Shown here: positions 1 to 64,000 of the stretch, piece after piece
Layout: each line of letters begins with the position of its first letter
Numbering within the stretch: the first letter of the stretch is position 1
NCBI GenBank assembly: GCA_947625135.1
Contig: CANQNE010000011.1
Location: forward strand, 370 to 64,369
Source: an uncultured Lachnospiraceae bacterium
GTDB taxonomy: Bacteria; Bacillota; Clostridia; Lachnospirales; Lachnospiraceae
Direction: 5' to 3'
Length of the DNA stretch: 64,000 nucleotides
Position numbers and translations under genes: made by a program
Notes under the pieces: generated by a model
Database searches by the model: none
What the model saw: the letters and a program-made list of their open reading frames with translations, nothing else
Told to the model about the DNA's origin: nothing

Positions 1-246
1 TTCTTTTTTGCCGGAAAAAAGTATGATTTTATTTTTAAAATTTATTGTAGTCAAAGCAAATATGTGTTATATTAAAAAAACGTAGATACAAGATATTGTA
101 TTTTGTCAAAAAATAATGAGGAATATGCTATGGACAAAGCCTTTGTATTTCGACAGATACGGCTGGCCGGAAAACGACATCGATAAAACTCTAAAAGGAT
201 GAAATATGAGTAGGTTATAGAATAAAGGACAAGGAGCCTGGAAGTT

Positions 247-1980
247 GTGTGTAAATATGAGGCAGAGCAGAGGGAAAGTTATACCTTTGCCGAAAATACG
301 TTGACTGGGTGTTTTTTAAAGATTGCAAAAGTGAATCTTCTGACTGGCGAATATGAATTTGTAAAAAAAGAGCCGATCATGGATGAAAAGGATTATGAAC
401 AGATTACCAGTATATATTCTTATATCAAAAAGCAGGTGGATGACCACCTGGTTTTTTCTGAATATGCAGGAAATTATCTGAAATATTCCAACCCAGAATA
501 TGTGCAGGCAAGGATTTTTTCCGGAGGCAGGAGGATCACACAAAGCTATAAGAGAAAAACAGAAAACGGATATATGTGGGTGACGTTCAGCATTATGGCT
601 CCGGAGGGATGCAGTGCGGAAGATCCATGGGCAATTTTTGCATGGAGAGAGTCAGATACGGATACAACCACTATGGTAGATGCGCTTTCTACTTTATCTA
701 CTATTTATTATAAGATCCTGAAGATCAACCTGACAAAAGATACTTTTGAAGGAGTAAAGGTGGAGGAAGGCGAGCAGCAGTTCATGAGCAGGCTCAACAA
801 GATCAGCGACTGGTGGAGGGAATTTGCTGAATCCGGTCTGGTTTATGAGGATGACAGGATTTCTTACCAGAAATTTACGGAGATTGAAAGATTACGGCTG
901 CAGTTTCGCGAGAACCGGAGTATACAAAGCCTCCGTTACCGCAGAAAGAATGGGAAAACATATCGCTGGGTACAGATGGATCTGGTGCCCAGTATCGAAT
1001 ATACAGATGACAATCAGATTTTGATCCTCTATGTAAAGGACATTCATGAGGAGTATCTGTCTGAGCAGCAACGCCGGCAGAAGATGGCGGACGGATATAA
1101 TCGGGACGCGCTGACCTTTTTATATAACCGTCATAAATACAACGAGGATCTGGAAGAATTGAGCAGACAAAAAGCGTGTAAGGAGCTTACCTGCCTGTAT
1201 GTGGATGTAAACGGACTCCATGAGATGAACAACCATCTTGGGCACCAAAAAGGGGACGATATGCTCTGCAGTGTGGCGGACGCTCTGCGCAGGTTCTTCC
1301 CTGACGAGCGGGTGTATCGTATCGGCGGGGATGAGTTTGTGATGCTTTCCCGCAATCTTTCCAAAGAGAGTGTGGAAATGATGCTGACAGTGGTGCGCAG
1401 GCAGCTTGCAAGGGATCATTATGAGATCTCGGCAGGAATCGGCAGCGGCACGGAGCAGGCTACGGTCTATAAAATTATCGGAGCTGCGGAGCTTGCCATG
1501 CGCGCGGATAAAGAGCAGTATTATAAGCAGAATGACGGCGTACGTAAGCGGCGGGTTATGAATGAGGAATTGGAAAAAATACTGTCGGAAAAACAGGATG
1601 CAGAATATTTCCTGCAGGTGATCGCCAGCAAATTTGCCGGAGTGTATTTTGTAAATCTCCGGAAAGATACGCTCCGACATATTTACATACCTGAGTATTT
1701 TCTGGAATTTCTGGAAAAAGCGAATTTTAGTTACAGGCAGGGAATGGAGCTGTATATCCAAAAGCTTGTGAAAAAGATTTATTGTGATCGTTTTGAAGAG
1801 GTCATGAATTTTGAAAAACTGGAAGAGAAGCTGGAAGAGGATGAGGAGGTTCAGATCACCTATCAGAAAGTGAATGGGGCATGGATGAAGTTGCGTATTC
1901 TGGATCTTTCCGATCAGTTTAAGGAAAAGGGAGAAACTTTGTGGATCTTTACAGATGAGACAAAAGCAGAAAATCACTAA
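247..1980 (+). CDS. GGDEF-domain diguanylate cyclase with uncharacterised N- and C-terminal regions
   Basis: 577-aa ORF with a GTG start 10 nt after AAGGAG. Central RIGGDEFVML active-site motif, preceded by DALTFLYNRH and VDVNGLHEMNNHLGHQKGD, typical of the GGDEF fold. Confidence 0.85.
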   Translation: MCKYEAEQRESYTFAENTLTGCFLKIAKVNLLTGEYEFVKKEPIMDEKDYEQITSIYSYIKKQVDDHLVFSEYAGNYLKYSNPEYVQARIFSGGRRITQSYKRKTENGYMWVTFSIMAPEGCSAEDPWAIFAWRESDTDTTTMVDALSTLSTIYYKILKINLTKDTFEGVKVEEGEQQFMSRLNKISDWWREFAESGLVYEDDRISYQKFTEIERLRLQFRENRSIQSLRYRRKNGKTYRWVQMDLVPSIEYTDDNQILILYVKDIHEEYLSEQQRRQKMADGYNRDALTFLYNRHKYNEDLEELSRQKACKELTCLYVDVNGLHEMNNHLGHQKGDDMLCSVADALRRFFPDERVYRIGGDEFVMLSRNLSKESVEMMLTVVRRQLARDHYEISAGIGSGTEQATVYKIIGAAELAMRADKEQYYKQNDGVRKRRVMNEELEKILSEKQDAEYFLQVIASKFAGVYFVNLRKDTLRHIYIPEYFLEFLEKANFSYRQGMELYIQKLVKKIYCDRFEEVMNFEKLEEKLEEDEEVQITYQKVNGAWMKLRILDLSDQFKEKGETLWIFTDETKAENH

Positions 1981-2002
1981 GTGGTAAAGCGATCGGATTC
2001 AT

Positions 2003-2045
2003 AAAAGAGTTGATGTCAGCTGATGTCAGCTCTTTTATTTTTATA
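2003..2045 (+). terminator. Rho-independent terminator after the GGDEF gene
   Basis: Hairpin AAAAGAG...CTCTTTT enclosing a tandem GATGTCAGCT x2, followed by TTTTATTTTT about 20 nt after the stop codon. Confidence 0.6.
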
Positions 2046-2253
2046 ATGGCTATAGCGGAAGGAAGATTTTTTAAAAGAAACAATGGGAGAATGTGAATTG
2101 TATTTTGAATAGATATATTGTATAATGATCATATAATTTATAAAGAAATAAGTTCAGAATATCTTTAAAAAGTCAGGATATCTGCCGATCATGATACCAA
2201 AGTAAGAACCGACTAATATTACAGAGCCGGATATTAGAAGGGGGAGATAAATT

Positions 2254-4365
2254 GTGAAAAACAGAAAGATCTGGAAATCAGGAGCAGTTATTTTATCCCT
2301 TCTGCTTATATACAATCTGATCGCGTTTCCCGTATATGGAAATGAAATTCAGAAAGATCTGTTTACAGAGGAAGAACAGGCGTACATTGAAAAAGAAAGC
2401 GTTTTAAAGGTCGGATATGTCTGTGACCGCAGGCCGGTATCTTATCAGGGAGAAAACGGGGAACTGGCCGGTATTTCCAGACAGATATTTGACAAGATTT
2501 CCGAGATCAGCGGATTAAATTTTGAATATGTGGCGCTTCCACCCGGCGATATTACATACGAGTATCTTTTAAATGAGGGCTTTGATCTTGTCACCAGTGT
2601 GGAATATAATAAGGAAAATCAAAATGCCCGGGGAATTCTCATGAGCGATCCTTATCTGTCCAGCAGAAAAGTGATCGTAGCTAAAGAAGGATTAAATCTT
2701 CGGAAGGACGCACATTTTACAGTGGCGATCTCCACAGGCTCCCAGACGCTCAAAAAGGTACTTACTAATCAGTATCCGAATTTTAAACTGGTAAATTATC
2801 CTTCCATTGAGGATTGCCTGAAGGCGGTCAATCAGGGAGATGCAGATTTGCTGATTCAGAATCAGTATGTGGTAGAATATTGGCTGTACAAGCCGATCTA
2901 TAATGATCTGGTTGTAATCCCCATGCTGGAGATGCTGGATCAGCTTTGTTTTTCGGCGGTAGTTCCCTTAGAGATTACGAATGATGAAGATCCGGTGTGG
3001 CGGGAAAAGAAACAGCAGATTTCCATTATCAACAAAGCCATTGCGCAGATGTCGGAAGGAGAAGTGTCAGGGTATATCATCGGATCCACATTGGAAGATA
3101 TGTATAAATACTCCATTTCCGATTTTTTGTATCAGTACCGTTATACAGTGCTGATACTGGGAATTGCGTTTGTGGTGATCTGTATTCTGGTGTATGTGGC
3201 GATTCATTTCAGGATCCGTTCTATCAGGGATCGTTCCGATGCCAAGGCTAAGGGGGACTTTTTATCTGCCATGAGCCATGAGATCCGCACGCCCCTGAAC
3301 GGGCTGATCAGCCTGAATTATCTTATGTCCCAGAATGTGGACGACAAGGAAAAAATAAAAAATTATCTGCAGCAATCCTCCACAGTTTCCCAATATCTTC
3401 TGGCGCTGGTCAATAATGTGCTGGATATGTCAAAGCTGCAGGAGAACAAGATCGCGCTGGAGCATGAGCCGGTTGACCTTCAGCTTCTTCTGGAAACAGT
3501 GGAATCTGTGGAACGAGGAAGTATGGAGGAAAAAGAAATAAAGTTCCGATCAGATGTGTCGCTTTCTTATCCGCATATACTGGGGGATGAGGTCCGGATC
3601 CAGCAGATACTCATCAATTTGCTGGACAACGCCCGCAAGTATACGGAAGCAGGAGGCAGCGTGACGGTAACCGTGAGCCAGAGCTGGAATTTGGAGGGAG
3701 ATATTATTACCCGGATAGAGGTGGCGGATGACGGCTGCGGCATGAGCGAGGAGTTTCAGAAAAAGGTATTTGATCCTTTTGCACAGGAAAGAGATACGGT
3801 TTCCAAAGGAAATGAGGGAACCGGGCTGGGTCTTTCAATTTCCTCTATGCTGGCGGAACGGATGGGCGGAACCCTGAGTCTGGAAAGCAGACTGAAGGAG
3901 GGCAGCCGTTTTATCTTTACATTCCCGGCAAGACCGGCGAAGCCCGGAGGAGAGGATGCGGCTTCTGTGGAAACGCAGAAAAGCAGCACCCATGACAGAC
4001 CGCACATTCTGATCGCAGAGGATAATGAGCTGAATGGGGAAATTTTGACGGAGCTGCTGGAAGAGGAGGGGTTTCCTGTCCTTCTGGTGGAAAATGGCAA
4101 AAAGGCAGTGGAAGCCTTTGCCGCATCGGCGGTGGGAGAGTACGGCGTGATACTTATGGATCTGCTGATGCCGGAAATGAATGGATTTGAGGCGGCCAAA
4201 GCCATAAGAAGCCTTGATCGGGCGGATGCGGGCAGTGTCAAAATATTTGCCAGCACGGCCAATACCATGCAGAAAGACCGTGCAAAGGCTTTCGAGAGCG
4301 GAATGGATGATTTTATCGCAAAACCTATTGATATCGGCGACTTGATCAAGAAACTGCAGAATTGA
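2254..4365 (+). CDS. Hybrid sensor histidine kinase/response regulator with a periplasmic solute-binding-like sensor domain
   Basis: 703 aa, GTG start after GGGGGAG. N-terminal signal/TM, SBP_bac_3-like region (LKVGYVCDRRPVSY...), second TM, H-box FLSAMSHEIRTPLNG, G-box GTGLGLSIS, C-terminal receiver (ILIAEDNELNG...LMDLLMPEMNG). Confidence 0.9.
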   Translation: MKNRKIWKSGAVILSLLLIYNLIAFPVYGNEIQKDLFTEEEQAYIEKESVLKVGYVCDRRPVSYQGENGELAGISRQIFDKISEISGLNFEYVALPPGDITYEYLLNEGFDLVTSVEYNKENQNARGILMSDPYLSSRKVIVAKEGLNLRKDAHFTVAISTGSQTLKKVLTNQYPNFKLVNYPSIEDCLKAVNQGDADLLIQNQYVVEYWLYKPIYNDLVVIPMLEMLDQLCFSAVVPLEITNDEDPVWREKKQQISIINKAIAQMSEGEVSGYIIGSTLEDMYKYSISDFLYQYRYTVLILGIAFVVICILVYVAIHFRIRSIRDRSDAKAKGDFLSAMSHEIRTPLNGLISLNYLMSQNVDDKEKIKNYLQQSSTVSQYLLALVNNVLDMSKLQENKIALEHEPVDLQLLLETVESVERGSMEEKEIKFRSDVSLSYPHILGDEVRIQQILINLLDNARKYTEAGGSVTVTVSQSWNLEGDIITRIEVADDGCGMSEEFQKKVFDPFAQERDTVSKGNEGTGLGLSISSMLAERMGGTLSLESRLKEGSRFIFTFPARPAKPGGEDAASVETQKSSTHDRPHILIAEDNELNGEILTELLEEEGFPVLLVENGKKAVEAFAASAVGEYGVILMDLLMPEMNGFEAAKAIRSLDRADAGSVKIFASTANTMQKDRAKAFESGMDDFIAKPIDIGDLIKKLQN

Positions 4366-4387
4366 TAGAATAGAATATTACATACAT

Positions 4388-4434
4388 GCCCGGCGGGATC
4401 TGACAGAGCAGAACCCGCCGGGCTTTGTTTTTTG
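4388..4434 (+). terminator. Rho-independent terminator after the kinase gene
   Basis: GCCCGGCGGG...CCCGCCGGGC 10-bp stem followed by TTTGTTTTTTGTTT. Confidence 0.75.
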
Positions 4435-4464
4435 TTTAGGGAATAGCGGATCAGAAAGCGGCAG

Positions 4465-5187
4465 TCAAAGAACCTTGGATAAAAATTCCTGCAGCCGGGG
4501 ATCTTTCGGATGGCTGAAAAAATCAGAAGGTTCGTTTTCCTCTTTGACAATACCGTCGTCGATAAAGAGAACCCGATTGGCGACCTCTCTGGCAAAACCC
4601 ATTTCATGGGTTACGACGACCATAGTCATGCCTTCGTTGGCCAGCTCACGCATCAGCTCCAGCACTTCCCCCACCATCTCCGGATCAAGGGCGGAGGTGG
4701 GCTCGTCAAAAAGCATCACGTCCGGGTCCATAGCCAGTGCCCGCACGATGGCGATCCGTTGTTTCTGACCGCCGGAAAGCTGGTTGGGAAAAGCCGTTGC
4801 TTTTTCCTCCAGTCCGATGCGCCGGAGCAGCTCCATAGCCCGCTCATTGGCGGCCTCCCTTGTGTTCTTTTTCAGCTTGATGGGCGCCAGCGTGATATTC
4901 TCCAGCACCGAAAGATGAGGGAACAGGTTGAACTGCTGGAATACCATGCCCATTTTCTGGCGCATTTTATTGATGTCATTGTGCTGATCTGTGATGTTGA
5001 CGCCTTCAAACCAGATTTCCCCGCCGGTTGGTTCTTCCAAAAGATTCAGACAGCGCAGAAATGTGGATTTGCCGGAGCCGGAAGGCCCGATTACCACGAC
5101 CTTTTCTCCCTGCTTGATGTGCTGGTCAATACCCTTCAGCACTTCATGGTTCCCAAAGGCTTTTTTCAGTTGTTTAGTGACGATCAC
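4465..5187 (-). CDS. Polar amino-acid ABC transporter ATP-binding protein (GlnQ/ArtP-like)
   Basis: 240 aa. Walker [10 protein letters not shown], signature LSGGQKQR, Walker [12 protein letters not shown]. Confidence 0.92.
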
Positions 5188-5893
5188 CTTTTGCCAGCCT
5201 CCTCTCCAAAATATTCAGCAGTCTGCCCAGTACTACTACGATCACCAGATAAATGGCTGCGGCGATCAAAAGGGGCGGGATCAGATCCCATGTACGTGAG
5301 CCTATGTACTGCGCGTTCTTTGTCAGGTCGTTTACCGCGATCACGCTGGCCACGGAAGTTTCTTTTACCAGTACGATAAATTCATTTCCAAGGGCGGGCA
5401 AAATATTTTTAATGGCCTGTGGCAGGATAATGTACCACATGGTCTGCAGCCAGTTGAAGCCGAGAGAACGTCCGGCCTCCATCTGCCCGGAATCCACCGC
5501 GTTGATGCCTGCCCGCACGATCTCCGCCACGTAAGCGCCGGAGTTGATGCCGAAGCAGACGGTACCTACCAGGATGGGATTGGTATCTCTGGAGGTAAAA
5601 ATCAGGTTATAAATGATCAGCAGCTGCACCATCAGGGGTGTGCCCCGGATCACGGTAATGTACAGGTCGCACAATTTTCCGAGCAAACGTACGATCAGCA
5701 CCTTGGTATGAGCGCCGCAGACCTTGATTACGGCTACAATAACGCCGATGACTACACCCAGCAGCACCGCGAACAGAGAGATGATCAGCGTGATTTTCAG
5801 ACCGTTGATATATGCAAGATATCTCTGCTCCGGCACAATGGCGTTGTAGAAGGAGTCGTAAATATTCTGCAGCTTTTCCAGTATTGTATTCAT
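5174..5893 (-). CDS. Amino-acid ABC transporter permease
   Basis: 239-aa multi-TM ORF that overlaps the ATPase gene by 14 nt. Sequence is typical of the His/Glu/Gln/Arg permease family. Confidence 0.88.
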
Positions 5894-5920
5894 GAAGACC
5901 TCCGTTAAATTGGGGTGAGT

Positions 5921-5958
5921 AAAAAAGGACTCCGTCGAAGCAACATCCGGCGGAGTCC
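5921..5958 (-). terminator. Intra-operon terminator/attenuator between the binding-protein and permease genes
   Basis: On the minus strand, GGACTCCG...CGGAGTCC is followed by TTTTTT. It lies between the SBP stop (6033) and the permease start (5893). Confidence 0.55.
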
Positions 5959-6032
5959 CACATGTTTATGTAAGTTTACAACCTCAGCTCGTCCAAAGCT
6001 TCTCTGTCAGGAACGGCATTGTCACCGGTTTC

Positions 6033-6854
6033 TTATGAAGCAGTGGAGTGGTTTGCAATAAACTGATCGATAGATCCGTCTTCCTTCAGCTTTTTCAGCA
6101 CGCTGTTGATTTTTTCCAGCAATTCTGTGTTGCCTTTCTGAACAGCAATGGCGTACTGGTCAACAAACAGAGGATCGCCCTCTACGATCGCGAGCTTTCC
6201 GTTTGAAGTGGCAACCATCTCCTGAGCAGGAACCTCATCCATAACAATGCAGTCGATCTTGTCATTCTGCAGATCGGATGCAGCCTGAGTGAAAGTAGTA
6301 TAGCGCACGATATCAGCCTGGGATACGTTTTCTGTGTTGGAAACCCACAGGTCGGCAATATTGCCCTGCTGTACGCCGATGCGCTTGCCCTCAAGAGAAG
6401 CGGCATCTACAGTTTCCACGGCTTTTGTTGCCGCATTGACAACGATGACCTCGGTGGAGTCTACATAGTTGTCGGAGAAGTCCATGACTTTCTCACGTTC
6501 GGGATCCACAGAAACTCCGGCCGCTACCATATCAACTTTACCCTGCTGTACTGCGATCAGCGCACCGTCAAAGGTCATGTTCTGAATTTCCAGCTCCAGA
6601 CCAAGTTCGTCTGCGATGGCCTGTGCGATATCCATATCCACGCCGACTACCTGATCGCCCTTCAGATATTCATAAGGGGCAAATCCGGCTTCGGTGCCTA
6701 CGATCAGCTTACCGCCGGAAGTGGCGCCGGAATCAGCCTCCTCAGTTTGTTCCGGGGCAGAGGTAGCGTTGCTGCTGTCGGAAGAGTTTCCGCAGGCGGT
6801 CATGGCAAATGCAGCCGCGCATGCAAAAAGCAAAGCAACGATTTTCTTTTTCAT
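6033..6854 (-). CDS. Amino-acid ABC transporter substrate-binding lipoprotein
   Basis: I moved the start to the ATG at 6854 (MKKKIVALLF), which follows AGAAGGAGG. Lipobox AMTAC, then SBP_bac_3-like KLIVGTEAGFAPYEY. Confidence 0.9.
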   Translation of the reverse strand: MKKKIVALLFACAAAFAMTACGNSSDSSNATSAPEQTEEADSGATSGGKLIVGTEAGFAPYEYLKGDQVVGVDMDIAQAIADELGLELEIQNMTFDGALIAVQQGKVDMVAAGVSVDPEREKVMDFSDNYVDSTEVIVVNAATKAVETVDAASLEGKRIGVQQGNIADLWVSNTENVSQADIVRYTTFTQAASDLQNDKIDCIVMDEVPAQEMVATSNGKLAIVEGDPLFVDQYAIAVQKGNTELLEKINSVLKKLKEDGSIDQFIANHSTAS

Positions 6855-7098
6855 AAATGGTCCTCCTTCTAAAATGACGTTTTTATTTCTTCTATATTTT
6901 AGCATTATTTTCATAAAAAGCAAGTCTGTATTAAAAGAAAAGGGCGTCTGAAAGAGTTATTTCCTTATTATAATGGTGTCCTGCAAGAAAGAAAACGGAT
7001 CCTGTAGACAAAAAGGATAGCAGCTAAAATTTGGAAAAAATTTTAAAAAGGGGAAAATTATTTTGAAAATCATCACGTGGATATGCAGAAAATTGCAT

Positions 7099-7332
7099 TT
7101 AACGGTCAAAAGACAGAAGACTACAAACAGAGACATCTAAAACATCGGCAATATCAAATAATGTATCCAGAGAAATGGAAGTTGGCATATTGGGCGCTTC
7201 AATATTACTCATGTGTGTCCGGCTGATATTGATCCGATCTGCAAGCTGTAGTTGGGTGTAGCCTTTCAGCTTTCTATAATAAGCAATATTCAGACCGAGC
7301 ATCTTGTATTCCCGTGTCCATTTTTTATTCAT
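7099..7332 (-). CDS. XRE-family HTH transcriptional regulator (78 aa)
   Basis: Start moved to the ATG at 7332, after GGAGGTG. HTH segment YYRKLKGYTQLQLADRINISRTHMSNIE. AT-rich gene, divergent from the repeat-protein operon. Confidence 0.8.
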   Translation of the reverse strand: MNKKWTREYKMLGLNIAYYRKLKGYTQLQLADRINISRTHMSNIEAPNMPTSISLDTLFDIADVLDVSVCSLLSFDR

Positions 7333-7413
7333 TCGCGTCACCTCCATGTAAAGTGTACCTACTAACATATTGTTTTTAAACAATATAAAATTTTGCAAAT
7401 GCAAATTTATATG

Positions 7414-7442
7414 TTGCAAAATTTGAAAAAGTATAGTAGTAT
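7414..7442 (+). promoter_or_regulatory. Candidate sigma-A promoter for the Cys-repeat operon
   Basis: TTGCAA, 17 nt, TAGTAT. The -35 hexamer is the third TTGCAAA repeat in this intergenic region. This would give a leader of about 230 nt. Confidence 0.35.
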
Positions 7443-7676
7443 ATAAGCGAAAAGGTGTATTCATACGACGGGAGAAGTATACGCATTACCCAAATTACAC
7501 CGGCGGAGGCAATAGTACAAGGAAATAGCAGGACAGACTCATGGAAAATGATTTCGAGCTGACCTTGCGGACTGCGTGAGGAGGTGTGAAATGAAAAAGC
7601 TGAATCGGGCGAGACCACCAAATGGAAAGCGCCCGTAAATCTGTAACAAAAAAACAATAGAAACGGAGGACATGCA

Positions 7677-10600
7677 ATGAGTATCCTGAAACGGATCTTA
7701 GTTGTACTTCTGTCATTGTGTATGGCAGTTTCTCCTGTCTATGTGGCTTCAGCAGGAACAGTGGAAGCTGCGGAGGGAGCGCATACACATAAATATGACA
7801 AGTCAACGGTAAAAGAGGCTAGTTGTAAGGAACCGGGAATTGACAAGTACGAGTGCGAATGTGGTGATTCCTATTATTCCATCGTTACTGTACCCCATGA
7901 TTACGACACAAATGGGGACGGCAAAGAGGATATCAATGATGAGGGCACCTCAATTACAAAGCAGCCCACTTGTACGGATAAGGGTCAGATTACCTATACC
8001 TGTAAGGTGTGTGGAGCCAAAAAGGTAGATGAACTGCCTGCAAACGGACATACACCCGGGACCCCTGAATTGATTCCCCATACCTGCACCGAGAATGGCA
8101 AGGCTGTGATCAAGTGTACTGTTTGTCATGCAGTTCTTGAGACAACGGATCTGGGCGACGCTGATAAGGCGCCCGGAACAGATCATGTGCCCGGCCCTGT
8201 GCAGAAGGAAAATGAAAAGGCAGTGACCTGTAAGAAAGACGGCTCTTATGACAATGTGATCTACTGTACAGTCTGCAAGGCGGAGATCAGCCGCGAGACA
8301 GTGACAGTGAAATCAACAGGTCAGGAGCATGTTTACAGTGAAGAAGACCTTCAGGTTGTAAAGCCTGCCAGCTGTACCGAAAACGGTATTTCCAGCTACA
8401 CCTGTAAAGAGTGTAAGGAAGTCGGCTATGTAGTGATCAATGCTTCTCACAGCTGGAAGCTGAAAGAGAAAGCGGAAGACGACTACAAGGAAAGGGTAGA
8501 AGCGACCTGCGGCAAGGATGGCAAAGGTACATACCAGTGCGAGGTCTGCGGCGAGACAAAGGTTGACGTGATTCCGGCAACCGGACAGCATACTATTGTA
8601 GAAGAGTATAAGGATCCTACCTGTACAGAAGCGCAAATGTATGAGAAGAAATGTTCTGTCTGCGGGAAGGTGCTGGAGTCAAAGCCGGTAGAAGGCAGCA
8701 AACCCAATGGTCACAAGGAAGCATCAAGATACGTGGCGCCTACCTGTACCAAGAACGGTCAGAATGAGACTTACTGTACAGTCTGCAACAAAGTGTTGAA
8801 GACGGAGGATCTTGGCGAGCTGGATCCTTCCAAGGGCGGCCATAAGCTGGGCGACTGGACAGCCGACAAGACGGATAAGAAATGGAAGGACGTTACCTGT
8901 AAAGAGAACGGCCTCAAGGTAGAAGTACAGATCTGTTCTGTATGTAAGGAAAAAGTAAACAGAAGAGAAACTGTTGTAGAGTCCACAGGAACAGAGCATA
9001 AATACCCTGCAGTTGGCAAGGGAACAGTGGTTACCCCTGCAAGCTGTGAAAAGAACGGTATTGAGCGTGTGACCTGTGAAATCTGTAAGGCATCCACCTA
9101 CCGTGTTGTTCCCGCAAGCCATAACTGGGTAGACAAAGGCTGGGTAGCAGGCAAGGAAGCTACCTGCGCAAAGGACGGCGAAAAGAATTTCGAGTGTGCC
9201 GTCTGCAAAAAGACAAAGACCGAAAAGGTTTCCAAGTCTACAGTGAAGCATACGCCCGGTCAAGAAGAGTATCAGGAGCCTACCTGTACAGAGCGCGGCA
9301 AGATGGTGGTTAAGTGTACAGTCTGCAAGGCTGTGATCTCCTCCAAGGATGTAACAGGCAAGGAAGCGGATCCGAAGGGACATAAGGAAGCAGTAAGATT
9401 TGTAGAAGCGACCTGTGAGAAGAACGGTCAGAGCGAGACTTACTGTACAGTCTGCAACAAAGTGCTGAAGACGGAGGATCTTGGCGAGCTGGCACCTTCC
9501 AAGGGCGGCCACAAGCTGGGCGACTGGACAGCCGACAAGACAGATAAGAAATGGAAGGACGTTACCTGTAAAGAGAACGGCCTCAAAGTAGAGGTACAGA
9601 TCTGTTCTGTATGTAAGGAAAAAGTAAACAGAAGAGAAACAGTTGTGGAATCCACAGGAACAGAGCATAAATACCCTGCAGTTGGCAAGGGAACAGAGGT
9701 TACCCCTGCAACCTGCGACAAGAATGGTATCGAGCGTGTGACCTGTGAAATCTGTAAGGCGTCCACCTACCGTGTTGTTCCCGCAAGCCATAACTGGGTA
9801 GACAAAGGCTGGGTAGCAGGCAAGGAAGCTACCTGTGCAAAGGACGGCGAAAAGAATTTCGAGTGTGCCGTCTGCAAAAAGACAAAGACTGAAAAGGTTT
9901 CCAAGTCTACAGTGAAGCATACGCCCGGTCAGGAAGAGTATCAGGAGCCTACCTGTACAGAGCGCGGCAAGATGGTGGTTAAGTGTACAGTCTGCAAGGC
10001 TGTGATCTCCTCCAAGGATGTAACAGGCAAGGAAGCGGATCCGAAGGGACATAAGGAAGCAGTAAGATTTGTAGAAGCGACCTGTGAGAAGAACGGTCAG
10101 AGCGAGACTTACTGTACAGTCTGCAACAAAGTGCTGAAGACGGAGGATCTTGGCGAGCTGGCGCCTTCTAAAGGCGGCCACAAGCTGGGCGACTGGACAG
10201 CTGACAAGACAGATAAGAAGTGGAAGGACGTTACCTGTAAAGAGAACGGCCTCAAGGTAGAAGTACAGATCTGTTCTGTATGTAAGGAAAAAGTAAACAG
10301 AAGAGAAACTGTTGTAGAATCCACAGGAACAGAGCATAAATACCCTGCAGTTGGCAAGGGAACAGTGGTTATGGCTGCAACCTGCGACAAGAACGGTATC
10401 GAGCGTGTGACCTGCGAGTTCTGTAAGATTTCCACCTATCGTGTTGTTCCCGCAGGCCATAACTGGGAGACAAGAGGTTATGTGGAAGGCAAAGTGCCTA
10501 CCTGTGCAAAGGATGGCGAGGAGAAGTTCGAGTGTACAGTCTGCGGAAAGACGAAGACTGAGAAGGTCTCCAAGTCTACGATCAAGCATCAGTATGAGAC

Positions 10601-11978
10601 AGTTGGCGTAGTTGCGACCTGTGAGCATCCTGATCTGATTCAGGAAAAATGTTCTGTCTGCGGCAATGTAAAGAGCAGCAAAGAAGTAGCAGGAAGCAAG
10701 CCGCTCCCGCACACACCGGAAACAAAGTATGTTCCGGCTACCTGTACAGAGAACGGAAAGAATGTGACTACCTGTACAGTCTGCAAAAAGGTACTGGAAT
10801 CTGACGATCTCGGAGATCTGGATCCTGCTACCGGCGGACATGAGTACGAGGAAAAGGTAGTTGCACCCAACTGTAAGGAGAAAGGCTATACGCTGCATAC
10901 CTGTAAGAAGTGCGGCGACAGCTACAAGACTGATGAAACCGAGCCTAACGGCCAGCATGTTGTGAAGCTTTCAGATCCGAAGGATTATCTGAAGCAGCCT
11001 ACCTGTACTTCAACGGGTATCTCAAAGGCAACCTGTGCTGTCTGCAAAGCGGATCTTGGTTATGCGGCTGTGCCTATGACCCCTCATGTATTTGACGGAT
11101 CAAAGGCAAAGATCACGAAAGAGCCTACCTGTACCGAACCCGGTATCATGGAAAGCCCTTGTGCTAACGGCTGCGGCGCAAAAGCGACAGAGGAACTGGC
11201 GGCTCTTGGTCATAAGTATGGCGAAGAGAAGGTTTCTGAGGACGGCAAGACCGTATATCAGGAATGTTCCGTATGCGGCGACATCAAAGTGATCTGGAGT
11301 GAAGATCCCTGCGCAGGAAAGCATACGCCCGGGGAACCCCAGAAGGAAAAAGAAGTAGCGGCAACCTGCGACAAGGCAGGTTCTTACGAAGAAGTTGTAT
11401 ATTGTACAGTATGCAAGAAAGAAATTTCCAGAACTCCCAAGACGGTGGATGCTCTCGGACATAAGCCCGGCGCTGCAGTGAAGGAAAAAGAGGTCGCTGC
11501 AACCTGTGAAACAGCAGGTTCCTACGAGGAAGTAATTACCTGTACAGTGTGCAAGAAAGAAATTTCCAGAACTCCCAAGACAGTGGCCGCACTTGGACAT
11601 AAGCCCGGCGCTGCAGTAAAGGAGAACGAAGTAGCAGCAACCTGCGACAAGGCAGGCTCTTACGAAGAGGTTACCTATTGTACAGTCTGCAAGAAGGAAA
11701 CCTCCAGAGCAAAGAAGACCGTGCCCGCAGGCAACCACACTCCGGGAGCTGCAGTAAAGGAAAATGAAGTGGCTGCAACCTGTGATAAAGAAGGTTCTTA
11801 TGAAGAGGTTACCTACTGTACAGTCTGCAAGAAGGAAATTTCCAGAGTGAAGAAGACAGTAGAAAAGACCGGTCATACATTCGGTGATTATGAGTATGAG
11901 TACAATGAAGAAACAAACAGATGGGATGTATATCGTACTTGTACCGTATGCGGAACCAGAGAAAAAATTGACTATTGA
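7677..11978 (+). CDS. Secreted 1,433-aa protein composed of about 32 tandem Cys3-His modules (function unknown)
   Basis: SD GGAGGA 6 nt upstream. Signal peptide MSILKRILVVLLSLCMAVSPVYVASA. Reiterated pattern (A/P/V)(T/S)C-x3-G-x5-7-C-x2-C-x10-20-H. No enzyme motif and no LPXTG. Confidence 0.85.
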   Translation: MSILKRILVVLLSLCMAVSPVYVASAGTVEAAEGAHTHKYDKSTVKEASCKEPGIDKYECECGDSYYSIVTVPHDYDTNGDGKEDINDEGTSITKQPTCTDKGQITYTCKVCGAKKVDELPANGHTPGTPELIPHTCTENGKAVIKCTVCHAVLETTDLGDADKAPGTDHVPGPVQKENEKAVTCKKDGSYDNVIYCTVCKAEISRETVTVKSTGQEHVYSEEDLQVVKPASCTENGISSYTCKECKEVGYVVINASHSWKLKEKAEDDYKERVEATCGKDGKGTYQCEVCGETKVDVIPATGQHTIVEEYKDPTCTEAQMYEKKCSVCGKVLESKPVEGSKPNGHKEASRYVAPTCTKNGQNETYCTVCNKVLKTEDLGELDPSKGGHKLGDWTADKTDKKWKDVTCKENGLKVEVQICSVCKEKVNRRETVVESTGTEHKYPAVGKGTVVTPASCEKNGIERVTCEICKASTYRVVPASHNWVDKGWVAGKEATCAKDGEKNFECAVCKKTKTEKVSKSTVKHTPGQEEYQEPTCTERGKMVVKCTVCKAVISSKDVTGKEADPKGHKEAVRFVEATCEKNGQSETYCTVCNKVLKTEDLGELAPSKGGHKLGDWTADKTDKKWKDVTCKENGLKVEVQICSVCKEKVNRRETVVESTGTEHKYPAVGKGTEVTPATCDKNGIERVTCEICKASTYRVVPASHNWVDKGWVAGKEATCAKDGEKNFECAVCKKTKTEKVSKSTVKHTPGQEEYQEPTCTERGKMVVKCTVCKAVISSKDVTGKEADPKGHKEAVRFVEATCEKNGQSETYCTVCNKVLKTEDLGELAPSKGGHKLGDWTADKTDKKWKDVTCKENGLKVEVQICSVCKEKVNRRETVVESTGTEHKYPAVGKGTVVMAATCDKNGIERVTCEFCKISTYRVVPAGHNWETRGYVEGKVPTCAKDGEEKFECTVCGKTKTEKVSKSTIKHQYETVGVVATCEHPDLIQEKCSVCGNVKSSKEVAGSKPLPHTPETKYVPATCTENGKNVTTCTVCKKVLESDDLGDLDPATGGHEYEEKVVAPNCKEKGYTLHTCKKCGDSYKTDETEPNGQHVVKLSDPKDYLKQPTCTSTGISKATCAVCKADLGYAAVPMTPHVFDGSKAKITKEPTCTEPGIMESPCANGCGAKATEELAALGHKYGEEKVSEDGKTVYQECSVCGDIKVIWSEDPCAGKHTPGEPQKEKEVAATCDKAGSYEEVVYCTVCKKEISRTPKTVDALGHKPGAAVKEKEVAATCETAGSYEEVITCTVCKKEISRTPKTVAALGHKPGAAVKENEVAATCDKAGSYEEVTYCTVCKKETSRAKKTVPAGNHTPGAAVKENEVAATCDKEGSYEEVTYCTVCKKEISRVKKTVEKTGHTFGDYEYEYNEETNRWDVYRTCTVCGTREKIDY
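8708..10714 (+). repeat. Three tandem 669-bp (223-aa) in-frame repeats inside the giant CDS
   Basis: Identical landmarks at 8771, 9440 and 10109 (TTACTGTACAGTCTGCAACAAAGTG). The string starting at 9361 recurs at 10030. The high-identity tract runs about 8760-10465. Confidence 0.9.
11319..11875 (+). repeat. Four tandem 138-bp (46-aa) repeats at the 3' end of the giant CDS
   Basis: GGACATAAGCCCGGCGCTGCAGT recurs at 11457 and 11595. Protein unit: HKPGAAVKEKEVAATCxxAGSYEEVxxCTVCKKEISRTPKTVxALG. Confidence 0.85.
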
Positions 11979-12064
11979 TCTGCAGAGCAGGCGATTGATC
12001 TGACCGATCATAGTTGATCAGCTGCCGGTCTGCGATTGGCAGACCGGCAGAATTCAGAAAGGAT

Positions 12065-12664
12065 ATGGCAATGAAAAAAGTTATTGTAGGAATACTTACG
12101 CTGGTCATGGTACTGTCAGCAATGCTCTCACTGGCAGGATGTCAGGACAAAAAAACTGATGTTCAGAACGACACGCCGGTCAGTGCCACGGAAGAATCTC
12201 AGACTGCCGGAGAAAAAGAAACAGAGACAATGATCAACAGTAATCTGAATCCGGATGAGATCACACAGAGCGAACAGGAATCCATTGATCTGCTTGCGTC
12301 TGATATGACTGTTGTGACGGATGAAAATTTCGGAGAGATAGTCAACGAGGCGATTTATCATACAAGCGAGTTTAGTGGCAAAGTGTACCAGCTTGAAGGT
12401 GTTTACACTACAAACACCGAGGGAGGGGTTCCTTACCTTTATCGTTTTCTGGTAAACGGAGAGGAGGAAACCTTCTGTGGATTGCCATTGGTTTATTTGA
12501 ATAAACAGTTCAATGATGGCGATTGGATCAAGGTGACAGGAATTTTCAACGCTCATGAGATCAATGGTGCTTCCATCACAGCGTTGGAGATTGTGGCGGC
12601 ACAGCGGCTTCCGCAGGCGGGACAGGAGAAGATCCCCTGGTCCGGCGCCGCTCACGATCATTAA
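12065..12664 (+). CDS. Lipoprotein of unknown function
   Basis: Start moved to the ATG at 12065 because the ORF-track start lies inside a 12-bp hairpin. Signal peptide plus lipobox LSLAGC, an acidic linker, then a domain of about 110 aa. Confidence 0.7.
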   Translation: MAMKKVIVGILTLVMVLSAMLSLAGCQDKKTDVQNDTPVSATEESQTAGEKETETMINSNLNPDEITQSEQESIDLLASDMTVVTDENFGEIVNEAIYHTSEFSGKVYQLEGVYTTNTEGGVPYLYRFLVNGEEETFCGLPLVYLNKQFNDGDWIKVTGIFNAHEINGASITALEIVAAQRLPQAGQEKIPWSGAAHDH

Positions 12665-12675
12665 GGAGGGATTAG

Positions 12676-13731
12676 ATGAATTTGAAATACGGAAAAAAGC
12701 GTTTTCTCAGTGCGCTGCTGATTTGCCTTTTCGTTGTCAGCTGCTTTTCCTTTACGGCAATGGCTGCTGAGGATCATGAACACAATTTCGAGAGTACGGT
12801 GGTTCATGAGGCAACCTGTACAAGAGTGGGAATCGGCTTGAATCGGTGTACGATCTGCGGATATGAGCAGCATTATGAGATTCCGATGATCGATCACGAT
12901 TATACAAGATCAGTGGTACATGAAGCTACCTGTGTAGAAAACGGTATTGCATTGCTTACCTGTAAGGTTTGCGGTGCAGAAGCCCATGAGGCGATTCCGG
13001 CAACAGGCCATACACCGGTAACGGACGCTGCTGTGGCAGCTGCCTGTGAAACGGCAGGCCTGACGGAAGGCAGTCATTGTTCTGTGTGCGGCGCGGTACT
13101 TACTTCTCAGGAGACTGTACCGGCAAAGGGTCATAATCTGACCGCTGTAGCGGCAAAGGATCCTACAGAAACAGAAGCAGGCAACAAGGCATATTACGTA
13201 TGCGCTGACTGCGGCAAGCTGTTTGAGGATCAGGCCGGGACAACAGAGACTACTTTGGAGCAGGTAACGATACCTGCCACAGGTCCTGTGACACCCAGCG
13301 CAGCGCCCAGTGAGGAACCCAGTGCAGCGCCCAGTGAGAAACCCAGCGCAGCGCCCAGTGAGAAACCCAGCGCAGCGCCCAGCGAGGAACCCAGTGCAGA
13401 ACCCAGCACGGAGCCCAGCGCAGCGCCCAGTACGGAGCCCAGTGCAGAACCCAGCACAGAGCCCAGTGCAGCGCCCAGCGAGAAACCCAGTGCAGAACCC
13501 ACTGCAGAACCTGAAACGAACCCCAGTGCAAGACCTGATGCCAATAGCGGCAGCGCCACAGGCGGCACAAATGTAAACGGAGGCGGATCTGCTGCGGTAA
13601 AGACGTCTTCAAACGGAAATGTTGCAGCGCCTAAGACAGTAGATGGTTATACGATCGTTACATATCTGACGATGATCCTTCTTTGCTGTGCAGGTGTTGG
13701 TTTTCTGGCAAAAAAAGGAATCAGGGAATAA
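12676..13731 (+). CDS. Membrane-anchored surface protein with four Cys3-His modules, a Pro/Ser/Ala/Glu linker and a C-terminal TM anchor
   Basis: SD AAGGAGGG. Signal peptide ending AMA. Modules ATCTRVG..CTIC..H, ATCVENG..CKVC..GH, AACETAG..CSVC..GH, then CADC. The C-terminal hydrophobic segment is followed by KKGIRE. Confidence 0.8.
   Translation: MNLKYGKKRFLSALLICLFVVSCFSFTAMAAEDHEHNFESTVVHEATCTRVGIGLNRCTICGYEQHYEIPMIDHDYTRSVVHEATCVENGIALLTCKVCGAEAHEAIPATGHTPVTDAAVAAACETAGLTEGSHCSVCGAVLTSQETVPAKGHNLTAVAAKDPTETEAGNKAYYVCADCGKLFEDQAGTTETTLEQVTIPATGPVTPSAAPSEEPSAAPSEKPSAAPSEKPSAAPSEEPSAEPSTEPSAAPSTEPSAEPSTEPSAAPSEKPSAEPTAEPETNPSARPDANSGSATGGTNVNGGGSAAVKTSSNGNVAAPKTVDGYTIVTYLTMILLCCAGVGFLAKKGIRE
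13294..13530 (+). repeat. 24-bp (8-aa) tandem repeat encoding a (E/K)PSA(A/E)PS(E/T) linker
   Basis: CCCAGTGCAGCGCCCAGTGAGAAA-like units repeated about 10 times. This tract creates the spurious ORFs seen in other frames. Confidence 0.85.
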
Positions 13732-13779
13732 TTGATTCTTCGGATTCCAAATGAAAGTCAATTTTATAAGTTAATAGAA

Positions 13780-13818
13780 AGAGTGGGAATACGAAAAAGT
13801 ATACCCACTCTTTTTTAT
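13780..13818 (+). terminator. Rho-independent terminator ending the Cys-repeat operon
   Basis: AGAGTGGGAATAC / GTATACCCACTCT stem (one mismatch) followed by TTTTTTATTT. Confidence 0.7.
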
Positions 13819-13923
13819 TTGTGCTATAATGTGCGAAAGAAGAACCAGGTGTCAGAGATTATTGGAGATCATAAGAAGAAAAAGGGATTCACATGTTGAC
13901 GGAGGGAGAGAAAGTACAGGAGC

Positions 13924-15021
13924 ATGTTTAGACTGTTTTTGATCATTGTATTCATTGTAAGTTTGGCAGGATTGTGGTATCTTGCGCTGCGGATCCATCG
14001 GTTTACTTTTTTTCAAAAGATGGAAGAAGACCATAAAATTCTTTCATGGATATTGGCGGCCCTGCCTGAGGCAGTGGTAGTCGGTTGGGCTTTTTTAAAC
14101 ACCACTGCCATGCTGGTGGTATTGATCCATCTGATCGTGGGCTGGCTGCTCTGCGATCTGATCGCTTTTCTTGTAAAAAAAGCAGCGGGAAAGCAGATCC
14201 CCTATAATTATAAGGGACTTGCCGCTATATTGCTCGCTGTGGTGTATTTGGGCGCAGGCTGGTATTTTGCGCATCACGTATATCAGACGGCGTATACCCT
14301 GACTACCCCTAAGGACGTGGGGGAGGAACCGCTTCGCGTGGCGGCGATCGCGGATTCTCATATCGGTATCACGCTGGATGGAGAAAAGTTTGCCGCGCAG
14401 ATAGAACGCATCAGGCAGAGTGATCCTGATATCCTGCTGATCATAGGGGATTTTGTGGATGATGACACCAAAAAGGCGGATATGGTCGCGGCTTGCAGCG
14501 CGCTGGGACAGCTTGATCTTCCTTACGGGGTATATTTTGTCTATGGCAATCATGATGAAGGATATTTTGGTTACCGGAATTTTACGGCGGAGGAGCTGCG
14601 GACGGAGCTGGTCCGAAACCAGATAAAGATTCTGGAGGATGAATGTGTCCTCATTGACAACCGGTTTTATCTTGCAGGGAGGAAGGATCGTTCCATGCCG
14701 GAAAGAATGGAGGCAGAGGAGCTTACAGCGGGGCTGGATCCCTCGAAATACACAATCCTTCTGGACCATCAGCCAAATGATTATGAAGGGGAAGAAGCGT
14801 CCGGCGCGGATCTTGTTCTTTCCGGCCATACCCATGGGGGACATATTTTCCCTGTCGGTTTGATCGGGCTGGCGGCAGGCGCAAATGACCGTGTATATGG
14901 AAAGGAGCAGCGGGGCAACACTACTTTTATCGTCACTTCCGGTATTTCCGGCTGGGCGGTGCCCTTCAAGACCGGAGCGATCTCGGAATATCTGGTGATC
15001 GACATTCAGGGAAAAAAGTGA
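13924..15021 (+). CDS. Membrane-associated metallophosphoesterase
   Basis: Four N-terminal TM segments, then the calcineurin-like motifs DSHIG, GDFVDD, GNHD and GHTHGG. Confidence 0.85.
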   Translation: MFRLFLIIVFIVSLAGLWYLALRIHRFTFFQKMEEDHKILSWILAALPEAVVVGWAFLNTTAMLVVLIHLIVGWLLCDLIAFLVKKAAGKQIPYNYKGLAAILLAVVYLGAGWYFAHHVYQTAYTLTTPKDVGEEPLRVAAIADSHIGITLDGEKFAAQIERIRQSDPDILLIIGDFVDDDTKKADMVAACSALGQLDLPYGVYFVYGNHDEGYFGYRNFTAEELRTELVRNQIKILEDECVLIDNRFYLAGRKDRSMPERMEAEELTAGLDPSKYTILLDHQPNDYEGEEASGADLVLSGHTHGGHIFPVGLIGLAAGANDRVYGKEQRGNTTFIVTSGISGWAVPFKTGAISEYLVIDIQGKK

Positions 15022-15037
15022 GAAAGGAATGAAAGTC

Positions 15038-15934
15038 ATGGAAAAAGCAAAGGTATTTTTTACCAAAGATATCAGTCCGGAGTCGGTAGTAAAAATGTTT
15101 CAGGCACTGGAGATCCGCCTGCCGGGAAAGGTTGCGGTGAAAGTACATTCCGGCGAAGAGGGAAATCAGAATTATCTTCATCCGGAGTTTATGCGGCCAA
15201 TGGTAGAATATGTAAAAGGAACCATTGTGGAATGTAATACCGCCTACGACGGAGAGCGCAATTCCACCGAAAAACACCGGAGGCTGCTGGACGATCATGG
15301 ATGGACAAAGTATTTTCCGGTGGATCTGATGGATGCGGAAGGCCCGGATATCGTTCTGGACATTCCCGACGGAAAGGTGCTGAAGGAGAACCGGGTAGGC
15401 AGGCATATTGCAGACTATGATTCCATGCTGGTGCTGTCTCATTTTAAGGGACATCCCGCAGGGGGCTATGGCGGCGCTTTGAAACAGCTCTCGATCGGAT
15501 GCGCTTCTACTGCGGGAAAATGCCTGATCCATTCCGGCGGGCTGATCACGGATCAGCAGATCGTCTGGGATTATATGGCGGAGCAGGACGTGTTCTGTGA
15601 ATCCATGGCGGACGCTGCCGCCAGCGTTGCCCGGTATTTTGCAGACAGGATCGCTTATGTGAGCATGATGTGCAATCTGTCAGTCGACTGCGACTGCTGC
15701 GCGGTGGCCGAGGATCCCTGCATGGCGGATATCGGTATTTTGTCTTCTCTGGACCCGGTTGCGCTGGATCAGGCCTGTATGGATCTGATCTATCAGTCAA
15801 AGGATCCGGGCCGGGATCATTTTCTTCAGCGGGTGGAATCCCTTCACGGCACCCATACCATCGACGCAGCCGCGCAGCTGGGATTCGGCACGAAGGAGTA
15901 TGAACTGATCTGTATAGACAGCCAGAAAGTGTGA
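15038..15934 (+). CDS. DUF362-like protein (uncharacterised, Cys-rich C-terminal half)
   Basis: The ORF is 15029-15934, but the ATG at 15038 has better SD spacing. Family call from memory, based on N-terminal VKVHSGEEGN and central SHFKGHPAGGYGGALKQLSIG. Confidence 0.55.
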   Translation: MEKAKVFFTKDISPESVVKMFQALEIRLPGKVAVKVHSGEEGNQNYLHPEFMRPMVEYVKGTIVECNTAYDGERNSTEKHRRLLDDHGWTKYFPVDLMDAEGPDIVLDIPDGKVLKENRVGRHIADYDSMLVLSHFKGHPAGGYGGALKQLSIGCASTAGKCLIHSGGLITDQQIVWDYMAEQDVFCESMADAAASVARYFADRIAYVSMMCNLSVDCDCCAVAEDPCMADIGILSSLDPVALDQACMDLIYQSKDPGRDHFLQRVESLHGTHTIDAAAQLGFGTKEYELICIDSQKV

Positions 15935-16027
15935 AAACAGAATAGAATTACTTGAATGCGGGAATCCTGTTATCTGTAATTGACAATGCTTTTCTTGTAA
16001 AATTTAGCTAACAATCGGAGGCGGATT

Positions 16028-16414
16028 ATGAGAAAAGAAGAGAACGGCGAGAACAGAAAGCAGGTACTGCAGACTGCGGCAAGGATCAAAAAGCTCCGGG
16101 AGCGGCAAGGCTATACACAGGAGCAGATCGCTGAAAAGTCAGGACTGACAGCGGAGAATTACAAGAAGATAGAGGATGGGAGCAATGCCATGTCCATCAC
16201 TTCTCTGCGCAAGGTGCAGAAGGTTCTGGACGTATCCTTTGATTATATTTTAGACGGGGAAACCGAAGACCGGGAGGCATTGTGGAAGAAGCTGAACGCC
16301 TGTGATTTCCACGGCAGGATGATGATCTTTGCCAGGCTGCTCCGTCAGTTTTCCGAGGAAGATATTTCTAAAGAAGAGATAGCAGAATGTGTCTGTGAGG
16401 CGCTGGAGCGGTAA
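16028..16414 (+). CDS. XRE-family HTH transcriptional regulator
   Basis: 128 aa. HTH segment IKKLRERQGYTQEQIAEKSGLTAENYKKIEDG. Confidence 0.8.
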   Translation: MRKEENGENRKQVLQTAARIKKLRERQGYTQEQIAEKSGLTAENYKKIEDGSNAMSITSLRKVQKVLDVSFDYILDGETEDREALWKKLNACDFHGRMMIFARLLRQFSEEDISKEEIAECVCEALER

Positions 16415-16438
16415 AGAAATGGGCGCCTGTATAATCAC

Positions 16439-16467
16439 TTGACTTTTTCCTGCGGAGTCCGTACAAT
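16439..16467 (+). promoter_or_regulatory. Candidate sigma-A promoter for ptsH-ptsI
   Basis: TTGACT, 17 nt, TACAAT. Confidence 0.5.
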
Positions 16468-16544
16468 TTTAACAGGGCATAAAATTCTTTCAATCTGACA
16501 ACAATAGAGAAGACGAAAGAATTTACGAAAAGAGGGTGAATGTG

Positions 16545-16802
16545 ATGAGATCATTTACTTACACCGTCAGAGATGCTCTGGGCCTGCATGCCCGCCCGGC
16601 GGGGATGCTGGTAAAGGAAGCCAGCCGATATCAGTCAAAGATCACCGTTTCCGCCAATGGAAAACAGGCGGAGGCCGACAGGCTTATGCTCCTGATGGGC
16701 ATGGGCATCAGACAGGGCACTCAGGTGACAGTCACTGCGGAGGGCGTTGACGAGGACAGCGCGGAGGCTGGAATACGGCATTTTTTTGAGGAAAGTCTGT
16801 AG
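16545..16802 (+). CDS. ptsH: HPr-family phosphocarrier protein (His15 present, Ser46 replaced)
   Basis: ATG at 16545, 9 nt after AGAGGG. GLHARPAG active-site region. The position equivalent to Ser46 reads ADRLMLLMGMG. Confidence 0.85.
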   Translation: MRSFTYTVRDALGLHARPAGMLVKEASRYQSKITVSANGKQAEADRLMLLMGMGIRQGTQVTVTAEGVDEDSAEAGIRHFFEESL

Positions 16803-16818
16803 GAAAGCAGGTGATGGG

Positions 16819-18432
16819 ATGGAGCAGTACAAAGGAAGATCCATCTCTCTGAAAATTGCGGCGGGGCCGGTTTTTTATTATGAGAAAAAGCAGAACCGGG
16901 TAAAGCGGGAGCATGTAGAGGACACCGAAGCAGAGCTGAGACGGCTTGAGGAGGCAAAGACAGCCGCTCTGGAGCAGCTGGATCGCATTTATCAGAAGGC
17001 TTTGAAGGAAGCAGGGCAGGAAGATGCGGCGGTATTTGAAGTGCATAAAATGCTCATGGAAGATAAAGATTATCAGGAATCTATCCGCAATATCATCGAG
17101 GAGCAGCAGGTAAACGCGGCTTATGCGGCAGCAACAGCGGGAGATCATTTCGCGGCTATGCTTTCCGAGATGGAAGACGTTTATATGCAGGCGAGGGCCG
17201 CAGATATCAGGGATGTCACGGAACGGCTTGTGGCGGCGCTTTTGGGACGGGACACAGACGCTGCAGATCCCGATGGGCCGGTGATACTGGCGGCGGAAGA
17301 TCTGGCTCCAAGCGAGACCGTGCAGATGGATAAGTCAAAGATTCTTGCCTTTGTGATCAGAAATGGTTCCGCCAACTCCCACACGGCGATCCTGGCCCGA
17401 TCCATGAATATCCCGGCGATAATGGGCGTAGAGGTCAGCAGGGAGTGGAACGGCAGACAGGCAGTGGTGGATGGCACCGCAGGCACGGTGGTGATCGATC
17501 CGGATGATTCCTATCTGGAGGAGATCCGAGGAAAGATGGCGGAGGAGACGCGCAGGCAAACCCTTTTGCGGGAATTAAAGGGCAAGCCCACGGTCACAAA
17601 GCAGGGCAGGGCGGTGCGCCTTTACGCCAATATCGGCAATGTAACAGATATCGTGAATGTGCAGGAGTATGATGCAGAGGGAATAGGGCTGTTCAGAAGC
17701 GAATTTCTTTATCTGGGGGCAAAAGACTTTCCCACTGAGGAAGAACAGTTTCTGGCATATAAACAGGTTGCGGAGAGCATGGCCGGGAAGAAAGTGATCA
17801 TCCGCACGCTGGATATCGGCGCGGACAAAAAAGCGGATTATTTTCAGCTGGAGCCGGAGGAAAATCCCGCGATGGGCTACCGGGCCATCCGGATCTGTCT
17901 TACCCGGCCGGAGATATTGAAAACCCAGCTTCGAGCCATTTTGCGGGCCAGCGCATACGGAAATATTTCTGTGATGTTTCCCATGATCATTTCTCTGGGT
18001 GAAGTGCGGAAGATTAAGACCATTGTAGAAGAGGTGAAAGGGGAATTAAAGGCGGCGCAGTTCCCATACAGGGATGTGGAACTGGGCGTGATGATCGAAA
18101 CGCCGGCCGCGGTGCTGATCAGCAGAGAATTGGCGAAGGAAGTGGATTTTTTCAGCATCGGCACCAATGATCTGACCCAGTATATGCTGGCTGCAGACCG
18201 TCAGAATCCCCGGTTGGACGCTTTCTATGACGGACACCATCCGGCTGTGCTGGAGGCCATCCGCATGGTGACGGAAAACGGCCACAGAGAAGGAATCTGG
18301 GTAGGGATCTGCGGAGAACTGGCTGCGGACCTGTCATTGACGAAAACCTTTGTGGACATGGGGATCGACGAACTGAGCGTCGCACCCGGTTGTGTGCTAC
18401 AGGTGCGGGAAGCAATACGGGAGCTTTCTTAA
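16819..18432 (+). CDS. ptsI: Phosphoenolpyruvate-protein phosphotransferase (PTS enzyme I)
   Basis: Start moved to the ATG at 16819 (MEQYKGRS). Phospho-His region GSANSHTAILARS and PEP-utiliser C-terminal FFSIGTNDLTQY. Confidence 0.92.
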   Translation: MEQYKGRSISLKIAAGPVFYYEKKQNRVKREHVEDTEAELRRLEEAKTAALEQLDRIYQKALKEAGQEDAAVFEVHKMLMEDKDYQESIRNIIEEQQVNAAYAAATAGDHFAAMLSEMEDVYMQARAADIRDVTERLVAALLGRDTDAADPDGPVILAAEDLAPSETVQMDKSKILAFVIRNGSANSHTAILARSMNIPAIMGVEVSREWNGRQAVVDGTAGTVVIDPDDSYLEEIRGKMAEETRRQTLLRELKGKPTVTKQGRAVRLYANIGNVTDIVNVQEYDAEGIGLFRSEFLYLGAKDFPTEEEQFLAYKQVAESMAGKKVIIRTLDIGADKKADYFQLEPEENPAMGYRAIRICLTRPEILKTQLRAILRASAYGNISVMFPMIISLGEVRKIKTIVEEVKGELKAAQFPYRDVELGVMIETPAAVLISRELAKEVDFFSIGTNDLTQYMLAADRQNPRLDAFYDGHHPAVLEAIRMVTENGHREGIWVGICGELAADLSLTKTFVDMGIDELSVAPGCVLQVREAIRELS

Positions 18433-18487
18433 ATCCGGAACAGATCAATAAAATAAGAATGACGGACCATAATAAAACAAAAAAGGG

Positions 18488-18516
18488 GGCCGCTGCGTGA
18501 TGCAGCGGCCTTTTGT
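18488..18516 (+). terminator. Rho-independent terminator after ptsI
   Basis: GGCCGCTGC-GTGAT-GCAGCGGCC followed by TTTTGT. Confidence 0.75.
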
Positions 18517-18602
18517 GATGCGGCGCAGCCTTTTGAGGGCAGCGCCGTATTTGGTTCTAAAAACGGACGGGCCTCATATATTGAGGTAAGAGAGGTGAGG
18601 AC

Positions 18603-19595
18603 ATGCAAGAGAAAAAAGAAGAATTGCTTCGGATATTTGCACCTTCCGTAAAGAGAATACTGGAGTATGCGCAAATAGACTGGAAAAAGCTGCAGGAGAT
18701 TCGGCTGCGGATTCTTTCCCCGCTGCTGATCATTTATGACGGAAAGGAATATGGATTAAGAAGCGACGGCAGCCTTCTGACGAAAAGCGGGGAAGCGTAC
18801 CGGGTGACAGAGCAGGATCTCCGGGAGACGCTGCAGATTGTATCTTCTTATTCCTTATACGCCTATGAGGAGGAGATCAAACAGGGATTTTTGACTGTGA
18901 GCGGCGGCCACAGGATCGGACTGGCGGGAAAGACCATACTGGAGAAGGGGCTCATCAAAGGGATGCGTTATATTTCCTGCATCAATGTAAGAGCCGCTCA
19001 TCAGATCATTGGCTGCGCGGATCAGGTGATGCCTTATGTGACGGAGAGAGAAAACAGCTGCAGCTGTCTGATCATTTCCCCGCCGGGCTGCGGTAAGACA
19101 ACCCTTCTGCGGGATATGATCAGGCAGTTTTCAGACGGAACAGGGGGCAGATCGGGAAAAGCCGTAGGCGTTGTGGACGAGCGGTCGGAGATCGGCGGCT
19201 GCTACCGGGGGATCCCTCAGAACGATGTAGGTATGCGGACGGATATTCTGGACTGCTGTCCAAAAGCAGAAGGGATGATGATGCTGATCCGCTCTATGGC
19301 TCCGGATATCGTTGCGGTAGACGAAATCGGCGACGAGCGGGATGCGGACGCCATCGAAGCGGTGATACACTGCGGCTGTAAGCTGCTGGCTACCGTACAT
19401 GGGAGTTCTCTGGAGGATATCAGCCGGAAACCCCTGCTGGAACGGCTGACGAAGGAGCGGCTGTTTGACCGGTACATTTTGCTTCAGAACAGGCAGGAGC
19501 AGAGGGGAGAGGGACTGTTGGAGGAAAAGGATCATGTCAGTTCCAGGCTGAAGCTGATTACTGACAGCGCCGGCAATGTGCTGTTTCGCAGATAA
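18603..19595 (+). CDS. spoIIIAA: Stage III sporulation protein AA (ATPase)
   Basis: 330 aa with Walker A SPPGCGKTTLLRD and Walker B-like VAVDEIG. First gene of an eight-gene spoIIIA-type operon. Confidence 0.9.
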   Translation: MQEKKEELLRIFAPSVKRILEYAQIDWKKLQEIRLRILSPLLIIYDGKEYGLRSDGSLLTKSGEAYRVTEQDLRETLQIVSSYSLYAYEEEIKQGFLTVSGGHRIGLAGKTILEKGLIKGMRYISCINVRAAHQIIGCADQVMPYVTERENSCSCLIISPPGCGKTTLLRDMIRQFSDGTGGRSGKAVGVVDERSEIGGCYRGIPQNDVGMRTDILDCCPKAEGMMMLIRSMAPDIVAVDEIGDERDADAIEAVIHCGCKLLATVHGSSLEDISRKPLLERLTKERLFDRYILLQNRQEQRGEGLLEEKDHVSSRLKLITDSAGNVLFRR

Positions 19596-19625
19596 GGACA
19601 ATGCGCAGAAAAAGGAGGAAAAGGG

Positions 19626-20144
19626 ATGCTGAAGCTCGCAGGCGCGGCGACAGTCTGTATATCCGCCGCCGTATTTGGAATCTGTCTTGCGGGGGAATTG
19701 AAGGAAAAGGTAAGGCTATTAGAGGAATTTCGGCGTTGCTTTTTTATGATCCGGGGAGAGATCCGTTTTTCCAACGCTACTTTATCAGAAGCATTTATGT
19801 CGATTGAGAACCGGGGCGCAGAGCCTTTGCCCCGGTTTTTCGGAGAGATGGGAAAGCTGCTGGAAGAAAATCCGGAACGGGGGCTTGGAACGATCTGGCG
19901 GGAACAGACGGCGGAAATATTTGGAAAGAGTGTGTTTTCCGGAGAAGAACTGCAGTGGATCTCCGGACTTGGAGAGAGATTGGGTTATCTGGATCGGGAA
20001 ACGCAGCTGGGCACGCTGGAAATGATTCTGGAGCAGCTGGAGGCAAAGGAAGCGGAGGCAGACAGGATCTATGCAGACAAGGGCAAGGTGTATCGCTGCG
20101 TGGGAGCCATGAGCGGGATTTTGGTCGTTCTGCTATTACTATAA
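19626..20144 (+). CDS. spoIIIAB: Stage III sporulation protein AB
   Basis: 172 aa with N- and C-terminal TM segments. Position and size fit spoIIIAB. Confidence 0.8.
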   Translation: MLKLAGAATVCISAAVFGICLAGELKEKVRLLEEFRRCFFMIRGEIRFSNATLSEAFMSIENRGAEPLPRFFGEMGKLLEENPERGLGTIWREQTAEIFGKSVFSGEELQWISGLGERLGYLDRETQLGTLEMILEQLEAKEAEADRIYADKGKVYRCVGAMSGILVVLLLL

Positions 20145-20157
20145 CAGGAGGTCGTTC

Positions 20158-20352
20158 ATGAGTGTATCAATCATTTTTCGGATCGCGGCGGTAGGGATTC
20201 TGGTGTCTGTGCTGGGACAGGTCTTAAAGCACAGCGGTCGGGACGATCAGGCATTTCTGGCAAGTCTGGCGGGACTTTTGCTGGTACTGTTCTGGATATT
20301 GCCTTACATATATGATCTGTTCGAGACTATTCAGCGCATGTTTTCCCTGTGA
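20158..20352 (+). CDS. spoIIIAC: Stage III sporulation protein AC
   Basis: 64-aa two-TM protein with SD AGGAGG. Operon position fits. Confidence 0.8.
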   Translation: MSVSIIFRIAAVGILVSVLGQVLKHSGRDDQAFLASLAGLLLVLFWILPYIYDLFETIQRMFSL

Positions 20353-20370
20353 GCAAAGAGGAGGAAAATC

Positions 20371-20754
20371 ATGACTATCATCAAGATCGCAGTGATCGGC
20401 ATTGTGGGTGCGATTCTGGCTGCGCAGCTGAAAGAATTTAAATCCGGCCACAGCGTGCTGATGGCACTTGCCGTCGGGCTGATCATTTCCGCATGGACGG
20501 TGAGCAGGCTGGACACAGTGCTGGATATGGTGGACCGGGTACAGAGTCTTGTGTCCGTCAACAGCGCTTATATCCTGACTCTGCTGAAAATGCTCGGCAT
20601 CACCTATATTTCCGACTTCGGCGCAGGATTGTGCAAGGATGCGGGACACAGCGTCATCGCCCACCAGATTGAGATTTTTGGTAAGGTTTCTATTCTGGCA
20701 GTTAGTATGCCGGTGCTGACGGCGTTGATCGAGACGATTGAGAGGTTGCTATGA
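20371..20754 (+). CDS. spoIIIAD: Stage III sporulation protein AD
   Basis: 127-aa polytopic membrane protein with SD GAGGAGG. Operon position fits. Confidence 0.8.
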   Translation: MTIIKIAVIGIVGAILAAQLKEFKSGHSVLMALAVGLIISAWTVSRLDTVLDMVDRVQSLVSVNSAYILTLLKMLGITYISDFGAGLCKDAGHSVIAHQIEIFGKVSILAVSMPVLTALIETIERLL

Positions 20755-21965
20755 CAGATAAAAAGGCGTTTTTTTGGGCGGCTGTATTGCTGGGTGTGTT
20801 GTGTTTGTTCTGTGTGCCTGCCCTGGCCGGCGAAAATGCTGGGGAGCAGCCAGAGACAGGTACGCAAGATCCGGAGGAAAGTCAGTGGCAGCGGCAGCTG
20901 GACCAGAAGTGGGACAGCGCGCTGGAGGACACGGATTTTGAGGAACTGGAGCAGGCCATGGAGGAAGCGCTGGAAACGGATCAGATTTCTTTTGCGGAAC
21001 TGGCGAAAGGGCTGGCCTCCGGAAAGATCAAACCGGATATGGAGCTGGTGCGGGAGCTTGTGAACAAAGGTGTTTTCGGAAATATGAAGGGCGCGAAGGG
21101 GATTCTGACCCAGATTCTGGCACTGTCTATTTTATCCGCTTTCTTTTCCATGATCGCATCGATATTCGGAAACGGACAAGTCTCTGACATCAGCTTCTAT
21201 GTGGTGTTTCTCATATTGCTGGCGCTTTTGATGAGTTCCTTTGCAAGGGCGTCAAAAATCGCGTCGGAAACCATTGAGAAGCTGCTGTTATTTGTAAAGG
21301 TGATGATGCCGGTCTACATGGTGATCGTGGCGGCGGCCGGGGGCGGCACTACAGCGGTGGTGTTTTATGAGTTTTTCCTGTTTTTGGCATTTGTTGTCAA
21401 CTGGCTGATCCTGCGGGTGCTGATACCGATGATCCATGTATATGTGGTGATGGGGGTAGTCAACCATCTTTCGAAGGAGGATCTGTTTTCAAAAGCGGCG
21501 GATCTGATCCGCACAGCGGTAAAGTGGGCGTTAAAGACCATTGTGGGACTGGTGATCGGCTTTCAGCTGCTGCAAAGTCTTATCGCGCCTTTTATCGACA
21601 GCTTCCGGTCCGCCTCCCTGCACCGCACGCTGATGTCCATACCGGGCGTGGGCAACGCCATCAACGGGATCACGGAAATGGCGATCGGGGCGGGAATCCT
21701 TATCAAAAACGGTATGGGCAGCGCGGCGCTGATCGTGATCGTGCTGATCTGCCTGACGCCGGTTCTGATGCTGGGCGTATATGTATTTTTGTTCCAGCTG
21801 TCCAGAGCGCTGATCCAGCCGGTGGCGGATAAGCGGATCCAGAAATGTATCGGCTATGTGCGGGAAGGGACTGCGCTTCTTATGCGCACGCTGATGATCA
21901 CCTGCTTTTTGTTTTTGCTGACTGTTGCGGTACTGACAGCGTCTACAAACGGCGGGATCAGTTAG
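20751..21965 (+). CDS. spoIIIAE: Stage III sporulation protein AE
   Basis: 404 aa: signal peptide, acidic region, then multiple TM segments. Overlaps spoIIIAD by 4 nt. Confidence 0.85.
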   Translation: MTDKKAFFWAAVLLGVLCLFCVPALAGENAGEQPETGTQDPEESQWQRQLDQKWDSALEDTDFEELEQAMEEALETDQISFAELAKGLASGKIKPDMELVRELVNKGVFGNMKGAKGILTQILALSILSAFFSMIASIFGNGQVSDISFYVVFLILLALLMSSFARASKIASETIEKLLLFVKVMMPVYMVIVAAAGGGTTAVVFYEFFLFLAFVVNWLILRVLIPMIHVYVVMGVVNHLSKEDLFSKAADLIRTAVKWALKTIVGLVIGFQLLQSLIAPFIDSFRSASLHRTLMSIPGVGNAINGITEMAIGAGILIKNGMGSAALIVIVLICLTPVLMLGVYVFLFQLSRALIQPVADKRIQKCIGYVREGTALLMRTLMITCFLFLLTVAVLTASTNGGIS

Positions 21966-21982
21966 AAAGGCAGGAGGAAGCC

Positions 21983-22498
21983 ATGGACGGGGTTTTACAG
22001 TGGATCAGGACGGTGATCATTTATCTCATTCTGGTATCGGCGGTAATGCACCTGCTGCCGGACAACGGTTATAAGAAATATGTGCAGCTTTTTACGGGAC
22101 TTCTGCTGATCTTGATCGTTGCGGAGCCGCTGGCGGATTTTCTGGAAGGGGAACAGACGGTGGATAAGATTTACCGGCAGGCGGTGGAATGGCAGGAAAA
22201 GGCGGAGCGGGATCAGGTGCTGGAACAGATCGAGGAGACAGAAAAACAGGCGGTATTGGACATCTATCAGGAGGAAATCGAAAAAGAGATCCGTGAACAG
22301 CTCCTGTCGGAAGGCTATGCGTGCAGAACCATACAGGTGGAGCTTTCGGAACAGGGAGTGGAAGCTGTCTTTGGGGAGCTGATTCCCCCGGAGGAAAGAG
22401 ACAGGATGAAAGAGAGAGAGGAGGAAAGGCGGATGGAAGAATTGATCAGCGAGGTGTATCAAGTCCCGCTGTCTTCTATACAGATTAAAATAGGGTAG
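21983..22498 (+). CDS. spoIIIAF: Stage III sporulation protein AF
   Basis: Start moved to the ATG at 21983, after AGGAGGA. N-terminal sequence MDGVLQWIRTVIIYLILVSAVMHLLP. Confidence 0.8.
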   Translation: MDGVLQWIRTVIIYLILVSAVMHLLPDNGYKKYVQLFTGLLLILIVAEPLADFLEGEQTVDKIYRQAVEWQEKAERDQVLEQIEETEKQAVLDIYQEEIEKEIREQLLSEGYACRTIQVELSEQGVEAVFGELIPPEERDRMKEREEERRMEELISEVYQVPLSSIQIKIG

Positions 22499-22507
22499 GT
22501 GCCGGAT

Positions 22508-23065
22508 ATGAACTGGAAGGGAATTGTTAAGATCAAGAAAGAGCAGGCAGTTGTCGTATTCCTAATAGGCGTATTGCTGATGGTGATCACCCTGCCTGCC
22601 AGAGAGAGTGGAAAGAAAGAAAACAGCGGGCAGCAGTCAGAGACGTCCCGGTATTCGGAACAGGAGGCAGACAGCAGCGGGGAAGATTTTGCGTCGGAGC
22701 TGGAGGCAAAGCTGGAGGATTGCCTTTCACAGATGGACGGGGTGGGAAAAGTGCGGGTGCTGATTACCATGAAGACATCCTCAGAGCAGGTGGTGGCAAA
22801 GGACAGAACGGCTTCGGAATCTGTGCAGAAAGCGGAAGAAGGGGATCAGGAGACGGACAATTCTGAGGAAACGGTCTACCAGGAACAGGACGGGGACAAA
22901 ACGCCGTACATCGTAAAGGAGATTGCGCCTGTGGTGAAGGGGGTGCTGGTGATAGCCCAGGGCGGAGACGATCCGGTGGTGAAACAAAATATATCTGAGG
23001 CGGTGATGGCATTATTTTCCATAGAATCGCATAAAATCAATGTAGTAAGGATGAAGGAAGGGTGA
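22508..23065 (+). CDS. spoIIIAG: Stage III sporulation protein AG
   Basis: ATG at 22508, 6 nt after AGGTG. TM segment followed by a C-terminal ring-building-like region (GVGKVRVLIT...VKGVLVIAQGG). Confidence 0.8.
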   Translation: MNWKGIVKIKKEQAVVVFLIGVLLMVITLPARESGKKENSGQQSETSRYSEQEADSSGEDFASELEAKLEDCLSQMDGVGKVRVLITMKTSSEQVVAKDRTASESVQKAEEGDQETDNSEETVYQEQDGDKTPYIVKEIAPVVKGVLVIAQGGDDPVVKQNISEAVMALFSIESHKINVVRMKEG

Positions 23066-23859
23066 CCAGTGTGACCATGAAGAAAGAGTTGAAAAAACGG
23101 ATATTTAAGAAAAATCAGATCATCATTACGGCGTTGGCGCTGATGATCGCCATAGCGGGATATTTGAATTTTGCGGGCAGAGAAATCACCCCCGAGAGTT
23201 CAAAGGCGCTGTCTGACGCCGCACAGGAGGATTCACAGTTGATGGATCTGTCACAGGAGGATATCGAGGCGCAGAACGTACTGGACGCAGAGGAGGGGAC
23301 GGATATACTGGCAGCCAATGAGGAAGAGGGGGATGAGCTTCCTGTGGCAGATGAAAGCGGAAATGCAGCTGCGGAAACAGAGCAGCCGGCGGGTACCACA
23401 GAAGAGACGGCGGGAGAAGCGCAGACAGACAGTGAAGAGCTGAGCAGCCAGATAGAACAGTCCGGGGAAACGCCGGGAGAGGCCGTGCTGACCACGTCGG
23501 GAGTGGGGATCGTGGCGGCCGCAAAGCTGAACAGGGATCAGGTGCGCTCCAAAAATAAAGAAACATTGCAGGAAGTCGTTGACAGCCAAACCGTGTCAGA
23601 GGCTCAGAGGCAGGCAGCAGTGGACAATATTCTGCTGATGACGGAAAATGCGGAAAAGGAAGTGGCTGCGGAGACACTTCTGCAGGCAAAAGGGTTTACA
23701 GATGTGATCGTCAGCATAACGGAAAATTCCGTGGACGTGGTCGTGAACGCGGGAGAGCTGACGGATGCCAGACTTGCCCAGATCGAGGATATCGTAAAGA
23801 GAAAAACGGGCAGCGAGGGAAAAAATATCGTGATTACGCCGGTGACAGAGCAACAGTAA
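23062..23859 (+). CDS. spoIIIAH: Stage III sporulation protein AH
   Basis: 265-aa ORF. The start is uncertain (GTG 23062 or 23071, or ATG 23077). TM segment, acidic linker, then a C-terminal SpoIIIAH-like domain. Confidence 0.75.
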   Translation: MTSVTMKKELKKRIFKKNQIIITALALMIAIAGYLNFAGREITPESSKALSDAAQEDSQLMDLSQEDIEAQNVLDAEEGTDILAANEEEGDELPVADESGNAAAETEQPAGTTEETAGEAQTDSEELSSQIEQSGETPGEAVLTTSGVGIVAAAKLNRDQVRSKNKETLQEVVDSQTVSEAQRQAAVDNILLMTENAEKEVAAETLLQAKGFTDVIVSITENSVDVVVNAGELTDARLAQIEDIVKRKTGSEGKNIVITPVTEQQ

Positions 23860-23867
23860 AGGGGCTG

Positions 23868-24692
23868 TCATTGCAGCCCCAGTAGTTTTGCCCCGTTTTT
23901 CCAAAGGATGCACGCCTTTTCCTCATCGGTGAGCGGCAGCGCCTGAAAATGAGCAAGATAGTCTTTTTGATCGCTCCATGGACAGTCCGTGGCGAACAGG
24001 ATCTTGTCGGCGCCATGACTGCGTATTATCCGGATCAGCTGTTCATCGGACAGGTAAGGTGTGCTGAAACTGATGTCAAGATAAACAGGTCTGCCCACAA
24101 GAAGCGCTTCCACCTGATCCCACATGCGAAATCCGCCGGTATGGGCAAAGATCAGAGCGCCCTGATCGGTATGTGCAGGCGCCTGCAGAGACACGTCGAT
24201 ATTGTCAAGCAGACGGGCAAGCATCTCCACGGCGGAGTAATTGGGGTCCGGCAGACCGATGTCTACTCCCGCGTGGAAGGTGACAAGGAGCTTCTCGCGA
24301 ATGGCGGCATTGACAATGCGTACATATCGGGGATCATCTGCGTCGACTGACTGATAAGCCGGATGCAGCTTTACCCCCCTCAGCCCGAGAGAAGCAATGT
24401 AAGACAATTTTTCCTCCGGCTCTTCACAGTCCGGATGAATCCCGCCGAAAGAGAAAATACCGTCGCGGCCGTTGATGGCAGCGGCAAATTTCTGAATACT
24501 GTTAAACTGGCTTGGGTTGGTGACCACCGGCAGCACCACGCTGTAATCAATGCCGGCGTTTTTCATGGATGCCTTTAAGCCTGCAAGCGTGCCGTCCGAA
24601 GCGGGCTCTATGCCGCACAGACCGGCCAGATGGGGGATAGTCTTGGGTGCCAGCGTGTCGGGAAAAATATGAGTATGAAAATCGATAATCAT
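23868..24692 (-). CDS. Amidohydrolase-family (TIM-barrel metal-dependent) hydrolase
   Basis: 274 aa beginning MIIDFHTHIFPD. Its start overlaps the stop of the upstream crh-like gene (TGATG). Confidence 0.75.
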   Translation of the reverse strand: MIIDFHTHIFPDTLAPKTIPHLAGLCGIEPASDGTLAGLKASMKNAGIDYSVVLPVVTNPSQFNSIQKFAAAINGRDGIFSFGGIHPDCEEPEEKLSYIASLGLRGVKLHPAYQSVDADDPRYVRIVNAAIREKLLVTFHAGVDIGLPDPNYSAVEMLARLLDNIDVSLQAPAHTDQGALIFAHTGGFRMWDQVEALLVGRPVYLDISFSTPYLSDEQLIRIIRSHGADKILFATDCPWSDQKDYLAHFQALPLTDEEKACILWKNGAKLLGLQ

Positions 24693-24949
24693 CAGCTTGT
24701 TTCACCACTCAGATAACTTGTAACCATATTCAGCGCAGCTTCCTCGTCGGGGCCGTCGGCCGATACAACAACAGTGTCGCCGTTGTTCAGCGACATTGAC
24801 ATAACGCCCATGATACTTTTGGCATTGATATTTTTATTATCGGATGTTAAGTATACTTTACTTTCGTACTGGCTGGCAATCTGTACCAGCATGGCTACAG
24901 GACGCACGTCAGAGCCGGTAGGTAATTGAACCTGAACTGATTTTTGCAT
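24692..24949 (-). CDS. Crh-like HPr paralogue (Ser46 present, His15 replaced by Asp)
   Basis: 85 aa. GSDVRPVAML sits where GxHARPA is expected, and the canonical NAKSIMGVMS Ser46 region is present. Located downstream of whiA, as crh is in Bacillus. Confidence 0.8.
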   Translation of the reverse strand: MQKSVQVQLPTGSDVRPVAMLVQIASQYESKVYLTSDNKNINAKSIMGVMSMSLNNGDTVVVSADGPDEEAALNMVTSYLSGETS

Positions 24950-24963
24950 GATTTACTCTCTCC

Positions 24964-25896
24964 TTATTGATTTCCTCTGATCCGGTCCGCGATCTGACTC
25001 AGCTTACGGAACCGGTGATTAACGCCTGATTTCCCAAGGGGAGGGGACAGCATTGCGCCCAGATCCCTGATGGGAAGTTCAGGGTTTTCCAGCCTCAAAC
25101 AGGCAATCTCCTGTAAAGTCGGCGGCAGGGAAGAAAGTCCGGAAGTCTTTTCAATCAATAGTATGTCGTCTCTCTGCCTGGAAGATGCGGTTACTGTCTT
25201 CTGGCTGTTTGCCACGTCGCAGTTTGTCTGCCGGTTGATGGTGTTGGCAATATCCCGCAGAATACGTATATTTTCAAATGCCATTAAGGCAACGTGGGCC
25301 TCCATAAGATTCAGCAGATCTACGATCTGCTCGCCCTCTTTTAAGTAAACGACAAATTGCTTTTTGCGGGGAACCGTTCTGGCATTCAGGGAAAAGCCGT
25401 TTAACAGCTCCTGAAGCTGGAGCGCTTTTGATTCGGTGTCACAGACAAATTCCAGATGATAGGATTTCTCCGGATTGCTCATGGACCCGGACATCAGAAA
25501 TGCGCCTCGCAAAAATGCGCGTTTACAGCAGGTTTGCTGAAGCAGAAGAGGACTGACCAGAGTATGGGCAGCATGGGGCAGCTTCAGAGTCTCCACGATG
25601 CGGAGACAGTCGTCAGACCTGCAGACGGTAATTCTATAGATGCGGACATTCTTTGAAACAGAATGGCATCTGACAGCGATTTCAGCATATATATTAAAAC
25701 ACTTTTTCAATAATGTACAGTATTTTTTTGCGATAAAAATATTTTCGGTCTGGACGCAAATACTACATTCGGACGGCTCCTCAAAAATGATCCGGCCGCC
25801 GAAACCGATGATGGCGGCAAGCTCCGCAATCTGGCAGTGACGCCGTTTGCTGGTAGTTTTTGCCAGCTCTTTTTTGATATCTCCTGAAAATGACAT
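24964..25896 (-). CDS. whiA: DNA-binding protein WhiA
   Basis: 310 aa. N-terminal MSFSGDIKKELAK, LAGLIDADG-like repeats, and a C-terminal HTH (LGKSGVNHRFRKL). Confidence 0.9.
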   Translation of the reverse strand: MSFSGDIKKELAKTTSKRRHCQIAELAAIIGFGGRIIFEEPSECSICVQTENIFIAKKYCTLLKKCFNIYAEIAVRCHSVSKNVRIYRITVCRSDDCLRIVETLKLPHAAHTLVSPLLLQQTCCKRAFLRGAFLMSGSMSNPEKSYHLEFVCDTESKALQLQELLNGFSLNARTVPRKKQFVVYLKEGEQIVDLLNLMEAHVALMAFENIRILRDIANTINRQTNCDVANSQKTVTASSRQRDDILLIEKTSGLSSLPPTLQEIACLRLENPELPIRDLGAMLSPPLGKSGVNHRFRKLSQIADRIRGNQ

Positions 25897-25913
25897 ACAC
25901 TTGCTCCCCGGCT

Positions 25914-26783
25914 TTATACTGCCTTTCCTTTCAGAATATCCCTGTGCTCGGTGGAAACGCTGACAGAGTCCATTTTCTGCATATAGGAGCTGAGGGTGTT
26001 GGCAAGGGTCACGGACCGGTGTTTTCCTCCTGTGCAGCCCACGGCGATTACCAGAGCGCTTCTGTCTTCCTCCACATATCTGGGGATCAGAAAATCAAAC
26101 AGATCATATAATTTTTCCAAAAAGGTTTTACATTCCGGAAAACCGGTAACAAAATCCTGAACAGGCTGATCGTTTCCCGTCAGGTCTTTCAGCTCCGCCA
26201 CATAATAAGGATTGGGAAGGAAACGTACGTCCAGAACCAGATCCGCGTCGGAAGGAAGACCGTATTTGTAGCCGAAAGAAATGACGGAGATCTTTAATTT
26301 CTGGGAAGCGGTGTCAATAGAAAAAATCTTTTCCAGACTGTTCTGCAGCTGGCGGGTGAGCAGGTCGCTGGTGTCCAGAATGTAGTCGGCCCGTTCTTTT
26401 AAAAAGGCGATCTTTTTCCGTTCCGTTCCAATGCCGTCCTCCATGCGCCCATGCTGGGCAAGCGGGTGGCTGCGACGTGTTTCTTTGTAGCGTTTTACAA
26501 GCGTCTCAGTGCTGCAGTCCAGATATAAAATCTCATATTCAAAATTGGATTCCTCAAATCGGGTCAGCGTGGATTCCAGCTCCTGCAGGGCTTCACCGCT
26601 GCGGATATCGATCCCCACCGCCACATTGCCGATCCCGGAATTGGGGGTGTGGAGCAGTTTTCCAAAGGAGACCATGAGAAAGATGGGCAGATTGTCAATG
26701 CAGAAATAGCCCATATCCTCCAGAACCTTCAAGGCAGTGGATTTACCGGCTCCCGACATACCTGTCACGATCAAAAAACGCAT
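25914..26783 (-). CDS. rapZ: RNase adapter protein RapZ (YvcJ-type P-loop NTPase)
   Basis: 289 aa beginning MRFLIVTGMSGAGKSTALKVLEDMGYFCIDNLP, with C-terminal GCTGGKHRSV. Confidence 0.92.
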   Translation of the reverse strand: MRFLIVTGMSGAGKSTALKVLEDMGYFCIDNLPIFLMVSFGKLLHTPNSGIGNVAVGIDIRSGEALQELESTLTRFEESNFEYEILYLDCSTETLVKRYKETRRSHPLAQHGRMEDGIGTERKKIAFLKERADYILDTSDLLTRQLQNSLEKIFSIDTASQKLKISVISFGYKYGLPSDADLVLDVRFLPNPYYVAELKDLTGNDQPVQDFVTGFPECKTFLEKLYDLFDFLIPRYVEEDRSALVIAVGCTGGKHRSVTLANTLSSYMQKMDSVSVSTEHRDILKGKAV

Positions 26784-26812
26784 GGCATCATCTCCTTTGT
26801 GAGAACCACCTG

Positions 26813-27721
26813 TTAAAAATCTCCAAGCAGCTTCACTTCCGTATGTAAATGAACGTGAAACTGTCGCTCCACTTCCTCCTGCACATGGCGGATCACATTC
26901 CAGACATCTTCCGCGGAAGCGTTCCCTTTGTTGATCACAAAGCCGCAGTGCTTTTCCGATACGCAGGCGCCACCTGAAGTATAACCGGCGAGGCCGGCGT
27001 TCTGGATCAGCTGACCGGCAAAATGACCGGGCGGACGTTTGAAGGTACTTCCCGCGCTGGGGTATTCCAGCGGCTGCTTCGCCCGTCTTTTTGCGGCAAG
27101 GGCCTGTATGGTATCCGCGATCTGCCGGGGATCGCCGGGGGTGAGAGAAAGCGTTCCCTCCAGCACGATCTGGTTGTTTCTGTCAAGGCTGCTGCTGCGG
27201 TAGCCAAGATCCAGCTCTTTGGCAGGCAGCTTGCAGACGGAGCCGTCGGGGTTCATCACCCGGACGGAGATCAGTACATCCTTCATCTCTCCGCCGTATG
27301 CGCCGGCGTTCATCATACAGGCGCCTCCCATAGTGCCGGGGATCCCTGCGGCAAATTCAAAGCCGGTAAGGCCGGAATTTTGGGCTTCTGCGGCAATTTT
27401 GGAGAGCAGCGCACCGGATTGGGCATAAATACAGGTTCCGTCTACGGAAATACGATTGTGGTTCTGAAACAGTTGAATAATCACGCCGCGGTAACCGCTG
27501 TCACTCACGAGCAGATTGCTGCCGTTGCCGATAATGAAGTGAGACAGCCCGCTGTTTTTGCAAAACGTAAGAAGAGAGGAAAGCTGTTCTTCGGTCTGGG
27601 GTGTTACGAAAAAGTCTGCCGGTCCTCCTACCCGAAAAGTAGTGTGCAGACGCATGGGTTCCTTTTGTCTGACCTGAGAAGCGCCGACGATAGCCGTCAG
27701 CCTGTCAAAAACATGCTCCAT
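26813..27721 (-). CDS. murB: UDP-N-acetylenolpyruvoylglucosamine reductase
   Basis: Start moved to the ATG at 27721, after GGGGGAG. FAD-binding TTFRVGGPADFF and IIGNGSNLL, plus C-terminal AGSTFKRP. Confidence 0.92.
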   Translation of the reverse strand: MEHVFDRLTAIVGASQVRQKEPMRLHTTFRVGGPADFFVTPQTEEQLSSLLTFCKNSGLSHFIIGNGSNLLVSDSGYRGVIIQLFQNHNRISVDGTCIYAQSGALLSKIAAEAQNSGLTGFEFAAGIPGTMGGACMMNAGAYGGEMKDVLISVRVMNPDGSVCKLPAKELDLGYRSSSLDRNNQIVLEGTLSLTPGDPRQIADTIQALAAKRRAKQPLEYPSAGSTFKRPPGHFAGQLIQNAGLAGYTSGGACVSEKHCGFVINKGNASAEDVWNVIRHVQEEVERQFHVHLHTEVKLLGDF

Positions 27722-27863
27722 TTGCTCCCCCTTGTCTGAAATGTTATTGTAAACAGTTTGCCAAACTTCATACACATTCCTATTACGGATTTATAAATTA
27801 ATTCATATTATATCATACATGATTTATCGGATGAATACAACCGTGAAAATTGCCAATTTCTAC

Positions 27864-27898
27864 TTGAATGTTCTATATGATTATATTACAATGTAATA
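27864..27898 (+). promoter_or_regulatory. Candidate promoter with an overlapping 15-bp palindromic operator
   Basis: TTGAAT, 17 nt, TACAAT. The palindrome TATTACA-A-TGTAATA (27884-27898) covers the -10 hexamer. Confidence 0.45.
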
Positions 27899-27949
27899 GA
27901 TAATTTTCCTGTAAAAATCAGAAAATACATACATAGAGGAGAGAGAAAT

Positions 27950-28867
27950 ATGAGTGCAATCGCAAATGGCGTATGGCCTACGATGATCACCCCTTACACA
28001 GAGGACAACAAGATAGATTACGATGCCGTGCTGCGCATCATCCAGTGGTACGATGAGCAGGGCGTGACCGGTATTTTTGCAGTCTGCCAGTCCAGCGAAA
28101 TGTTTTTCCTTGACAGGGAAGAGCGCCTGAATCTGGCAAAATTTGTGGTGGATCATACACCGAAGCATATTGATGTGATTGCTTCCGGTCATGTGGCGGC
28201 TTCCAGAGAGGATCAGATCGAGGAGGCCAAGGCCATTATCGACACGGGAGTGTCCTCTTACGTGTTTATTTCCAACCAGTTTGCAAAGCCGGAGGAGGGG
28301 GATGATGTGGTATGCGGTAATATTGAATACCTGATCGACCGGATTCCCGACGCTACCTTCGGTATCTATGAGTGCCCCTATCCTTACAAGCGTCTGGTGA
28401 CGCCGGAAAACCTGAAATGGTGCGCTGACACAGGGCGTTTTAAATTCCTGAAGGATACCTGCTGCAATGTGGATCAGCTGCAGGAGAAGGTAAACGCGGT
28501 GAAGGGTACGGATCTGAAAATATTCAACGCCAATTCCGCTACGCTTCTTGAAAGTCTGAAGATGGGATGCGCAGGATTCTCCGGCGTGATGGCGAACTTC
28601 CATTCAGACCTGTACGCATGGCTCTGCGCAAACTATGAGAAGGAGCCGGAGAAGGCCCAGCTTGTGCAGGATTTCCTGGGATTTGCATCTGTGATCGAGT
28701 GTCAGTGCTATCCGGTCAACGCCAAGTACCACATGAATCTGGAGGGCGTAAAGATGGGGATTTCCAGCCGGTCCAGAGATCAGGCGGAGCTGACCCAAAG
28801 CCGCCGGATGGAGGTGGAGGAGCTGCACCGCCTCACACAGTTTTTCAGGGAGACCGTACTTGGTTAA
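27950..28867 (+). CDS. Dihydrodipicolinate synthase/N-acetylneuraminate lyase family protein
   Basis: 305 aa. WPTMITPYTEDNKIDYDAVLRIIQWYDEQGVTGIFAVCQSSE is typical of class I aldolases of the DapA family. Substrate unknown. Confidence 0.75.
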   Translation: MSAIANGVWPTMITPYTEDNKIDYDAVLRIIQWYDEQGVTGIFAVCQSSEMFFLDREERLNLAKFVVDHTPKHIDVIASGHVAASREDQIEEAKAIIDTGVSSYVFISNQFAKPEEGDDVVCGNIEYLIDRIPDATFGIYECPYPYKRLVTPENLKWCADTGRFKFLKDTCCNVDQLQEKVNAVKGTDLKIFNANSATLLESLKMGCAGFSGVMANFHSDLYAWLCANYEKEPEKAQLVQDFLGFASVIECQCYPVNAKYHMNLEGVKMGISSRSRDQAELTQSRRMEVEELHRLTQFFRETVLG

Positions 28868-29064
28868 GTATTTATGATAATGTGGCAAAATGAAAAAGCT
28901 TCGGAGGCGGAAAGGACCGGCGCATACAGTCTGCGGACAACGGTTCTTTTCGCAGCTGGAGCTTGTTTTCGGAAGAAGCCTGTTTTTGGAGAAAGCCAAA
29001 ATAGGATGTGCAGCCAACCTGTTGCCTGAAGATCATCGCCCGGGATTTTAAAACGGAGGAAACT

Positions 29065-30234
29065 ATGAAGAGAGTGTTTTTGATCGTGCTGGACAGTGTG
29101 GGGATCGGCGCGGAGCCGGACGCGGCCGCTTACGGAGATGAGGGAAGCAATACGCTGGCCTCCGCTGCCAAAAGCCCTTATTTTTCCATGCCCAATATGA
29201 GGAAGCTGGGGCTGTTCAACATTGAGGGAGTGACCTGCGGAGAGGCGGAGCCCCATCCTGCAGGGAGCTTTGCCAGAATGAGGGAGAGCTCTAACGGAAA
29301 GGATACCACCATCGGTCACTGGGAGATTGCCGGTGTGATCTCTGAAAAGCCGCTGCCTACCTATCCGGAGGGATTTCCAAAGGAAGTGCTGGACGCTTTT
29401 ACAAAAGCCACAGGGAGAGGCGTACTCTGCAACAGGCCTTATTCCGGCACAGAGGTGATCAAAGATTACGGGCAGCAGCATATCCTTACGGGAGATCTCA
29501 TCGTTTATACTTCAGCAGACAGTGTGTTCCAGATTGCTGCCCATGAGGATGTGGTGCCGGTGGAGCAGTTATATGAATACTGCCGTGCCGCACGGGAAAT
29601 CCTGACAGGAGAGCATAGTGTGGGACGGGTGATCGCAAGACCTTTTACAGGAGAACCGGGGAATTTTGTCCGAACCGTCAATCGGCATGACTTTTCCCTG
29701 CGCCCGCCCAAAGCGACTATGTGCGATATTCTTGCCCAAAACGGGTATTCCGTGATCGGTGTGGGAAAGATCAATGATATCTTTGCCGGAAGCGGCATTA
29801 CAGAATTTGTGCGTACAGAGGGCAATGCCGATGGGATTGAAAAGACGCTGGGTTATCTGGACAGAGAGTTTCAGGGACTTTGCTTTGTGAACCTTGTGGA
29901 TTACGATATGCTTTACGGGCACCGCAATGATGTGGACGGCTATGCAAAGGCGCTGACGGCTTTTGACCGGCGGCTGCCGGAGATTCTGGCGAGGCTTCGG
30001 GATGAGGATCTGCTGATGATCACCGCAGATCACGGCTGCGATCCTGCCACAGCTTCTACGGATCACAGCAGAGAATATACCCCGCTGCTGCTGGCCGGGA
30101 ATCCTGTCCCTGCCGGCGTGGATCTTGGTACCCGACCTTCCTTTGCGGATATCGGGGCAACGGTGCTGGATTATTTCGGCGTCAGCGATCAAACAGAAGG
30201 TACATCCCTTCTTCCCCTGCTCAGTCCCCATTGA
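29065..30234 (+). CDS. deoB: Phosphopentomutase
   Basis: Start moved to the ATG at 29065 (MKRVFLIVLDSVGIG). Motifs GKDTTIGHWE and ITADHGCDP. Confidence 0.92.
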   Translation: MKRVFLIVLDSVGIGAEPDAAAYGDEGSNTLASAAKSPYFSMPNMRKLGLFNIEGVTCGEAEPHPAGSFARMRESSNGKDTTIGHWEIAGVISEKPLPTYPEGFPKEVLDAFTKATGRGVLCNRPYSGTEVIKDYGQQHILTGDLIVYTSADSVFQIAAHEDVVPVEQLYEYCRAAREILTGEHSVGRVIARPFTGEPGNFVRTVNRHDFSLRPPKATMCDILAQNGYSVIGVGKINDIFAGSGITEFVRTEGNADGIEKTLGYLDREFQGLCFVNLVDYDMLYGHRNDVDGYAKALTAFDRRLPEILARLRDEDLLMITADHGCDPATASTDHSREYTPLLLAGNPVPAGVDLGTRPSFADIGATVLDYFGVSDQTEGTSLLPLLSPH

Positions 30235-30299
30235 CGGCAAAGATCGACATGAAAACATTGGCGGACTGAAAAGCAGAAGAATGGTTAGGAGGAATCATT

Positions 30300-31889
30300 T
30301 TGGCGGATTTGCATCATGAAATAGAAAAGAGAAGGACATTTGCGATCATTTCTCATCCTGACGCGGGAAAAACCACCCTGACGGAGAAATTTTTGCTGTA
30401 CGGCGGAGCCATCAATCTGGCCGGCTCCGTAAAGGGAAAGGCCACCGCCCGTCATGCGGTTTCCGACTGGATGGAGATCGAGAAGGAGAGAGGAATTTCT
30501 GTTACCTCCTCCGTGCTACAGTTTAATTACGACGGATATTGCATCAATATACTGGATACGCCAGGACATCAGGATTTTTCCGAGGATACCTACCGCACGC
30601 TGATGGCGGCGGACTCGGCGGTGATGGTCATCGATGCGTCAAAAGGTGTGGAGGCACAGACGAGGAAGCTGTTCAAAGTCTGCGTCATGCGCCACATTCC
30701 GATTTTTACGTTTATCAACAAGATGGATCGGGAGGCAAAGGATACCTTTGATCTTCTGGACGATATTGAAAAGGAGCTGGGTATTGCCACCTGCCCCGTG
30801 AACTGGCCGATCGGCTCCGGCAAGGAATTTAAGGGCGTTTATGACCGGCATAGCCGGGAAGTGCTTTTATTTTCCGATACGGAGCGGGGAACCAAAGAAG
30901 GACAGGCGCAGCGCATTTCCGTGGAAGATCCGGGCCTGTCTCAGGTGATCGGAGAGGAAGCGACAGAGCAGCTCGCAGAGGAGATCGAGCTGCTGGATGG
31001 CGCAAGTGCGGAGTTTGATATTGCACTGATCCGCAAGGGAGAGCTTTCCCCGGTGTTTTTCGGATCAGCGCTTACCAATTTCGGTGTGGAAACCTTTTTG
31101 GAACATTTTTTAAAGACGACCATGCCGCCCCTTCCCCGGATGTCGGATGAAGGAGAGGTGGATTCCTTCCGGGAGGACTTCAGTGCTTTTGTATTCAAAA
31201 TTCAGGCAAATATGAATAAAGCGCACAGAGACCGGATTGCCTTTATGCGGATCTGTTCCGGGATCTTTGACGCCAGTATGGAAGTATACCATGTGCAGAG
31301 CGGCAAGAAAATGCGGCTTTCTCAGCCCCAGCAGCTGATGGCGCAGGAGCGGAAGGTGATCAGCGAGGCGTATGCGGGAGATATCATCGGCGTATTTGAT
31401 CCGGGTATCTTTTCGATCGGCGACACCGTCTGTCTGCCGGGACATAAATTTGCCTATGAGGGTATCCCCACCTTTGCGCCGGAGCATTTTGCAAGGGTGC
31501 GTCAGGTGGATACCATGAAGCGGAAGCAGTTTGTAAAGGGGATCACCCAGATCGCGCAGGAGGGCGCCATTCAGATCTTTCAGGAGTTTCACACCGGCAT
31601 GGAGGAGATTATTGTGGGCGTTGTGGGCGTGCTGCAGTTCGATGTGCTGAAATACAGGCTGGAAAACGAATATAATGTAGAAATTATTCTGGAAAACCTG
31701 CCCTATGAGCATATTCGGTGGATCGAGAATAAGGATATTGATCTGGAAAGCCTCAGCGGTACGTCGGATATGAAAAAGATCAAGGATTTAAAAGACCGTC
31801 CCTTGCTTTTGTTTGTGAACAGCTGGAGCGTGGGTATGACGCTGGAGCGCAATCCGGATCTGGTGCTGTCAGAATTTGCGAGAAACTAA
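30300..31889 (+). CDS. prfC: Peptide chain release factor 3
   Basis: 529 aa, TTG start 7 nt after AGGAGGA. G1 SHPDAGKTT, DTPGHQDF, NKMD. Confidence 0.92.
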   Translation: MADLHHEIEKRRTFAIISHPDAGKTTLTEKFLLYGGAINLAGSVKGKATARHAVSDWMEIEKERGISVTSSVLQFNYDGYCINILDTPGHQDFSEDTYRTLMAADSAVMVIDASKGVEAQTRKLFKVCVMRHIPIFTFINKMDREAKDTFDLLDDIEKELGIATCPVNWPIGSGKEFKGVYDRHSREVLLFSDTERGTKEGQAQRISVEDPGLSQVIGEEATEQLAEEIELLDGASAEFDIALIRKGELSPVFFGSALTNFGVETFLEHFLKTTMPPLPRMSDEGEVDSFREDFSAFVFKIQANMNKAHRDRIAFMRICSGIFDASMEVYHVQSGKKMRLSQPQQLMAQERKVISEAYAGDIIGVFDPGIFSIGDTVCLPGHKFAYEGIPTFAPEHFARVRQVDTMKRKQFVKGITQIAQEGAIQIFQEFHTGMEEIIVGVVGVLQFDVLKYRLENEYNVEIILENLPYEHIRWIENKDIDLESLSGTSDMKKIKDLKDRPLLLFVNSWSVGMTLERNPDLVLSEFARN

Positions 31890-31900
31890 GGAGGAATTTA

Positions 31901-31936
31901 GTGTGAAAAATAAACTCGATATCTTATTTTTCACAC
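31901..31936 (+). terminator. Perfect 13-bp hairpin after prfC (no U-tract)
   Basis: GTGTGAAAAATAA-N10-TTATTTTTCACAC, 12 nt after the stop. It is followed by GGCAATTT, so it is atypical as an intrinsic terminator. Confidence 0.4.
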
Positions 31937-31938
31937 GG

Positions 31939-32046
31939 CAATTTGTGGTGGAGCGTCACAAATTGTTTTGATGGCAGATGAAAAATCGCATTCTCGATTT
32001 TATCATCGCCTCGTCGCGCAAACGCTCCGGAATGGAGATTAAAATG
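31939..32046 (+). promoter_or_regulatory. Conserved structured leader element, copy A (upstream of the GH28 gene)
   Basis: Hairpin CAATTTGTG-[GTGGAGCGT]-CACAAATTG, then TGATGGCAGATG, then ACGCTCCGGAATGGAGATTAAAATG. The loop GGAGCGT is the complement of ACGCTCC. Confidence 0.45.
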
Positions 32047-33318
32047 GAAGGATTTACTAACATCAGAACATATTATGATCTGTCAAAGGAAGGTACGGAC
32101 TGGACAGACGCCTTCAGACAGGCCGTGGCGGACGCGGAAAAAGCCGGCGGCGGCACATTGTTTGTGCCTGCCGGGATTTATCCTACCCGTTCCATCCAGC
32201 TCAAGAGCAATATGACGCTGTATCTGGACAACGGAAGCGAGCTGTCCTTTTTGGACAATATCGAGGACTATGAACTTCTGGAAGGTAATTTTGAGGGCAT
32301 TACCAGAATGATGTACAAGCCCTGCATCTACATGTCCCATGCGGACAATGTGACGATCAGAGGGGAAGGCAGACTGAACGGAAACGGACGCGCATGGTGG
32401 GAACGGATCTGGGAAAAATCCCTGGAGGAGGCAAGGCCCTGTCTGGTTTACTTTGAATATTGCACAAACATTAAGCTGGAAAACATTTACCTGACGATGT
32501 CTCCCGCATGGACGGTACACCCGCTGTTTTCCGAGAATGTAGTGATCCACGGCGTTACTATCTATAATCCCTCCGACAGTCCCAACACAGACGGAATCAA
32601 TCCGGATTCCTGCAGAAATGTGAGGATCTCTGACTGTCTCATTGACGTGGGCGACGACTGTATTGCCATCAAATCTGGTGTGGAGGAGAGTCTGGTTCTG
32701 AAGCCCTGCGAGAATATCACCATTACCAACTGCAACATGGTGCATGGCCACGGCGGCGTGGTGATCGGTAGCGAGGCCAGCGGCGACGTGCGGAATGTCA
32801 CAGTCTCCAACTGTGTATTTCAGGATACGGACAGAGGAATCCGCCTGAAGACAAGAAGGCGCAGAGGAGGCAGGATGGAGAAGCTCACCTTCAGCAATAT
32901 TCTGATGGATCGGGTAATGTGTCCTTTTGTGTTCAATATGTATTATTTCTGCGGCAAGCTGGGAAAGCAGCCATGGGTCAGTGATCCGGCTCCGGCTCCT
33001 GTGGATAAGGGGACGCCGGTGATACAGGATCTCAATATTAACAATGTCACAGTGGTAAATGCCAGCGCCTGTGCCGGTGTGATTGCAGGACTGCCGGAGC
33101 AGCCGGTTGAGAATATCACCTTTTCCAACTGCAGCATTTCTATGACGAATAAAAAGGGAGCCTGTGTACCTGCAATGATGGCAAGGCTTGACGCCCTGTG
33201 CGCGGCAGGCTTTATAGTGCGCAATGGGAAAGGGATCGTGTTTGATAACGTAACGATCAGGCAGGTGGAAGGAGAATGTTATACTGTGGATGAAGCGTCT
33301 CAGGTGATCTTCAGATAA
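32044..33318 (+). CDS. Glycoside hydrolase family 28 (polygalacturonase-like)
   Basis: Start moved to the ATG at 32044 (or 32032), because the ORF-track start lies inside the leader element. GH28 motifs NTDGINPDS, GDDCIAIKSG, GHGGVVIGSE and RGIRLKT. Confidence 0.85.
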   Translation: MEGFTNIRTYYDLSKEGTDWTDAFRQAVADAEKAGGGTLFVPAGIYPTRSIQLKSNMTLYLDNGSELSFLDNIEDYELLEGNFEGITRMMYKPCIYMSHADNVTIRGEGRLNGNGRAWWERIWEKSLEEARPCLVYFEYCTNIKLENIYLTMSPAWTVHPLFSENVVIHGVTIYNPSDSPNTDGINPDSCRNVRISDCLIDVGDDCIAIKSGVEESLVLKPCENITITNCNMVHGHGGVVIGSEASGDVRNVTVSNCVFQDTDRGIRLKTRRRRGGRMEKLTFSNILMDRVMCPFVFNMYYFCGKLGKQPWVSDPAPAPVDKGTPVIQDLNINNVTVVNASACAGVIAGLPEQPVENITFSNCSISMTNKKGACVPAMMARLDALCAAGFIVRNGKGIVFDNVTIRQVEGECYTVDEASQVIFR

Positions 33319-33448
33319 ACACAAGGGGCAGAAAGGCATTGCTTATAGAAGCTGGACAACGGCAACGGTCTATTCGCCGGATTGCGGCATACTCAACAAT
33401 GGATGCGCAATCATGTTTACATAGCTACATCGATAGGAACAACAAGCG

Positions 33449-33544
33449 AAAATAAATAAGCCTACCTTGTACTTGGCCGTGCAGGTAGGCTTATAACTTA
33501 CACTGGGGGCTAACCACCTTGTGGGCGGTTGCTTCCTTTTGCAT
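33449..33544 (-). ncRNA. Candidate small RNA or leaderless 17-codon micro-ORF
   Basis: Minus-strand TTGCAT, 17 nt, TATATT (33549-33577). About 95 nt downstream is the hairpin AAGCCTACCT...AGGTAGGCTT followed by ATTTATTTT. An internal stem AACCGCC/GGUGGUU pairs fully only in this orientation. Confidence 0.3.
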
Positions 33545-33661
33545 TTTTAATATATTACACCCGGTATAAGGATGCAAGTGATTTTTACCTCATTTTAGTT
33601 TATATAATTCTGTATATTACCTCTTGTGTCCTGCTTGTGTATTACCTGTGCCGTACCTGTA

Positions 33662-33704
33662 CAAAAACAGGGCTTCCGCTGACATCTTAGATCAACGGAA
33701 GCCC
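33662..33704 (-). terminator. Rho-independent terminator of the GGGtGRT operon
   Basis: On the minus strand, GGGCTTCCG...CGGAAGCCC is followed by TGTTTTTGT, about 40 nt after the stop. Confidence 0.75.
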
Positions 33705-33742
33705 TTGATTTTACGCTATTTTTTAGAGCTTGTGAAACGTTT

Positions 33743-34753
33743 TTAGAAACGTCCTGCTTTTGCAGCTTCCTCGATGGAAACGGCAACAGCCACGGTAGCG
33801 CCTACCATAGGGTTATTGCCCATACCGATCAGTCCCATCATCTCTACGTGGGCAGGTACGGAGGAGGAGCCTGCAAACTGTGCGTCAGAGTGCATACGTC
33901 CAAGTGTATCTGTCATACCGTAAGAAGCGGGGCCTGCAGCCATGTTGTCGGGATGGAGGGTACGTCCTGTGCCGCCGCCGGAGGCAACGGAGAAATAGTT
34001 TTTACCCAGTTCGGTACACTCTTTCTTGTAGGTACCTGCAACAGGATGCTGGAATCTGGTGGGATTGGTGGAGTTACCTGTGATGGAAACGCCTACGTTC
34101 TCATGGTGCATGATGGCAACGCCTTCCTGTACATCGTCTGCGCCGTAGCACTTAACGGTAGCGCGAAGTCCTTTGGAATAAGGCTTTTCATAAACCACGT
34201 TCAGTTTAGCTTCCTTGTAATCATATTTTGTCTCCACATAAGTAAAGCCGTTGATGCGGGAAATAATCTGCGCGGCGTCCTTGCCGAGGCCGTTCAGAAT
34301 TACCCGAAGCGGTTTTTGGCGCACTTTGTTTGCCTTCTCAGCAATGCCGATGGCGCCCTCTGCAGCGGCAAAGGACTCATGTCCAGCCAGGAAACAGAAG
34401 CACTCGGTGTCCTCCTCAAGAAGCATCTTGCCCAGATTGCCGTGTCCAAGACCTACTTTTCTGTGATCTGCAACGGAACCGGGGATGCAAAATGCCTGAA
34501 GGCCCTCGCCGATCGCTGCTGCCGCGTCCGCAGCTTTTTTAGCGCCCTTTTTGATGGCGATCGCGGCGCCTACCGTATATGCCCAGCATGCGTTTTCAAA
34601 GCAGATAGGCTGGATAGCCTTTACCTGACCGTAAACGTCGAGGCCGGCATCTTTGGTGATTTTCTCAGCTTCTTCTATGGAGCTGATTCCATAACTGTTC
34701 AGAACAGTATTGATCTGGTCGATTCTTCTCTCATAAGATTCAAATAATGCCAT
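33743..34753 (-). CDS. GGGtGRT-family protein (conserved, function unknown)
   Basis: Start moved to the ATG at 34753, after GAAAGGAG (MALFESYERR). Contains the name-giving SGGGTGRTLHP motif. Confidence 0.8.
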   Translation of the reverse strand: MALFESYERRIDQINTVLNSYGISSIEEAEKITKDAGLDVYGQVKAIQPICFENACWAYTVGAAIAIKKGAKKAADAAAAIGEGLQAFCIPGSVADHRKVGLGHGNLGKMLLEEDTECFCFLAGHESFAAAEGAIGIAEKANKVRQKPLRVILNGLGKDAAQIISRINGFTYVETKYDYKEAKLNVVYEKPYSKGLRATVKCYGADDVQEGVAIMHHENVGVSITGNSTNPTRFQHPVAGTYKKECTELGKNYFSVASGGGTGRTLHPDNMAAGPASYGMTDTLGRMHSDAQFAGSSSVPAHVEMMGLIGMGNNPMVGATVAVAVSIEEAAKAGRF

Positions 34754-34770
34754 AATTCGTTTCTCCTTTC

Positions 34771-35463
34771 TTATTCTACTCTCGGGTCGATGATCTTCGC
34801 AGCATCGGCTACCCGGCCGTACTGGCCTTTTGCCTTTTCCCATGCAGTGTTGGGATCGTCGCCTTTTTTGATGAAATCTGTCATTTTTCCAAGAGAAACG
34901 AACTGATAACCAATCACTTCATTGTCTTCGTCCAATGCGATACCTGTTACATAGCCCTCGGCCATTTCCAGATAACGGACGCCCTTTTCCTTTGTGCCGT
35001 ACATTGTGCCAACCTGAGAACGAAGTCCCTTGCCCAGATCCTCAAGGCCTGCGCCGATGGCAAGTCCGTCATCAGAAAATGCGCTCTGCGTACGTCCATA
35101 TACGATCTGCAAAAACAATTCTCTCATAGCGGTGTTGATGGCATCGCATACAAGGTCGGTGTTCAGCGCCTCCAGAATGGTCTTGCCCTGCAGGATCTCT
35201 GCAGCCATTGCAGCGGAGTGTGTCATGCCGGAGCAGCCAATGGTCTCTACCAGCGCCTCCTCAATCACACCGTTCTTTACATTCAGAGAAAGCTTGCAGG
35301 CGCCCTGCTGAGGGGCACACCAGCCGATACCATGTGTAAAGCCGGAGATATCTTCGATTTTTTTGGAATGAACCCACTTGCCCTCTTCGGGGATCGGAGC
35401 GGGTTCATGTTTTGCGCCCTTGGCAACGGGACACATGTTTTGAACTTCCTTTGTGTAGATCAT
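34771..35463 (-). CDS. IscU/NifU-like Fe-S scaffold-like protein, partner of the GGGtGRT protein
   Basis: Start moved to the ATG at 35463, after AAAGGAG. Cys-containing GIGWCAPQQGACKL and ETIGCSGMTHSAAMAAE resemble the IscU fold. Confidence 0.65.
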   Translation of the reverse strand: MIYTKEVQNMCPVAKGAKHEPAPIPEEGKWVHSKKIEDISGFTHGIGWCAPQQGACKLSLNVKNGVIEEALVETIGCSGMTHSAAMAAEILQGKTILEALNTDLVCDAINTAMRELFLQIVYGRTQSAFSDDGLAIGAGLEDLGKGLRSQVGTMYGTKEKGVRYLEMAEGYVTGIALDEDNEVIGYQFVSLGKMTDFIKKGDDPNTAWEKAKGQYGRVADAAKIIDPRVE

Positions 35464-35675
35464 GTTAAAACTCCTTTCAAAGATGATGGTTGGTGATCGC
35501 ACACCGATCTTATGTAATTACATACATTTCCTTCAACAACTTATTTTCGCACAAAATTCTCCAATAGTCTAGCATTTTTTGGTATTTTATTATTTTAGGC
35601 AAGAACGAACTTTTCTCAAAACAAGTTCCGTTATCACGGGCAGGGGCAAAATAACGGTTTTTAGTGTGAAACAGG

Positions 35676-35704
35676 TTGAATTGTCTGTCAGAATATGGTA
35701 TAAT
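35676..35704 (+). promoter_or_regulatory. Candidate sigma-A promoter of the B12-regulated operon
   Basis: TTGAAT, 17 nt, TATAAT, with an extended -10 TG (TGGTATAAT). Confidence 0.6.
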
Positions 35705-35707
35705 AGC

Positions 35708-35900
35708 CGCAATTAAATAGGGAACAGTCAGGTGTCAGAGCAATGATTGTATGATTGGCTCTGGTGAAAAGGGAAACAGGTGTAAGTCCTGTGCGAACTC
35801 GTCACCGTAATCAAGGAGCAGAAGCTGATATATCACTGGGAAACTGGGAAGATGGCGGATGCGATGATCTTTAAGCCGGGAGACCTGCCTGATTGTTGTA
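35708..35900 (+). promoter_or_regulatory. Cobalamin (B12) riboswitch aptamer
   Basis: Hallmarks in order: AATAGGGAACAG, GGTGAAAAGGGAAAC, CGTCACCGTAA, CACTGGGAAACTGGGAAG, and the B12 box AGCCGGGAGACCTGCC (35874-35889). Confidence 0.85.
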
Positions 35901-35992
35901 CAGAAACGATTGTTTCAGACCACGAGTAACTGGTTGTACATAATGTACGGAAAATCCTGTCTGTGATTTTTCGTATGTTTCATTTGTGTGCG

Positions 35993-36030
35993 AACCCTTT
36001 ACCTGTATCGGTGAAAGGGTTTTTTGTTTT
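35993..36030 (+). terminator. Riboswitch expression-platform terminator
   Basis: AACCCTTTACC...GGTGAAAGGGT followed by TTTTTTGTTTT, about 100 nt after the B12 box and 150 nt before the first gene. Confidence 0.7.
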
Positions 36031-36181
36031 ATGGAAAACTGCGCTGTATTTCCGATGAGACGAAGACGCTGCCGGATGGAAAGGCCAAAGACACATGCCG
36101 TGTTCTGTGTTGTCTGAACGGTGTTTCTGAAATTCCTGTTTATATTATTAAAAGTAGGCAGAAATGCCGGAGGAGGAAAAC

Positions 36182-37393
36182 ATGAAGAAAAAGGCAGTAG
36201 TATTATTAACGGCAGTATTAGTGGGAACATGCTGTCTGGCAGGATGTGGAAATGAAGGGAAAACAACAAAACAGGATTCTGAAGCGACGGAGGAGACAAC
36301 GCAAAATGAGGAGATTTCCGATCAGGAAGCAGCCGATAAAGTTGCTGCGCTGATCGATGCAATCTATGTGCAGAAGCGGACTGATGAGACGGATCAGCAG
36401 TGTGCCGACGCAAAAGCGGCATGGGATGAACTGACAGACGCACAGAAAGCGCTTGTAGAAGGCGAAAATGCCGATCCGGATTATTTTGGCAGAGACACCG
36501 GCGACGCTTCTGCGGATGATGCCCGCAATCAGGATGAGATCGGGGAGAACGAAATTCTGGCAGTGAGCTTTGGTACGTCCTTTAATGACAGCCGCGCAGC
36601 GGATATAAAGGGCATTGAGGACGCCCTGCAGGCAGCTTATCCCGATTGGTCTGTAAGAAGAGCATTTACCGCGCAGATCATCATCAATCATGTACAGGCA
36701 AGAGACAGCGAAAACATAGATAATATGGATCAGGCTCTTGAACGCGCCGTTGCAAACGGCGTGAAAAATCTTGTTGTACAGCCTACACATTTGATGCACG
36801 GCGCAGAGTATGACGAGCTCATGGAAGCGATAGAAGCCTACAGGGATAAATTTGAGACTGTAAAGGTTGCGGAACCCCTCCTTGGTGAAGTGGGGACAGA
36901 TGCAACGGTTGTCAATGAGGATAAGCAGGCAGTTGCCGAGGCGATCACAGGTGAAGCGGTAAAGGATGCAGGATATGACAGTATTGAAGCGGCAAAGGAA
37001 GACGGCACTGCTTTTGTATTCATGGGCCACGGTACAGCCCATGAGGCGAAGGTTTCTTACAGTCAGATGCAGACGCAGATGACGACGCTCGGATATGAGA
37101 ACGTATTTATCGGAACCGTGGAAGGCGAGCCGGAAGAAACCTCCTGTGAATCAGTGATCGAAGCCGTTGCTGCAGCCGGTTATACAAAAGTAGTCCTTCG
37201 TCCCCTGATGGTAGTAGCCGGAGATCATGCCAACAATGACATGGCAGGGGAAGAAGAGGATTCATGGGTGAACATGTTCAAGGCTTCCGGAAAATTTGAA
37301 AGTGTTGACACACAGATTTTTGGCCTTGGAAGGATCGCGGCGGTTCAGCAGCTGTATGTGGAGCATACCCAGACGGCGATGGATCAGCAGTAG
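36182..37393 (+). CDS. Lipoprotein with a CbiK-type (anaerobic cobaltochelatase fold) domain
   Basis: ATG at 36182 after GGAGGAGG. Signal peptide plus lipobox LAGC, an acidic linker of about 110 aa, then CbiK motifs ILAVSFGTS, QPTHLMHGAEY, MGHGTAH and VVAGDHANNDMAG. Confidence 0.8.
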   Translation: MKKKAVVLLTAVLVGTCCLAGCGNEGKTTKQDSEATEETTQNEEISDQEAADKVAALIDAIYVQKRTDETDQQCADAKAAWDELTDAQKALVEGENADPDYFGRDTGDASADDARNQDEIGENEILAVSFGTSFNDSRAADIKGIEDALQAAYPDWSVRRAFTAQIIINHVQARDSENIDNMDQALERAVANGVKNLVVQPTHLMHGAEYDELMEAIEAYRDKFETVKVAEPLLGEVGTDATVVNEDKQAVAEAITGEAVKDAGYDSIEAAKEDGTAFVFMGHGTAHEAKVSYSQMQTQMTTLGYENVFIGTVEGEPEETSCESVIEAVAAAGYTKVVLRPLMVVAGDHANNDMAGEEEDSWVNMFKASGKFESVDTQIFGLGRIAAVQQLYVEHTQTAMDQQ

Positions 37394-37446
37394 ACTAAGT
37401 AAAAAATCATACTGAGCGGAAACGTTCCGGAATGGAGATTATTATG
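37352..37446 (+). promoter_or_regulatory. Conserved leader element, copy B (degenerate, overlaps the CbiK-like 3' end)
   Basis: Hairpin CTGTATG-[TGGAG]-CATAC, GATGG, AAAAAATCATACT, then ACGTTCCGGAATGGAGATTATTATG. Confidence 0.35.
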
Positions 37447-38313
37447 AAAAAAACAAGCATTGTAGTATTAGGGATTGTATGGATGGCGTGTGTGTTGTTT
37501 GCCGGTTGTTCCGGCAAAGACGACAAACCGGCGCCCGCTGAAACAGAGAGTACGGCCACGGTACAGGAGAGCGAAGAGGCAGGAGAAACGCTGCCGGACG
37601 GCGTATATACGGCAGATTTTGATACGGACAACAAGATGTTTCGCGTAAGTGAAGCCTGTGACGGTAAGGGAACAATGACAGTGGAAAACGGTGAAATGAC
37701 CATTCATATTTCTCTGACCTCTAAAAATATCGTGAATCTGTATCCCGGCCTTGCGGAGGACGCCCAGAAGGAAGGAGCGCAGCTGCTTTCTCCCACAGTA
37801 GATACCGTTACCTACAGCGACGGCCTGACAGAAGAAGTCAACGGTTATGATGTGCCGGTTCCGGCGCTGGATGAAGAGTTTGATCTGGCATTGATCGGTA
37901 CGAAGGGAAAATGGTATGACCATAAAGTGAAGGTTTCCAATCCCCAGCCTGTAAAGGAGGAACAGACGCAGTCAGAAAGCAATGTGAAATTTGAAGATGG
38001 AAACTATACCGTGGAACTTACTTTTGAAGGCGGAAGCGGGAAGGCATCTATTTTGTCTCCTGCGACGGTTTCCGTATCGGGTCAGACCGTGACTGCAGCG
38101 GTACAGTGGAACAGTCCCAATTATGATTATATGATCGTGGATGGGAAAAAATATTTGCCTGTGAACACAGAGGGGGATTCCCTTTTTGAGATTCCAGTGA
38201 CGGCTTTTGACCAGCCGATCAGTGTGATCGGGGACACGGTTGCAATGAGCAAGCCTCATGAGATCGAATATACCCTGACATTTCATTCCGATACGATGAA
38301 GCGGTCAGAATAA
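37444..38313 (+). CDS. Lipoprotein of unknown function with two related domains (B12 regulon)
   Basis: ATG at 37444. Lipobox FAGC. Two segments of about 110 aa each begin DG(V/N)YT and are beta-rich. Confidence 0.7.
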   Translation: MKKTSIVVLGIVWMACVLFAGCSGKDDKPAPAETESTATVQESEEAGETLPDGVYTADFDTDNKMFRVSEACDGKGTMTVENGEMTIHISLTSKNIVNLYPGLAEDAQKEGAQLLSPTVDTVTYSDGLTEEVNGYDVPVPALDEEFDLALIGTKGKWYDHKVKVSNPQPVKEEQTQSESNVKFEDGNYTVELTFEGGSGKASILSPATVSVSGQTVTAAVQWNSPNYDYMIVDGKKYLPVNTEGDSLFEIPVTAFDQPISVIGDTVAMSKPHEIEYTLTFHSDTMKRSE

Positions 38314-38322
38314 GAGGAAACT

Positions 38323-39489
38323 ATGAGAAGAAAAAAAGGGACGACCATAGGAATGTGTCTGCTTTTGACAGGACTGCTGGGGCTTTGGGGCTGCAGCAGT
38401 CCTTCTTCCAATTATACAGATCATTTCCAACAGGAAAACGGGGCGGCGTCTGAACTTGTCTATGAAAGCAGTATGGAGCTTCAGTATGCCGAGAATTTTG
38501 CGGTAGATTATTACGAGGGCGGCTATACCATGCTGACAACGAAGATGGACAGTAAAAAGTTTTTGCTGGTGCCGGAGGGAAAAGAAGCGCCGGAAGATCT
38601 GGAAGAGGGGATCGTGGTGCTGAAGCGCCCCATAAAGGATATCTATCTGGTGGCCTCAGCGATCATGGATATGTTCTGTGAGCTGGACGGGCTGGAACAG
38701 GTGAAGTTTTCGGGACAGCCGAAGGAAAACTGGTATATCGAAGAGGCGAAGGCCGCCATGGAGGAAGGCGGTATCTTTTACGCCGGCAAGTATAATAAGC
38801 CGGATTATGAGCTGCTTGTCTCAGAGGGCTGCACCCTTGCCATAGAAAACAGAATGGTCATGCACTCGCCGGAGGTGGTGGAAAAACTGGAGAATTTTGA
38901 AATCCCGGTGATGGTAGAGTGTTCCAGCTATGAATCCCATCCGCTGGGAAGGGTGGAATGGATCAAATTTTTCGGGGCGCTGCTGGGTCAGGAGGAAAAG
39001 GCAGAGCAGATATTTGCGGAGCAGACCGAGATTCTGGATAAAGTAACGGCGGACAGTCAGACAGGCAAGACGGTGGCATTCTTTTTTGTTACCTCCAACG
39101 GCCTGATACAGGTAAGACAATCCTCTGATTACGTACCGAAGATGATAGAGCTGGCAGGCGGCAGATATATTTTTGAAAATCTGGGAGACGCCGACACAAA
39201 GCGTTCCACTATGAATATGCAGGCGGAAGAGTTCTATAGCCAGGCGAAAGACGCGGATTTTTTAATTTATAACAGCGCCATAGACGGCGGCGTTTCAGAC
39301 ATGGAAGCGCTGTTGGAAAAATGTTCGTTTCTAAAGGATTTCAAAGCGGTCAGGGAGAACAATGTCTGGTGTACCACCAATGATATGTATCAGCAGTCTT
39401 TGTCGATCGGTTATCTGATAGAAGATATTCACAATATGCTGGCAGGCGAAAGAGAAGAGACGATGAATTATCTCTTCCGGCTGAAATAA
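38323..39489 (+). CDS. ABC transporter substrate-binding lipoprotein (BtuF/FhuD-type, class 8)
   Basis: 388 aa. Lipobox LWGC. IKDIYLVASAI...FSGQ and the overall layout fit iron-siderophore/cobalamin binding proteins. Confidence 0.8.
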   Translation: MRRKKGTTIGMCLLLTGLLGLWGCSSPSSNYTDHFQQENGAASELVYESSMELQYAENFAVDYYEGGYTMLTTKMDSKKFLLVPEGKEAPEDLEEGIVVLKRPIKDIYLVASAIMDMFCELDGLEQVKFSGQPKENWYIEEAKAAMEEGGIFYAGKYNKPDYELLVSEGCTLAIENRMVMHSPEVVEKLENFEIPVMVECSSYESHPLGRVEWIKFFGALLGQEEKAEQIFAEQTEILDKVTADSQTGKTVAFFFVTSNGLIQVRQSSDYVPKMIELAGGRYIFENLGDADTKRSTMNMQAEEFYSQAKDADFLIYNSAIDGGVSDMEALLEKCSFLKDFKAVRENNVWCTTNDMYQQSLSIGYLIEDIHNMLAGEREETMNYLFRLK

Positions 39490-39510
39490 AAGAAAGGTTT
39501 TGTGGTTTGC

Positions 39511-40533
39511 ATGGAGAAAAGCAGAACATACAGATATATAGCCGCCTTTGTTTTTCTCGGCGTCGGCGTCGTTTTATTTCTGGCGCTGAATATAGGGATC
39601 GGAAGCGTCAGGATCACAATACCAGATGTTTTGCGGATCATAACAGGGCGGAAGACTGATGAAACGGCGGCCAAGATTCTGTGGGATATCAGGCTGCCGA
39701 GAACCGCAGCGGGGATGATACTCGGCGGAGCTTTGGCGCTCAGCGGGTATCTGCTGCAGACCTTTTTTCACAATCCTATTGCGGGGCCTTTTGTGCTTGG
39801 TATTTCCTCGGGGGCGAAAATGGTGGTCGCGCTTGTTATGGTATTTCTGATGGGCAGATCCGCCAGGGTGACTTCCATGGATATGATCCTTGCGGCGTTT
39901 GTGGGTGCAATGATGTCTATGGGGTTTGTCCTGCTTTTGTCATACAGAGTACAGGGAATGTCCATGCTGGTAGTCAGCGGAGTTATGATCGGATATATCT
40001 GTTCAGCAGTTACGGAACTGGTGGTGACCTTTGCGGATGACGCGGACATTGTAAACCTGCATAACTGGTCTCTGGGCAGTTTCTCCGGAATGACATGGGA
40101 CAATGTGAAGGTGATGGCTGTTGTAGTGGCCGTTACTTTCGCGGCGGTGTTTATGATGTCAAAGCCGCTTGGCGCTTATCAGCAGGGAGAAGTGTACGCC
40201 CAGAATATGGGTGTGAATATCCGGCTTCTGCGGATCGGTCTTGTGATTCTATCCAGCGTGCTGTCGGCCTGCATTGTAGCGTTTGCAGGGCCCATTTCTT
40301 TTGTGGGGATCGCAACGCCCCATCTGGTGAAAAAGCTCCTTGGAACGGCGAAACCGCTGCTAATGATACCTGCCTGCTTTTTAGGAGGCAGTGTATTTTG
40401 CCTGTTCTGTGATCTGCTGGCCAGAACCATACTTGCCCCAACAGAATTGAGTATCAGCACTGTAACGGCAATTTTCGGCGCGCCGGTGGTGCTGTGGGTC
40501 ATGGCAAAACATAAAAAAGAGAAGGCGGCATAA
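39511..40533 (+). CDS. FecCD/BtuC-family ABC transporter permease
   Basis: About 340 aa with around 10 TM segments. Motifs LRLPRTAAGMILGGALALSG and GPISFVGIATPH. The start could be GTG 39502 instead. Confidence 0.88.
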   Translation: MEKSRTYRYIAAFVFLGVGVVLFLALNIGIGSVRITIPDVLRIITGRKTDETAAKILWDIRLPRTAAGMILGGALALSGYLLQTFFHNPIAGPFVLGISSGAKMVVALVMVFLMGRSARVTSMDMILAAFVGAMMSMGFVLLLSYRVQGMSMLVVSGVMIGYICSAVTELVVTFADDADIVNLHNWSLGSFSGMTWDNVKVMAVVVAVTFAAVFMMSKPLGAYQQGEVYAQNMGVNIRLLRIGLVILSSVLSACIVAFAGPISFVGIATPHLVKKLLGTAKPLLMIPACFLGGSVFCLFCDLLARTILAPTELSISTVTAIFGAPVVLWVMAKHKKEKAA

Positions 40534-41636
40534 TGGGATATTACTTTAAAACGAAACAGATGAGCGTGGGATATCAGGGGAAACCACTGATCCGTGATAT
40601 TGAGATTGAACTGGATAAGGGAGAGATTCTGACGTTGATCGGCCCCAACGGCGCCGGTAAGTCTACGATATTAAAGACGATTGCGAAGCAGCTGAAACTG
40701 ATCGGCGGAGTGGTATATCTGGACAAGAATGAAATGGCGCAGATGTCGGGAAAAGAGCTTTCCCGAAAGATGGCAGTGGTTTTTACGGAAAAACTGAAAG
40801 CGGAGATGATGACCTGTCAGGATGTGGCGGCGACGGGCCGTTATCCCTATACCGGGCGTTTCGGACTCCTGTCAAAGGAAGATGCCGCCGTTGTGAGAGA
40901 AGCAATGGAGCTGGTCCATGTTACGGATATCCGGGATCGGGATTTTAATAAGATCAGCGATGGGCAAAGGCAGCGGGTAATGCTTGCCAGAGCCATCTGT
41001 CAGGAGCCGGAGATCATCATTCTGGACGAGCCGACTTCCTTTCTGGATGTAAAATATAAGCTGGAATTTTTATCTGTTCTGCAGGAGCTGCGCATGAAAA
41101 AAGGGCTGACAGTCATCATGTCTATCCATGAGCTGGAACTGGCGGAGAGAGTTTCGGACAAAATCCTCTGCGTCAACGGAAAGTATGTAGAACGATTGGG
41201 AAGGCCGGAGGAGATCTTCCGGCGGGGCTATATGAAGTCCCTTTTCGGAATAGAGACGGGCAGCTTTGACGAGGAGAGCAGCAGCATGGAATTGCAGGCG
41301 GCTGCAGGAAAGCCAAAGGTATTTGTGATCGCCGGCGGCGGAACCGGAAGAACTATCTATCGGCGGCTGCAGAGACAGGGGATTTCTTTTGCGGCGGGGA
41401 TCCTTTTTGAAAATGATCAGGATTATCCCGCGGCGCGCGCTTTGGCAGCGGACGTGATAAAAGCCGAGAGCTTCGAGCCCATAACGGACGCGCTGATAAA
41501 AAAGGCAAAGGAAAAAATTGACTGCTGCGAGAGCGTGATAAGCAGTAAGAGCAGCTTCGGCACCTTTGAAAAGGCAAATGAAGAACTGCTCCGGTATGCG
41601 GCAGAAACAGGAAAAAAGGTGGAGATTCTTTCCTGA
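40533..41636 (+). CDS. ABC transporter ATP-binding protein (BtuD/FepC-like) with an extra ~116-aa C-terminal domain
   Basis: Walker A GPNGAGKST, signature ISDGQRQR, Walker B IILDEPTSFLD. The C-terminal extension starts at MELQAAAGKPKVFVIAGGGTGRT. Confidence 0.88.
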   Translation: MGYYFKTKQMSVGYQGKPLIRDIEIELDKGEILTLIGPNGAGKSTILKTIAKQLKLIGGVVYLDKNEMAQMSGKELSRKMAVVFTEKLKAEMMTCQDVAATGRYPYTGRFGLLSKEDAAVVREAMELVHVTDIRDRDFNKISDGQRQRVMLARAICQEPEIIILDEPTSFLDVKYKLEFLSVLQELRMKKGLTVIMSIHELELAERVSDKILCVNGKYVERLGRPEEIFRRGYMKSLFGIETGSFDEESSSMELQAAAGKPKVFVIAGGGTGRTIYRRLQRQGISFAAGILFENDQDYPAARALAADVIKAESFEPITDALIKKAKEKIDCCESVISSKSSFGTFEKANEELLRYAAETGKKVEILS

Positions 41637-41685
41637 AGTGCTGTATTTGACAGCGCTGCAGCGTTCCGGCGTGACGGCGGGGTCA

Positions 41686-42276
41686 TCAGGAGACGTGCAT
41701 TCCCGTGATGAAAATCTCTATTCCGATGGCGATCAGAATGACACCGCCGAGAATCTGCGCTTTATTAGACAATTTTGTTCCGAACTTTTTCCCGATCACA
41801 AGGCCTGCCATGCAGATGATAAAGGTGACGGCTGCGATGATGATACAGGCCGCCAGCGCCATGCCCCATCCGTATTCGGCTATGGTAAAACCTACAGACA
41901 ATGCGTCGATGGAGGTCGCAACGCCCTGAATAAGCAGCGTCCAGATATCAAGCCCCGTTGTTTTTTCCTTTGAATCTTTATTGCGGATGCCTTCGATCAG
42001 CATTTCTCCGCCGATCAGGGAGAGGAGTATGAGGGCGATCCACGGGATAGCCTGTTCAAATGCACGGAAGTATTGGACGATCGTATGTACGCAGATCCAC
42101 CCGATCATAGGCATGGCGAACTGGAATCCGGAAAATACGCCGGCGATCCTGTTCATTCGGCTCTTTTTCATGGTCGGATCGTGGAGGCCGTTGGCCATGG
42201 ATACCGAAAAGGCATCCATAGCAAGTCCCACACCGAGTAATATGCTGTTCAGAATAAACATAAAATTCCATTCCAT
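41686..42276 (-). CDS. mntP: Manganese efflux pump MntP
   Basis: 196 aa with six TM segments. Duplicated motifs LAMDAFSVSMA and TSIDALSVGFT. Confidence 0.85.
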   Translation of the reverse strand: MEWNFMFILNSILLGVGLAMDAFSVSMANGLHDPTMKKSRMNRIAGVFSGFQFAMPMIGWICVHTIVQYFRAFEQAIPWIALILLSLIGGEMLIEGIRNKDSKEKTTGLDIWTLLIQGVATSIDALSVGFTIAEYGWGMALAACIIIAAVTFIICMAGLVIGKKFGTKLSNKAQILGGVILIAIGIEIFITGMHVS

Positions 42277-42383
42277 CTTTGTCTCTCCCTGTTAAAGGAA
42301 TCCAGGAGAAAATTGACGATTCCTGCGGCGACCCGAAATCTGTAACTGTTTAAAGATAATCCGGGCCGCCCTTTGTACATATT

Positions 42384-43592
42384 TTAAAAATTCTTCCTCA
42401 TAGCCAGTAACCGGTCAAACAACACCGCCGACGCATCCTCTTTGCTCATCAGTCCGAGATGTTCTTCCCCATCCTTTGTGATCAGCGTGATCACATTGGT
42501 ATCTGTGCCGAAGCCTGCGCCTGCGGTTTTGATATTATTGGCAGCGATCATATCCAGATTCTTTTTCTGCAGCTTTTCTTTTGCCCATTCTTCCAGCCGG
42601 CTTGTTTCCATGGCAAAGCCGCATAAGAGCTGTCCTTTCTCTTTGTGATCTCCCAGATACTGCAGGGTGTCCTCCGTCCGCTCCAGCATGAGCGTCAGCT
42701 GGTCGTCGGATTTTTTTAATTTTTCAGGCGCGATCATGGCCGGACGGTAATCCGCCACTGCCGCCGCCTTTACGATGATATCCTGTCGGTTGCTGACAGC
42801 GGTCACTGCGTCAAACATTTCCTTTGCGCTTGTGACAGGCACTACCTGCACAAAGGGCGGCGGAGCCAGATCAGTGGGCCCGGTGACCAGCGTTACGTCT
42901 GCTCCCCGCAGCATGGCGTTTCTGGCAAGGGCATAGCCCATTTTGCCGGTAGAATGATTGGAAAGGAACCGGACAGGATCCATAGCCTCCACTGTGGGAC
43001 CTGCGGTTACCAGTACCTTCAGGCCTTTCATATCTTTTTCCAATGCGATCTCCCGCAAAATACAGGCAAGGAGCAGTTCTTCCCCGGGCAGCTTGCCTTT
43101 TCCCACATCCCCGCAGGCAAGGGCTCCCGTTTCCGGCTGCACGATCTCAAAACCATATCCCTCCAGACGCCGGATATTATCCTGTGTAACCGGATTTTCC
43201 AGCATCCTTGTATTCATAGAAGGCGCCGCGATTTTTTTGCAGGTGCAGGCAAGCACCGTGGTGGTGAGCATATCGTCCGCCAGCCCGTTTGCCAGTTTGG
43301 CGATCACATTTGCGGTGGCCGGCGCGATCATCACGACATCCGCCCGCTTTGCCAGTTCCACATGTTCCACCTGAAATTGAAAATTCCGATCAAAGGTATC
43401 AAGCAGACATCGATTTCCGGTCAGTGTCTCAAAGGTAATCGGATTGATGAAATTGACGGCGTTTTCGGTCATGATCACATGTACATCCGCATGGAGTTTT
43501 ACAAGCATGCTGGCAAGATTTGCGATCTTATATGCTGCGATCCCGCCGGAGACGCCCAGTATGACGGTTTTATTTTTTAACACAAATTTCAC
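42384..43592 (-). CDS. coaBC: Bifunctional phosphopantothenoylcysteine decarboxylase / phosphopantothenate-cysteine ligase
   Basis: 402 aa. Flavoprotein N-terminus ILGVSGGIAAYK, PATANVIAK, and C-terminal VTAGPT...SNHSTGKMG. Confidence 0.92.
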   Translation of the reverse strand: MKFVLKNKTVILGVSGGIAAYKIANLASMLVKLHADVHVIMTENAVNFINPITFETLTGNRCLLDTFDRNFQFQVEHVELAKRADVVMIAPATANVIAKLANGLADDMLTTTVLACTCKKIAAPSMNTRMLENPVTQDNIRRLEGYGFEIVQPETGALACGDVGKGKLPGEELLLACILREIALEKDMKGLKVLVTAGPTVEAMDPVRFLSNHSTGKMGYALARNAMLRGADVTLVTGPTDLAPPPFVQVVPVTSAKEMFDAVTAVSNRQDIIVKAAAVADYRPAMIAPEKLKKSDDQLTLMLERTEDTLQYLGDHKEKGQLLCGFAMETSRLEEWAKEKLQKKNLDMIAANNIKTAGAGFGTDTNVITLITKDGEEHLGLMSKEDASAVLFDRLLAMRKNF

Positions 43593-43788
43593 CTCAGTTT
43601 CTCTCGGTACTTCGTTGTCCCCTATTATACGCTTTTGTCGTTTTTTCTGTCAAGAGCAGGCGGATTCCCCTTGTGTTTCTCAAAGGTTCATGCTATAGTT
43701 TTAACAGATTTCAAGAACTGTGCTGCGGAAGATAAAAACGGAAGTGGCAAGATGGAAAAATCGCACTGATACGCCGATTTTTCAATAG

Positions 43789-43890
43789 GGGATATTTGTG
43801 CCGGAGCGTCACAGATATCCCTGATGGCAGACGTAAACGGGAGGTTTGCGCGCCCATTCTGTAAAACGCTCCGGAATGGAGACAAAAATG
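43789..43890 (+). promoter_or_regulatory. Conserved structured leader element, copy C (upstream of coaX)
   Basis: Hairpin GGGATATTTGTG-[CCGGAGCGT]-CACAGATATCCC, then TGATGGCAGACG, then ACGCTCCGGAATGGAGACAAAAATG. Confidence 0.45.
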
Positions 43891-44658
43891 ATTTTAACGA
43901 TTGATATCGGAAATACAAATACGGTGCTGGGCTGTTTTAATGAAGGCCGGCTGCTGTTTGTGGAGCGGCTTTCCACTGATACGGCAAAAACCGTACTGGA
44001 ATATGCCATCAGCATTAAAAACGTGCTGGAAATGTACGATATTGAAGCGAGGGAGATGAAAGGATCGGTGATCTCTTCCGTTGTTCCCCCGGTGACAAAC
44101 CTGTTTAAAGAAGCCATTGAAAAAATTACTGGCAGCGACGTTATGATCGTAGGACCCGGCGTGAAAACCGGCCTGAATATTCTCATGGACAATCCGGCCC
44201 AGGTAGGCAGCGATCTGATCGTCAACGCAGTGGCGGGCATTGCGGAGTATCCTTTGCCGTTGGTGATCATCGACATGGGTACAGCTACCACCATTGAGAT
44301 TGTAGATGAACATAAAAATTATATCGGCGGGATGATCCTGCCCGGCATGAAGGTATCGCTGGATTCTCTTACCAGCCGCACTTCCCAGCTGCCTCGGATC
44401 AGCATGGAAGCGCCCAAAAGAGTGATCGGCAAGAATACGGTGGAGTGCATGAAAAGCGGCGTGATTTTTGGTAATGCCTCCTGTCTGGACGGTATGATCA
44501 CCCGGATAGAAGAGGAGCTGGGTCAAAAGACAACCGTTGTGGCTACCGGCGGGCTGGCCGGCAGCATCATTCCCCACTGCGTCCATCACATTATATTGGA
44601 CGATGCCCTTTTGCTGAAAGGGCTGATGCTCATTTATCAAAAAAATCAGGGGATGTAA
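43888..44658 (+). CDS. coaX: Type III pantothenate kinase
   Basis: Start moved to the ATG at 43888 (MILTIDIGNTNTVLG). Motifs IIDMGTATT and ATGGLA. Confidence 0.9.
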   Translation: MILTIDIGNTNTVLGCFNEGRLLFVERLSTDTAKTVLEYAISIKNVLEMYDIEAREMKGSVISSVVPPVTNLFKEAIEKITGSDVMIVGPGVKTGLNILMDNPAQVGSDLIVNAVAGIAEYPLPLVIIDMGTATTIEIVDEHKNYIGGMILPGMKVSLDSLTSRTSQLPRISMEAPKRVIGKNTVECMKSGVIFGNASCLDGMITRIEEELGQKTTVVATGGLAGSIIPHCVHHIILDDALLLKGLMLIYQKNQGM

Positions 44659-44711
44659 AACAGCCTCTCTGAGTTACTTATAAAAATCCGAAAAAATATT
44701 CACCAGACCCA

Positions 44712-44761
44712 TTGACAAATACCCCGCAGAGGTATACAGTAAATATACCTGCACGGGGTAT
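44712..44761 (+). promoter_or_regulatory. Candidate csoR-copA promoter with two CsoR-type operators
   Basis: TTGACA, 17 nt, TACAGT. Two ATACC-N7-GGTAT boxes at 44719-44735 and 44745-44761. Confidence 0.55.
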
Positions 44762-44903
44762 ATTTTCGTTGAAGATCTCGATGGAACGAGGCCCAGAGAA
44801 ATCTGTGTATCACCGGAGTCAAAAGCCCGTTTGATCCCGATATCAGTATAAGAAAAGCGGAAAACACATTTTATCACATTTTATAAGAAAATGGGGGTAC
44901 GAT

Positions 44904-45206
44904 ATGAATAAGGAAACCTGTTGCTGCCACAAAACCACGAAACGCTCGCCGGAAGAATACAAGCGTCTGATCAACCGGCTGAACCGCATGGAGGGCCAGA
45001 TCCGGGGCATAAAGGGCATGTTGGAAAAGGATGCCTACTGTGCGGATATCCTTGTGCAGTCCGCAGCAGTCAGCGCCGCAATGAACGCATTTAATAAAGA
45101 GCTGCTCTCTAATCATATCCGAACCTGTGTAGTCAGGGACCTGCGCGAAGGCAAAGAAGATGTGATCGACGAGCTGGTTACCACACTTCAGAAATTGATG
45201 AAATAA
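44904..45206 (+). CDS. csoR: CsoR-family copper-sensing transcriptional repressor
   Basis: 100 aa. [16 protein letters not shown] and the Cys/His ligand context [16 protein letters not shown]...HIRTC. Confidence 0.88.
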
Positions 45207-45223
45207 TAAAGGAGGAATCTCAA

Positions 45224-47761
45224 ATGGAACAATATGCCGTCACAGGCATGAGCTGCGCCGCCTGCAGCGCCCGGGTAGAAAAAGCCGTTTCCAGGGTTCC
45301 GGGCGTTACCGCCTGCTCTGTCAGCCTGCTGACAAATTCCATGGGTGTGGAGGGTACCGCTTCTCATGAAGCGATCATTTCCGCTGTGGAAAAGGCCGGA
45401 TATGGAGCCAGTATAAAAGAAACTGCCCATGCCGGACAGAATGATTTCAAAACCGCCGCAGCCGATCCGGATTCATTACAGGATAAGACCACGCCTTTGC
45501 TGAAAAAACGGCTGACTGCCTCCCTGCTGTTTCTGATCCTGCTCATGTATATCTCCATGGGACATACCATGTGGGGCTGGCCGGTTCCTTCGTTCTTTCA
45601 GAACAATCATGTAGCCATGGGACTTTTACAGCTGCTCCTCACTGTGATCATCATGGTGATCAACCAGAAATTCTTTATCAGCGGCTTTCAGGGGCTGCTG
45701 CACCGGGCCCCCAACATGGATACGCTGGTGGCGCTGGGCGCAGGGGCCGCATTTATCTACAGCACGTATGCCCTGTTTGCCATGACCGGGGCACAGGCGG
45801 CGGGAGATATGGACGCCGTTATGGGATTCATGCACGAATTTTACTTTGAATCCGCTGCCACAATCCTGACGCTGATTACCGTGGGCAAAATGCTGGAAGC
45901 CCGCTCTAAGGGCAAGACAACGGACGCTTTAAAAAGCCTGATGCGTCTTGCGCCGAAAACCGCCGTGTTGATAAAGGACGGCAATGAAGTCACGGTGCCC
46001 ATTGATCAGGTGAAAAAGGGCGATTTATTTGCGGTGCGTCCCGGAGAAAATATACCCGTGGACGGTGTGATACTGGAAGGCAGCAGCGCCGTTGACGAAT
46101 CCGCGCTGACAGGGGAGAGTATTCCGGTGGATAAAGCAGTGGGAGACAGTGTTTCCGCCGCCACTGTGAACCAGTCAGGATATTTGCGCTGTGAAGCGAC
46201 CAAAGTAGGCGAAGATACGACGCTGGCACAGATCATTCGCATGGTAAGCGACGCGGCGGCTACAAAAGCGCCCATTGCCAAGGTAGCGGATAAAGTGTCC
46301 GGTGTGTTTGTACCGGTCGTCATGGCCATTGCCGCGGTCACCATACTTGTCTGGCTTGTCGCCGGTGAAAGCATTGGTTTTGCCCTTGCCAGAGGTATTT
46401 CCGTACTTGTGATCAGCTGTCCCTGCGCGCTGGGGCTGGCAACCCCTGTGGCGATCATGGTGGGAAGCGGCGTTGGCGCCAAAAACGGAATTTTATTTAA
46501 AACAGCAGTTTCTCTTGAAGAAACCGGAAAGGCACAGATCGTGGTTCTGGATAAAACGGGAACGATCACAAGCGGCGCTCCCAGAGTGACGGATGTGATC
46601 CCGGCTTCCGGCACAGATGCGGAAACACTGTTACAGCTTGCCTATTCATTGGAACAAAAAAGCGAGCATCCCCTGGCAAAAGCGATCCTGCTTGCAGGCG
46701 AGGAGCAGAAGATTACCCCGTTGAAGGTGACGGATTTTCAGGCTTTGCCAGGAAACGGTCTTCAGGCCGATCTGAACGGCGCACTTCTCACAGGCGGAAG
46801 TTTTCATTATATCAGCAAACAGCTGTCTGTTCCACAAGAGATTGCGGGGCAGGCAGAACGGCTTTCTGAAGAGGGGAAGACGCCGCTTCTCTTTGCCTGC
46901 GACGGAAAACTGGCCGGCATGATCGCCGTAGCTGATGTGATAAAGGAGGATAGCCCGGAGGCTGTGGCCCAACTTAAAGGAATGGGCATCCGGGTAGTGA
47001 TGCTCACAGGAGACAATGCTCGGACTGCACAGACCATTGGCAGGCAGGCAGGCGTGGACGACGTGATCGCCGGGGTTCTGCCGGATGGAAAAGAGGCGGT
47101 CATCCGCAGGCTGAAGGAGCAGGGCCGGGTGATGATGGTAGGTGACGGCATCAACGACGCGCCCGCCCTGACACGGGCTGACATGGGTGTTGCCATCGGC
47201 GCGGGCACAGATATTGCCATCGACGCAGCAGATGTAGTGCTGATGAAAAGCCGCCTGATCGACGTTCCGGCCGCCATTCGTCTGAGCCGTGCGGCGCTGA
47301 AAAATATCCATGAAAATTTGTTTTGGGCATTCTTTTACAATGTGATCGGTATTCCGCTGGCTGCTGGTGTCTGGATCCCCATCTTTCACTGGCAGTTGAA
47401 TCCCATGTTCGGTGCCGCCGCTATGAGTCTGTCCAGCTTTTGCGTGGTGACGAACGCCCTGCGGCTGAATCTGCTTCGGATCCACGACAGGAAAAAAGAC
47501 AGAAAGAACAAAGCAATCTCTATACAACCAATCATAAAGGAGGAACAAATTATGACAAAAACAATGAAGATCGAGGGCATGATGTGCGGCCACTGCGAGG
47601 CCACTGTAAAGAAGGCGCTGGAGTCGATTTCCGGCGTTACAGAGGCAAAGGTCAGTCACGAATCCGGATCTGCTGTGGTAACCATGTCGGAGGAAGTTGC
47701 CGACGACGTGCTGAAAAAAGCAGTAGAAGATAAGGAGTATCAGGTCATTTCCATCTGTTGA
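45224..47761 (+). CDS. copA: Copper-translocating P1B-type ATPase with N-terminal and C-terminal HMA domains
   Basis: 845 aa. [15 protein letters not shown] (SCPCALG), [14 protein letters not shown]-terminal CopZ-like [12 protein letters not shown]. Confidence 0.92.
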
Positions 47762-47802
47762 TGACCGGTTCCTGCAGATTATGGCAGATCAAGGAAAGAA
47801 CA

Positions 47803-47842
47803 AAACGGGCAGTCCTTCGATTCTGGAAGACTGCCCGTTTTG
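47803..47842. terminator. Bidirectional terminator between copA and the MBL hydrolase gene
   Basis: AAAACGGGCAGTC...GACTGCCCGTTTT, flanked by an A-tract on one side and a T-tract on the other, between convergent genes. Confidence 0.7.
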
Positions 47843-47861
47843 AAATGAAATCCTGCAGCTG

Positions 47862-48740
47862 CTATATCTGCTCCCATAAAAGCATATTGTTCTCAAAATG
47901 TGCGTTCAGCCTGCCTGTGTCCTTCAGCCACGAAAGATAGGAGCGGACAGTACTTCCCACCAAGACATACTGCTCAAAATTCATGGCGAGGGAATAGTGC
48001 GCAAACAGCCGCTGCAGAATTATCTCAAAGCAGAGCGGCTCTTTACAAAGCCCCATAATTTTTCCTGCGATCTCCCATACCTTTTCAATGTTGTACTGTG
48101 CCAGTTCCGAAACATCATCCGCAGCCTCCGCATGAGCAGGAACAAACATTTTCGCGTCCAGCGTTTTTACCATTTCCAGCGTCTTTATATAAGCCCCGAC
48201 GTCATAGATAAATCCAATCTGGTATTTATCCAGCGTTTCACGGCTTGACAGGCAGTCTGCGAGATAAACTACATTATCCGGCGTCCGAAACCCCACCATA
48301 TCAAAAAAGTGCCCCGGCAGATCGATGATTTCAAATCCCGGCGGCAAAACATCTTTTGTCAGATACTCGGCGCTGCTTTCCTGTGCCAGCAGGAATTTGT
48401 GCCGCAGGTCTTTGCAGGGATACCCACCGTATAGAAACGATGGTTCTATGATCGGGTGCCGTGTAAAATCACAGTCTATTCCCGGCGCGTAGATTTTGCA
48501 TCCCGTCTGCCCCTGCAGATATCTGTTGCCGCCGATGTGGTCGGCATTGGAATGAGTGTTGTAGATTGCAGCAAGCGTCCAGCCGTTTTCGTCCAAAATC
48601 TGTCGGACTTTGCGTCCGGCGCCTTTATCATTACCGCTGTCAATGAGACAGACTTCATTATCGTTCAGCCGTACCAGTCCGATTTTGGCGGGACATTGAA
48701 TATAATAGCTGGCGTCTGTTATTTGTATCAGTTCATACAC
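47862..48740 (-). CDS. MBL-fold metallo-hydrolase
   Basis: 292 aa with a THSNADHIGG (HxHxDH-like) motif. SD GGAGGAGG. Confidence 0.75.
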   Translation of the reverse strand: MYELIQITDASYYIQCPAKIGLVRLNDNEVCLIDSGNDKGAGRKVRQILDENGWTLAAIYNTHSNADHIGGNRYLQGQTGCKIYAPGIDCDFTRHPIIEPSFLYGGYPCKDLRHKFLLAQESSAEYLTKDVLPPGFEIIDLPGHFFDMVGFRTPDNVVYLADCLSSRETLDKYQIGFIYDVGAYIKTLEMVKTLDAKMFVPAHAEAADDVSELAQYNIEKVWEIAGKIMGLCKEPLCFEIILQRLFAHYSLAMNFEQYVLVGSTVRSYLSWLKDTGRLNAHFENNMLLWEQI

Positions 48741-48855
48741 AGTATTTTCCTCCTCCGCAATTCCCGCTCATTCAGGCAAACTGCTGTATTCTTCCTCTTT
48801 TTAATTATGCGGGCCGCACCTGTGAAATATGATTGACACAGTTCCCGTTTCCTGC

Positions 48856-49521
48856 TTACTCCTGTTCCAGCACCATTTTAAACAGCTGCACCCGGTTTTT
48901 GATCTTCATCTTCCGATAGAGATTCAGTATATGTTTTTTTACAGTGTTTACGCTGATGGACAGTTCTTTCTCCATTTCTTCGTTGTCCATTCCCTGCAGG
49001 AGGCAGCGGAGAATGGTGATCTCCCGTTTTGTCAGGTCAAATCTGGCTGCCGCTTCCGTAATCGTCAGCTTTTCTTTTCCTTTGTCCCGGCTCTTTTGCA
49101 GACGGTATGTCAAATGGGTCTTCAGAATGTCCAGAACAAACATGTCCTCATAACGGAACTCTCCTTTATCAATGGTGCGAAAACAGGTGAGCGCTCCCAG
49201 AAATACCCCTTCCTTCTCCAACAACATATTCAAAGAATAATGCCATGGATCAGAAAGATGCACGTTTTTATAAATACCGCCGGACTGGGAAAATTCCTCA
49301 CATGCTTTTGCATGTTCTGCGGTACAGTTGTCCAATACAGGCGACGTCAGTTCCTTCCCGTTTTTCGGATCTGACAAGAAAAAGCTGGCTCCGTCAAAGG
49401 AAATCAGACTGTGCAGCTGCTTTAGAAGTTCTGTCCGCATCACCGTCAGATCATCCGTGGTATAAATCTGATAGATCATCATATTCAACGCTTTCCATCT
49501 GTCTGTATCAAACATCCGCAT
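48856..49521 (-). CDS. LuxR-family transcriptional regulator with an uncharacterised N-terminal sensor domain
   Basis: 221 aa. C-terminal HTH LTKREITILRCLLQGMDNEEMEKELSISVNTVKKHILNLYRKM. Confidence 0.85.
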   Translation of the reverse strand: MRMFDTDRWKALNMMIYQIYTTDDLTVMRTELLKQLHSLISFDGASFFLSDPKNGKELTSPVLDNCTAEHAKACEEFSQSGGIYKNVHLSDPWHYSLNMLLEKEGVFLGALTCFRTIDKGEFRYEDMFVLDILKTHLTYRLQKSRDKGKEKLTITEAAARFDLTKREITILRCLLQGMDNEEMEKELSISVNTVKKHILNLYRKMKIKNRVQLFKMVLEQE

Positions 49522-49606
49522 TTTGTTTCCGGCGCCCCTTTCCGCTGCTTTTCCATATTAGGAAGCAAAGTATGTGTACTGGAAATAGAAGATCCCCATC
49601 AATTTC

Positions 49607-49693
49607 CTATGACACGAAAAAAGGGACAGATGTCGCCATCTGCCCCTCCTTTGGGATCAATAAGAGTATACTACAAAATAAGCAGTTCTGCAA
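49607..49693 (-). promoter_or_regulatory. Candidate promoter, 10-codon leader ORF and terminator-like hairpin upstream of the LuxR gene
   Basis: On the minus strand: TTGCAG, 17 nt, TATACT; then AAAGGAGG, 5 nt, ATG GCG ACA TCT GTC CCT TTT TTC GTG TCA TAG. The hairpin GGGGCAGATG/CATCTGTCCC and a T6 run lie inside this ORF. Confidence 0.4.
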
Positions 49694-49764
49694 GTATTTT
49701 TTACCGTTTCGCCGTTCAGGTCAGATGGTCAGACAGGTTTTCCTGAAAATAGTATTAAAAAAAC

Positions 49765-49793
49765 TTGATTTTACGCATGTTTGCTGGTATACT
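49765..49793 (+). promoter_or_regulatory. Candidate promoter of tRNA-Ala
   Basis: TTGATT, 17 nt, TATACT with an upstream TG. It ends 11 nt before the mature tRNA 5' end. Confidence 0.55.
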
Positions 49794-49804
49794 GTCACTT
49801 AGTT

Positions 49805-49877
49805 GGGGCATTAGCGCAGTTGGGAGCGCGCCACACTGGCAGTGTGGAGGTCACGGGTTCAAGTCCCGTATGCTCCA
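49805..49877 (+). tRNA. tRNA-Ala (anticodon GGC)
   Basis: 73-nt cloverleaf. Acceptor GGGGCAT/ATGCTCC with G3:U70, anticodon stem CCACA/TGTGG, loop CTGGCAG, T-arm ACGGG-TTCAAGT-CCCGT. CCA is not encoded. Confidence 0.9.
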
Positions 49878-49879
49878 TT

Positions 49880-49916
49880 GGCTGGAACGCTTGTTTTAAG
49901 CGTTCCAGCCTTTTTT
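49880..49916 (+). terminator. Rho-independent terminator after the tRNA
   Basis: GGCTGGAACGCTT-GTTTT-AAGCGTTCCAGCC followed by TTTTTT. Confidence 0.85.
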
Positions 49917-50273
49917 GATTTTAAAAGAGCACTTCCGCAATCTGATAGAGGGTTTCGATGAATATCCGCTGGTTGAAGGCAAGATTTTAAAAACCATGCT
50001 CCGTAAACAGAAAGCCGGCACCAGCCGCCGCGTGTTCCTCCGGGATAATCTGATGTGTGAACCGAGACACCGGCGATACGGACAGGCCGCACTCCTCCCG
50101 GAACTGGTGCCGATACTTTATTATACTGCGGTCAGCGGAAAAATGCAAAAAATTTGCAGGATTTCATGTTTGGTTTTGCAGGTTTCAGGCGCAAAAGTAT
50201 TTTTCGCTGATGACAAAAAAATGAAAATACGGTATACTGAATATCAGAACATATTTTGGAAATGGAGAGTAGG

Positions 50274-51392
50274 ATGATGAAGCAATTTTACATGCCTGTA
50301 AAGGTATTGATAGGTGAAAATTGTATAAAAGAAAATCAGGAACTGTTTGCCGGCATGGGGAAAAAGGCCATGATCGTCACCGGACGGCACTCGGCAAAAG
50401 TCTGCGGCGCGCTGGATGATGTGACGGAGGCGCTGCAGGCATCCGGACAGACGTATGTACTTTATGACCGGGTCATGAACAATCCTTCAGTGGACTGTGT
50501 CTATGAAGGCGGCAGAGTGGCAAGAGAAGAACAGGTGGATTTTATCGTCGCCATTGGCGGCGGTTCTCCTATGGATGCGGCAAAGGCCATGGCTATGCTG
50601 GCAGTCTGCGATATTCCGAAGGAGAAGATTTTTGACGGTGTGGCGGCATATCCGGCTCTGCCCATGATCCATGTGCCCACAACGGCGGGTACAGGCTCCG
50701 AGGTGACGCCTTATGCGATCCTGACTAATCCGGGAAGGGAAACGAAGACCAGTATTTCCGCTTCGTCCCTGTTCCCCAGATATGCGCTGCTGGATCCTGC
50801 ATATTTGCAGCAGCTGCCGGAACATTCTTTGATACATACGGTGATCGATTCCCTGTCCCATTCGATGGAGGGGATGCTGTCTGTGCGTGCCTCTGAGATC
50901 ACGGACAGCATAGCTGTGCATGCGATCGCGCTGATCGGGGAGTGCCTGCCCAGACTGAAGGATAACGAATTGAGTCAGGAGGATCGGGAGAAGCTGCTCG
51001 TTGCTTCCACAATGGGCGGTATGGTGATCTCCGCCACAGGCACCACGGTGGTACATTCCATGGGGTATTCTCTTACGTTTTTCCATGGCACCGATCACGG
51101 CCGCGCCAATGGGCTTTTGCTTCCGGAATTTTTGAAGATTGCCCGGCAGTCCCATCCGGAGCGTGTCAAAAAAATGCTGCAGCCGCTGAGGCTGGCCTCT
51201 CTGGATCAGTTTGCGGAACAGCTGCATGACCTGCTTGGACAGCATGAGACGCTGACGGTAGAGGAGATTGAAAAGTATACGGCGCTTGCTTCCGGCTCCA
51301 AAAATATTAAAAACTGCTGTGTGCCTGTCACCCCGGAGCAGATCCGTGAGATTTTCACGAAAAGTCTGGGACAGGCAGAAAGCGGTCGTTGA
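50274..51392 (+). CDS. Iron-containing (group III) alcohol dehydrogenase
   Basis: Start moved to the ATG at 50274, after GGAGAG. Motifs IVAIGGGSPMDAAKA and a metal-binding His cluster (HSLSHSMEG). Confidence 0.85.
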   Translation: MMKQFYMPVKVLIGENCIKENQELFAGMGKKAMIVTGRHSAKVCGALDDVTEALQASGQTYVLYDRVMNNPSVDCVYEGGRVAREEQVDFIVAIGGGSPMDAAKAMAMLAVCDIPKEKIFDGVAAYPALPMIHVPTTAGTGSEVTPYAILTNPGRETKTSISASSLFPRYALLDPAYLQQLPEHSLIHTVIDSLSHSMEGMLSVRASEITDSIAVHAIALIGECLPRLKDNELSQEDREKLLVASTMGGMVISATGTTVVHSMGYSLTFFHGTDHGRANGLLLPEFLKIARQSHPERVKKMLQPLRLASLDQFAEQLHDLLGQHETLTVEEIEKYTALASGSKNIKNCCVPVTPEQIREIFTKSLGQAESGR

Positions 51393-51462
51393 AAAGAAGC
51401 GTCTGATATGGTAAAATTATCCAGTATGAATGTAAGTATAAAAGGGGAGAGGAGAAGTAGCT

Positions 51463-52410
51463 TTGAAGGGTGTATCGTTGCAGAAGATCATGGAAAAGAT
51501 GGCGCTGAAAAATCTGACGCCGGATATCGATATGAAGAAAAAACGGGTGCATACGCCGGAGATCAATCGTCCGGCGCTGCAGCTGGCAGGTTATTTTGAA
51601 CATTTTGACGCGGACAGGGTGCAGATTATCGGATATGTGGAAGCCACTTATCTGGAGGGGCTGTCAAAAGAGCGGCGCAGTGAGGTTTATACAAAACTGA
51701 TGTCCTATGATATTCCCTGTGTGGTGTATTCGTCTGACATGGTGCCGGATGAGGAGATGTTTGCCGCCGCCAGACAGGCGCAGGTGCCTATCCTGCAGTC
51801 CCACAAAACTACTTCGGCCCTGATGGCGGAGATCATCCGGTGGCTGAACGTGGCCCTTGCACCGATGATCTCGATCCACGGCGTGCTGGTGGACGTTTAC
51901 GGCGAAGGCGTGCTGATTATGGGCGAGAGCGGCTTAGGAAAGAGCGAGACGGCTCTTGAGCTTGTGAAGAGAGGACACCGGCTTGTTACCGACGATGTGG
52001 TGGAGATCCGCAGGGTCAGCGAAGAAACGCTGATCGGTTCCGCGCCGGACATTACCCGGCATTTTATTGAACTCAGAGGCATCGGTATCGTGAATATTCA
52101 GTCCCTGTTCGGTTTTGCGAGCGTGACGGAGACAAAGTCCATTGACATTGTGATCAAACTGGAGGAGTGGAACAGAGATAAGGAGTATGACCGGCTTGGG
52201 CTGGAGGAAGAATATACGGAATTTCTGGGCAACAAGGTCGTGTGTCATTCCATCCCTATCCGGCCGGGACGAAATCTGGCAATTATATGTGAGTCCGTGG
52301 CAGTCAACTATCGGCAGAAAAAGATGGGCTATAATGCCGCACAGGAATTTTATAAGCGCGTACAGGATAATATGCTGAAATCCCAGAACGAGGACGAGGA
52401 GGATGAATAA
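51463..52410 (+). CDS. hprK: HPr kinase/phosphorylase
   Basis: 315 aa, TTG start. Walker A GESGLGKSETALELVKRGHRLVTDD and signature ELRGIGI. Confidence 0.92.
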   Translation: MKGVSLQKIMEKMALKNLTPDIDMKKKRVHTPEINRPALQLAGYFEHFDADRVQIIGYVEATYLEGLSKERRSEVYTKLMSYDIPCVVYSSDMVPDEEMFAAARQAQVPILQSHKTTSALMAEIIRWLNVALAPMISIHGVLVDVYGEGVLIMGESGLGKSETALELVKRGHRLVTDDVVEIRRVSEETLIGSAPDITRHFIELRGIGIVNIQSLFGFASVTETKSIDIVIKLEEWNRDKEYDRLGLEEEYTEFLGNKVVCHSIPIRPGRNLAIICESVAVNYRQKKMGYNAAQEFYKRVQDNMLKSQNEDEEDE

Positions 52411-52412
52411 GA

Positions 52413-53180
52413 TTGCTGGCCATTGAGCGTAAAAATGAAATTTTGTCCATTCTGCAAAAGGAACGGAGCGTGCTTGTAGCGGATCTGAGCCAGAAATATA
52501 ATGTGACGGAAGAAACCATACGACGTGATCTGGATAAGCTGGAAAAAGAAGGCGTGATAAAAAAGACATACGGAGGCGCAGTGCTGAATGAAAACACCAA
52601 TCTGGATCTGCCCTTTAAGATCCGCGCCCGGACCAACAGGGCGGAAAAGGGTGTGATCGCGGGACTGGTGACAGAGCTGATCGGAGAGGGAGAAAGCCTT
52701 GTGATGGACAGCTCTTCCACCTCTCTGATGGTGGCAAAAAACCTGAAGTCCTTCAAAAGCCTGACCGTGATCACCAACTCCGTGGAAATCATGGTGGAGC
52801 TTTCCGGCTGCAAGGGGATCCGGCTGATCTGCACAGGCGGCGTGATGCGGGATTCCGCCCTGTCCTTAGGAGGAAAGACCGCGGAGGAGGTGCTGCGTCA
52901 CTATCACGCGGATAAAGCGATTATGTCCTGCAAGGGCATCCACATGGAGAAGGGCATCTCAGATTCCAATGAATTTGAAGCGGATCTGAAGGCTGTGATG
53001 GCGGCCTGCGCAAAAGAGATTATATGGGCCATCGACAGCAGTAAATTTGATAAGGTTTCCTTTGTAAAAATATTGGATCTGCAGGAAGGGGACACGGTGG
53101 TGTCTGAAAAACCCGTGGATGAAAAATGGATGGAATTTTTTAAAAGCAGGAATATACATTTTGTATCTGCTGCACAATAA
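52413..53180 (+). CDS. DeoR-family transcriptional regulator
   Basis: 255 aa, TTG start. N-terminal HTH ERKNEILSILQKERSVLVADLSQKYNVTEETIRRDL and a DeoR C-terminal sensor domain. Confidence 0.85.
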   Translation: MLAIERKNEILSILQKERSVLVADLSQKYNVTEETIRRDLDKLEKEGVIKKTYGGAVLNENTNLDLPFKIRARTNRAEKGVIAGLVTELIGEGESLVMDSSSTSLMVAKNLKSFKSLTVITNSVEIMVELSGCKGIRLICTGGVMRDSALSLGGKTAEEVLRHYHADKAIMSCKGIHMEKGISDSNEFEADLKAVMAACAKEIIWAIDSSKFDKVSFVKILDLQEGDTVVSEKPVDEKWMEFFKSRNIHFVSAAQ

Positions 53181-53195
53181 GAAGGAGGACTGGAA

Positions 53196-54617
53196 ATGAA
53201 AGAAGCGATTTACAATTTGGCCTTTGATTTTGGCGCGTCCAGCGGGAGGATGATCCTCAGCAAATTCGAGGACGGCAAGATCGAATTGGAGGAACTGCAC
53301 CGGTTTGGCAACGAGCCCGTGCGCGTGGGCAATGTGTTTTACTGGGATACGTTCCGGTTGTTTCATGAACTGAAAAAGGGATTGAAGAAGGCAGCCGCCA
53401 AAAAGGTGCCGATCTCCGGCATGGCCATTGACACATGGGGCGTGGATTATGGGTTCATTGACAAGGACGGCAATCTCATCGGCAACCCCATCAACTACCG
53501 CGATGACCGTACCATCGGCATTATTGAGGAAGTGGGGAAAATCGTGCCGCTGGAGGAACTGTATGCTTCTACCGGAATCCAGTTCATGAATTTCAATACC
53601 ATTTTCCAGCTGTATGCAGACAAGAAGATGCGTCCCGAGATCTATGAGAAGGCGGACAAGTTTTTATTGATGCCGGATCTGTTCAATTATTTTCTGACAG
53701 GGAAAAAATACAGTGAGTATACCATCGCCAGCACGGGTCAGCTTCTGGACGCAAAGAAGCGCCAGTGGGACAAGGAGCTGATGGAGCGTGTGGGCCTGCG
53801 GACAGATTTGTGCTGCCAGCTGATCACGCCCGGCACCATAGTGGGAGAATTTTTGGAGGAAGTGGTAAAGGAAACAGGCCTGAAGGGGGTAAAGGTGATC
53901 GCCGCCGGCAGCCATGATACGGCGTCTGCAGTGGCGGGCACTCCTTTTGAAGAAAAAAACGCAGCCTTTTTAAGCTGCGGGACATGGTCTTTGCTTGGAC
54001 TGGAAACGGACGAGCCGGTGATCACCAGGGATTCCTTTACGTACAATTATACAAACGAAGGCGGTGTAGAAGGCAAGATCCGTCTGCTGAAGAATATCAA
54101 CGGGCTTTGGATCATGCAGAACCTGCGGCACAACTGGTGCGAGTTTGAGAGCGAGGTTTCTTTCCCGGATATCATCAAAGCGTCCAGAGAAGCGGAAAAT
54201 AAGTCCTTCTGCATAGATCCCAATGATCCCCGGTTTACGGCTCCTTATAATATGATGGAGGAAGTGATCGGCTATTGTCAGGAGCATGGACAGGGAACGC
54301 CAAAAGGGCTGGGAGAGATCGCCATGGCGATCTACAATGGTCTGGCAAGAGAATATCAGACTACCATAAAGAATCTGGAGATCATCGCCGGGGTCAAGAT
54401 CCCCTGCATCAATATGGTAGGCGGCGGAATTCAGGATCAGCTGCTTTGTGAACTGACTGCAAAGGCTACCGGCAAGAAGGTAGTGGCAGGGCCTGTAGAA
54501 GGCTCTGTGCTGGGCAATGTTGTGATGCAGTTAAAGACACTGGGGGCGATTTCTTCTCTGGAGGAAGGCCGGAAAGCCATCAAGGCATCGTTCGACCAGA
54601 AGGTATATCTGCCCTGA
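53196..54617 (+). CDS. rhaB: FGGY-family sugar kinase, rhamnulokinase-like
   Basis: 473 aa. FDFGASSGR, DTWGVDYG and GGGIQDQLLC resemble RhaB. Confidence 0.75.
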   Translation: MKEAIYNLAFDFGASSGRMILSKFEDGKIELEELHRFGNEPVRVGNVFYWDTFRLFHELKKGLKKAAAKKVPISGMAIDTWGVDYGFIDKDGNLIGNPINYRDDRTIGIIEEVGKIVPLEELYASTGIQFMNFNTIFQLYADKKMRPEIYEKADKFLLMPDLFNYFLTGKKYSEYTIASTGQLLDAKKRQWDKELMERVGLRTDLCCQLITPGTIVGEFLEEVVKETGLKGVKVIAAGSHDTASAVAGTPFEEKNAAFLSCGTWSLLGLETDEPVITRDSFTYNYTNEGGVEGKIRLLKNINGLWIMQNLRHNWCEFESEVSFPDIIKASREAENKSFCIDPNDPRFTAPYNMMEEVIGYCQEHGQGTPKGLGEIAMAIYNGLAREYQTTIKNLEIIAGVKIPCINMVGGGIQDQLLCELTAKATGKKVVAGPVEGSVLGNVVMQLKTLGAISSLEEGRKAIKASFDQKVYLP

Positions 54618-54672
54618 CAGATTTTAAAAATGGGAAAAACAGACAGTCAATTGTATAAAAGGAGTTAAATAT

Positions 54673-57609
54673 ATGGATATTTCAAGACTGCAGGAATATG
54701 AACTGCTGGAACACAGAAGAATCGAGGATGTGCATGCGGACGGTTATTACCTGAAGCACAAAAAGAGCGGGGCGCGGGTGGCGCTGCTGCTGAATGAGGA
54801 CGAAAACAAGGTGTTTACCATCGGATTCCGCACGCCGCCGGAGGACAGCACAGGACTTCCGCATATTCTGGAACATTCTGTTCTCTGCGGCTCAAAGCAT
54901 TTTCCTGCGAAGGATCCTTTTGTGGAGCTTGCCAAGGGTTCTCTCAACACTTTTTTGAACGCCATGACGTATCCCGACAAGACCATTTATCCGGTAGCAA
55001 GCTGCAATGACAAAGATTTTCAGAATCTGCTGCATGTGTATATGGACGCGGTGCTGCTCACCAACATTTATGACCGTGAGGAAATCTTCCGTCAGGAGGG
55101 ATGGCACTACGAGCTGGAATCCCCGGATGGAGAGCTGACTTACAACGGTGTGGTGTATAATGAAATGAAGGGGGCATTTTCTTCTCCGGAAGGAGTTCTG
55201 GAACGGGAAATCCTAACTTCTCTTTATCCAGACACGCCTTATGCACATGAGTCCGGCGGCGATCCGGAAATGATCCCTGAATTGAAATATTCTCAGTTTT
55301 TGAGTTTTCACAGCAAATATTATCATCCTTCCAACAGCTATATTTACCTGTATGGGGATCTGGACGGAGAAGAAAAGCTGCGCTGGCTGGATGAGGAATA
55401 CCTGTCCAAATATGACAAGATGGAGATTCCCTCACAGATTCCGCTTCAGAAGCCGTTTTCGGAGATGAAAACTGTGGTGAAGGAGTATTCCATCACAAAA
55501 GAGGAGCCGGAACGGGACAATACCTATCTGTCCTATAATAAGGCGGTTGGAGAGTCCTCGGATATGCGTCTTTGCGGCGCGTTTCAGGTGCTGGAATATG
55601 TACTGCTGTCTGCACCCGGGGCGCCGTTGAAGCAGGCCCTGCTGGATGCGGGTATCGGCAAGGATATTCTGGGTTCGTATGACAGCGGCATCCGTCAGCC
55701 CATGTTTTCCGTGATCGCCAAGAACGCCAATGAAGAGCAGAAGCAGGATTTTCTGGACACCATATCCCGGGTGCTGACCGAAGTGACAGAGAAGGGAATC
55801 GACAAAAGGGCGCTGGAGGCCGCCATCAATTATTATGAATTCCGCTACAGGGAAGCGGATTACGGCACGTATTCGGCCGGCCTCATGTACGGGATCGACA
55901 TGTTCAATACATGGCTGTATGACGACAGTATGCCTTTTGCGGCCATTGAGATGCTGGATGTATATGCTTTTCTGAAGGAACAGGTGGGCACGGACTATTA
56001 TGAGAAGCTGATCCGCACCTATCTGCTGGATAATCCCCACGGTTCCATAGTGATTATCCGGCCGAAACGGGGACTGACCGCAGAGGCGGATAAAAAGCTG
56101 CAGGAATCTCTGGCAGAGTACAAGGCATCTTTGAACAAACAGGAGATACAGGAACTGATCGATGCCACGAAAGCCTTGAAGGCATATCAACAGGAGCCTT
56201 CCACGAAGGAAGAGCTGGAGAGTATTCCACTCCTTACCAGAGAGGATTTGCGAAAGAAGATTATCCCTTTGGAAAATGAAACGCGCATGGCGGGGGAGGT
56301 TCCGGTGCTTGTCCACGAACTGTTCACCAACGGCATTGCCTACGGTCAGTTTTTATTTGATATGAAGCAGGTTCCCGAGGAACTTCTTGGCTACGCGGGT
56401 CTTTTGAAGTCCGTTCTGGGCTATGTAGATACAGAAAATTACACTTATGGAGAATTATTTAATGAGATCAACCGGAGTACCGGCGGGATTTCCTCTTCAC
56501 TGGATACCGTCTCAGATCTGTCCGGAGCGGAGCAGGACGGCGGCGCGCCGGGGTTCCACCTGTATTTCCGGATGAGCACAAAAGCGCTGTATGACAAGCA
56601 GGACGTGGTATTTTCCATGTTGGAGGAAATACTGAGGACATCAAAATTTGATGATACAAAACGGCTGTATGAGATCGTTTCCCAGCAGAGATCCTATATG
56701 CAGATGTATCTGCAAAGCTCCGGGCACGGCGCGGCATTAGGACGGGCTTCCTCTTATTTTTCTCCGGTTGCCTATGTGACGGATTGCACAAGCGGCGTGG
56801 CTTACTATGAGCTGCTGAAGGATCTGGAGGAGCATTTTGAGGAGAAAAAGGACTGCCTGACGGAAAATTTAAGGACGCTGATGAATCTGATTTTCCGTAA
56901 AGAAAATCTGATGGCGGACTATACGGGAGAGTCGGAAGGCTATCAGCGGTTTGCACAGGGAACCAGCCAGCTGGCACAGCATTTGTATACGGCTCCTGTT
57001 GGAAAAACAGAACCCTTTGTTTTTGTGCCTTCCAGAAGAAACGAGGGCCTTCGCACTGCGTCAAAGGTGCAGTATGTGGCTGTGGCCGGCAACTTTAAAA
57101 ATAAAGGGCTTCCCTACACCGGGGCACTGCGGGTGCTGCGGGTGCTGATGAGCTATGAGTATCTCTGGACCCAGCTGCGTGTAGTGGGCGGCGCATACGG
57201 ATGTATGAACAATTACGGCAAAAATGGAGATTGTTATCTGGTGTCCTACCGGGATCCTAATCTGGCCCGGACGCTGCAGGTATACAAAGATACGCCGGCA
57301 TATCTGGAAAAATTTCAGGCAGATGAGCGGGAGATGACAAAATATATCATCGGCACCCTCAGCGATATGGACGCACCCCTGACGCCGGCGCTGAAAGGAA
57401 AGCGGGATATGGTCTGCTATCTGTCAGGACAGACGGAGGAAAGTCTTCAGAAGGAGCGGGATCAGGTGCTGCAGGCAACGCCGGAGGTCATTCGAGGCCT
57501 TGCCAGGTGGGTGCAGGCGGTGCTGGACGATGCCTGCCTCTGCGTGATCGGAAGCGAGGAGGAGATCGACAGCCAGTCAACGCTGTTCGGGGAGATCAGA
57601 ACTCTTTAA
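54673..57609 (+). CDS. M16-family (insulinase/PreP-like) zinc metallopeptidase
   Basis: 978 aa with the inverted zinc motif HILEHSVLCGS (HxxEH). Confidence 0.88.
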   Translation: MDISRLQEYELLEHRRIEDVHADGYYLKHKKSGARVALLLNEDENKVFTIGFRTPPEDSTGLPHILEHSVLCGSKHFPAKDPFVELAKGSLNTFLNAMTYPDKTIYPVASCNDKDFQNLLHVYMDAVLLTNIYDREEIFRQEGWHYELESPDGELTYNGVVYNEMKGAFSSPEGVLEREILTSLYPDTPYAHESGGDPEMIPELKYSQFLSFHSKYYHPSNSYIYLYGDLDGEEKLRWLDEEYLSKYDKMEIPSQIPLQKPFSEMKTVVKEYSITKEEPERDNTYLSYNKAVGESSDMRLCGAFQVLEYVLLSAPGAPLKQALLDAGIGKDILGSYDSGIRQPMFSVIAKNANEEQKQDFLDTISRVLTEVTEKGIDKRALEAAINYYEFRYREADYGTYSAGLMYGIDMFNTWLYDDSMPFAAIEMLDVYAFLKEQVGTDYYEKLIRTYLLDNPHGSIVIIRPKRGLTAEADKKLQESLAEYKASLNKQEIQELIDATKALKAYQQEPSTKEELESIPLLTREDLRKKIIPLENETRMAGEVPVLVHELFTNGIAYGQFLFDMKQVPEELLGYAGLLKSVLGYVDTENYTYGELFNEINRSTGGISSSLDTVSDLSGAEQDGGAPGFHLYFRMSTKALYDKQDVVFSMLEEILRTSKFDDTKRLYEIVSQQRSYMQMYLQSSGHGAALGRASSYFSPVAYVTDCTSGVAYYELLKDLEEHFEEKKDCLTENLRTLMNLIFRKENLMADYTGESEGYQRFAQGTSQLAQHLYTAPVGKTEPFVFVPSRRNEGLRTASKVQYVAVAGNFKNKGLPYTGALRVLRVLMSYEYLWTQLRVVGGAYGCMNNYGKNGDCYLVSYRDPNLARTLQVYKDTPAYLEKFQADEREMTKYIIGTLSDMDAPLTPALKGKRDMVCYLSGQTEESLQKERDQVLQATPEVIRGLARWVQAVLDDACLCVIGSEEEIDSQSTLFGEIRTL

Positions 57610-57627
57610 AGGAATGAAAGGAAAGAG

Positions 57628-58530
57628 ATGGACGAAGCATACAGATCCGGTTTTGTCACCTTGATCGGGCGGCCGAATGTGGGAAAATCCACACTGATGA
57701 ATCATATAATCGGGCAGAAGATCGCCATTACCTCTAAAAAGCCACAGACTACCAGAAACCGTATTCAGACGGTGTATTCCTGTGAGCAGGGACAGATCGT
57801 ATTTCTGGATACGCCGGGGATTCACAAGGCAAAAAACAAGCTGGGTGAATATATGGTGAGAACCGCCAAAAGAACCCTGCAGGAAGTGGATGTGATCCTG
57901 TGGCTGGTGGAGGCCACCACCTTTATCGGCGCGGGAGAACGGCAGATCGCAAAGGATCTGGAACAGATTAATACGCCGGTGATTCTGGTGATCAACAAGA
58001 CGGATACGGTAAAAAGGGAAGAGGTGGCTGCCTCCATACAGGCGTACAGTGATCTTCGGGATTTTGACGAAATTGTACCGGTTTCGGCACTAAAAGGCGA
58101 TAATACGGATGATCTGATTCACACTATTTTTCAATATTTGCCGTATGGGCCCCAGTTTTATGATGAAGATACGATTACCGATCAGCCGGAGCGGCAGATC
58201 GTGGCAGAACTGATCCGGGAGAAATCTCTCCATGCGCTGGATGAGGAGATTCCCCACGGCATTGCCGTATCGATTGACCGAATGAAGCAGCGGAGCGGAA
58301 AGAACATGTATGATATTGACGCCACCATCGTATGCGAACGGGAATCCCACAAGCGCATCATCATTGGAAAGGGCGGAAGTATGCTGAAGAAGATCGGCAC
58401 CAACGCCCGCTTTGAGATTGAGCGGCTTTTGGATGCCAAAGTCAATCTGAAGCTCTGGGTGAAGGTGAGGAAGGATTGGCGTGACAGTGATCTTATGTTG
58501 AAAAATTACGGATATCGTGAAGACCTCTAG
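57628..58530 (+). CDS. era: GTPase Era
   Basis: 300 aa. G1 GRPNVGKST, DTPG, NKTD and a C-terminal KH domain. Confidence 0.92.
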   Translation: MDEAYRSGFVTLIGRPNVGKSTLMNHIIGQKIAITSKKPQTTRNRIQTVYSCEQGQIVFLDTPGIHKAKNKLGEYMVRTAKRTLQEVDVILWLVEATTFIGAGERQIAKDLEQINTPVILVINKTDTVKREEVAASIQAYSDLRDFDEIVPVSALKGDNTDDLIHTIFQYLPYGPQFYDEDTITDQPERQIVAELIREKSLHALDEEIPHGIAVSIDRMKQRSGKNMYDIDATIVCERESHKRIIIGKGGSMLKKIGTNARFEIERLLDAKVNLKLWVKVRKDWRDSDLMLKNYGYREDL

Positions 58531-58621
58531 CGGGAATTGCTGGCAGATCGGAAACAGTCGTATAAGACAATGAAAAAGTGCAGACCCTAGAATATACGAA
58601 TTGATAAAAGGGGATGTACAC

Positions 58622-58792
58622 ATGAATCAAAAATGGGAACATTTTGTAAAAACGGGAACGGTAGCGGCGTATCTGTCCTATAAAGCGTCAGCCGGGGACG
58701 ACAGCGCGCATGACCGTTCAGGAGAAAATTGTCATGGGAAAACTGACAGTGACAGGTATGGTGATGTCGGCGGCGCCTATCGGGGAATATGA
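58622..58792 (+). CDS. YqzL-like small protein
   Basis: MNQKWEHFVKTGTVAAYLSYK resembles the YqzL N-terminal signature. It lies between era and recO, as in Bacillus. Its 3' end overlaps recO. Confidence 0.5.
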   Translation: MNQKWEHFVKTGTVAAYLSYKASAGDDSAHDRSGENCHGKTDSDRYGDVGGAYRGI

Positions 58793-59423
58793 CCGGCGGG
58801 TGGTGATCCTCACAAGGGAGCGGGGAAAGATATCCGCTTTTGCAAGAGGGGCGCGCAGGGCAAACAGCCCGCTGCTTGCAGGCACCAATCCCTTTGCCTT
58901 TGGACAATTTGAATTGTTTGAGGGGAGAGATTCCTACACGGTTGCACAGCTTCATATCCAGAATTATTTCAGAGAACTGACGGAGGACGTGGAGGCTGCT
59001 TATTATGGATTCTATTTTGTGGAGATAGGGGATTATTACGGAAGAGAATACACAGATGAGCGGGCGATGCTTGCGCTGATCTACCAGTCGCTCCGGGCCC
59101 TTGCAAAAGGGACGATCCCCTATCCGCTGATCCGCAGGATATTTGAGGTGCGGGCCATGGCGGCCAACGGGGAGTTTCCTGACGTACATACATTAGGTGC
59201 AGAAGGAGATGTGCTGTATACGCTGCAATTTATTTTAACCACGCCCATTCAAAGGCTGTATACATTCCGGGTCAGCGAGCAGGTATACAGGCAGCTGGCG
59301 GAGCTTGTGGACGCCCACCTTCTGAAGGTTATGGACCGGAAGTTCAAATCACTGGAGATTATCCGGGGACTGCCGCAAAATAACGATATCATGGGAACAT
59401 TTCCAAAACCTGAAAAGCAGTGA
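58734..59423 (+). CDS. recO: DNA repair protein RecO
   Basis: ATG at 58734, 8 nt after AGGAGA; the ORF-track start at 58710 is also possible. N-terminal OB-fold region LTVTGMVMSAAPIGEYDRRVVILTRERGKISAFARGA. Confidence 0.85.
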   Translation: MGKLTVTGMVMSAAPIGEYDRRVVILTRERGKISAFARGARRANSPLLAGTNPFAFGQFELFEGRDSYTVAQLHIQNYFRELTEDVEAAYYGFYFVEIGDYYGREYTDERAMLALIYQSLRALAKGTIPYPLIRRIFEVRAMAANGEFPDVHTLGAEGDVLYTLQFILTTPIQRLYTFRVSEQVYRQLAELVDAHLLKVMDRKFKSLEIIRGLPQNNDIMGTFPKPEKQ

Positions 59424-59445
59424 TGCGGCCCTTCGGCGGAACTGT

Positions 59446-59910
59446 CTAAAGATGATACTGGCGTCTGATATGGGAAAATAAAGCGGTACATCCCTCTAGA
59501 ATATCCTCATAAGTAAGGTCAAAATTGCCGGTATACCAAGGATCTGCAATGTCTCTGGGACGATCTGAAAAGTCCAGAAGGCGGCAGATCTTTTTTTGCG
59601 GGTCACCGCCCAGCATACGCAGCATGTTGCGGATATTGGCGCTGTCCATGCCCAGAAGATAATCATATTTTGCGTAATCGTCCCGCCGGATCTGCACGGC
59701 ATACTTGCCGGCGGTCGAGATATTGAACTGCCGCAGTTTATTTCTGGTACCGTAATGGACGCCGTTGCCGATCTCCTCGGTGCTTGTGGCAGCAGAGGCG
59801 ATCAGGAACTGTTTTTCCAGTCCGGCCTTTTTAACAATATCCTTCATCACGAATTCTGCCATGGGCGAGCGGCAGATATTTCCATGGCAGACGAAAAGTA
59901 TTTTAATCAT
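59446..59910 (-). CDS. Low-molecular-weight protein tyrosine phosphatase
   Basis: Start moved to the ATG at 59910 (MIKILFVCHGNICRSPMAE). C-X5-R P-loop and a DPW loop. Confidence 0.88.
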   Translation of the reverse strand: MIKILFVCHGNICRSPMAEFVMKDIVKKAGLEKQFLIASAATSTEEIGNGVHYGTRNKLRQFNISTAGKYAVQIRRDDYAKYDYLLGMDSANIRNMLRMLGGDPQKKICRLLDFSDRPRDIADPWYTGNFDLTYEDILEGCTALFSHIRRQYHL

Positions 59911-59976
59911 TGTGCGTAGTTTTCCTTTCATGAGACTGTTTTTAATAATCGATTTTAAAGTAATCCAAGTCATCCA

Positions 59977-61230
59977 TCAATGATCCAGACTGTTTTCGTT
60001 CAACAAAAAATCAAAAATACTCATAATCAACACGCCATCTTCATTGTAATATGAAGCCGGTGCGTCTTTCGTTATGATAATCTTTTTAAAAAAATCACCT
60101 GTCAACATCAGGGAACGCTGTTCCTGCTGCATTTTTGCCTGATCTGGGATTGCATAGGCAGACTGGATATAATAACGTTTAGATCCCTTGTTGCAGACAA
60201 AATCAATTTCCAGTTGTCTTCGGATCCCATGTCCTTTTTCATTGGTTTTATTCAGGGTGATAACCCCAACGTCAACATTGAATCCACGCATTTTCAGTTC
60301 ATTAAATATGATATTTTCCATCGTATGCGATTCTTCCAGCTGTCGAAAATTCAGGCGCGCGTTTCGCAATCCGAGATCGGTGAAATAATATTTGACCGGC
60401 GTATCAATATACTTCTTTCCCTTAATATCATAACGCAGAGCGCTGTCAACCAGAAAAGAATCGCAAAAATAATCAATATACCTTTTGATGGTTGCATTAC
60501 TGATTGTTTTTTTCTTAACTGTTTTAAAAGTTAACGATAGTTTTGACGGGTTTGTAAGCGAACCGATAGCAGATGAGAGAATATTCAGAAGCGCCTCCAG
60601 TTCTGCCCGATTGCGCACACTGTGTCTGTTTACAATATCTGAAATATAGGTTTCCTCAAATAGCAGCTTGAGAAAATGAATCTTTTCTTCCGGATCTGAA
60701 ATATTCATAATAGGAGGCAGGCCGCCATAAAGCATGTACGCGTTCCATCCATCTTGTTTCGTTCCCGGATAGATGGACATAAATTCTGCAAAACTGAGCG
60801 GAGATATATGAACTTCATCACCACGACCACGAAATTCTGTTATCACATCCTTAGAAAGAAAGCGTGCATTGCTTCCCGTCACATACACATCCACGTTTTT
60901 CATGCGGATCAGGCTGTTCAGTACAGATTCAAATTCACCCAGAAGCTGCACTTCATCCAACAATATATAGTAAATGCCGTCATCTTTGATCCGTTCTTTC
61001 AGATATGGATACAGGACATCCGGATTGCGAAAACGTTTATTCTCGAAGGAATCAAACGCAATCTCAATTATGTGCTGTTTATCCGTTCCTTCCGCTAACA
61101 AATGATCCTTAAATAGATTAAAGATCAGGTAGGATTTTCCACAGCGTCGGATGCCGGTCACTACCTTGATCAGTCCATTCAGTTTCTTACTGATCAGCTT
61201 ATTCAAATACATGTCTCTCTTGATTACCAT
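59977..61230 (-). CDS. AAA+ ATPase (AAA_14/DUF4143-type ATP-binding protein)
   Basis: ATG at 61230 after AAGGTG. Walker A TGIRRCGKSYL and Walker B YYILLDEVQ. The gene is markedly AT-rich compared with its neighbours. Confidence 0.75.
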   Translation of the reverse strand: MVIKRDMYLNKLISKKLNGLIKVVTGIRRCGKSYLIFNLFKDHLLAEGTDKQHIIEIAFDSFENKRFRNPDVLYPYLKERIKDDGIYYILLDEVQLLGEFESVLNSLIRMKNVDVYVTGSNARFLSKDVITEFRGRGDEVHISPLSFAEFMSIYPGTKQDGWNAYMLYGGLPPIMNISDPEEKIHFLKLLFEETYISDIVNRHSVRNRAELEALLNILSSAIGSLTNPSKLSLTFKTVKKKTISNATIKRYIDYFCDSFLVDSALRYDIKGKKYIDTPVKYYFTDLGLRNARLNFRQLEESHTMENIIFNELKMRGFNVDVGVITLNKTNEKGHGIRRQLEIDFVCNKGSKRYYIQSAYAIPDQAKMQQEQRSLMLTGDFFKKIIITKDAPASYYNEDGVLIMSIFDFLLNENSLDH

Positions 61231-61479
61231 ATTACACACCTTTTCCTATTGAAAGTTTTTGCGAATTATAGTAAAGTTTTTCAATAGAATTATACCCGAT
61301 CATTGTTGGTTTTACAACCAATATTTAAAGTTTTTGCGAGTTATCGCATTTTTACAACATAAACTTGATCGGAAAGACGACATAAGGCATGGTTACTGTC
61401 TATATAGAAACTGATTTCAGACTTTTTTCCGTCCCCTTATCTGGAATATGATGTTAAAATTTAAGAGCAGGTGATAAAA

Positions 61480-62592
61480 ATGCCCCTTCAAATAATCCGT
61501 AATGATATCACAAAATTAAAGTGCGACGTCATCGTCAATGCTGCCAACTCCTCTCTTCTTGGAGGAGGTGGCGTCGATGGCGCAATTCATAAAGCTGCCG
61601 GAAAGGGTTTGCTTTTGGAATGTATGAAGCTGGGAGGCTGTAAGACCGGCCAGGCAAAAATCACAGGAGGACATAAGCTCCCATGCAAATACATTATACA
61701 TACTGTGGGACCAAAATGGAAGGGCGGCCAAAAAGGGGAACGCGAGCTATTAGAAAGCTGTTACAGGGAATCCTTATTCCTTGCGCTGGAATATGACTGT
61801 GAATCCATTGCGTTTCCGCTGATATCTTCTGGAATTTACGGGTACCCGAAGGATCAGGCGCTCAAGGTGGCGGTAGATTGTATCACAGCGTTTTTGCTCG
61901 AGCATGATATGAAGGTTTATCTTGTCGTGTTTGACAAATCTTCCTTTCAGATCAGTGAAAAACTTTTTGATGATATCGCCTCTTTTATTGATGATAAGTA
62001 TGTCGATACCCATTTCATGTTTCAGCGAACCCGGCAGAGTATGCAGGGCGAGAGTACCGTTATTGGAACAACAGCAATTCTTCCTCCGCCGGGATCAGTT
62101 CATAAGGATTCTCAAAGGGATCCTGTACGGGAGAAAAGCGATGAATCTGCCATGCCTGAAATTGCTTACAAGGAGAACGCAGCGCTTTCACTGGAGGATA
62201 TGCTGGAACAGGAGGACGCAGCGCTTTCACTGGAGGATATGCTGAAACAGGAGGACGAGAGTTTTTCACAGGCGCTGCTGCGGAAGATTGATGAAAAGGG
62301 CATGACGGACAGCGAGTGTTATAAAAAAGCAAATGTGGACCGCAAGCTGTTTTCCAAGATCCGCAGTGACGTCCACTATCATCCCAGCAAAACCACGGCG
62401 CTTGCTTTTGCCATTGCACTGGAGCTGAGCCTGGACGAGACGAAGGATCTGTTACTCAAAGCCGGATTCGCGCTTTCCCACAGCAGTAAATTTGACATTA
62501 TCATTGAGTATTTTATTGCAAACGGCAATTACAATGTGTTTGAGATCAATGAGGCATTGTTCGCTTTTGACCAGATATTGCTGGGCGTTTGA
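61480..62592 (+). CDS. Macro-domain protein fused to a C-terminal HTH-like domain
   Basis: MacroD-type N-terminus DVIVNAANSSLLGGGGVDGAIHKAAG...IIHTVGP. Acidic linker with a 13-aa duplication. C-terminal helical domain MTDSECYKKANVDRKLFSKIRS. Confidence 0.8.
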   Translation: MPLQIIRNDITKLKCDVIVNAANSSLLGGGGVDGAIHKAAGKGLLLECMKLGGCKTGQAKITGGHKLPCKYIIHTVGPKWKGGQKGERELLESCYRESLFLALEYDCESIAFPLISSGIYGYPKDQALKVAVDCITAFLLEHDMKVYLVVFDKSSFQISEKLFDDIASFIDDKYVDTHFMFQRTRQSMQGESTVIGTTAILPPPGSVHKDSQRDPVREKSDESAMPEIAYKENAALSLEDMLEQEDAALSLEDMLKQEDESFSQALLRKIDEKGMTDSECYKKANVDRKLFSKIRSDVHYHPSKTTALAFAIALELSLDETKDLLLKAGFALSHSSKFDIIIEYFIANGNYNVFEINEALFAFDQILLGV

Positions 62593-62691
62593 TTTGTCGC
62601 ATTTCATGCGACCATTCCTTTCGATAAAAACAGCATAATGATTTTACAGGACGCAATAAAGCGGCCAAATATTTTATCGGAGGGATTTTTA

Positions 62692-63354
62692 ATGAAAAAG
62701 GAAAACAAAAACAACGTTACGGAACTTGTCTTTATTCTGGATCGCAGCGGGTCCATGTCGGGACTGGAGAGTGATACCATTGGTGGTTTTAACTCTCTGA
62801 TCGAAAAGCAGCGAAAACAGGACGGCGAATGTTATGTTTCCACTGTACTGTTTGATCATGTCAGTGAGGTTCTGCATGACAGAGTGAAACTGACGGATGT
62901 GCCCAAAATGACGGAGGCAGATTATACTGTGAGAGGCTGCACAGCGCTGATCGATGCAATCGGCGGAGCTATTCATCACATTGGAAATATTCATAAATAT
63001 GCCCGCCCGGAGGATGTGCCGGCACATACGTTGTTCGTGATCACCACAGACGGAATGGAGAATGCCAGCCGTCACTATTCCAGCGATAAGGTCAAAAAGA
63101 TGATCCAGAAGAAGAAAGAGAAGTACGGATGGGAATTTCTTTTTATCGGCGCCAATATTGATGCCGTTCAGACTGCAGCGCATTATGGGATCGATGGTGA
63201 ACATGCAGTCGATTACCGTGCGGACAAGAAGGGTACACAGGTACTTTACGATACCGTATCAGAAACTGTAGGGATGATGCGTAGCGGCAGACCTGTTACA
63301 GCTGAATGGAGCAAAAAAATAAAAAAAGATTACCACAGCAATGACAGGAAGTGA
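62692..63354 (+). CDS. Cytoplasmic von Willebrand factor A (vWA) domain protein
   Basis: ATG at 62692 after GGAGGG. MIDAS motif LDRSGSMSG and later ITTDGMEN. No signal peptide. Confidence 0.8.
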   Translation: MKKENKNNVTELVFILDRSGSMSGLESDTIGGFNSLIEKQRKQDGECYVSTVLFDHVSEVLHDRVKLTDVPKMTEADYTVRGCTALIDAIGGAIHHIGNIHKYARPEDVPAHTLFVITTDGMENASRHYSSDKVKKMIQKKKEKYGWEFLFIGANIDAVQTAAHYGIDGEHAVDYRADKKGTQVLYDTVSETVGMMRSGRPVTAEWSKKIKKDYHSNDRK

Positions 63355-63502
63355 GGAAACATGATCAATGGCGGTGATTTGGCGGCGTCCATTGCGGAGC
63401 GGATCAGTGCGGACAGGCGGCCATGCAAAAGTAGATGATGTTGGGCAAATGGATTATGCCGAACAAATCATACTAAATACATAGGAATTAAAGGAATTGC
63501 TA

Positions 63503-63531
63503 TTGACAAAACAAAAAACAAAGGATATGAT
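63503..63531 (+). promoter_or_regulatory. Candidate sigma-A promoter of the ECF S-component gene
   Basis: TTGACA, 17 nt, TATGAT. This would give a leader of about 76 nt. Confidence 0.55.
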
Positions 63532-63613
63532 AAATAGCATCCATTGTTGGGAAAGAGAAAAAGGATCATGGATCAGGTCTCAGGGATGGACATGAAATGG
63601 ACAAGGAGGAAGA

Positions 63614-64000
63614 ATGATGAGTAATACAAAGAAACTGGTACTTACAGCGCTTTTTGCGGCGCTGGCATGTGTGGCCACTATGGTGATCCGTATTCCCACA
63701 CCGGGAACCGGCGGCTATATTCATCCGGGAGATGCTATCGTGATTTTATCCGGTATTTTTCTTGGGCCCTTTTACGGAGCGCTGGCAGCCGGGATCGGCT
63801 CCGCCTTTTCCGACCTGCTGGGCGGTTATTTTATTTATGTGCCGATTACCCTGATCATCAAAGGTGCAGTGGCGTTTTTGGCAGGTTATACATATCGGAC
63901 GCTGACAAAGCGGGGCGTGAAGCCGCTGATCTGTGTGGCGCTTGGCGGTGTGATCGACGCGCTGTTGGTGGTGTTCGGTTATTTTGTCTGCGAGATTCCC
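63614..64000 (+). CDS. ECF-transporter S-component-like membrane protein (5' part, runs off the window)
   Basis: SD AAGGAGGA. My translation: MMSNTKKLVLTALFAALACVATMVIRIPTPGTGGYIHPGDAIVILSG..., with several TM segments. Substrate unknown. Confidence 0.6.
   Translation, partial: MMSNTKKLVLTALFAALACVATMVIRIPTPGTGGYIHPGDAIVILSGIFLGPFYGALAAGIGSAFSDLLGGYFIYVPITLIIKGAVAFLAGYTYRTLTKRGVKPLICVALGGVIDALLVVFGYFVCEIP

What the first reader, a model, noticed from the sequence alone, without database searches (positions are those of the whole stretch)
7099..13818. Self-contained locus: XRE regulator, long leader, giant Cys3-His protein, lipoprotein and a membrane-anchored short paralogue
The three + strand genes (7677-11978, 12065-12664, 12676-13731) are tightly spaced and each has a good SD. 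They share one candidate promoter (7414-7442) and one strong terminator (13780-13818). A small AT-rich XRE repressor gene is transcribed divergently.

The last gene carries the same Cys3-His modules, followed by a Pro/Ser/Ala/Glu stalk and a C-terminal TM anchor. The giant protein has no anchor of its own. A reasonable model is an anchor subunit displaying or nucleating the free giant subunit through like-with-like module contacts, with the lipoprotein as an assembly or partner factor. This is the best candidate in the window for an undescribed cell-surface system.
Basis: inference. Interest (0 to 1): 0.7.

Follow-up and report, generated by a model that had tools for sequence, protein, structure and literature searches.

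The report
Zinc-module surface fibre gene cassette
This gut Lachnospiraceae locus encodes a giant secreted rod built from 32 small cysteine/histidine (probably zinc-stabilised) modules, plus a membrane lipoprotein and a short anchored relative; the same trio recurs in many gut Clostridia, so it is probably an undescribed, fast-evolving cell-surface fibre system.

Summary
The locus has an XRE gene (7099-7332, -), a 344-nt intergenic region, and three + strand genes ending at a strong terminator.

- **Giant (1433 aa):** signal peptide plus 32 tandem modules (30 His+Cys3, 2 Cys-poor "caps"). It has no anchor.
- **Module fold:** a five-module AlphaFold2 model has pLDDT 94, with three strands per module. 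The modules match the "ZBD/CTD2-CTD4" stalk of the Thomasclavelia ramosa IgA protease. Two 2025 papers call that stalk a novel, predicted zinc-binding periscope fold.
- **Middle gene:** an OB-fold lipoprotein distantly like DUF1980_C.
- **Last gene:** four modules, a proline-rich stalk and a sorting-signal-like C-terminal anchor.

The order giant(cap) - OB lipoprotein - short anchored protein recurs in at least 8 lineages. Six related giants (four with this trio, two with a ZnuA-like variant) follow a site-specific recombinase; five have inverted repeats suggesting an invertible promoter. XRE occurs only here and in the closest relative.

The giant is hypervariable: 41-46% identity where neighbouring genes are 85-97% identical.

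Co-conservation is shown. Physical docking and like-with-like contacts are not, and one relative's anchored partner lacks the modules.

The parts
7099..7332 (-). XRE-family regulator gene (77 aa, single HTH_3 domain), AT-rich, transcribed divergently
   Evidence: PF01381 scores 43.9 bits against a cut-off of 23. It is 84% identical to the 77-aa gene at the same position in L001. GC is 38.9%. A GGAGG Shine-Dalgarno lies upstream of the ATG at 7332.
7340..7460 (.). Conserved divergent control region with three TTGCAAA(A)TTT half-sites (inverted-repeat arms 7377-7398 / 7414-7435). These are candidate XRE operators overlapping the promoters.
   Evidence: The block is about 90% identical to L001, while the next ~100 nt are unalignable. 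Inverted repeats are present in both loci, including a perfect 11-nt pair in L001.
7414..7442 (+). Candidate promoter TTGCAA-17-TAGTAT for the three-gene operon
   Evidence: Read from the sequence. L001 has TTGCAA-17-TACTAT at the aligned position. It matches 8 of 12 consensus positions, below the scan threshold. Function is not shown.
7591..7638 (+). Small upstream ORF in the leader (MKKLNRARPPNGKRP*) with a GGAGG Shine-Dalgarno
   Evidence: The Shine-Dalgarno and the first ~10 codons are conserved in L001 (MKEVNRARAPTG...), whereas the surrounding leader is diverged. Function is unknown.
7677..11978 (+). Giant secreted protein (1433 aa): signal peptide plus 32 tandem His/Cys modules, with no anchor
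   Evidence: ORF. Module parse. No Pfam or NCBIfam family. More than 4533 homologues. A five-module AlphaFold2 model has pLDDT 94.3. Similarity to the IgA protease ZBD region of 9qa6 gives E=4.6e-7.
8703..10709 (+). Three tandem 669-bp DNA repeats, each encoding five modules
   Evidence: Direct repeats with 669-nt spacing are 91% identical over 300 nt. Modules 12-16 and 17-21 are nearly identical. Four public contigs of the same strain break inside this gene.
11205..11318 (+). Internal 'cap' module (aa 1177-1214): His + CxxC, without the first Cys
   Evidence: Module parse. It has the same motif as the C-terminal cap.
11871..11975 (+). C-terminal 'cap' module (GHTFGDYEYEYNEETNRWDVYRTCTVCGTREKIDY)
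   Evidence: The same type of cap ends the upstream protein in every related cassette. The C-terminal ~140 aa are 79-96% conserved in L012 versus L018, whereas the middle is 22-50% identical.
12022..12050 (+). Intercistronic hairpin (perfect 12-bp GC-rich stem, 5-nt loop, no T-run)
   Evidence: Sequence and fold. A strong hairpin directly after the giant's stop codon is also present in L001, L010, L011 and L012, although the sequences differ.
12071..12664 (+). OB-fold lipoprotein (197 aa; alternative start 12065) with a C-terminal W-x-G...H-x-H tail
   Evidence: Lipobox LAGC. DUF1980_C gives 24.1 bits, just below the 25.9 cut-off, and TIGR03943 gives E=2.5e-8. The AlphaFold2 model has pLDDT above 90 for aa 60-190. 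Foldseek's best hits are PriB/SSB OB folds. The family has 206 clusters.
12676..13731 (+). Short anchored paralogue (351 aa): signal peptide, 3 full + 1 variant module, Pro/Ser/Ala/Glu stalk, then PKTVD + hydrophobic segment + KKGIRE
   Evidence: ORF and modules. PT repeat at 40 bits. A 24-nt tandem repeat lies at 13293-13495. It is 46% identical to the L001 counterpart. Counterparts elsewhere end in VPKTGD, PQTGD or PETGD sorting signals.
13780..13818 (+). Intrinsic terminator closing the operon
   Evidence: A 13-bp stem with one mismatch, a 6-nt loop and TTTTTTATTT. Synteny with L001 ends here.

Best explanation
The locus is an XRE-controlled operon for a cell-surface fibre system of a spore-forming gut Lachnospiraceae.

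**Shown**
- The major product is an anchorless, Sec-secreted rod of 32 small three-stranded beta modules.
- Each module carries an invariant His + Cys3 set.
- The modules are homologous to the stalk modules (ZBD1/2 = CTD2/4) of the T. ramosa IgA protease, which are predicted to be zinc-stabilised.
- The gene order giant(cap) - OB-fold lipoprotein - short anchored protein is conserved across many lineages.
- A hairpin follows the giant gene in five lineages.
- The giant diverges far faster than its partners and neighbours.

**Inferred**
- Zinc replaces disulfides to rigidify the rod in an anaerobic habitat.
- At about 3.7 nm per module (from the published IgA protease model), the rod would be of the order of 100 nm long.
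- The hairpin lets the giant be made in excess of the two accessory proteins.
- The short paralogue is the base that holds the fibre at the surface. It is wall-spanning here and sortase-anchored in relatives.
- The lipoprotein is a membrane-tethered assembly or docking factor. It would act on a conserved feature of the giant, most plausibly the conserved C-terminal cap region or nascent modules, possibly including metal delivery.
- XRE represses the operon through the TTGCAAA repeats.
- In most relatives the same cassette is switched by an invertible promoter. Together with the hypervariability, this points to an exposed, immune- or phage-targeted structure.
For: - **Modules:** periodic H-x10-19-C-x9-11-CxxC pattern. 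Ligand columns are invariant in 44 sequences.
- **Fold:** the AlphaFold2 model has pLDDT 94.3 with 15 strands for 5 modules.
- **Link to the IgA protease:** profile match to 9qa6 residues 852-1003 at E=4.6e-7, and anchor module 4 at E=5.6e-10. The published descriptions of those residues report three-stranded sheets, Cys/His sites at their interfaces, an elongated shape and no disulfides (PMC12237041, PMC12415215).
- **Extracellular use elsewhere:** the same modules are fused to SLH, cohesin, dockerin, CW_binding_2, Big_2, Flg_new and GH43 domains.
- **Cassette conservation:**
- **Boundary:** synteny with L001 breaks at the 3' end.
- **Hairpins:**
- **Sorting signals and sortase genes in relatives:**
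- **Evolutionary rates:** window versus L001 gives flanking genes 85-93%, giant 46%, lipoprotein 56%, anchor 46%. L012 versus L018 gives upstream DNA 99%, lipoprotein 97%, paralogue 95%, giant 41.5% with conserved ends.
- **Switches in relatives:** a recombinase plus 18-25-nt inverted repeats enclosing a promoter upstream of related giants.
- **Operators:** operator-like repeats conserved with L001.
Against: - No interaction among the three proteins was tested, and no multimer model could be run.
- Metal occupancy is inferred from sequence and from predictions in the literature, not measured. I could not inspect site geometry because model coordinates are not returned.
- The giant has no recognisable head or adhesive domain and no anchor, so it may simply be released.
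- The OB domain of the lipoprotein is unchanged in L019 although that giant's cap differs by about 50%. This argues against a tightly co-evolving cap-lipoprotein pair.
- In L023 the anchored protein has no Cys3-His module.
- In L010 and L011 the cassette has a different second protein without an anchor and a ZnuA-like lipoprotein.
- The window's sorting motif is degenerate, and no sortase gene lies in the 64 kb.
- Co-transcription and XRE control are not shown.
Confidence: 0.5

Rival explanations
1. The genes are co-regulated but independent. The operon would encode two unrelated-in-function surface or secreted module proteins plus a lipoprotein, with no physical complex. The giant would be shed into the medium or matrix, for example as a biofilm, decoy or shield component.
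For: - The giant has no anchor and no dedicated docking domain.
- The T. ramosa IgA protease is found mainly in the supernatant despite having a sorting signal (PMC12237041).
- The anchored partner is not always a module protein (L023).
- The partners do not co-vary with the giant.
Against: The strict gene order is kept across at least 8 lineages despite very fast sequence turnover and changes of regulator. A conserved cap and a conserved C-terminal end sit beside a hypervariable middle. Both are hard to explain without functional coupling.
Confidence: 0.25
2. The lipoprotein is an extracytoplasmic metallochaperone or folding factor. It would load zinc into, or chaperone, the ~32 Cys3-His sites as the unfolded giant leaves the Sec channel. 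It would not be a structural anchor.
For: - The closest subfamily has an invariant C-terminal HxH tail and His97. More distant members carry an EHDGHSH loop or His-rich N-termini.
- Canonical DUF1980 relatives have a CCxAD motif and Cys/His-rich loops.
- The lipoprotein stays conserved while the giant's sequence is replaced, as expected for a factor that recognises generic module features.
- Variant cassettes carry a lipoprotein of the ZnuA fold.
Against: - None of the candidate ligand residues is conserved across the whole family.
- By eye, the ZnuA-like proteins lack the canonical His ligand motifs.
- No paper found here links DUF1980/YcgQ/ScfB to metals.
- Thousands of proteins carry the module against only 206 lipoprotein clusters, so most module proteins probably have no such neighbour; this was not examined directly.
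Confidence: 0.2
3. The rod is a steric shield or phage/immune barrier, analogous to C. difficile CwpV or staphylococcal Pls/SasG shielding, rather than an adhesin. This is a rival at the level of function and is compatible with the anatomy above.
For: - The mature protein is all stalk, with no head domain.
- Related cassettes have recombinase-controlled invertible promoters, mostly assembled in the OFF orientation.
- The giant is hypervariable between strains.
- CwpV is a phase-variable repeat protein that gives phage resistance (PMC4737114, listed).
Against: There is no homology to CwpV. No phenotype data exist. The window's copy has no recombinase or inverted repeats.
Confidence: 0.15
4. The giant is an extracellular zinc store or buffer. 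It would sequester or scavenge metal through ~32 sites rather than serve a structural role.
For: It has about 32 predicted Cys/His sites per molecule. Metal-family-like lipoproteins lie nearby.
Against: Fully coordinated Cys3-His sites inside small beta modules are typical structural sites (PMC12415215). The same modules serve as spacers in many enzymes and scaffold proteins. No Zur-type regulator or zinc transporter lies in the locus.
Confidence: 0.04

Closest known systems
ZBD1/ZBD2 (= CTD2/CTD4) stalk of the Thomasclavelia ramosa M64 IgA protease, described as 'metal-associated periscope domains' (PMC12415215, PMC12237041; PDB entry 9qa6 holds the sequence)
   Same: Significant sequence similarity (E=4.6e-7 with the module profile; E=5.6e-10 for anchor module 4). 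Both have ~35-50-aa three-stranded antiparallel sheets in series, Cys/His sets at the sheet junctions, no disulfides and an elongated shape. Both are extracellular proteins of gut Firmicutes with a PxTG-type sorting signal.
   Different: The protease has 2-3 such sheets per domain, serving as a spacer for an enzyme. Here 32 of them make up the whole mature protein. The protease sites are mostly His2Cys2, whereas here they are His+Cys3. The published domains are AI models supported by SAXS, and zinc has not been shown in them. No lipoprotein or paralogue cassette is described there.
Periscope proteins (SasG, Aap, Rib, Sgo_0707; PMC8201768)
   Same: Rod-like tandem arrays of similar small domains, with near-identical DNA repeats in the gene. 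Length differs between relatives: 1433 versus 1194 aa, and 1428-1489 aa in the L012 group.
   Different: The archetypes carry an N-terminal ligand-binding head and their own LPXTG anchor. This giant has neither. The domains here are metal-type, not SHIRT, G5-E or Rib.
Clostridioides difficile CwpV (PMC4737114)
   Same: A large repeat-containing surface protein of a Clostridium relative whose expression is switched by a recombinase-inverted DNA segment. Related giants here have the same arrangement: a recombinase followed by inverted repeats 111-308 nt apart, with a promoter identified between them in three loci.
   Different: No sequence homology. CwpV has its own CW_binding_2 anchor. The window's copy is under an XRE regulator, not a recombinase.
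Anchoring scaffoldin logic of Ruminococcus cellulosomes: a sortase-anchored ScaE holds anchorless ScaB through a C-terminal module (from my own knowledge, not tested here)
   Same: A large anchorless repeat protein ending in a distinct C-terminal module, encoded next to a short sortase-anchored protein.
   Different: No cohesin or dockerin domain in this locus. No evidence of binding.
DUF1980 / TIGR03943 (B. subtilis YcgQ, S. pyogenes ScfB; PMC5584981)
   Same: The lipoprotein's OB-fold domain is weakly similar to DUF1980_C.
   Different: It is a lipoprotein without the N-terminal membrane domain, without the partner permease gene and without the CCxAD motif. The function of DUF1980 is itself unknown.

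Membership tests
IgA-protease ZBD / 'metal-associated periscope' module (PMC12237041, PMC12415215) | Significant sequence similarity to ZBD1/ZBD2 of T. ramosa IgAse | tested here: met
   The profile of 44 five-module segments matches 9qa6_A residues 852-1003 at E=4.6e-7. The anchor ectodomain matches residues 853-895 at E=5.6e-10.
IgA-protease ZBD / 'metal-associated periscope' module (PMC12237041, PMC12415215) | Subdomains are three-stranded antiparallel up-and-down sheets arranged in series | tested here: met
   The AlphaFold2 model of modules 12-16 has pLDDT 94.3 and 15 strands, three per module. No PDB fold match was found, as also reported for the ZBDs.
IgA-protease ZBD / 'metal-associated periscope' module (PMC12237041, PMC12415215) | Four Cys/His ligands per junction in tetrahedral geometry, occupied by zinc | not testable with these tools
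   His + 3 Cys per module are invariant or nearly so. Model coordinates are not returned and no metal data exist. Zinc is also only predicted in the published domains.
Periscope proteins (PMC8201768) | Tandem array of highly similar folded domains encoded by high-identity DNA repeats | tested here: met
   Three 669-bp repeats are 91% identical over 300 nt, and four 138-bp repeats are 75-78% identical.
Periscope proteins (PMC8201768) | Repeat-number (length) variation between closely related strains | tested here: inconclusive
   In the L012 group the giants are 1428-1489 aa, with a 41-aa gap block in two of them. The window has 1433 aa against 1194 aa in L001. No second complete copy from the window's own species is available, because its contigs break inside the repeats.
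Periscope proteins (PMC8201768) | N-terminal functional head and own C-terminal wall anchor | tested here: not met
   Modules start at residue 37, directly after the signal peptide. The protein ends in the cap with no LPXTG or TM segment.
DUF1980_C (PF21537) / TIGR03943 permease subunit | Score above the curated cut-off | tested here: not met
   PF21537 gives 24.1 bits against 25.9. TIGR03943 gives 33.6 bits against 88.8. The relatives P0122-P0125 and the L021 protein do carry precomputed PF21537 hits.
DUF1980_C (PF21537) / TIGR03943 permease subunit | N-terminal multi-TM domain, adjacent COG0701-type permease gene, CCxAD motif | tested here: not met
   The protein is a lipoprotein with a lipobox only. 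Its neighbours are module proteins. It has FCGLP in place of CCxAD.
XRE-family HTH regulators (PF01381) | HTH_3 domain above the cut-off | tested here: met
   43.9 bits against a cut-off of 23, over residues 16-69.
Sortase-anchored surface proteins (cell-wall sorting signal) | LPXTG-type motif followed by a hydrophobic stretch and a basic tail, with a sortase gene available | tested here: inconclusive
   The window ends in ...AAPKTVDG + a 23-residue hydrophobic stretch + KKGIRE, with V in the place of G. L001 has AAKTAD. Counterparts in L012, L021, L022 and L023 have VPKTGD, PQTGD or PETGD, and L012 and L022 have an adjacent sortase gene. No sortase gene was found in the 64-kb window by tblastn. 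The rest of the genome was not seen.
Recombinase-switched (invertible promoter) surface genes, CwpV-like | Site-specific recombinase gene plus inverted repeats flanking a promoter upstream of the gene | tested here: not met
   In the window there is no recombinase homologue, no inverted-repeat consensus, and only 15-nt-spaced operator-like repeats. The feature is met in the relatives L010, L012, L021, L022 and L023. No inverted copy was seen among five contigs.
Cellulosome cohesin-dockerin anchoring | Cohesin and dockerin domains in the partner proteins | tested here: not met
   No PF00963 or PF00404 hit in any of the three proteins. Other proteins carrying the module do have them.

The most novel reading that the evidence does not exclude
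This would be a widespread, undescribed surface-fibre system of gut Clostridia. An anchorless, strain-hypervariable rod of zinc modules would be held non-covalently at the cell surface by two conserved partners: an OB-fold lipoprotein and a short wall-anchored base protein. The contact would be through the rod's conserved cap end. The cap lacks the first Cys of the usual module, so it may have an incomplete metal site that could be completed by the lipoprotein's invariant HxH tail. The whole cassette would be switched ON/OFF by an invertible promoter or, as here, by an XRE repressor. The cell could then swap the exposed rod by recombination while keeping the docking machinery.
Probability: 0.25. 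Interest if true: 0.8.

Novelty: new variant of a known kind. Interest (0 to 1): 0.6.

Why it matters
Lachnospiraceae and Oscillospiraceae dominate the mammalian gut, yet their surface structures are almost unknown.

- The Cys/His module occurs in thousands of their extracellular proteins but has no Pfam or NCBIfam model. It was first noticed only in 2025, in a single IgA protease.
- This locus shows the module as the sole building block of a ~100-nm-class rod.
- It also places the rod in a conserved three-gene cassette with recognisable switches and strain-level hypervariability. These are hallmarks of structures that meet host immunity and phages.
- If the model is right, it gives a testable example of metal sites replacing disulfides in extracellular proteins of anaerobes. 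It would also be a new non-covalent display mechanism and a marker for phase-variable surface antigens in metagenomes.

Tried and rejected
- **Riboswitch or known RNA in the long leader:** nothing at gathering thresholds, and only noise at E up to 10.
- **Known protein family for the giant:** none in Pfam or NCBIfam. Relatives give only summed weak zf-BED hits with no single significant stretch.
- **Fold match for the five-module model:** none in the PDB, with TM no higher than 0.17. A single-sequence PDB search gave only spurious kinesin light chain hits.
- **Phage or plasmid origin:** no tblastn match for the module segment.
- **Zinc link through the ZnuA-like lipoproteins of L010 and L011:** the Pfam hit is real. 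By eye, however, the proteins lack the canonical His-containing ligand motifs, so I did not use them as evidence for zinc.
- **Zinc link for DUF1980:** I recalled one, but found no support in the paper library.
- **Direct evidence of promoter inversion:** five contigs of the L012 group all have the same orientation.
- **Homologue search with the anchored protein:** it was swamped by PT-repeat low-complexity hits and was not informative.
- **First attempt at a shifted-register module alignment:** MAFFT aligned the overlapping windows by position (A2). I replaced it with segments cut from homologues (A3).
- **Iron-sulfur or electron-wire reading of the Cys3-His sites:** rejected. The motif is not CDGSH-like. 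Centres about 3.7 nm apart are, from general knowledge of electron-transfer distances, too far for electron hopping.
- **744-aa antisense ORF inside the giant (8724-10958):** treated as a mechanical by-product of the repeats. It overlaps a gene with thousands of homologues, and no evidence supports it.

Full report
**1. Observation**

- **XRE gene (7099-7332, minus strand).** It encodes a 77-aa single-domain HTH_3 protein (43.9 bits against a cut-off of 23). It is AT-rich: 38.9% GC against 49.2% for the window.
- **Giant ORF (7677-11978, 1433 aa).** It starts with a Sec-type signal peptide and has 96 cysteines.
- **Modules.** Parsing on the CxxC knuckles gives 32 consecutive modules of 35-52 aa, each beginning with xH.
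  - Thirty modules have the pattern H-x(10-19)-C-x(9-11)-C-x2-C. Two of these have CxC or Cx3C in place of CxxC.
  - Two are 'caps' that keep the His and CxxC but lack the first Cys. These are module 27 and the C-terminal module 32.
- **Conservation.** In an alignment of 44 diverse five-module segments, the His and the three Cys of every module are invariant or nearly so.
- **No anchor.** The giant has no transmembrane segment, LPXTG, SLH or wall-binding domain.
- **Middle ORF.** It is a lipoprotein with lipobox LAGC. Public contigs of the same strain call the start at 12071.
- **Last ORF (351 aa).** It has a signal peptide, three full modules, one variant module, a PT-type proline-rich repeat (40 bits; 24-nt DNA repeat), and a hydrophobic C-terminus followed by KKGIRE.
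- **Terminator at 13780-13818.** It is convincing.

- An 86-92-nt spacer with a perfect 12-bp hairpin and no T-run (12022-12050) separates the giant from the lipoprotein gene.
- The proposed promoter is weak by consensus.
- The leader holds no Rfam family.

**2. What the module is**

- Neither Pfam nor NCBIfam has a model for it.
- It is nevertheless very common. More than 4533 of the 8000 scored candidates match the giant.
- Named sources are Lachnospiraceae, Oscillospiraceae, Ruminococcaceae and other Clostridia.
- In those proteins the modules are fused to SLH, cohesin, dockerin, CW_binding_2, Big_2, Flg_new, LRR, F5/8-C, transglutaminase and GH43 domains. It is therefore an extracellular spacer module.
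- An AlphaFold2 model of modules 12-16, built with 44 homologous segments, has mean pLDDT 94.3. It shows three short strands per module.
- Foldseek finds nothing comparable in the PDB.
- A profile search of PDB sequences does hit one entry, 9qa6, the Thomasclavelia ramosa IgA protease. The hit covers residues 852-1003 and 1099-1133 at E=4.6e-7. The anchored protein's fourth module matches residues 853-895 at E=5.6e-10.
- Two 2025 papers describe exactly these regions.
  - PMC12237041 calls them ZBD1 and ZBD2. It describes them as elongated (about 110 Å for three subdomains), with each subdomain a three-stranded antiparallel sheet and putative zinc sites at the subdomain interfaces. [quoted passage not shown] SAXS of CTD2 agrees with the model.
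- So the module is homologous to a fold that has been noticed but not solved. Zinc binding is a well-founded inference, not a measurement.
- At about 3.7 nm per sheet, 32 modules would give a rod of the order of 100 nm. This is an inference.

**3. The lipoprotein**

- The AlphaFold2 model is confident (pLDDT above 90) for residues 60-190. It is an OB-fold barrel preceded by helices. The best Foldseek hits are PriB and SSB OB folds, with target TM-score about 0.5.
- Sequence similarity to DUF1980_C is just below threshold (24.1 bits against 25.9). TIGR03943 gives E=2.5e-8.
- A full HMMER scan of 1.84 billion representatives finds 206 clusters at E<=1e-3 and 24 at E<=1e-30. Nearly all are 150-220-aa lipoproteins.
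- The closest subfamily shares a C-terminal W-x-G...H-x-H end. Others have an EHDGHSH loop.
- Canonical membrane DUF1980 proteins carry CCxAD and Cys/His loops.
- These features hint at metal binding. However, no candidate ligand is conserved family-wide. DUF1980 (YcgQ/ScfB) has no known function.

**4. Comparative genomics**

*Loci found by searching with the lipoprotein alone*
- The search returned L001 (an uncultured rabbit-gut Lachnospiraceae), three short Logan contigs and eight metagenome contigs.
- Wherever the upstream flank is visible, it ends with a module protein terminating in the same kind of cap.
- Wherever the downstream flank is visible, it starts a signal-peptide protein with modules.
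- The one exception is the most distant relative, L020 (25% identity), which sits in another context.

*Loci found by starting from six other cap-terminated giants*
- Four are followed by a homologue of the lipoprotein (hmmsearch E from 3e-29 to 2e-52 for three; 30% identity for L012). Next comes a short protein ending in VPKTGD, PQTGD or PETGD plus a hydrophobic stretch and a basic tail. In two loci a sortase gene follows.
- Two (L010 and L011) have a variant cassette: a 520-558-aa module protein and a truncated ZnuA-fold lipoprotein.
- In L023 the anchored protein is a Flg_new protein without Cys3-His modules.
- About a third of the 120 best giant homologues are 'all modules plus cap'.

*Regulators*
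- L001 shares the XRE gene (84% identity) and an intergenic block with three TTGCAAA(A)TTT half-sites and the TTGCAA-17-TA(G/C)TAT promoter.
- All six other giants lie downstream of a tyrosine recombinase or resolvase gene.
- Five of them (all but L011) have 18-25-nt inverted repeats 111-308 nt apart.
- The repeats share a consensus in three loci (ACATAAT..G.ATTATGTGGTAA).
- In three of them I identified a sigma-70-type promoter between the repeats. It points away from the giant in L012 and L022 (TTGATT-17-TATAAT) and towards it in L023.
- This is the classical anatomy of an invertible promoter. I saw no inverted copy among five contigs, so inversion is inferred.

*Other shared features*
- A strong hairpin directly follows the giant's stop codon in five lineages, although the sequences differ.

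**5. Evolutionary rates**

| Comparison | Conserved genes or DNA | Lipoprotein | Anchored protein | Giant |
|---|---|---|---|---|
| Window vs L001 | Flanking ABC transporter genes 85-93%; XRE 84% | 56% | 46% | 46% |
| L012 vs L018 | Upstream DNA 99% | 97% | 95% | 41.5% |

- In L012 versus L018 the first 50 residues are 98% identical and the last ~140 residues 79-96%. The middle is 22-50%.
- The giant is thus a mosaic, rapidly replaced gene beside conserved partners.
- In L019 the cap end also differs while the OB domain is unchanged. This does not fit a tightly co-evolving cap-lipoprotein pair.

**6. Mechanism**

*Shown*
- The anatomy of the locus.
- The fold prediction.
- Homology to the IgA protease stalk modules.
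- Conservation of the cassette.
- The regulators present.
- The intercistronic hairpins.
- The rate contrast between the giant and its partners.

*Inferred*
- Zinc rigidifies the modules in place of disulfides in an anaerobic habitat.
- The hairpin gives an excess of the giant over the accessory proteins.
- The short protein is the base of the structure, wall-spanning here and sortase-linked elsewhere.
- The lipoprotein acts as a docking or assembly factor, possibly delivering metal.
- XRE represses through the TTGCAAA repeats.
- The structure is exposed to selection by immunity or phages.

I put 0.5 on this overall picture. The main rival is that the products do not interact and the giant is simply released (0.25). 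A pure chaperone role for the lipoprotein (0.2) and a shield function like CwpV (0.15) are refinements rather than contradictions. A zinc-store role is unlikely (0.04).

**7. Comparison and novelty**

- The module belongs with the IgA protease ZBD/CTD2-4 fold. Sequence and predicted structure were tested and agree. Metal occupancy could not be tested.
- The giant works like a periscope or fibrillar stalk but fails two defining features of that class: it has no head and no anchor of its own.
- The lipoprotein resembles DUF1980_C but is not a member by score, architecture or motif.
- The switch logic of the relatives resembles CwpV without homology.
- I found no paper describing the cassette.
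- I therefore rate it a new variant of a known kind. It is a surface repeat-protein system with a recently noticed metal module, a new three-gene organisation and a new partner family.

**8. Limits**

- Only 64 kb of this genome was seen.
- All context look-ups are exhausted.
- No coordinates, multimer models or expression data were available.
- Several related loci come from the same lineage, so I count lineages rather than contigs. There are at least eight: window/L001, L003, L004-5, the L012 group, L015, L021, L022 and L023.

Noticed in passing
window 7591-7638 (+): A 15-codon upstream ORF (MKKLNRARPPNGKRP*) with a GGAGG Shine-Dalgarno sits in the giant's leader. Its Shine-Dalgarno and first ~10 codons are conserved in L001 (MKEVNRARAPTG...), while the flanking leader is not. 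The R-A-R-P-P / R-A-R-A-P string recalls RAPP/RAGP-type ribosome-arrest motifs (from memory, untested).
   Followed up: partly
L010:6434-6726, L012:6376-6634, L021:5203-5363, L022:5503-5761, L023:5422-5777: Related giants lie downstream of a tyrosine recombinase or resolvase gene followed by 18-25-nt inverted repeats. In L012, L022 and L023 I identified a sigma-70-type promoter between the repeats. It faces away from the giant in L012 and L022 and towards it in L023. These are candidate invertible promoters. Five contigs of one lineage all show the same orientation.
   Followed up: partly
L012:7001-11416 vs L018:3521-7924 (and L019:3382-7851): The giants differ by up to 58% in protein sequence although the upstream DNA is 99% identical and the two downstream genes are 95-97% identical. 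Only the first 50 and last ~140 residues are conserved. This mosaic pattern suggests recombinational replacement of the exposed part.
   Followed up: partly
L003:234-467: An extra 77-aa lipoprotein lies between the giant and the OB lipoprotein. It consists only of a lipobox, a short linker and a single cap module.
   Followed up: no
L010:12441-13091 and L011:12038-12703: Variant cassettes end with a 216-221-aa lipoprotein that matches the N-terminal two thirds of the ZnuA profile (67 and 51 bits). By eye it lacks the usual His-containing ligand motifs. The preceding 520-558-aa module protein has an unassigned ~170-aa C-terminal domain.
   Followed up: partly
window 12022-12050; L001, L010, L011, L012 directly after the giant's stop codon: A GC-rich hairpin of 9-14 bp with little or no T-run follows the giant gene in every lineage examined, although the sequences are unrelated. 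It may be a partial terminator or an mRNA 3' stabiliser.
   Followed up: partly
window 8724-10958 (-), 11100-12011 (-): Long antisense ORFs (744 and 303 aa) run inside the giant gene. They are most likely a by-product of the purine-rich repetitive coding strand, and nothing supports them as genes.
   Followed up: no
window 35713-35906 (+) and 49805-49877 (+): A cobalamin riboswitch (98 bits) and a tRNA gene (67 bits) were found in the whole-window Rfam scan.
   Followed up: no
window ~18600-22500 (+): By comparison with same-strain contigs (L006, L007), a spoIIIA operon (SpoIIIAA to AF) lies a few kb downstream of the locus. The host is therefore an endospore-forming Firmicute. PTS HPr and enzyme I genes lie between the two.
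   Followed up: no

What the first reader, a model, noticed from the sequence alone, without database searches (positions are those of the whole stretch)
7677..11978. 1,433-aa secreted protein built almost entirely from about 32 tandem Cys3-His modules
After a clear signal peptide, nearly the whole protein repeats one module of 35-50 aa. The module reads (A/P/V)(T/S)-C-x3-G-x5-7-C-x2-C-x10-20-(G)H; examples are PTCTDKGQITYTCKVCGAKKVDELPANGH and ATCDKAGSYEEVVYCTVCKKEISRTPKTVDALGH. I count 30 strict CxxC knuckles plus 2 variants. Each is preceded by a single Cys 9-12 residues upstream and followed by a conserved His.

Three Cys plus one His per unit is the composition of a tetrahedral zinc site, like a half zinc-ribbon or treble-clef. 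An odd Cys count also argues against simple intramodule disulfides. I see no catalytic motif, wall-anchor, SLH, LRR or Ig-type signature, and I do not recognise the module as a named domain. An extracellular array of about 30 potential metal sites in an anaerobe could act as an adhesin or fibre, a metal buffer, or a scaffold.
Basis: partly seen in the sequence, partly recalled or inferred. Interest (0 to 1): 0.75.

Follow-up and report, generated by a model that had tools for sequence, protein, structure and literature searches.

The report
Metal-stapled beta-sheet rod surface protein
This gene encodes a secreted protein made of 32 small flat beta-sheet modules, probably joined end to end by a three-cysteine, one-histidine metal site at each junction into a long rod; the building block is common in gut Clostridia, has no database name, and has been noted only once before, in an IgA protease.

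Summary
ORF 7677-11978 (+) encodes 1,433 aa: a signal peptide, then 32 Cys/His modules (96 Cys, 30 CxxC plus one CxC and one Cx3C). This is far above shuffled controls.

The module matches no curated Pfam or NCBIfam model and no solved structure. It is nevertheless widespread: 7,644 clusters at 50% identity, in gut and rumen Clostridia. It is often fused to cohesin, dockerin, SLH, CWB2, Flg_new, GH43 or LRR domains.

AlphaFold models (pLDDT 96 and 92) give each module as a three-stranded sheet, with C1 and the CxxC at opposite ends. Statistics over about 5,000 modules show that C1 and the following His are kept only when another module's ligand pair follows. The site is therefore most likely inter-modular: C1(i) + linker His + CxxC(i+1). 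That gives 31 junction sites plus an N-terminal HxH/CxC site, and accounts for all 95 Cys of the mature protein.

The same principle was proposed in 2025 for CTD2/CTD4 of the Thomasclavelia ramosa IgA protease, from an AlphaFold model plus SAXS. I file this as an extreme, stalk-only member of that barely characterised kind. The metal identity and the biological role are untested.

The parts
7665..7669 (+). Ribosome-binding site GGAGG, 7 nt before the ATG
   Evidence: Read directly from the sequence.
7677..11978 (+). Gene for the 1,433-aa module protein (stop codon included)
   Evidence: ORF list. An identical protein, P0001, is in NCBI on a 64.7-kb contig. A 46%-identical syntenic orthologue exists in a Lachnospiraceae MAG.
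7677..7754 (+). Signal peptide, aa 1-26 (MSILKRILVVLLSLCMAVSPVYVASA|G). It holds the only Cys (C15) outside the modules
   Evidence: Sequence features read directly. No predictor was run. LSLC is not a lipobox.
7782..7865 (+). N-terminal end site: H36-x-H38 plus the knuckle C60-x-C62 of module 1. Proposed His2Cys2 site replacing the missing upstream C1
   Evidence: HxH occurs in 27% of true first modules against 1% of internal ones. It is present in all four N-terminal modules of this cassette and its orthologue.
7782..11975 (+). Array of 32 modules (aa 36-1433), each His - b1 - C1 loop - b2 - CxxC - b3. Proposed 31 inter-module Cys3His sites
   Evidence: Module map. AlphaFold models of modules 28-30 (pLDDT 96) and modules 10-14 (pLDDT 91.7). 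Ligand co-loss statistics.
8703..10844 (+). Three full copies and one partial copy of a 669-nt (223-aa, five-module) repeat. Copies 1 and 2 are 97% identical in DNA
11211..11324 (+). Variant module 27 (aa 1179-1216). It has no canonical C1; a relocated Cys sits four residues before the next His (C1212-x3-H1216)
   Evidence: Such relocated Cys occur in 24% of internal modules lacking C1, against 0.1% otherwise.
11322..11860 (+). Four 46-aa modules (138-nt period) of the HxPGxxVxENxxxATCxxxGSYxEVxYCTVC subtype
   Evidence: This subtype was used for alignment A1.
11874..11975 (+). C-terminal cap module 32 (aa 1400-1433). It has the upstream His and a CxxC, but no C1 and no downstream His
   Evidence: The same cap is present in orthologue P0002. 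Terminal modules in general lose C1 (89%) and His (79%).
12022..12050 (+). Perfect 12-bp hairpin between gene 1 and gene 2, with no U-tract
   Evidence: Folding gives -27.6 kcal/mol, z = -7.1. Sequence. Its function was not tested.
12065..12664 (+). Gene 2: lipoprotein (LAGC lipobox) with a DUF1980_C-like domain and a C-terminal ...AAHDH tail
   Evidence: Pfam PF21537 scores 23.7 bits (cut-off 25.9) and TIGR03943 has E = 2e-8, both below cut-off. A 57%-identical orthologue sits in the same position in L081 and ends ...PSHEH.
12676..13731 (+). Gene 3: 351-aa paralogue. Signal peptide, HEH, three modules, a cap module (C1->E, GH->GP), a Pro/Ser/Glu-rich linker, and a C-terminal hydrophobic helix with a basic tail
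   Evidence: (PT repeat, E = 2.5e-10). RBS GGAGG at 12665-12669.
13777..13824 (+). Intrinsic terminator closing the three-gene operon
   Evidence: Folding gives -21.1 kcal/mol, z = -6.6, followed by UUUUUUAUUU.

Best explanation
The gene encodes a Sec-secreted protein of about 150 kDa that is essentially all stalk. It has 32 small three-stranded, single-layer beta-sheet modules placed end to end.

Each junction between neighbours is most likely clamped by one tetrahedral metal site. By composition this is presumably structural Zn2+. Its ligands come from two modules:
- C1, in the b1-b2 loop at the far end of module i;
- the His of the short linker;
- the CxxC knuckle in the b2-b3 turn of module i+1.

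This gives 31 Cys3His junction sites. The first module's knuckle is completed by an N-terminal HxH. The last module is a cap that has lost C1 and the trailing His because nothing follows it.

The thin sheets lack a hydrophobic core, so the metal staples would be what makes the chain a continuous rod. I estimate the rod at roughly 100 nm from strand lengths (an inference, not a measurement).

By analogy with the domains it is fused to in relatives, and with the IgA-protease tail, the module acts as a spacer or 'periscope' stalk element of the cell surface. Here it is used alone as a long fibre. It is co-expressed from one operon with a lipoprotein and a short, C-terminally anchored paralogue.

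Shown here: the repeat anatomy, conservation, fold topology (as a model), and the dependence of ligand retention on the next module. Inferred: the identity of the metal, rigidity, length, surface retention and biological role.
For: (1) Anatomy. There are 32 modules, and all 95 Cys of the mature protein are accounted for: 64 knuckle Cys, 30 C1 and the relocated C1212.

(2) Models. AlphaFold2 gives mean pLDDT 96.0 for modules 28-30 and 91.7 for modules 10-14. Every module reads b1 - C1 loop - b2 (6-9 residues) - CxxC - b3, and the His lies about 2-6 residues before b1 of the next module. C1 and its own CxxC are therefore separated by a whole strand.

(3) Co-loss in 120 homologues. C1 is kept in 94% of modules followed by another CxxC, against 53% otherwise (p = 3e-62). 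There is no dependence on a preceding module (p = 0.39). Among 'last' modules, C1 and the downstream His vary together: 89 lack both, 134 keep both, 36 are discordant. Of the 134 that keep both, 120 are followed by a variant ligand pair. Of the 89 that lack both, 85 have nothing after them.

(4) Replication in 122 independent representatives. C1 is kept in 92% against 11% (OR 88, p = 1.6e-92). His is kept in 96% against 21%.

(5) Compensation. Internal modules lacking C1 carry a Cys within 7 residues before the boundary His in 24% of cases, against 0.1% otherwise (OR 217, p = 1.6e-64). Another 22% carry an extra His there. First modules carry HxH in 27% of cases against 1%.

(6) Context. The module is fused to wall anchors and displayed domains (SLH, CWB2, dockerin, cohesin, Flg_new, Big_2, LRR, GH43).

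(7) Structural neighbours. No solved structure matches significantly (no hit at E <= 0.001). The only high-probability Foldseek neighbours of the three-module model are SasG/Aap G5-E rods.

(8) Independent precedent. CTD2/CTD4 of the T. ramosa IgA protease are described as separate beta-sheets linked by predicted Cys/His zinc pockets, without a hydrophobic core, and extended as a rod by SAXS (PMC12415215).

(9) Operon. RBSs, a 12-nt gap before gene 3, a terminator after gene 3, and the cassette conserved in a 46%-identical relative.
Against: No coordinates were available. No Cys-Cys or Cys-His distance was measured, so the inter-module site rests on secondary-structure topology plus sequence statistics.

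No metal has been measured for any member. The IgA-protease paper reports no metal analysis of CTD2.

Some first modules have no obvious fourth ligand. About half of the internal modules lacking C1 show no obvious substitute.

pTM values are modest (0.52-0.61), as expected for rods, and they say nothing about rigidity.

The protein has no recognisable head domain and no wall anchor, so a 'stalk' role has nothing obvious to display or to hold on to.

Sequence homology to the IgA-protease CTD2/CTD4 could not be tested, because the Q9AES2 sequence was not retrievable with these tools.
Confidence: 0.66

Rival explanations
1. One reading: each module is an autonomous mini zinc finger (half zinc-ribbon or treble-clef) whose own C1, CxxC and following His bind one metal. 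The protein would then be beads on a string.
For: The linear motif C-x9-11-CxxC-x13-17-H recurs in about 98% of units. Cys3His is a classic structural zinc set. Several relatives accumulate weak partial zf-BED knuckle matches.
Against: In two confident models, C1 and the CxxC flank a 6-9-residue beta-strand, which is at least about 20 A if straight. Terminal modules keep the CxxC but lose C1 (89%) and His (79%) together. Lost C1 residues are replaced by a Cys or His next to the downstream His, not next to the knuckle. First modules still need an upstream His. zf-BED gives no hit for the window protein at E <= 1.
Confidence: 0.1
2. No metal is involved. The clustered Cys form disulfides or other thiol cross-links, within or between modules, that stabilise an extracellular protein.
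For: The protein is exported. Three Cys would lie close together at each junction. Extracellular Cys-rich repeats in other organisms are usually disulfide-bonded (general knowledge).
Against: There is an odd number of Cys per site. The His is near-invariant, is lost together with C1, and can be substituted by Cys and vice versa. That is ligand behaviour, not disulfide behaviour. The hosts are strictly anaerobic gut and rumen Clostridia, where oxidative folding is not expected (general knowledge). The IgA-protease authors also read the sites as fully coordinated zinc pockets.
Confidence: 0.07
3. The sites bind a redox-active metal (Fe, rubredoxin-like, or Cu), and the rod is an extracellular electron conduit or a metal store or buffer.
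For: There would be about 32 thiolate-rich sites per chain. CxxC knuckles also occur in rubredoxins; weak rubredoxin-type Pfam matches appear on the paralogue at E = 0.02, far below cut-off.
Against: Successive sites are one whole module apart, about 3 nm by strand length. That is too far for electron hopping between mononuclear centres (general knowledge: about 1.4 nm or less). There are no haem CxxCH motifs, since the residue after the CxxC is G, K or N. No redox or metal-transport genes are in the operon or next to it. Buried structural sites make poor exchangeable stores.
Confidence: 0.05
4. The module array is itself the functional surface, for example a multivalent adhesin for a host or plant polymer or for other cells, rather than a passive spacer. 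The metal sites would only be scaffolding.
For: The protein has no other domain to display. About half of the top relatives are also module-only. The N-terminal eight modules are divergent while the central ones are near-identical. SasG/Aap-type rods do mediate cell-cell contacts (PMC12415215).
Against: No binding motif or conserved surface patch was identified. Apart from the ligands, a Gly and a few strand positions, the sequence is poorly conserved, as expected of a spacer. This is compatible with the best explanation rather than exclusive of it.
Confidence: 0.12

Closest known systems
CTD2 and CTD4 of the Thomasclavelia (Clostridium) ramosa IgA protease, UniProt Q9AES2: 'metal-associated periscope domains' (PNAS 2025, PMC12415215)
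   Same: Several separate single beta-sheets are placed end to end and linked by predicted all-Cys/His zinc pockets. There is no hydrophobic core and no structural homologue in the PDB. The shape is an extended rod (SAXS of CTD2, residues 880-1008, about three sheets). They are flanked by InlB-B-repeat-like domains, as the module is in my hits (Flg_new). They occur in an exported protein of a gut Bacillota member.
   Different: There, two short blocks of about three sheets act as spacers for a protease with a cell anchor. Here, 32 modules in a row make up the whole protein, which has no enzyme and no anchor. Sequence homology was not tested because Q9AES2 was not retrievable. The paper gives no ligand assignment in its main text, no family survey and no metal measurement for CTD2.
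SasG / Aap G5-E repeat rods of staphylococci (PDB 4wve, 8deo, 4fup)
   Same: They are elongated single-layer three-stranded beta-sheet modules joined head to tail into a surface rod. Near-identical DNA repeats allow length variation. They are the top high-probability Foldseek neighbours of the three-module model (prob 0.96-0.97).
   Different: The structural match is weak (E about 0.01, TM about 0.3, identity about 10%). G5-E rods have no Cys. Their Zn2+ is bound on the surface by His/Asp/Glu and mediates dimerisation between molecules, not stapling within the chain (as summarised in PMC12415215).
Classical zinc ribbons, zinc knuckles and the BED finger (Pfam zf-BED PF02892, Zn_ribbon families)
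   Same: They share a CxxC knuckle at a beta-turn and Cys/His tetrahedral ligand sets. Some relatives accumulate weak zf-BED score over profile positions 13-38.
   Different: Those are autonomous, mostly intracellular, nucleic-acid- or protein-binding domains whose four ligands come from one domain. The window protein has no zf-BED hit at E <= 1, and only sub-threshold ribbon hits appear on the paralogue. No single stretch passes in the relatives either.

Membership tests
Metal-associated periscope domain (T. ramosa IgA protease CTD2/CTD4 type) | Built of separate single beta-sheets arranged end to end, without a beta-sandwich or hydrophobic core | tested here: met
   AlphaFold2 models of 3 and 5 modules have pLDDT 96.0 and 91.7. 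Each module is three strands in a meander and there are no helices of 4 or more residues. Absence of a core is inferred from the single-sheet topology, not measured.
Metal-associated periscope domain (T. ramosa IgA protease CTD2/CTD4 type) | Cys/His-only pockets that link one sheet to the next | tested here: met
   The test was indirect. Topology places C1(i), the linker His and CxxC(i+1) at one junction. Ligand co-loss and compensation statistics give p values from 1e-62 to 1e-92. No inter-atomic distances could be measured.
Metal-associated periscope domain (T. ramosa IgA protease CTD2/CTD4 type) | No structural homologue among solved structures | tested here: met
   Foldseek against the PDB gave no hit at E <= 0.001 for the 3-module model. 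It gave one meaningless beta-propeller hit (TM 0.11) for the 5-module model. The PDB sequence search returned only spurious kinesin light chain matches.
Metal-associated periscope domain (T. ramosa IgA protease CTD2/CTD4 type) | Sequence homology to Q9AES2 residues 880-1008 / CTD4 | not testable with these tools
   The Q9AES2 sequence is not in the PDB entries (which cover 329-876 only).
Metal-associated periscope domain (T. ramosa IgA protease CTD2/CTD4 type) | Extended rod in solution; bound zinc | not testable with these tools
   This needs SAXS and metal analysis. Even for CTD2, only SAXS is reported, with no metal analysis.
Periscope proteins (variable-length surface stalk proteins) | Tandem, highly DNA-identical repeats of a stalk domain | tested here: met
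   A 669-nt unit is repeated about 3 times, with copies 1 and 2 at 97% DNA identity. A 138-nt unit is repeated about 4 times.
Periscope proteins (variable-length surface stalk proteins) | Cell-wall or membrane anchor at one end and a functional domain at the other | tested here: not met
   No LPXTG motif, SLH, CWB2, TM helix or any head domain is present in the 1,433-aa protein. Only the co-transcribed 351-aa paralogue has a C-terminal anchor-like helix.
zf-BED / zinc-ribbon superfamilies | A profile match above the curated cut-off, with four ligands from one autonomous domain | tested here: not met
   The window protein has no zf-BED or ribbon hit at E <= 1. In relatives, only summed sub-threshold partial matches occur, with zero individually significant stretches. 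Ligand topology is inter-modular.
SasG/Aap G5-E repeats | A G5 (PF07501) or E-repeat sequence match, or significant structural superposition | tested here: not met
   There is no Pfam G5 hit. Foldseek gives E about 0.01-0.1 and TM about 0.3. The resemblance is in architecture only.

The most novel reading that the evidence does not exclude
The junction sites may make the whole rod metal-conditional. With about one Zn per 45 residues holding otherwise coreless sheets together, stalk extension and stiffness on gut Clostridia could switch with zinc availability, for example under host nutritional immunity. The widespread module (more than 7,600 clusters, no Pfam model) would then be a new class of extracellular, interdigitated 'zinc-zipper' fold in which every metal site is shared between two domains. 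A module-only 32-mer like this one would be a secreted metal-dependent fibre or matrix component rather than a mere spacer.
Probability: 0.2. Interest if true: 0.8.

Novelty: new member of a known kind. Interest (0 to 1): 0.58.

Why it matters
If the model holds, this module is one of the commonest unnamed building blocks of the surface proteins of gut and rumen Clostridia. These include cellulosome components, S-layer-anchored enzymes and adhesins.

It would solve the problem of making a stiff extracellular stalk in an anaerobe without disulfides or hydrophobic cores, by sharing one Cys3His metal site between each pair of neighbouring sheets.

This protein is the cleanest natural test object: 32 modules, nothing else, and regular 46-aa repeats. 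A 3-5-module fragment could establish metal identity, stoichiometry and mechanics for the whole family. The alignments here could seed a Pfam entry that would annotate thousands of 'hypothetical' proteins.

The finding also gives simple sequence rules (HxH or CxH starts, C1-less caps) for finding true array ends.

Tried and rejected
- Pfam and NCBIfam scans of the protein and its two operon partners gave no hit above cut-off for the module. DUF5107, LupA and similar are sub-threshold noise.
- The PDB sequence search returned only kinesin light chain, an artefact of repeat periodicity.
- Foldseek against the PDB with both models gave nothing significant. The beta-propeller hits at TM 0.1 are local meander matches.
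- A look-up of the exact protein in the contig index found no record, so the source record's name was not obtained. The organism is inferred only as a spore-forming Clostridia member close to a Lachnospiraceae MAG.
- I first tried to settle the His register from array ends with a loose definition of 'last module'. That set was contaminated by modules followed by variant knuckles, so I replaced it with the ligand-pair test.
- I looked for model coordinates in the sandbox to measure S-S and S-N distances. None are exposed.
- I tested whether the DUF1980_C-like lipoprotein is a general partner of module proteins. tblastn against 81 loci found it only in the one close orthologous locus. Flanks were short (3 kb), so wider linkage is neither shown nor excluded.
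- The promoter and terminator consensus scan was uninformative, with counts near shuffle expectation. The operon terminator was found by eye and confirmed by folding.
- Literature searches for other descriptions found only the T. ramosa IgA protease paper, plus one irrelevant DUF1980 mention.
- The multihaem (CxxCH) reading was rejected, because the residue after the CxxC is never His except in one module (C147-x2-C150-H151).
- The long antisense ORFs (for example 8724-10958, 744 aa) were rejected as by-products of the repeat's codon composition.

Full report
**1. The observation**

A GGAGG lies 7 nt upstream of the start. The N-terminus (MSILKRILVVLLSLCMAVSPVYVASA|G) reads as a Sec signal peptide and is not a lipobox. 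This is read from the sequence; no predictor was run.

The protein has 96 Cys (6.7%) and 37 His. There are 30 CxxC plus one CxC (C60/C62) and one Cx3C (C1162/C1166), giving 32 knuckles. Residue shuffles give 6.4 CxxC on average (max 18) and 0.9 Cys triplets (max 5), against 30 and 28 observed.

The 223-aa supermodule is real. It spans aa 353-972, and copies 1 and 2 are 98.7% identical in protein and 97% in DNA. The DNA period is 669 nt. The C-terminal part holds four 46-aa repeats with a 138-nt period.

Modules 27 and 32 lack the upstream Cys. Every module, including the first, is also preceded by a His, so the register 'C..CxxC..H' is arbitrary.

**2. Not a named domain, but very common**

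No Pfam-A or NCBIfam model reaches its cut-off. The PDB sequence search gives only repeat-periodicity noise.

The word-indexed search of 5.8 billion proteins scored more than 4,629 relatives. The exhaustive profile search of 1.84 billion cluster representatives found 7,644 at E <= 1e-3 and 2,338 at E <= 1e-30.

The species-representative genome scan hit at least 594 stretches. Nearly all of the 80 listed are gut or rumen Clostridia: Lachnospiraceae, Oscillospiraceae, Ruminococcaceae, Acutalibacteraceae and Christensenellaceae.

In relatives the module is fused to cohesin, dockerin, SLH, CWB2, Flg_new (InlB B-repeat), Big_2, LRR, GH43, F5/8-C and transglutaminase domains. About half of the top hits have no other domain. 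A summed but never individually significant zf-BED score in some relatives reflects the CxxC knuckle only.

Across 120 relatives there are 2,538 Cys triplets. The C1-C2 gaps are almost exclusively 9, 10 or 11 residues, and about 98% of linkers hold a His.

**3. Fold**

AlphaFold2 with custom alignments gave very confident models: mean pLDDT 96.0 for modules 28-30 and 91.7 for the five different module subtypes of the supermodule.

Every module has the same order: His, b1, a loop carrying C1, b2 (6-9 residues, ending at C2), the C2xxC3 turn, then b3. The next His lies about 2-6 residues before the next b1.

C1 and the CxxC of one module therefore sit at opposite ends of b2. That is at least about 20 A if the strand is straight, which is too far for one mononuclear site. 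By the meander topology, C1(i) lies next to the end of b3(i) and the linker His. That His lies next to the start of b1(i+1), and so next to the knuckle of module i+1.

Coordinates are not exposed by the tool. I therefore tested this topology-derived hypothesis on sequences.

**4. Sequence tests of an inter-module site, C1(i) + His + CxxC(i+1)**

(a) Co-loss in 120 relatives (2,758 knuckles). C1 is kept in 94% of modules followed by another CxxC, but in 53% of those that are not (p = 3e-62). It does not depend on a preceding module (p = 0.39). Among 'last' modules, C1 and the downstream His go together: 89 lack both, 134 keep both, 36 are discordant.

(b) What follows the 'last' modules. Of the 134 that keep both, 120 are followed by a variant ligand pair (CxC, Cx4C, Cx5H and others). 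Of the 89 lacking both, 85 have nothing after them or end the protein.

(c) Replication in 122 independent representatives. With 'any ligand pair downstream' as the criterion, C1 is kept in 92% against 11% (OR 88, p = 1.6e-92). His is kept in 96% against 21%.

(d) Compensation. Internal modules without canonical C1 carry a Cys within 7 residues before the boundary His in 24% of cases, against 0.1% otherwise (OR 217, p = 1.6e-64). Another 22% carry a second His there. The replacement therefore appears at the His end of the sheet, not near the module's own knuckle.

(e) First modules. True first modules always keep the upstream His (15 of 15) and carry HxH in 27% of cases, against 1% of internal modules.

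The window protein fits all of these:
- H36-x-H38 precedes module 1.
- Module 27 has the relocated C1212-x3-H1216.
- Module 32 is a cap without C1 or a trailing His.
- The 96 Cys equal C15 (signal peptide) + 64 knuckle Cys + 30 C1 + C1212.
- That gives 31 Cys3His junctions plus one His2Cys2 start site, with no Cys left over.

The 351-aa paralogue and both orthologues in the related MAG show the same start (HEH, HQH, HEHH) and the same caps.

**5. Prior description**

A full-text search led to the PNAS 2025 paper on the Thomasclavelia ramosa IgA protease (PMC12415215). [quoted passage not shown] The paper describes several separate beta-sheets linked by predicted Cys/His zinc pockets, with no hydrophobic core and no PDBeFold homologue. 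Isolated CTD2 is a fully extended rod by SAXS. The paper compares these domains with SasG/Aap G5 domains, and CTD1/CTD3 are InlB-B-repeat-like.

This matches what I derived independently. It also matches my Foldseek result that the only high-probability neighbours are SasG/Aap rods, at a weak TM of about 0.3.

The paper's main text reports no metal analysis of CTD2 and contains no family survey. I could not retrieve Q9AES2, so homology is likely but untested.

**6. Genomic setting**

The gene is first in a three-gene operon:
- Gene 1 (7677-11978).
- A stable hairpin without a U-tract (12022-12050; -27.6 kcal/mol, z = -7.1).
- A lipoprotein with a sub-threshold DUF1980_C-like domain and a C-terminal HDH tail (12065-12664).
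- After a 12-nt gap containing GGAGG, a 351-aa paralogue (12676-13731). It has three modules, a cap, a Pro/Ser/Glu-rich linker, and a C-terminal hydrophobic helix with a basic tail.
- An intrinsic terminator (13777-13824; -21.1 kcal/mol, z = -6.6).

A divergent XRE regulator lies upstream. The whole cassette, including the upstream ABC transporter and hybrid kinase, is conserved in a rabbit-gut Lachnospiraceae MAG whose large protein is 46% identical. Downstream genes (spoIIIA and others) show a spore-forming Clostridia chromosome. The lipoprotein was not found next to module proteins in the other 79 loci, but their flanks were short.

**7. Mechanism and rivals**

Best supported (0.66): a secreted, coreless beta-sheet rod whose 31 junctions are each stapled by a shared Cys3His site, presumably structural Zn. 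It is a stalk-only member of the metal-associated periscope type. Its length is of order 100 nm, inferred from strand lengths.

Rivals:
It is contradicted by the topology and the co-loss data.
- Disulfides without metal (0.07). It is contradicted by His behaving as an exchangeable ligand and by the anaerobic hosts.
- A redox wire or metal store (0.05). The sites are about 3 nm apart and there is no supporting gene context.
- The array itself as an adhesin (0.12). This is compatible with the structural model and is untested.

**8. Verdict**

I file it as a new and extreme member of a recently noticed, still experimentally unproven kind. Interest is moderate to high, because the family is large and unnamed, and because this protein is an ideal test object.

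Noticed in passing
window 12065-12664 (+): A lipoprotein (LAGC lipobox) sits between the two module genes. It has a sub-threshold DUF1980_C / TIGR03943-like C-terminal domain. Its C-terminal tail ends in HxH in both this genome (AAHDH) and the orthologue (PSHEH). That is the same kind of His pair that starts the module arrays. Its role is unknown: a metal-handling helper or a tether is possible.
   Followed up: partly
window 12022-12050 (+): A perfect 12-bp GC-rich hairpin (-27.6 kcal/mol) lies 44 nt after the stop of the big gene. It has no U-tract and comes just before the lipoprotein RBS. It could set the expression ratio within the operon or stabilise the upstream mRNA.
   Followed up: partly
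window 12676-13731 (+), especially 13293-13511 and the last about 105 nt: The 351-aa paralogue carries a 24-nt-period Pro/Ser/Glu/Ala repeat (PSAAPSEE-type, 8.5 copies). It ends ...AAPKTVDGYTIVTYLTMILLCCAGVGFLAKKGIRE. The related protein P0018 has IPKTGDVDGYW at the same place. This may therefore be a degenerate sortase sorting signal (PKTG-type) rather than a simple membrane anchor.
   Followed up: no
window 7905-7940 (+), aa 77-88 of the big protein: The unusually long His-to-C1 linker of module 2 contains DTNGDGKEDIND, which resembles a DxNxDG calcium-binding loop (dockerin or EF-hand type). Similar DGDGICD loops occur near array ends in relatives (P0003, P0013).
   Followed up: no
window 8724-10958 (-) and 11100-12011 (-): Long antisense ORFs (744 and 303 aa), together with three repeated 108-aa ORFs, lie inside the module gene. 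They follow the 669-nt repeat and look like by-products of its codon composition, not genes.
   Followed up: no
relatives P0027, P0035, P0039, P0041, P0059, P0060: A recurrent variant junction motif C-E-H (for example ...LGCEHET) supplies two ligands from the linker when the preceding module has no C1. In P0060 it directly follows the signal peptide (AAEECEHDY). It could serve as a sequence rule for array starts.
   Followed up: partly
window 18603-21965 (+); also 247-4365 (+): A spoIIIA operon (SpoIIIAA, SpoIIIAE) lies downstream. A GGDEF protein and a hybrid histidine kinase with an SBP_bac_3 sensor lie upstream, next to an amino-acid ABC transporter. The kinase-transporter-XRE-module cassette order is conserved in the related MAG.
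   Followed up: partly
window 60001-62000: A local G+C dip to 0.40 against about 0.50 elsewhere. This may be foreign or AT-rich intergenic DNA.
   Followed up: no

Follow-up and report, generated by a model that had tools for sequence, protein, structure and literature searches.

REP2 of Neisseria (Parkhill 2000; Morelle 2003) and IR-A/IR-B of Borrelia plasmids are dispersed repeats of 120-150 bp that are present in tens of copies (Delihas 2011, PMC3184786). Both lack terminal inverted repeats, form internal stem-loops, carry a ribosome-binding site (RBS) and lie directly in front of ORFs that are not related to one another; for REP2, the description adds a promoter and an ATG (PMC3184786). 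Judging from these descriptions, Neisseria REP2, together with Borrelia IR-A/B, would be the closest known analogue of the Lachnospiraceae repeat that we report here. Like REP2, the Lachnospiraceae repeat is dispersed, has no terminal inverted repeats, forms stem-loops and places an RBS directly upstream of ORFs. However, its host belongs to a different phylum, and the likeness is one of description, with no sequence relation stated. The two also differ in that no convincing promoter is seen in the Lachnospiraceae repeat and that the ATG behind it seems to belong to the gene itself. Furthermore, it has three hairpins and a covariation-supported pseudoknot beside its Shine-Dalgarno sequence (SD), keeps a displaced old SD on its left, and is found in many genera.

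The repeat can also be compared with REP/BIME, ERIC, Correia and other structured intergenic repeats or MITEs, which are likewise small, non-autonomous, hairpin-forming and co-transcribed, and which can affect mRNA stability or translation. Unlike the Lachnospiraceae repeat, REP/BIME, ERIC and Correia elements do not lie at a fixed distance from a start codon and supply no SD, and most of them have terminal inverted repeats or a RAYT/transposase partner, whereas no partner was found for the Lachnospiraceae repeat. Mycobacterial interspersed repetitive units (MIRUs; Supply et al. 1997) are reportedly tandem units of 46-100 bp whose small ORFs extend across the stop codon of one neighbour and the start codon of the next. 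The resemblance here lies in the intercistronic position, the orientation with the operon and the preserved translation of flanking genes; in contrast to our repeat, MIRUs have neither a structured RNA core nor a fixed SD-N5-ATG end. Finally, bicistronic-design (BCD) and insulator RBS parts (Mutalik et al. 2013) are synthetic, reportedly engineered so that initiation becomes independent of gene context. The repeat is similar to BCD parts in having an upstream SD with a short leader frame and then a second SD at fixed spacing, but its leader frame is not conserved, and the RNA fold, rather than leader translation, appears to be the feature that is preserved.

The DNA that we analyzed is a 64,000-nt stretch (the window) of the 2.29-Mb genome of an uncultured Lachnospiraceae bacterium (G000). 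We consider it likely, with a probability of roughly 0.8, that the segment preceding coaX in this window is one instance of an RBS cassette that is mobile, folds by itself and is transcribed with the gene, and that belongs to a non-coding, high-copy family present in a subset of the Lachnospiraceae. A preliminary description had noted that three leaders in the window end in the same block. We found these blocks, ACG(C/T)TCCGGAATGGAGA, at positions 32022, 37422 and 43866, all on the + strand and each followed by N5-ATG. Dinucleotide-shuffled sequences are expected to contain 0.35 matches, and at least three matches occurred in 0 of 100 shuffles, which bears out the claim that the three blocks are beyond chance.

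The copy upstream of coaX had been placed at 43789-43890, an interval that holds only its 3' two-thirds. On the basis of nhmmer and covariance-model matches, the whole copy spans 43750-43887 (+) and is followed by the ATG at 43888. It is 76-78% identical to its nearest relatives and is, on this comparison, an old and diverged copy. Immediately to its left lies GGAAG (43740-43744, +), an SD-like remnant that is probably the former SD of coaX; the left-flank profile of the family has GGAG at -11 to -8. In another sampled genome, G001, AGGGA-N5-ATG stands directly before coaX. Upstream of the repeat, TGCTATAGT at 43691-43699 (+) is a likely extended -10 box of the predicted coaX promoter. The string catgctata(g/a)t is common to G001 and the window, and its distance to the coaX ATG is ~20 nt in G001 versus ~190 nt in the window, which places the repeat in the coaX 5' UTR. 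A perfect (12/12) sigma-70-type promoter, TTGACA-18-TATAAT, presumably serving a divergent coaBC-like gene, is located at 43624-43653 on the - strand, ~100 nt upstream of the repeat copy.

Within the coaX copy, folding and covariation delineate three hairpins, all on the + strand. P0, GAAAAATCG...CGATTTTTC, occupies 43755-43783, where the preliminary description had drawn an upstream hairpin, AAAAATCG/CGATTTTT. P1 occupies 43788-43822 and includes the hairpin GGGATATTTGTG/CACAGATATCCC (43789-43821) as originally described, with a loop ending in GGAGCGT; the full 9-nt loop, CCGGAGCGT, is 43801-43809. The conserved joining segment TGATGGCAGA, also correctly recognized at the outset as following the hairpin in both full copies, is found at 43822-43831 (alignment and uORF table), and P2, GCAGACGTAAAC...GTTTGCGCGC, at 43827-43853. 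The pseudoknot partner of the P1 loop is ACGCTCCGG at 43866-43874, for which 97% of cells are paired across 76 copies and compensation is seen between subfamilies. GGAGCGT is indeed the exact complement of ACGCTCC(GG), and the CTCC inside ACGCTCCGG could alternatively pair with the SD. The copy ends in the repeat's SD, a 5-nt spacer and the coaX start, GGAGA-CAAAA-ATG, at 43878-43890. This start, 43888, agrees with that of the G001 orthologue.

The second full copy lies before a GH28 gene (ATG 32044) at 31899-32043 (+), a site at which G001 has no copy. Its parts are P0 at 31901-31936, P1 at 31937-31967 (loop 31948-31956), P2 at 31970-32012 and the tail at 32022-32038, all on the + strand, and its P1 contains the hairpin CAATTTGTG/CACAAATTG (31939-31965), again with a loop ending in GGAGCGT, as first described. 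The stop codon TAA of the upstream gene (31887-31889), followed by GGAGG, is its left neighbour. The third copy, at 37400-37443 (+) before a lipoprotein gene (ATG 37444), is internally deleted: it keeps a P0 remnant, TAAAAAATCATACTGA (37400-37415), and the tail ACGTTCCGGAATGGAGA (37422-37438), and is likewise without a counterpart in G001. This tail copy stands at the second gene of an operon upstream of which we observed a cobalamin riboswitch (RF00174, 98 bits, 35713-35906, +). The longest-ORF rule starts GH28 at ATG 31978 and coaX at TTG 43846, both inside the repeat, while alignment with the G001 orthologues gives 32044 and 43888 as the true starts. For annotation, this means that gene callers tend to over-extend genes with repeat copies. 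Elsewhere in the window, a gene-free stretch of ~130 nt at 33425-33555 is conserved or repeated; it has no Rfam match at gathering thresholds, and at 82-90% identity it matches two places each in G001 and G002 as well as G016.

We estimate that G000 contains ~35 copies of the repeat (17-mer with up to 2 mismatches; 16 forward and 19 reverse), which a profile search divides into ~16 full copies, 9 without the first hairpin and ~10 consisting of the tail only. Nearly all of them keep the 3' end, so that SD-N5-ATG stands before unrelated genes, including ispF, atpD, coaX, glmS, gltB, ddl, parB, GH28, MATE, PduL and others (names read by eye from translations). Two degenerate copies in G000 (contigs C19, 14572-14687, and C9, 68623-68667) are missing the tail or all that follows P0 and still lie directly before an ATG, one as AAACTATCAGCT-ATG and the other as AGGGGGATTTTT-ATG. 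Among 160 copies taken from many genomes, 122 have a spacer of exactly 5 nt behind GGAGN, and in 153 the start codon is ATG. About half of the copies are intercistronic. It had been proposed that a dispersed repeat found mostly away from start codons would undermine the structural model; the element is indeed a dispersed repeat, yet it is almost always at start codons.

The identity of the downstream genes bears on the regulatory interpretation that had first been advanced, namely a translational riboswitch or a switch controlled by a protein or sRNA; the genes speak against a riboswitch and against a leader common to a coherent regulon. The 160 downstream proteins fall into 140 clusters, the largest of which comprises ABC-F ATPases (assigned by eye from sequence), with no recurrent transposase-like family. 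A leader belonging to one mobile gene was ruled out, there being no recurrent downstream family. Whereas a metabolite riboswitch would be expected to front a coherent gene set shared across species, the 140 clusters and the sharing of a copy by just 1 of 24 orthologues describe species-specific sites, and the interpretation fails on this point. Since the repeat fronts dozens of unrelated genes, the coaX leader is not a coaX-specific riboswitch, and the repeat is not a ligand-specific riboswitch. The preliminary description could match the element to no riboswitch class, and neither could we: an Rfam search of the window at gathering thresholds returned the cobalamin riboswitch and a tRNA only, and an E-value search of five copy-bearing loci returned nothing at the copies.

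A full copy is ~140-150 nt long and lies between the gene's original SD and its ATG, in the gene's orientation. In our alignment (A1), the 5' part consists of the SD-like purine run of the flank, 1-5 nt, and (T)AGT-NTG-AAAAAT, which opens P0; in typical copies the 5' arm of P0 begins with this NTG, 5-8 nt after the old SD. The middle part contains P1 with its loop CCGGAGCGU, then CUGAUGGCAGA, and then P2, the inner part of which is exchangeable and swaps between subfamilies. The 3' part runs through GCCCCGUCGCGUAA and ACGCUCCGG-AAU-GGAGA to N5 and the ATG. In typical copies, the TGA within TGATGGCAGA is a frame-0 stop 75 nt before the ATG. We also observed that some typical copies contain extra perfect mini-hairpins of 17-25 nt, nested at differing points: AAACGAAGTCCCTTCGTTT, AAGAACCGGAGGTTCTT and GGTAAACTTTGTTTACC, in copies L032, L033 and L039 of G001, L071, L073, L074 and L081 of G002, and L054 and L063 of G016. 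Each is specific to one genome, and together they give the impression that very small palindromes have inserted as a second layer.

We examined 76 copies from many species for covariation in P0, P1 and P2 and found 23 pairs that are changed on both sides, a number reached in 0 of 500 shuffles, with slid controls giving 6-13. In P0, 10 of 11 pairs have changed on both sides. Thus, the compensatory stem changes first noticed between two copies hold for the family. In the main subfamily, the helix between the P1 loop and the tail is 97% paired and varies through G.U wobble only; for this reason, we compared divergent subfamilies taken from six other genera. Their loop/tail pairs differ in sequence and are nevertheless complementary: UUCUGAGCGA/UCGCUCAGAA, GUCGGAGC/GCUCCGAC, CCGCAGGCGY/GCGUCUGCGG, UUCUGAGCAA/UUGCUCAGAA, CCGAAGCGU/ACGCUUCGG and UCGAAGC/GCUUCGA; the pair in alignment A1 is CCGGAGCGU/ACGCUCCGG. 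Compensatory changes at most helix positions therefore support the P1 loop-tail pseudoknot that had been put forward, in which the 9-10-nt loop of P1 pairs with a segment ending 3 nt upstream of the new SD. A search for further covarying tertiary pairs gave only noise. A local GGAGCG:CGCUCC hairpin is kept by short copies at atpD, C45, L043 and L119, but its frequency is not above shuffled expectation, and we therefore dropped it as a general claim.

The same tail segment can form a 4-bp CUCC:GGAG hairpin with the SD, and the preliminary description had seen in these mutually exclusive pairings a switch. The 4-bp hairpin is invariant in the main family, appears as CUCA:UGAG in one subfamily, a suggestive finding, and is absent from another; a switch is therefore possible, not shown. 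Such a switch would act on a large and shifting regulon, with a trans factor (protein or sRNA) or a physical signal toggling the tail between the P1 loop and the SD. Both alternative pairings do exist, one leaving the SD free and the other masking it, and one subfamily, UGAG, shows joint changes in loop (UGAGCG), tail (CGCUCA) and SD (UGAGG) that leave both pairings available, although this may have been a single evolutionary event. Against a switch, the anti-SD helix has only 4 bp versus 9-10 bp for the pseudoknot, it is missing from the CCGCAGGCG/GCGUCUGCGG subfamily, and the genes behind the copies have no relation to one another and are not the same in sister species. The 17-nt tail and unpaired segments such as UGAUGGCAGA and GCCCCGUCGCGUAA are very strongly conserved, beyond the apparent need of a passive cassette, which speaks for a switch and could mean that there is a trans-acting partner. 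GGA motifs are present in the SD and in two loops, that of P1 and that of CUCC-GGAAU-GGAG, so the earlier suggestion of a CsrA-type binding site had a basis in the motifs of the loop and the SD. However, we did not find CsrA (PF02599) in G000 (97% complete), G001 (97%) or G016 (99%), each of which has >20 copies; it is present in G088 and G103, and controls matched. A CsrA site was ruled out because these three carriers have no csrA gene, and their lack of it also weighs against a switch more generally. On balance, we regard a regulatory switch as improbable.

Returning to the mobile RBS cassette, we next consider its ends. On the left, conservation starts at TAGT-NTG, with a weaker SD-like GGAG at -11 to -8, 5-6 nt further left; on the right, it fades after GGAGA-TTA, the last two spacer bases being free. 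Comparisons of filled and empty sites show that the native SD is kept on the left, as with ttGGAGG in both alleles of one pair. The 10-15 nt to the left of the core resemble the 10-15 nt to the left of the same copy's ATG more than those of other copies (stratified permutation p ~0.001-0.003, over 5-15 nt), strikingly so in L237, L250, L245, L246, L137 and G001_L037. Both junctions have T-A at spacer positions 2-3, and head-to-tail junctions of the form ...GGAGATTAGT|GTGAAAAAT... occur. Together, the ends and flanks would fit insertion into, or recombination between, SD-spacer-start motifs. Since no base-exact filled/empty pair was found, the ends are placed to within 2-3 nt only. Look-up by exact protein returned four CoaX contigs, all with the copy, and look-up by flavodoxin returned one contig, also filled; another protein had no record. 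The lack of an exact empty allele in these look-ups reflects the rarity of the species in public assemblies.

These data also bear on whether the element might act purely at the DNA level, as a MITE, REP or IS200/IS605-derived element whose hairpins are read by a transposase in ssDNA, the RNA fold and SD being incidental. Copies that are dispersed, species-specific and near-identical would be expected of such an element, as would hairpin modules that come and go and the duplication-like likeness of the two flanks (p ~0.001-0.003). However, terminal inverted repeats are absent: the copies begin with TAGTGTGAAAAAT on the left and finish with GGAATGGAGATTA on the right, and neither is the inverse of the other. 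The Y1 (HUH) transposase PF01797 was not found in G000, G001 or G088, assemblies (MAGs) that may miss transposases, and an IS200/IS605 or RAYT partner was set aside given the lack of Y1_Tnp in these three carriers. IS630 was considered because TA is common to both junctions, and was rejected because DDE_3, present in 18 of 151 genomes, shows no association with the carriers. Furthermore, the ratio of G.U to A.C cells is 90:45 for the hairpins and 28:10 for the pseudoknot, as would fit selection acting on RNA of the sense strand. A covarying 9-10-bp long-range pairing beside the SD has no known role in transposition, and random insertion followed by selection would not yield exact 5-nt spacing in 76% of copies. 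We therefore hold a purely DNA-level element to be very improbable. Likewise, retro-mobilization in the manner of a SINE was considered because copies are 5'-truncated and 3'-anchored, and was rejected when no reverse transcriptase (PF00078, RVT_1) was found in G000 or G088, which have at least 20 copies each and, as MAGs, may miss genes.

The distribution of the repeat is patchy. A covariance-model scan for more copies located the family in 27 of 151 sampled Lachnospiraceae genera, often with 12 to at least 20 copies. Acetatifactor, Eisenbergiella, Kineothrix, Lachnospira, Cuneatibacter, Parablautia intestinalis D8-82 and Clostridium sp. MCC353 are among the named carriers, and the last two, which are cultured, have full copies. 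A 16-mer pattern searched in 16 genomes from the other families of the order gave a single match, with 1 mismatch. Of the repeat-bearing genes in G001, G002 and G016, 24 have a confident orthologue in G000 (at least 70% amino-acid identity), and only 1 of these 24 shares its copy. All three window sites lack the repeat in G001. One copy from G000 and one from G001 are 97% identical at non-orthologous sites, compared with 70-86% identity for DNA in synteny between these genomes. Phage or plasmid carriage was rejected, there being no match in PLSDB and, among 10 16-mer matches in IMG/VR, no full copy. A keyword search of the literature found nothing on such a repeat in the Lachnospiraceae, and the 13-nt tail motif is printed in no paper of the literature searched.

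Given that an old SD and an NTG lie at the left end, the functional unit could conceivably be a short uORF, with the old SD and the P0 NTG driving a leader peptide coupled to the gene, as in a natural counterpart of the bicistronic design. All full copies (85 of 85) have ATG, GTG or TTG at this position, with an SD-like run 5-8 nt before it, and a few uORFs extend through the entire repeat to end at an ATGA that overlaps the gene start. However, frame, length and peptide vary between subfamilies, with stops at -102, -75, -63, -25 or +1, or with the frame left open; a conserved leader peptide was ruled out because neither frame nor stop shows conservation. Covariation between the initial base of the NTG and its partner in P0 (GC 48, UA 11, AU 7) indicates that this base is kept as part of the stem. 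The coaX copy has TGG at this place, and its nearest ATG, 1 nt upstream, opens an ORF of just 5 codons. We consequently see hardly any likelihood that a uORF is the functional unit. In L032, L033 (first copy) and L039 of G001, the frame is shifted by a nested hairpin of 19 nt, so that reading from the upstream NTG continues through the repeat in frame with the gene, and ~52 residues would be added if this NTG were used.

How a mobile RBS cassette of this type might be tolerated can be outlined from its anatomy. The repeat would be transcribed with the gene; at coaX it would be part of the 5' UTR, and at GH28 it would separate two cistrons. A consensus scan for a promoter in the repeat found no good sigma-70-like site in the coaX copy and a 9/12 site in the GH28 copy. 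The repeat would then exchange the gene's RBS for its own extended SD, GGAAUGGAGA, followed by 5 nt and the ATG; we take GGAAUGGAGA to be an extended match to the 16S 3' end (the Firmicute anti-SD sequence). The pseudoknot would sequester the CUCC stretch that is able to mask the SD, and it may also insulate the SD from upstream RNA. P0 would pair and thereby bury the NTG that follows the orphaned old SD. Upstream reading would be ended by stop codons in all three frames; conserved stops are located at -75 (frame 0) and -25 (frame 2), and often at ATGA (frame 1). Jointly, these features would leave the host gene expressed, and the repeat could therefore spread at little cost, by a copy-and-paste route that appears to be aimed at translation-initiation regions. 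A more far-reaching proposal, which we offer as a doubtful one, is that this is a new transposase-free mobile element that copies itself between initiation regions via the SD-spacer-start motif, its pseudoknot being an evolved translation-setting device and possibly a switch. Recombination or annealing at such motifs would account for flanks that resemble direct repeats, for the fuzziness of the ends, for tandem arrays and for the precise placement.

If the mobile RBS cassette is correctly understood, it represents a natural, self-insulating part that could be useful in engineering Clostridia. With regard to the biology of mobile elements, the gap between SD and start codon would be targeted without a recognizable transposase, for which Neisseria REP2 offers a parallel. 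For the Lachnospiraceae themselves, it would mean that in many gut members of the family the RBS of 1-2% of genes is served by a mobile repeat, that the set of genes affected differs between sister species, and that arbitrary genes could come under one translation efficiency, or one control, through the leader that they share.
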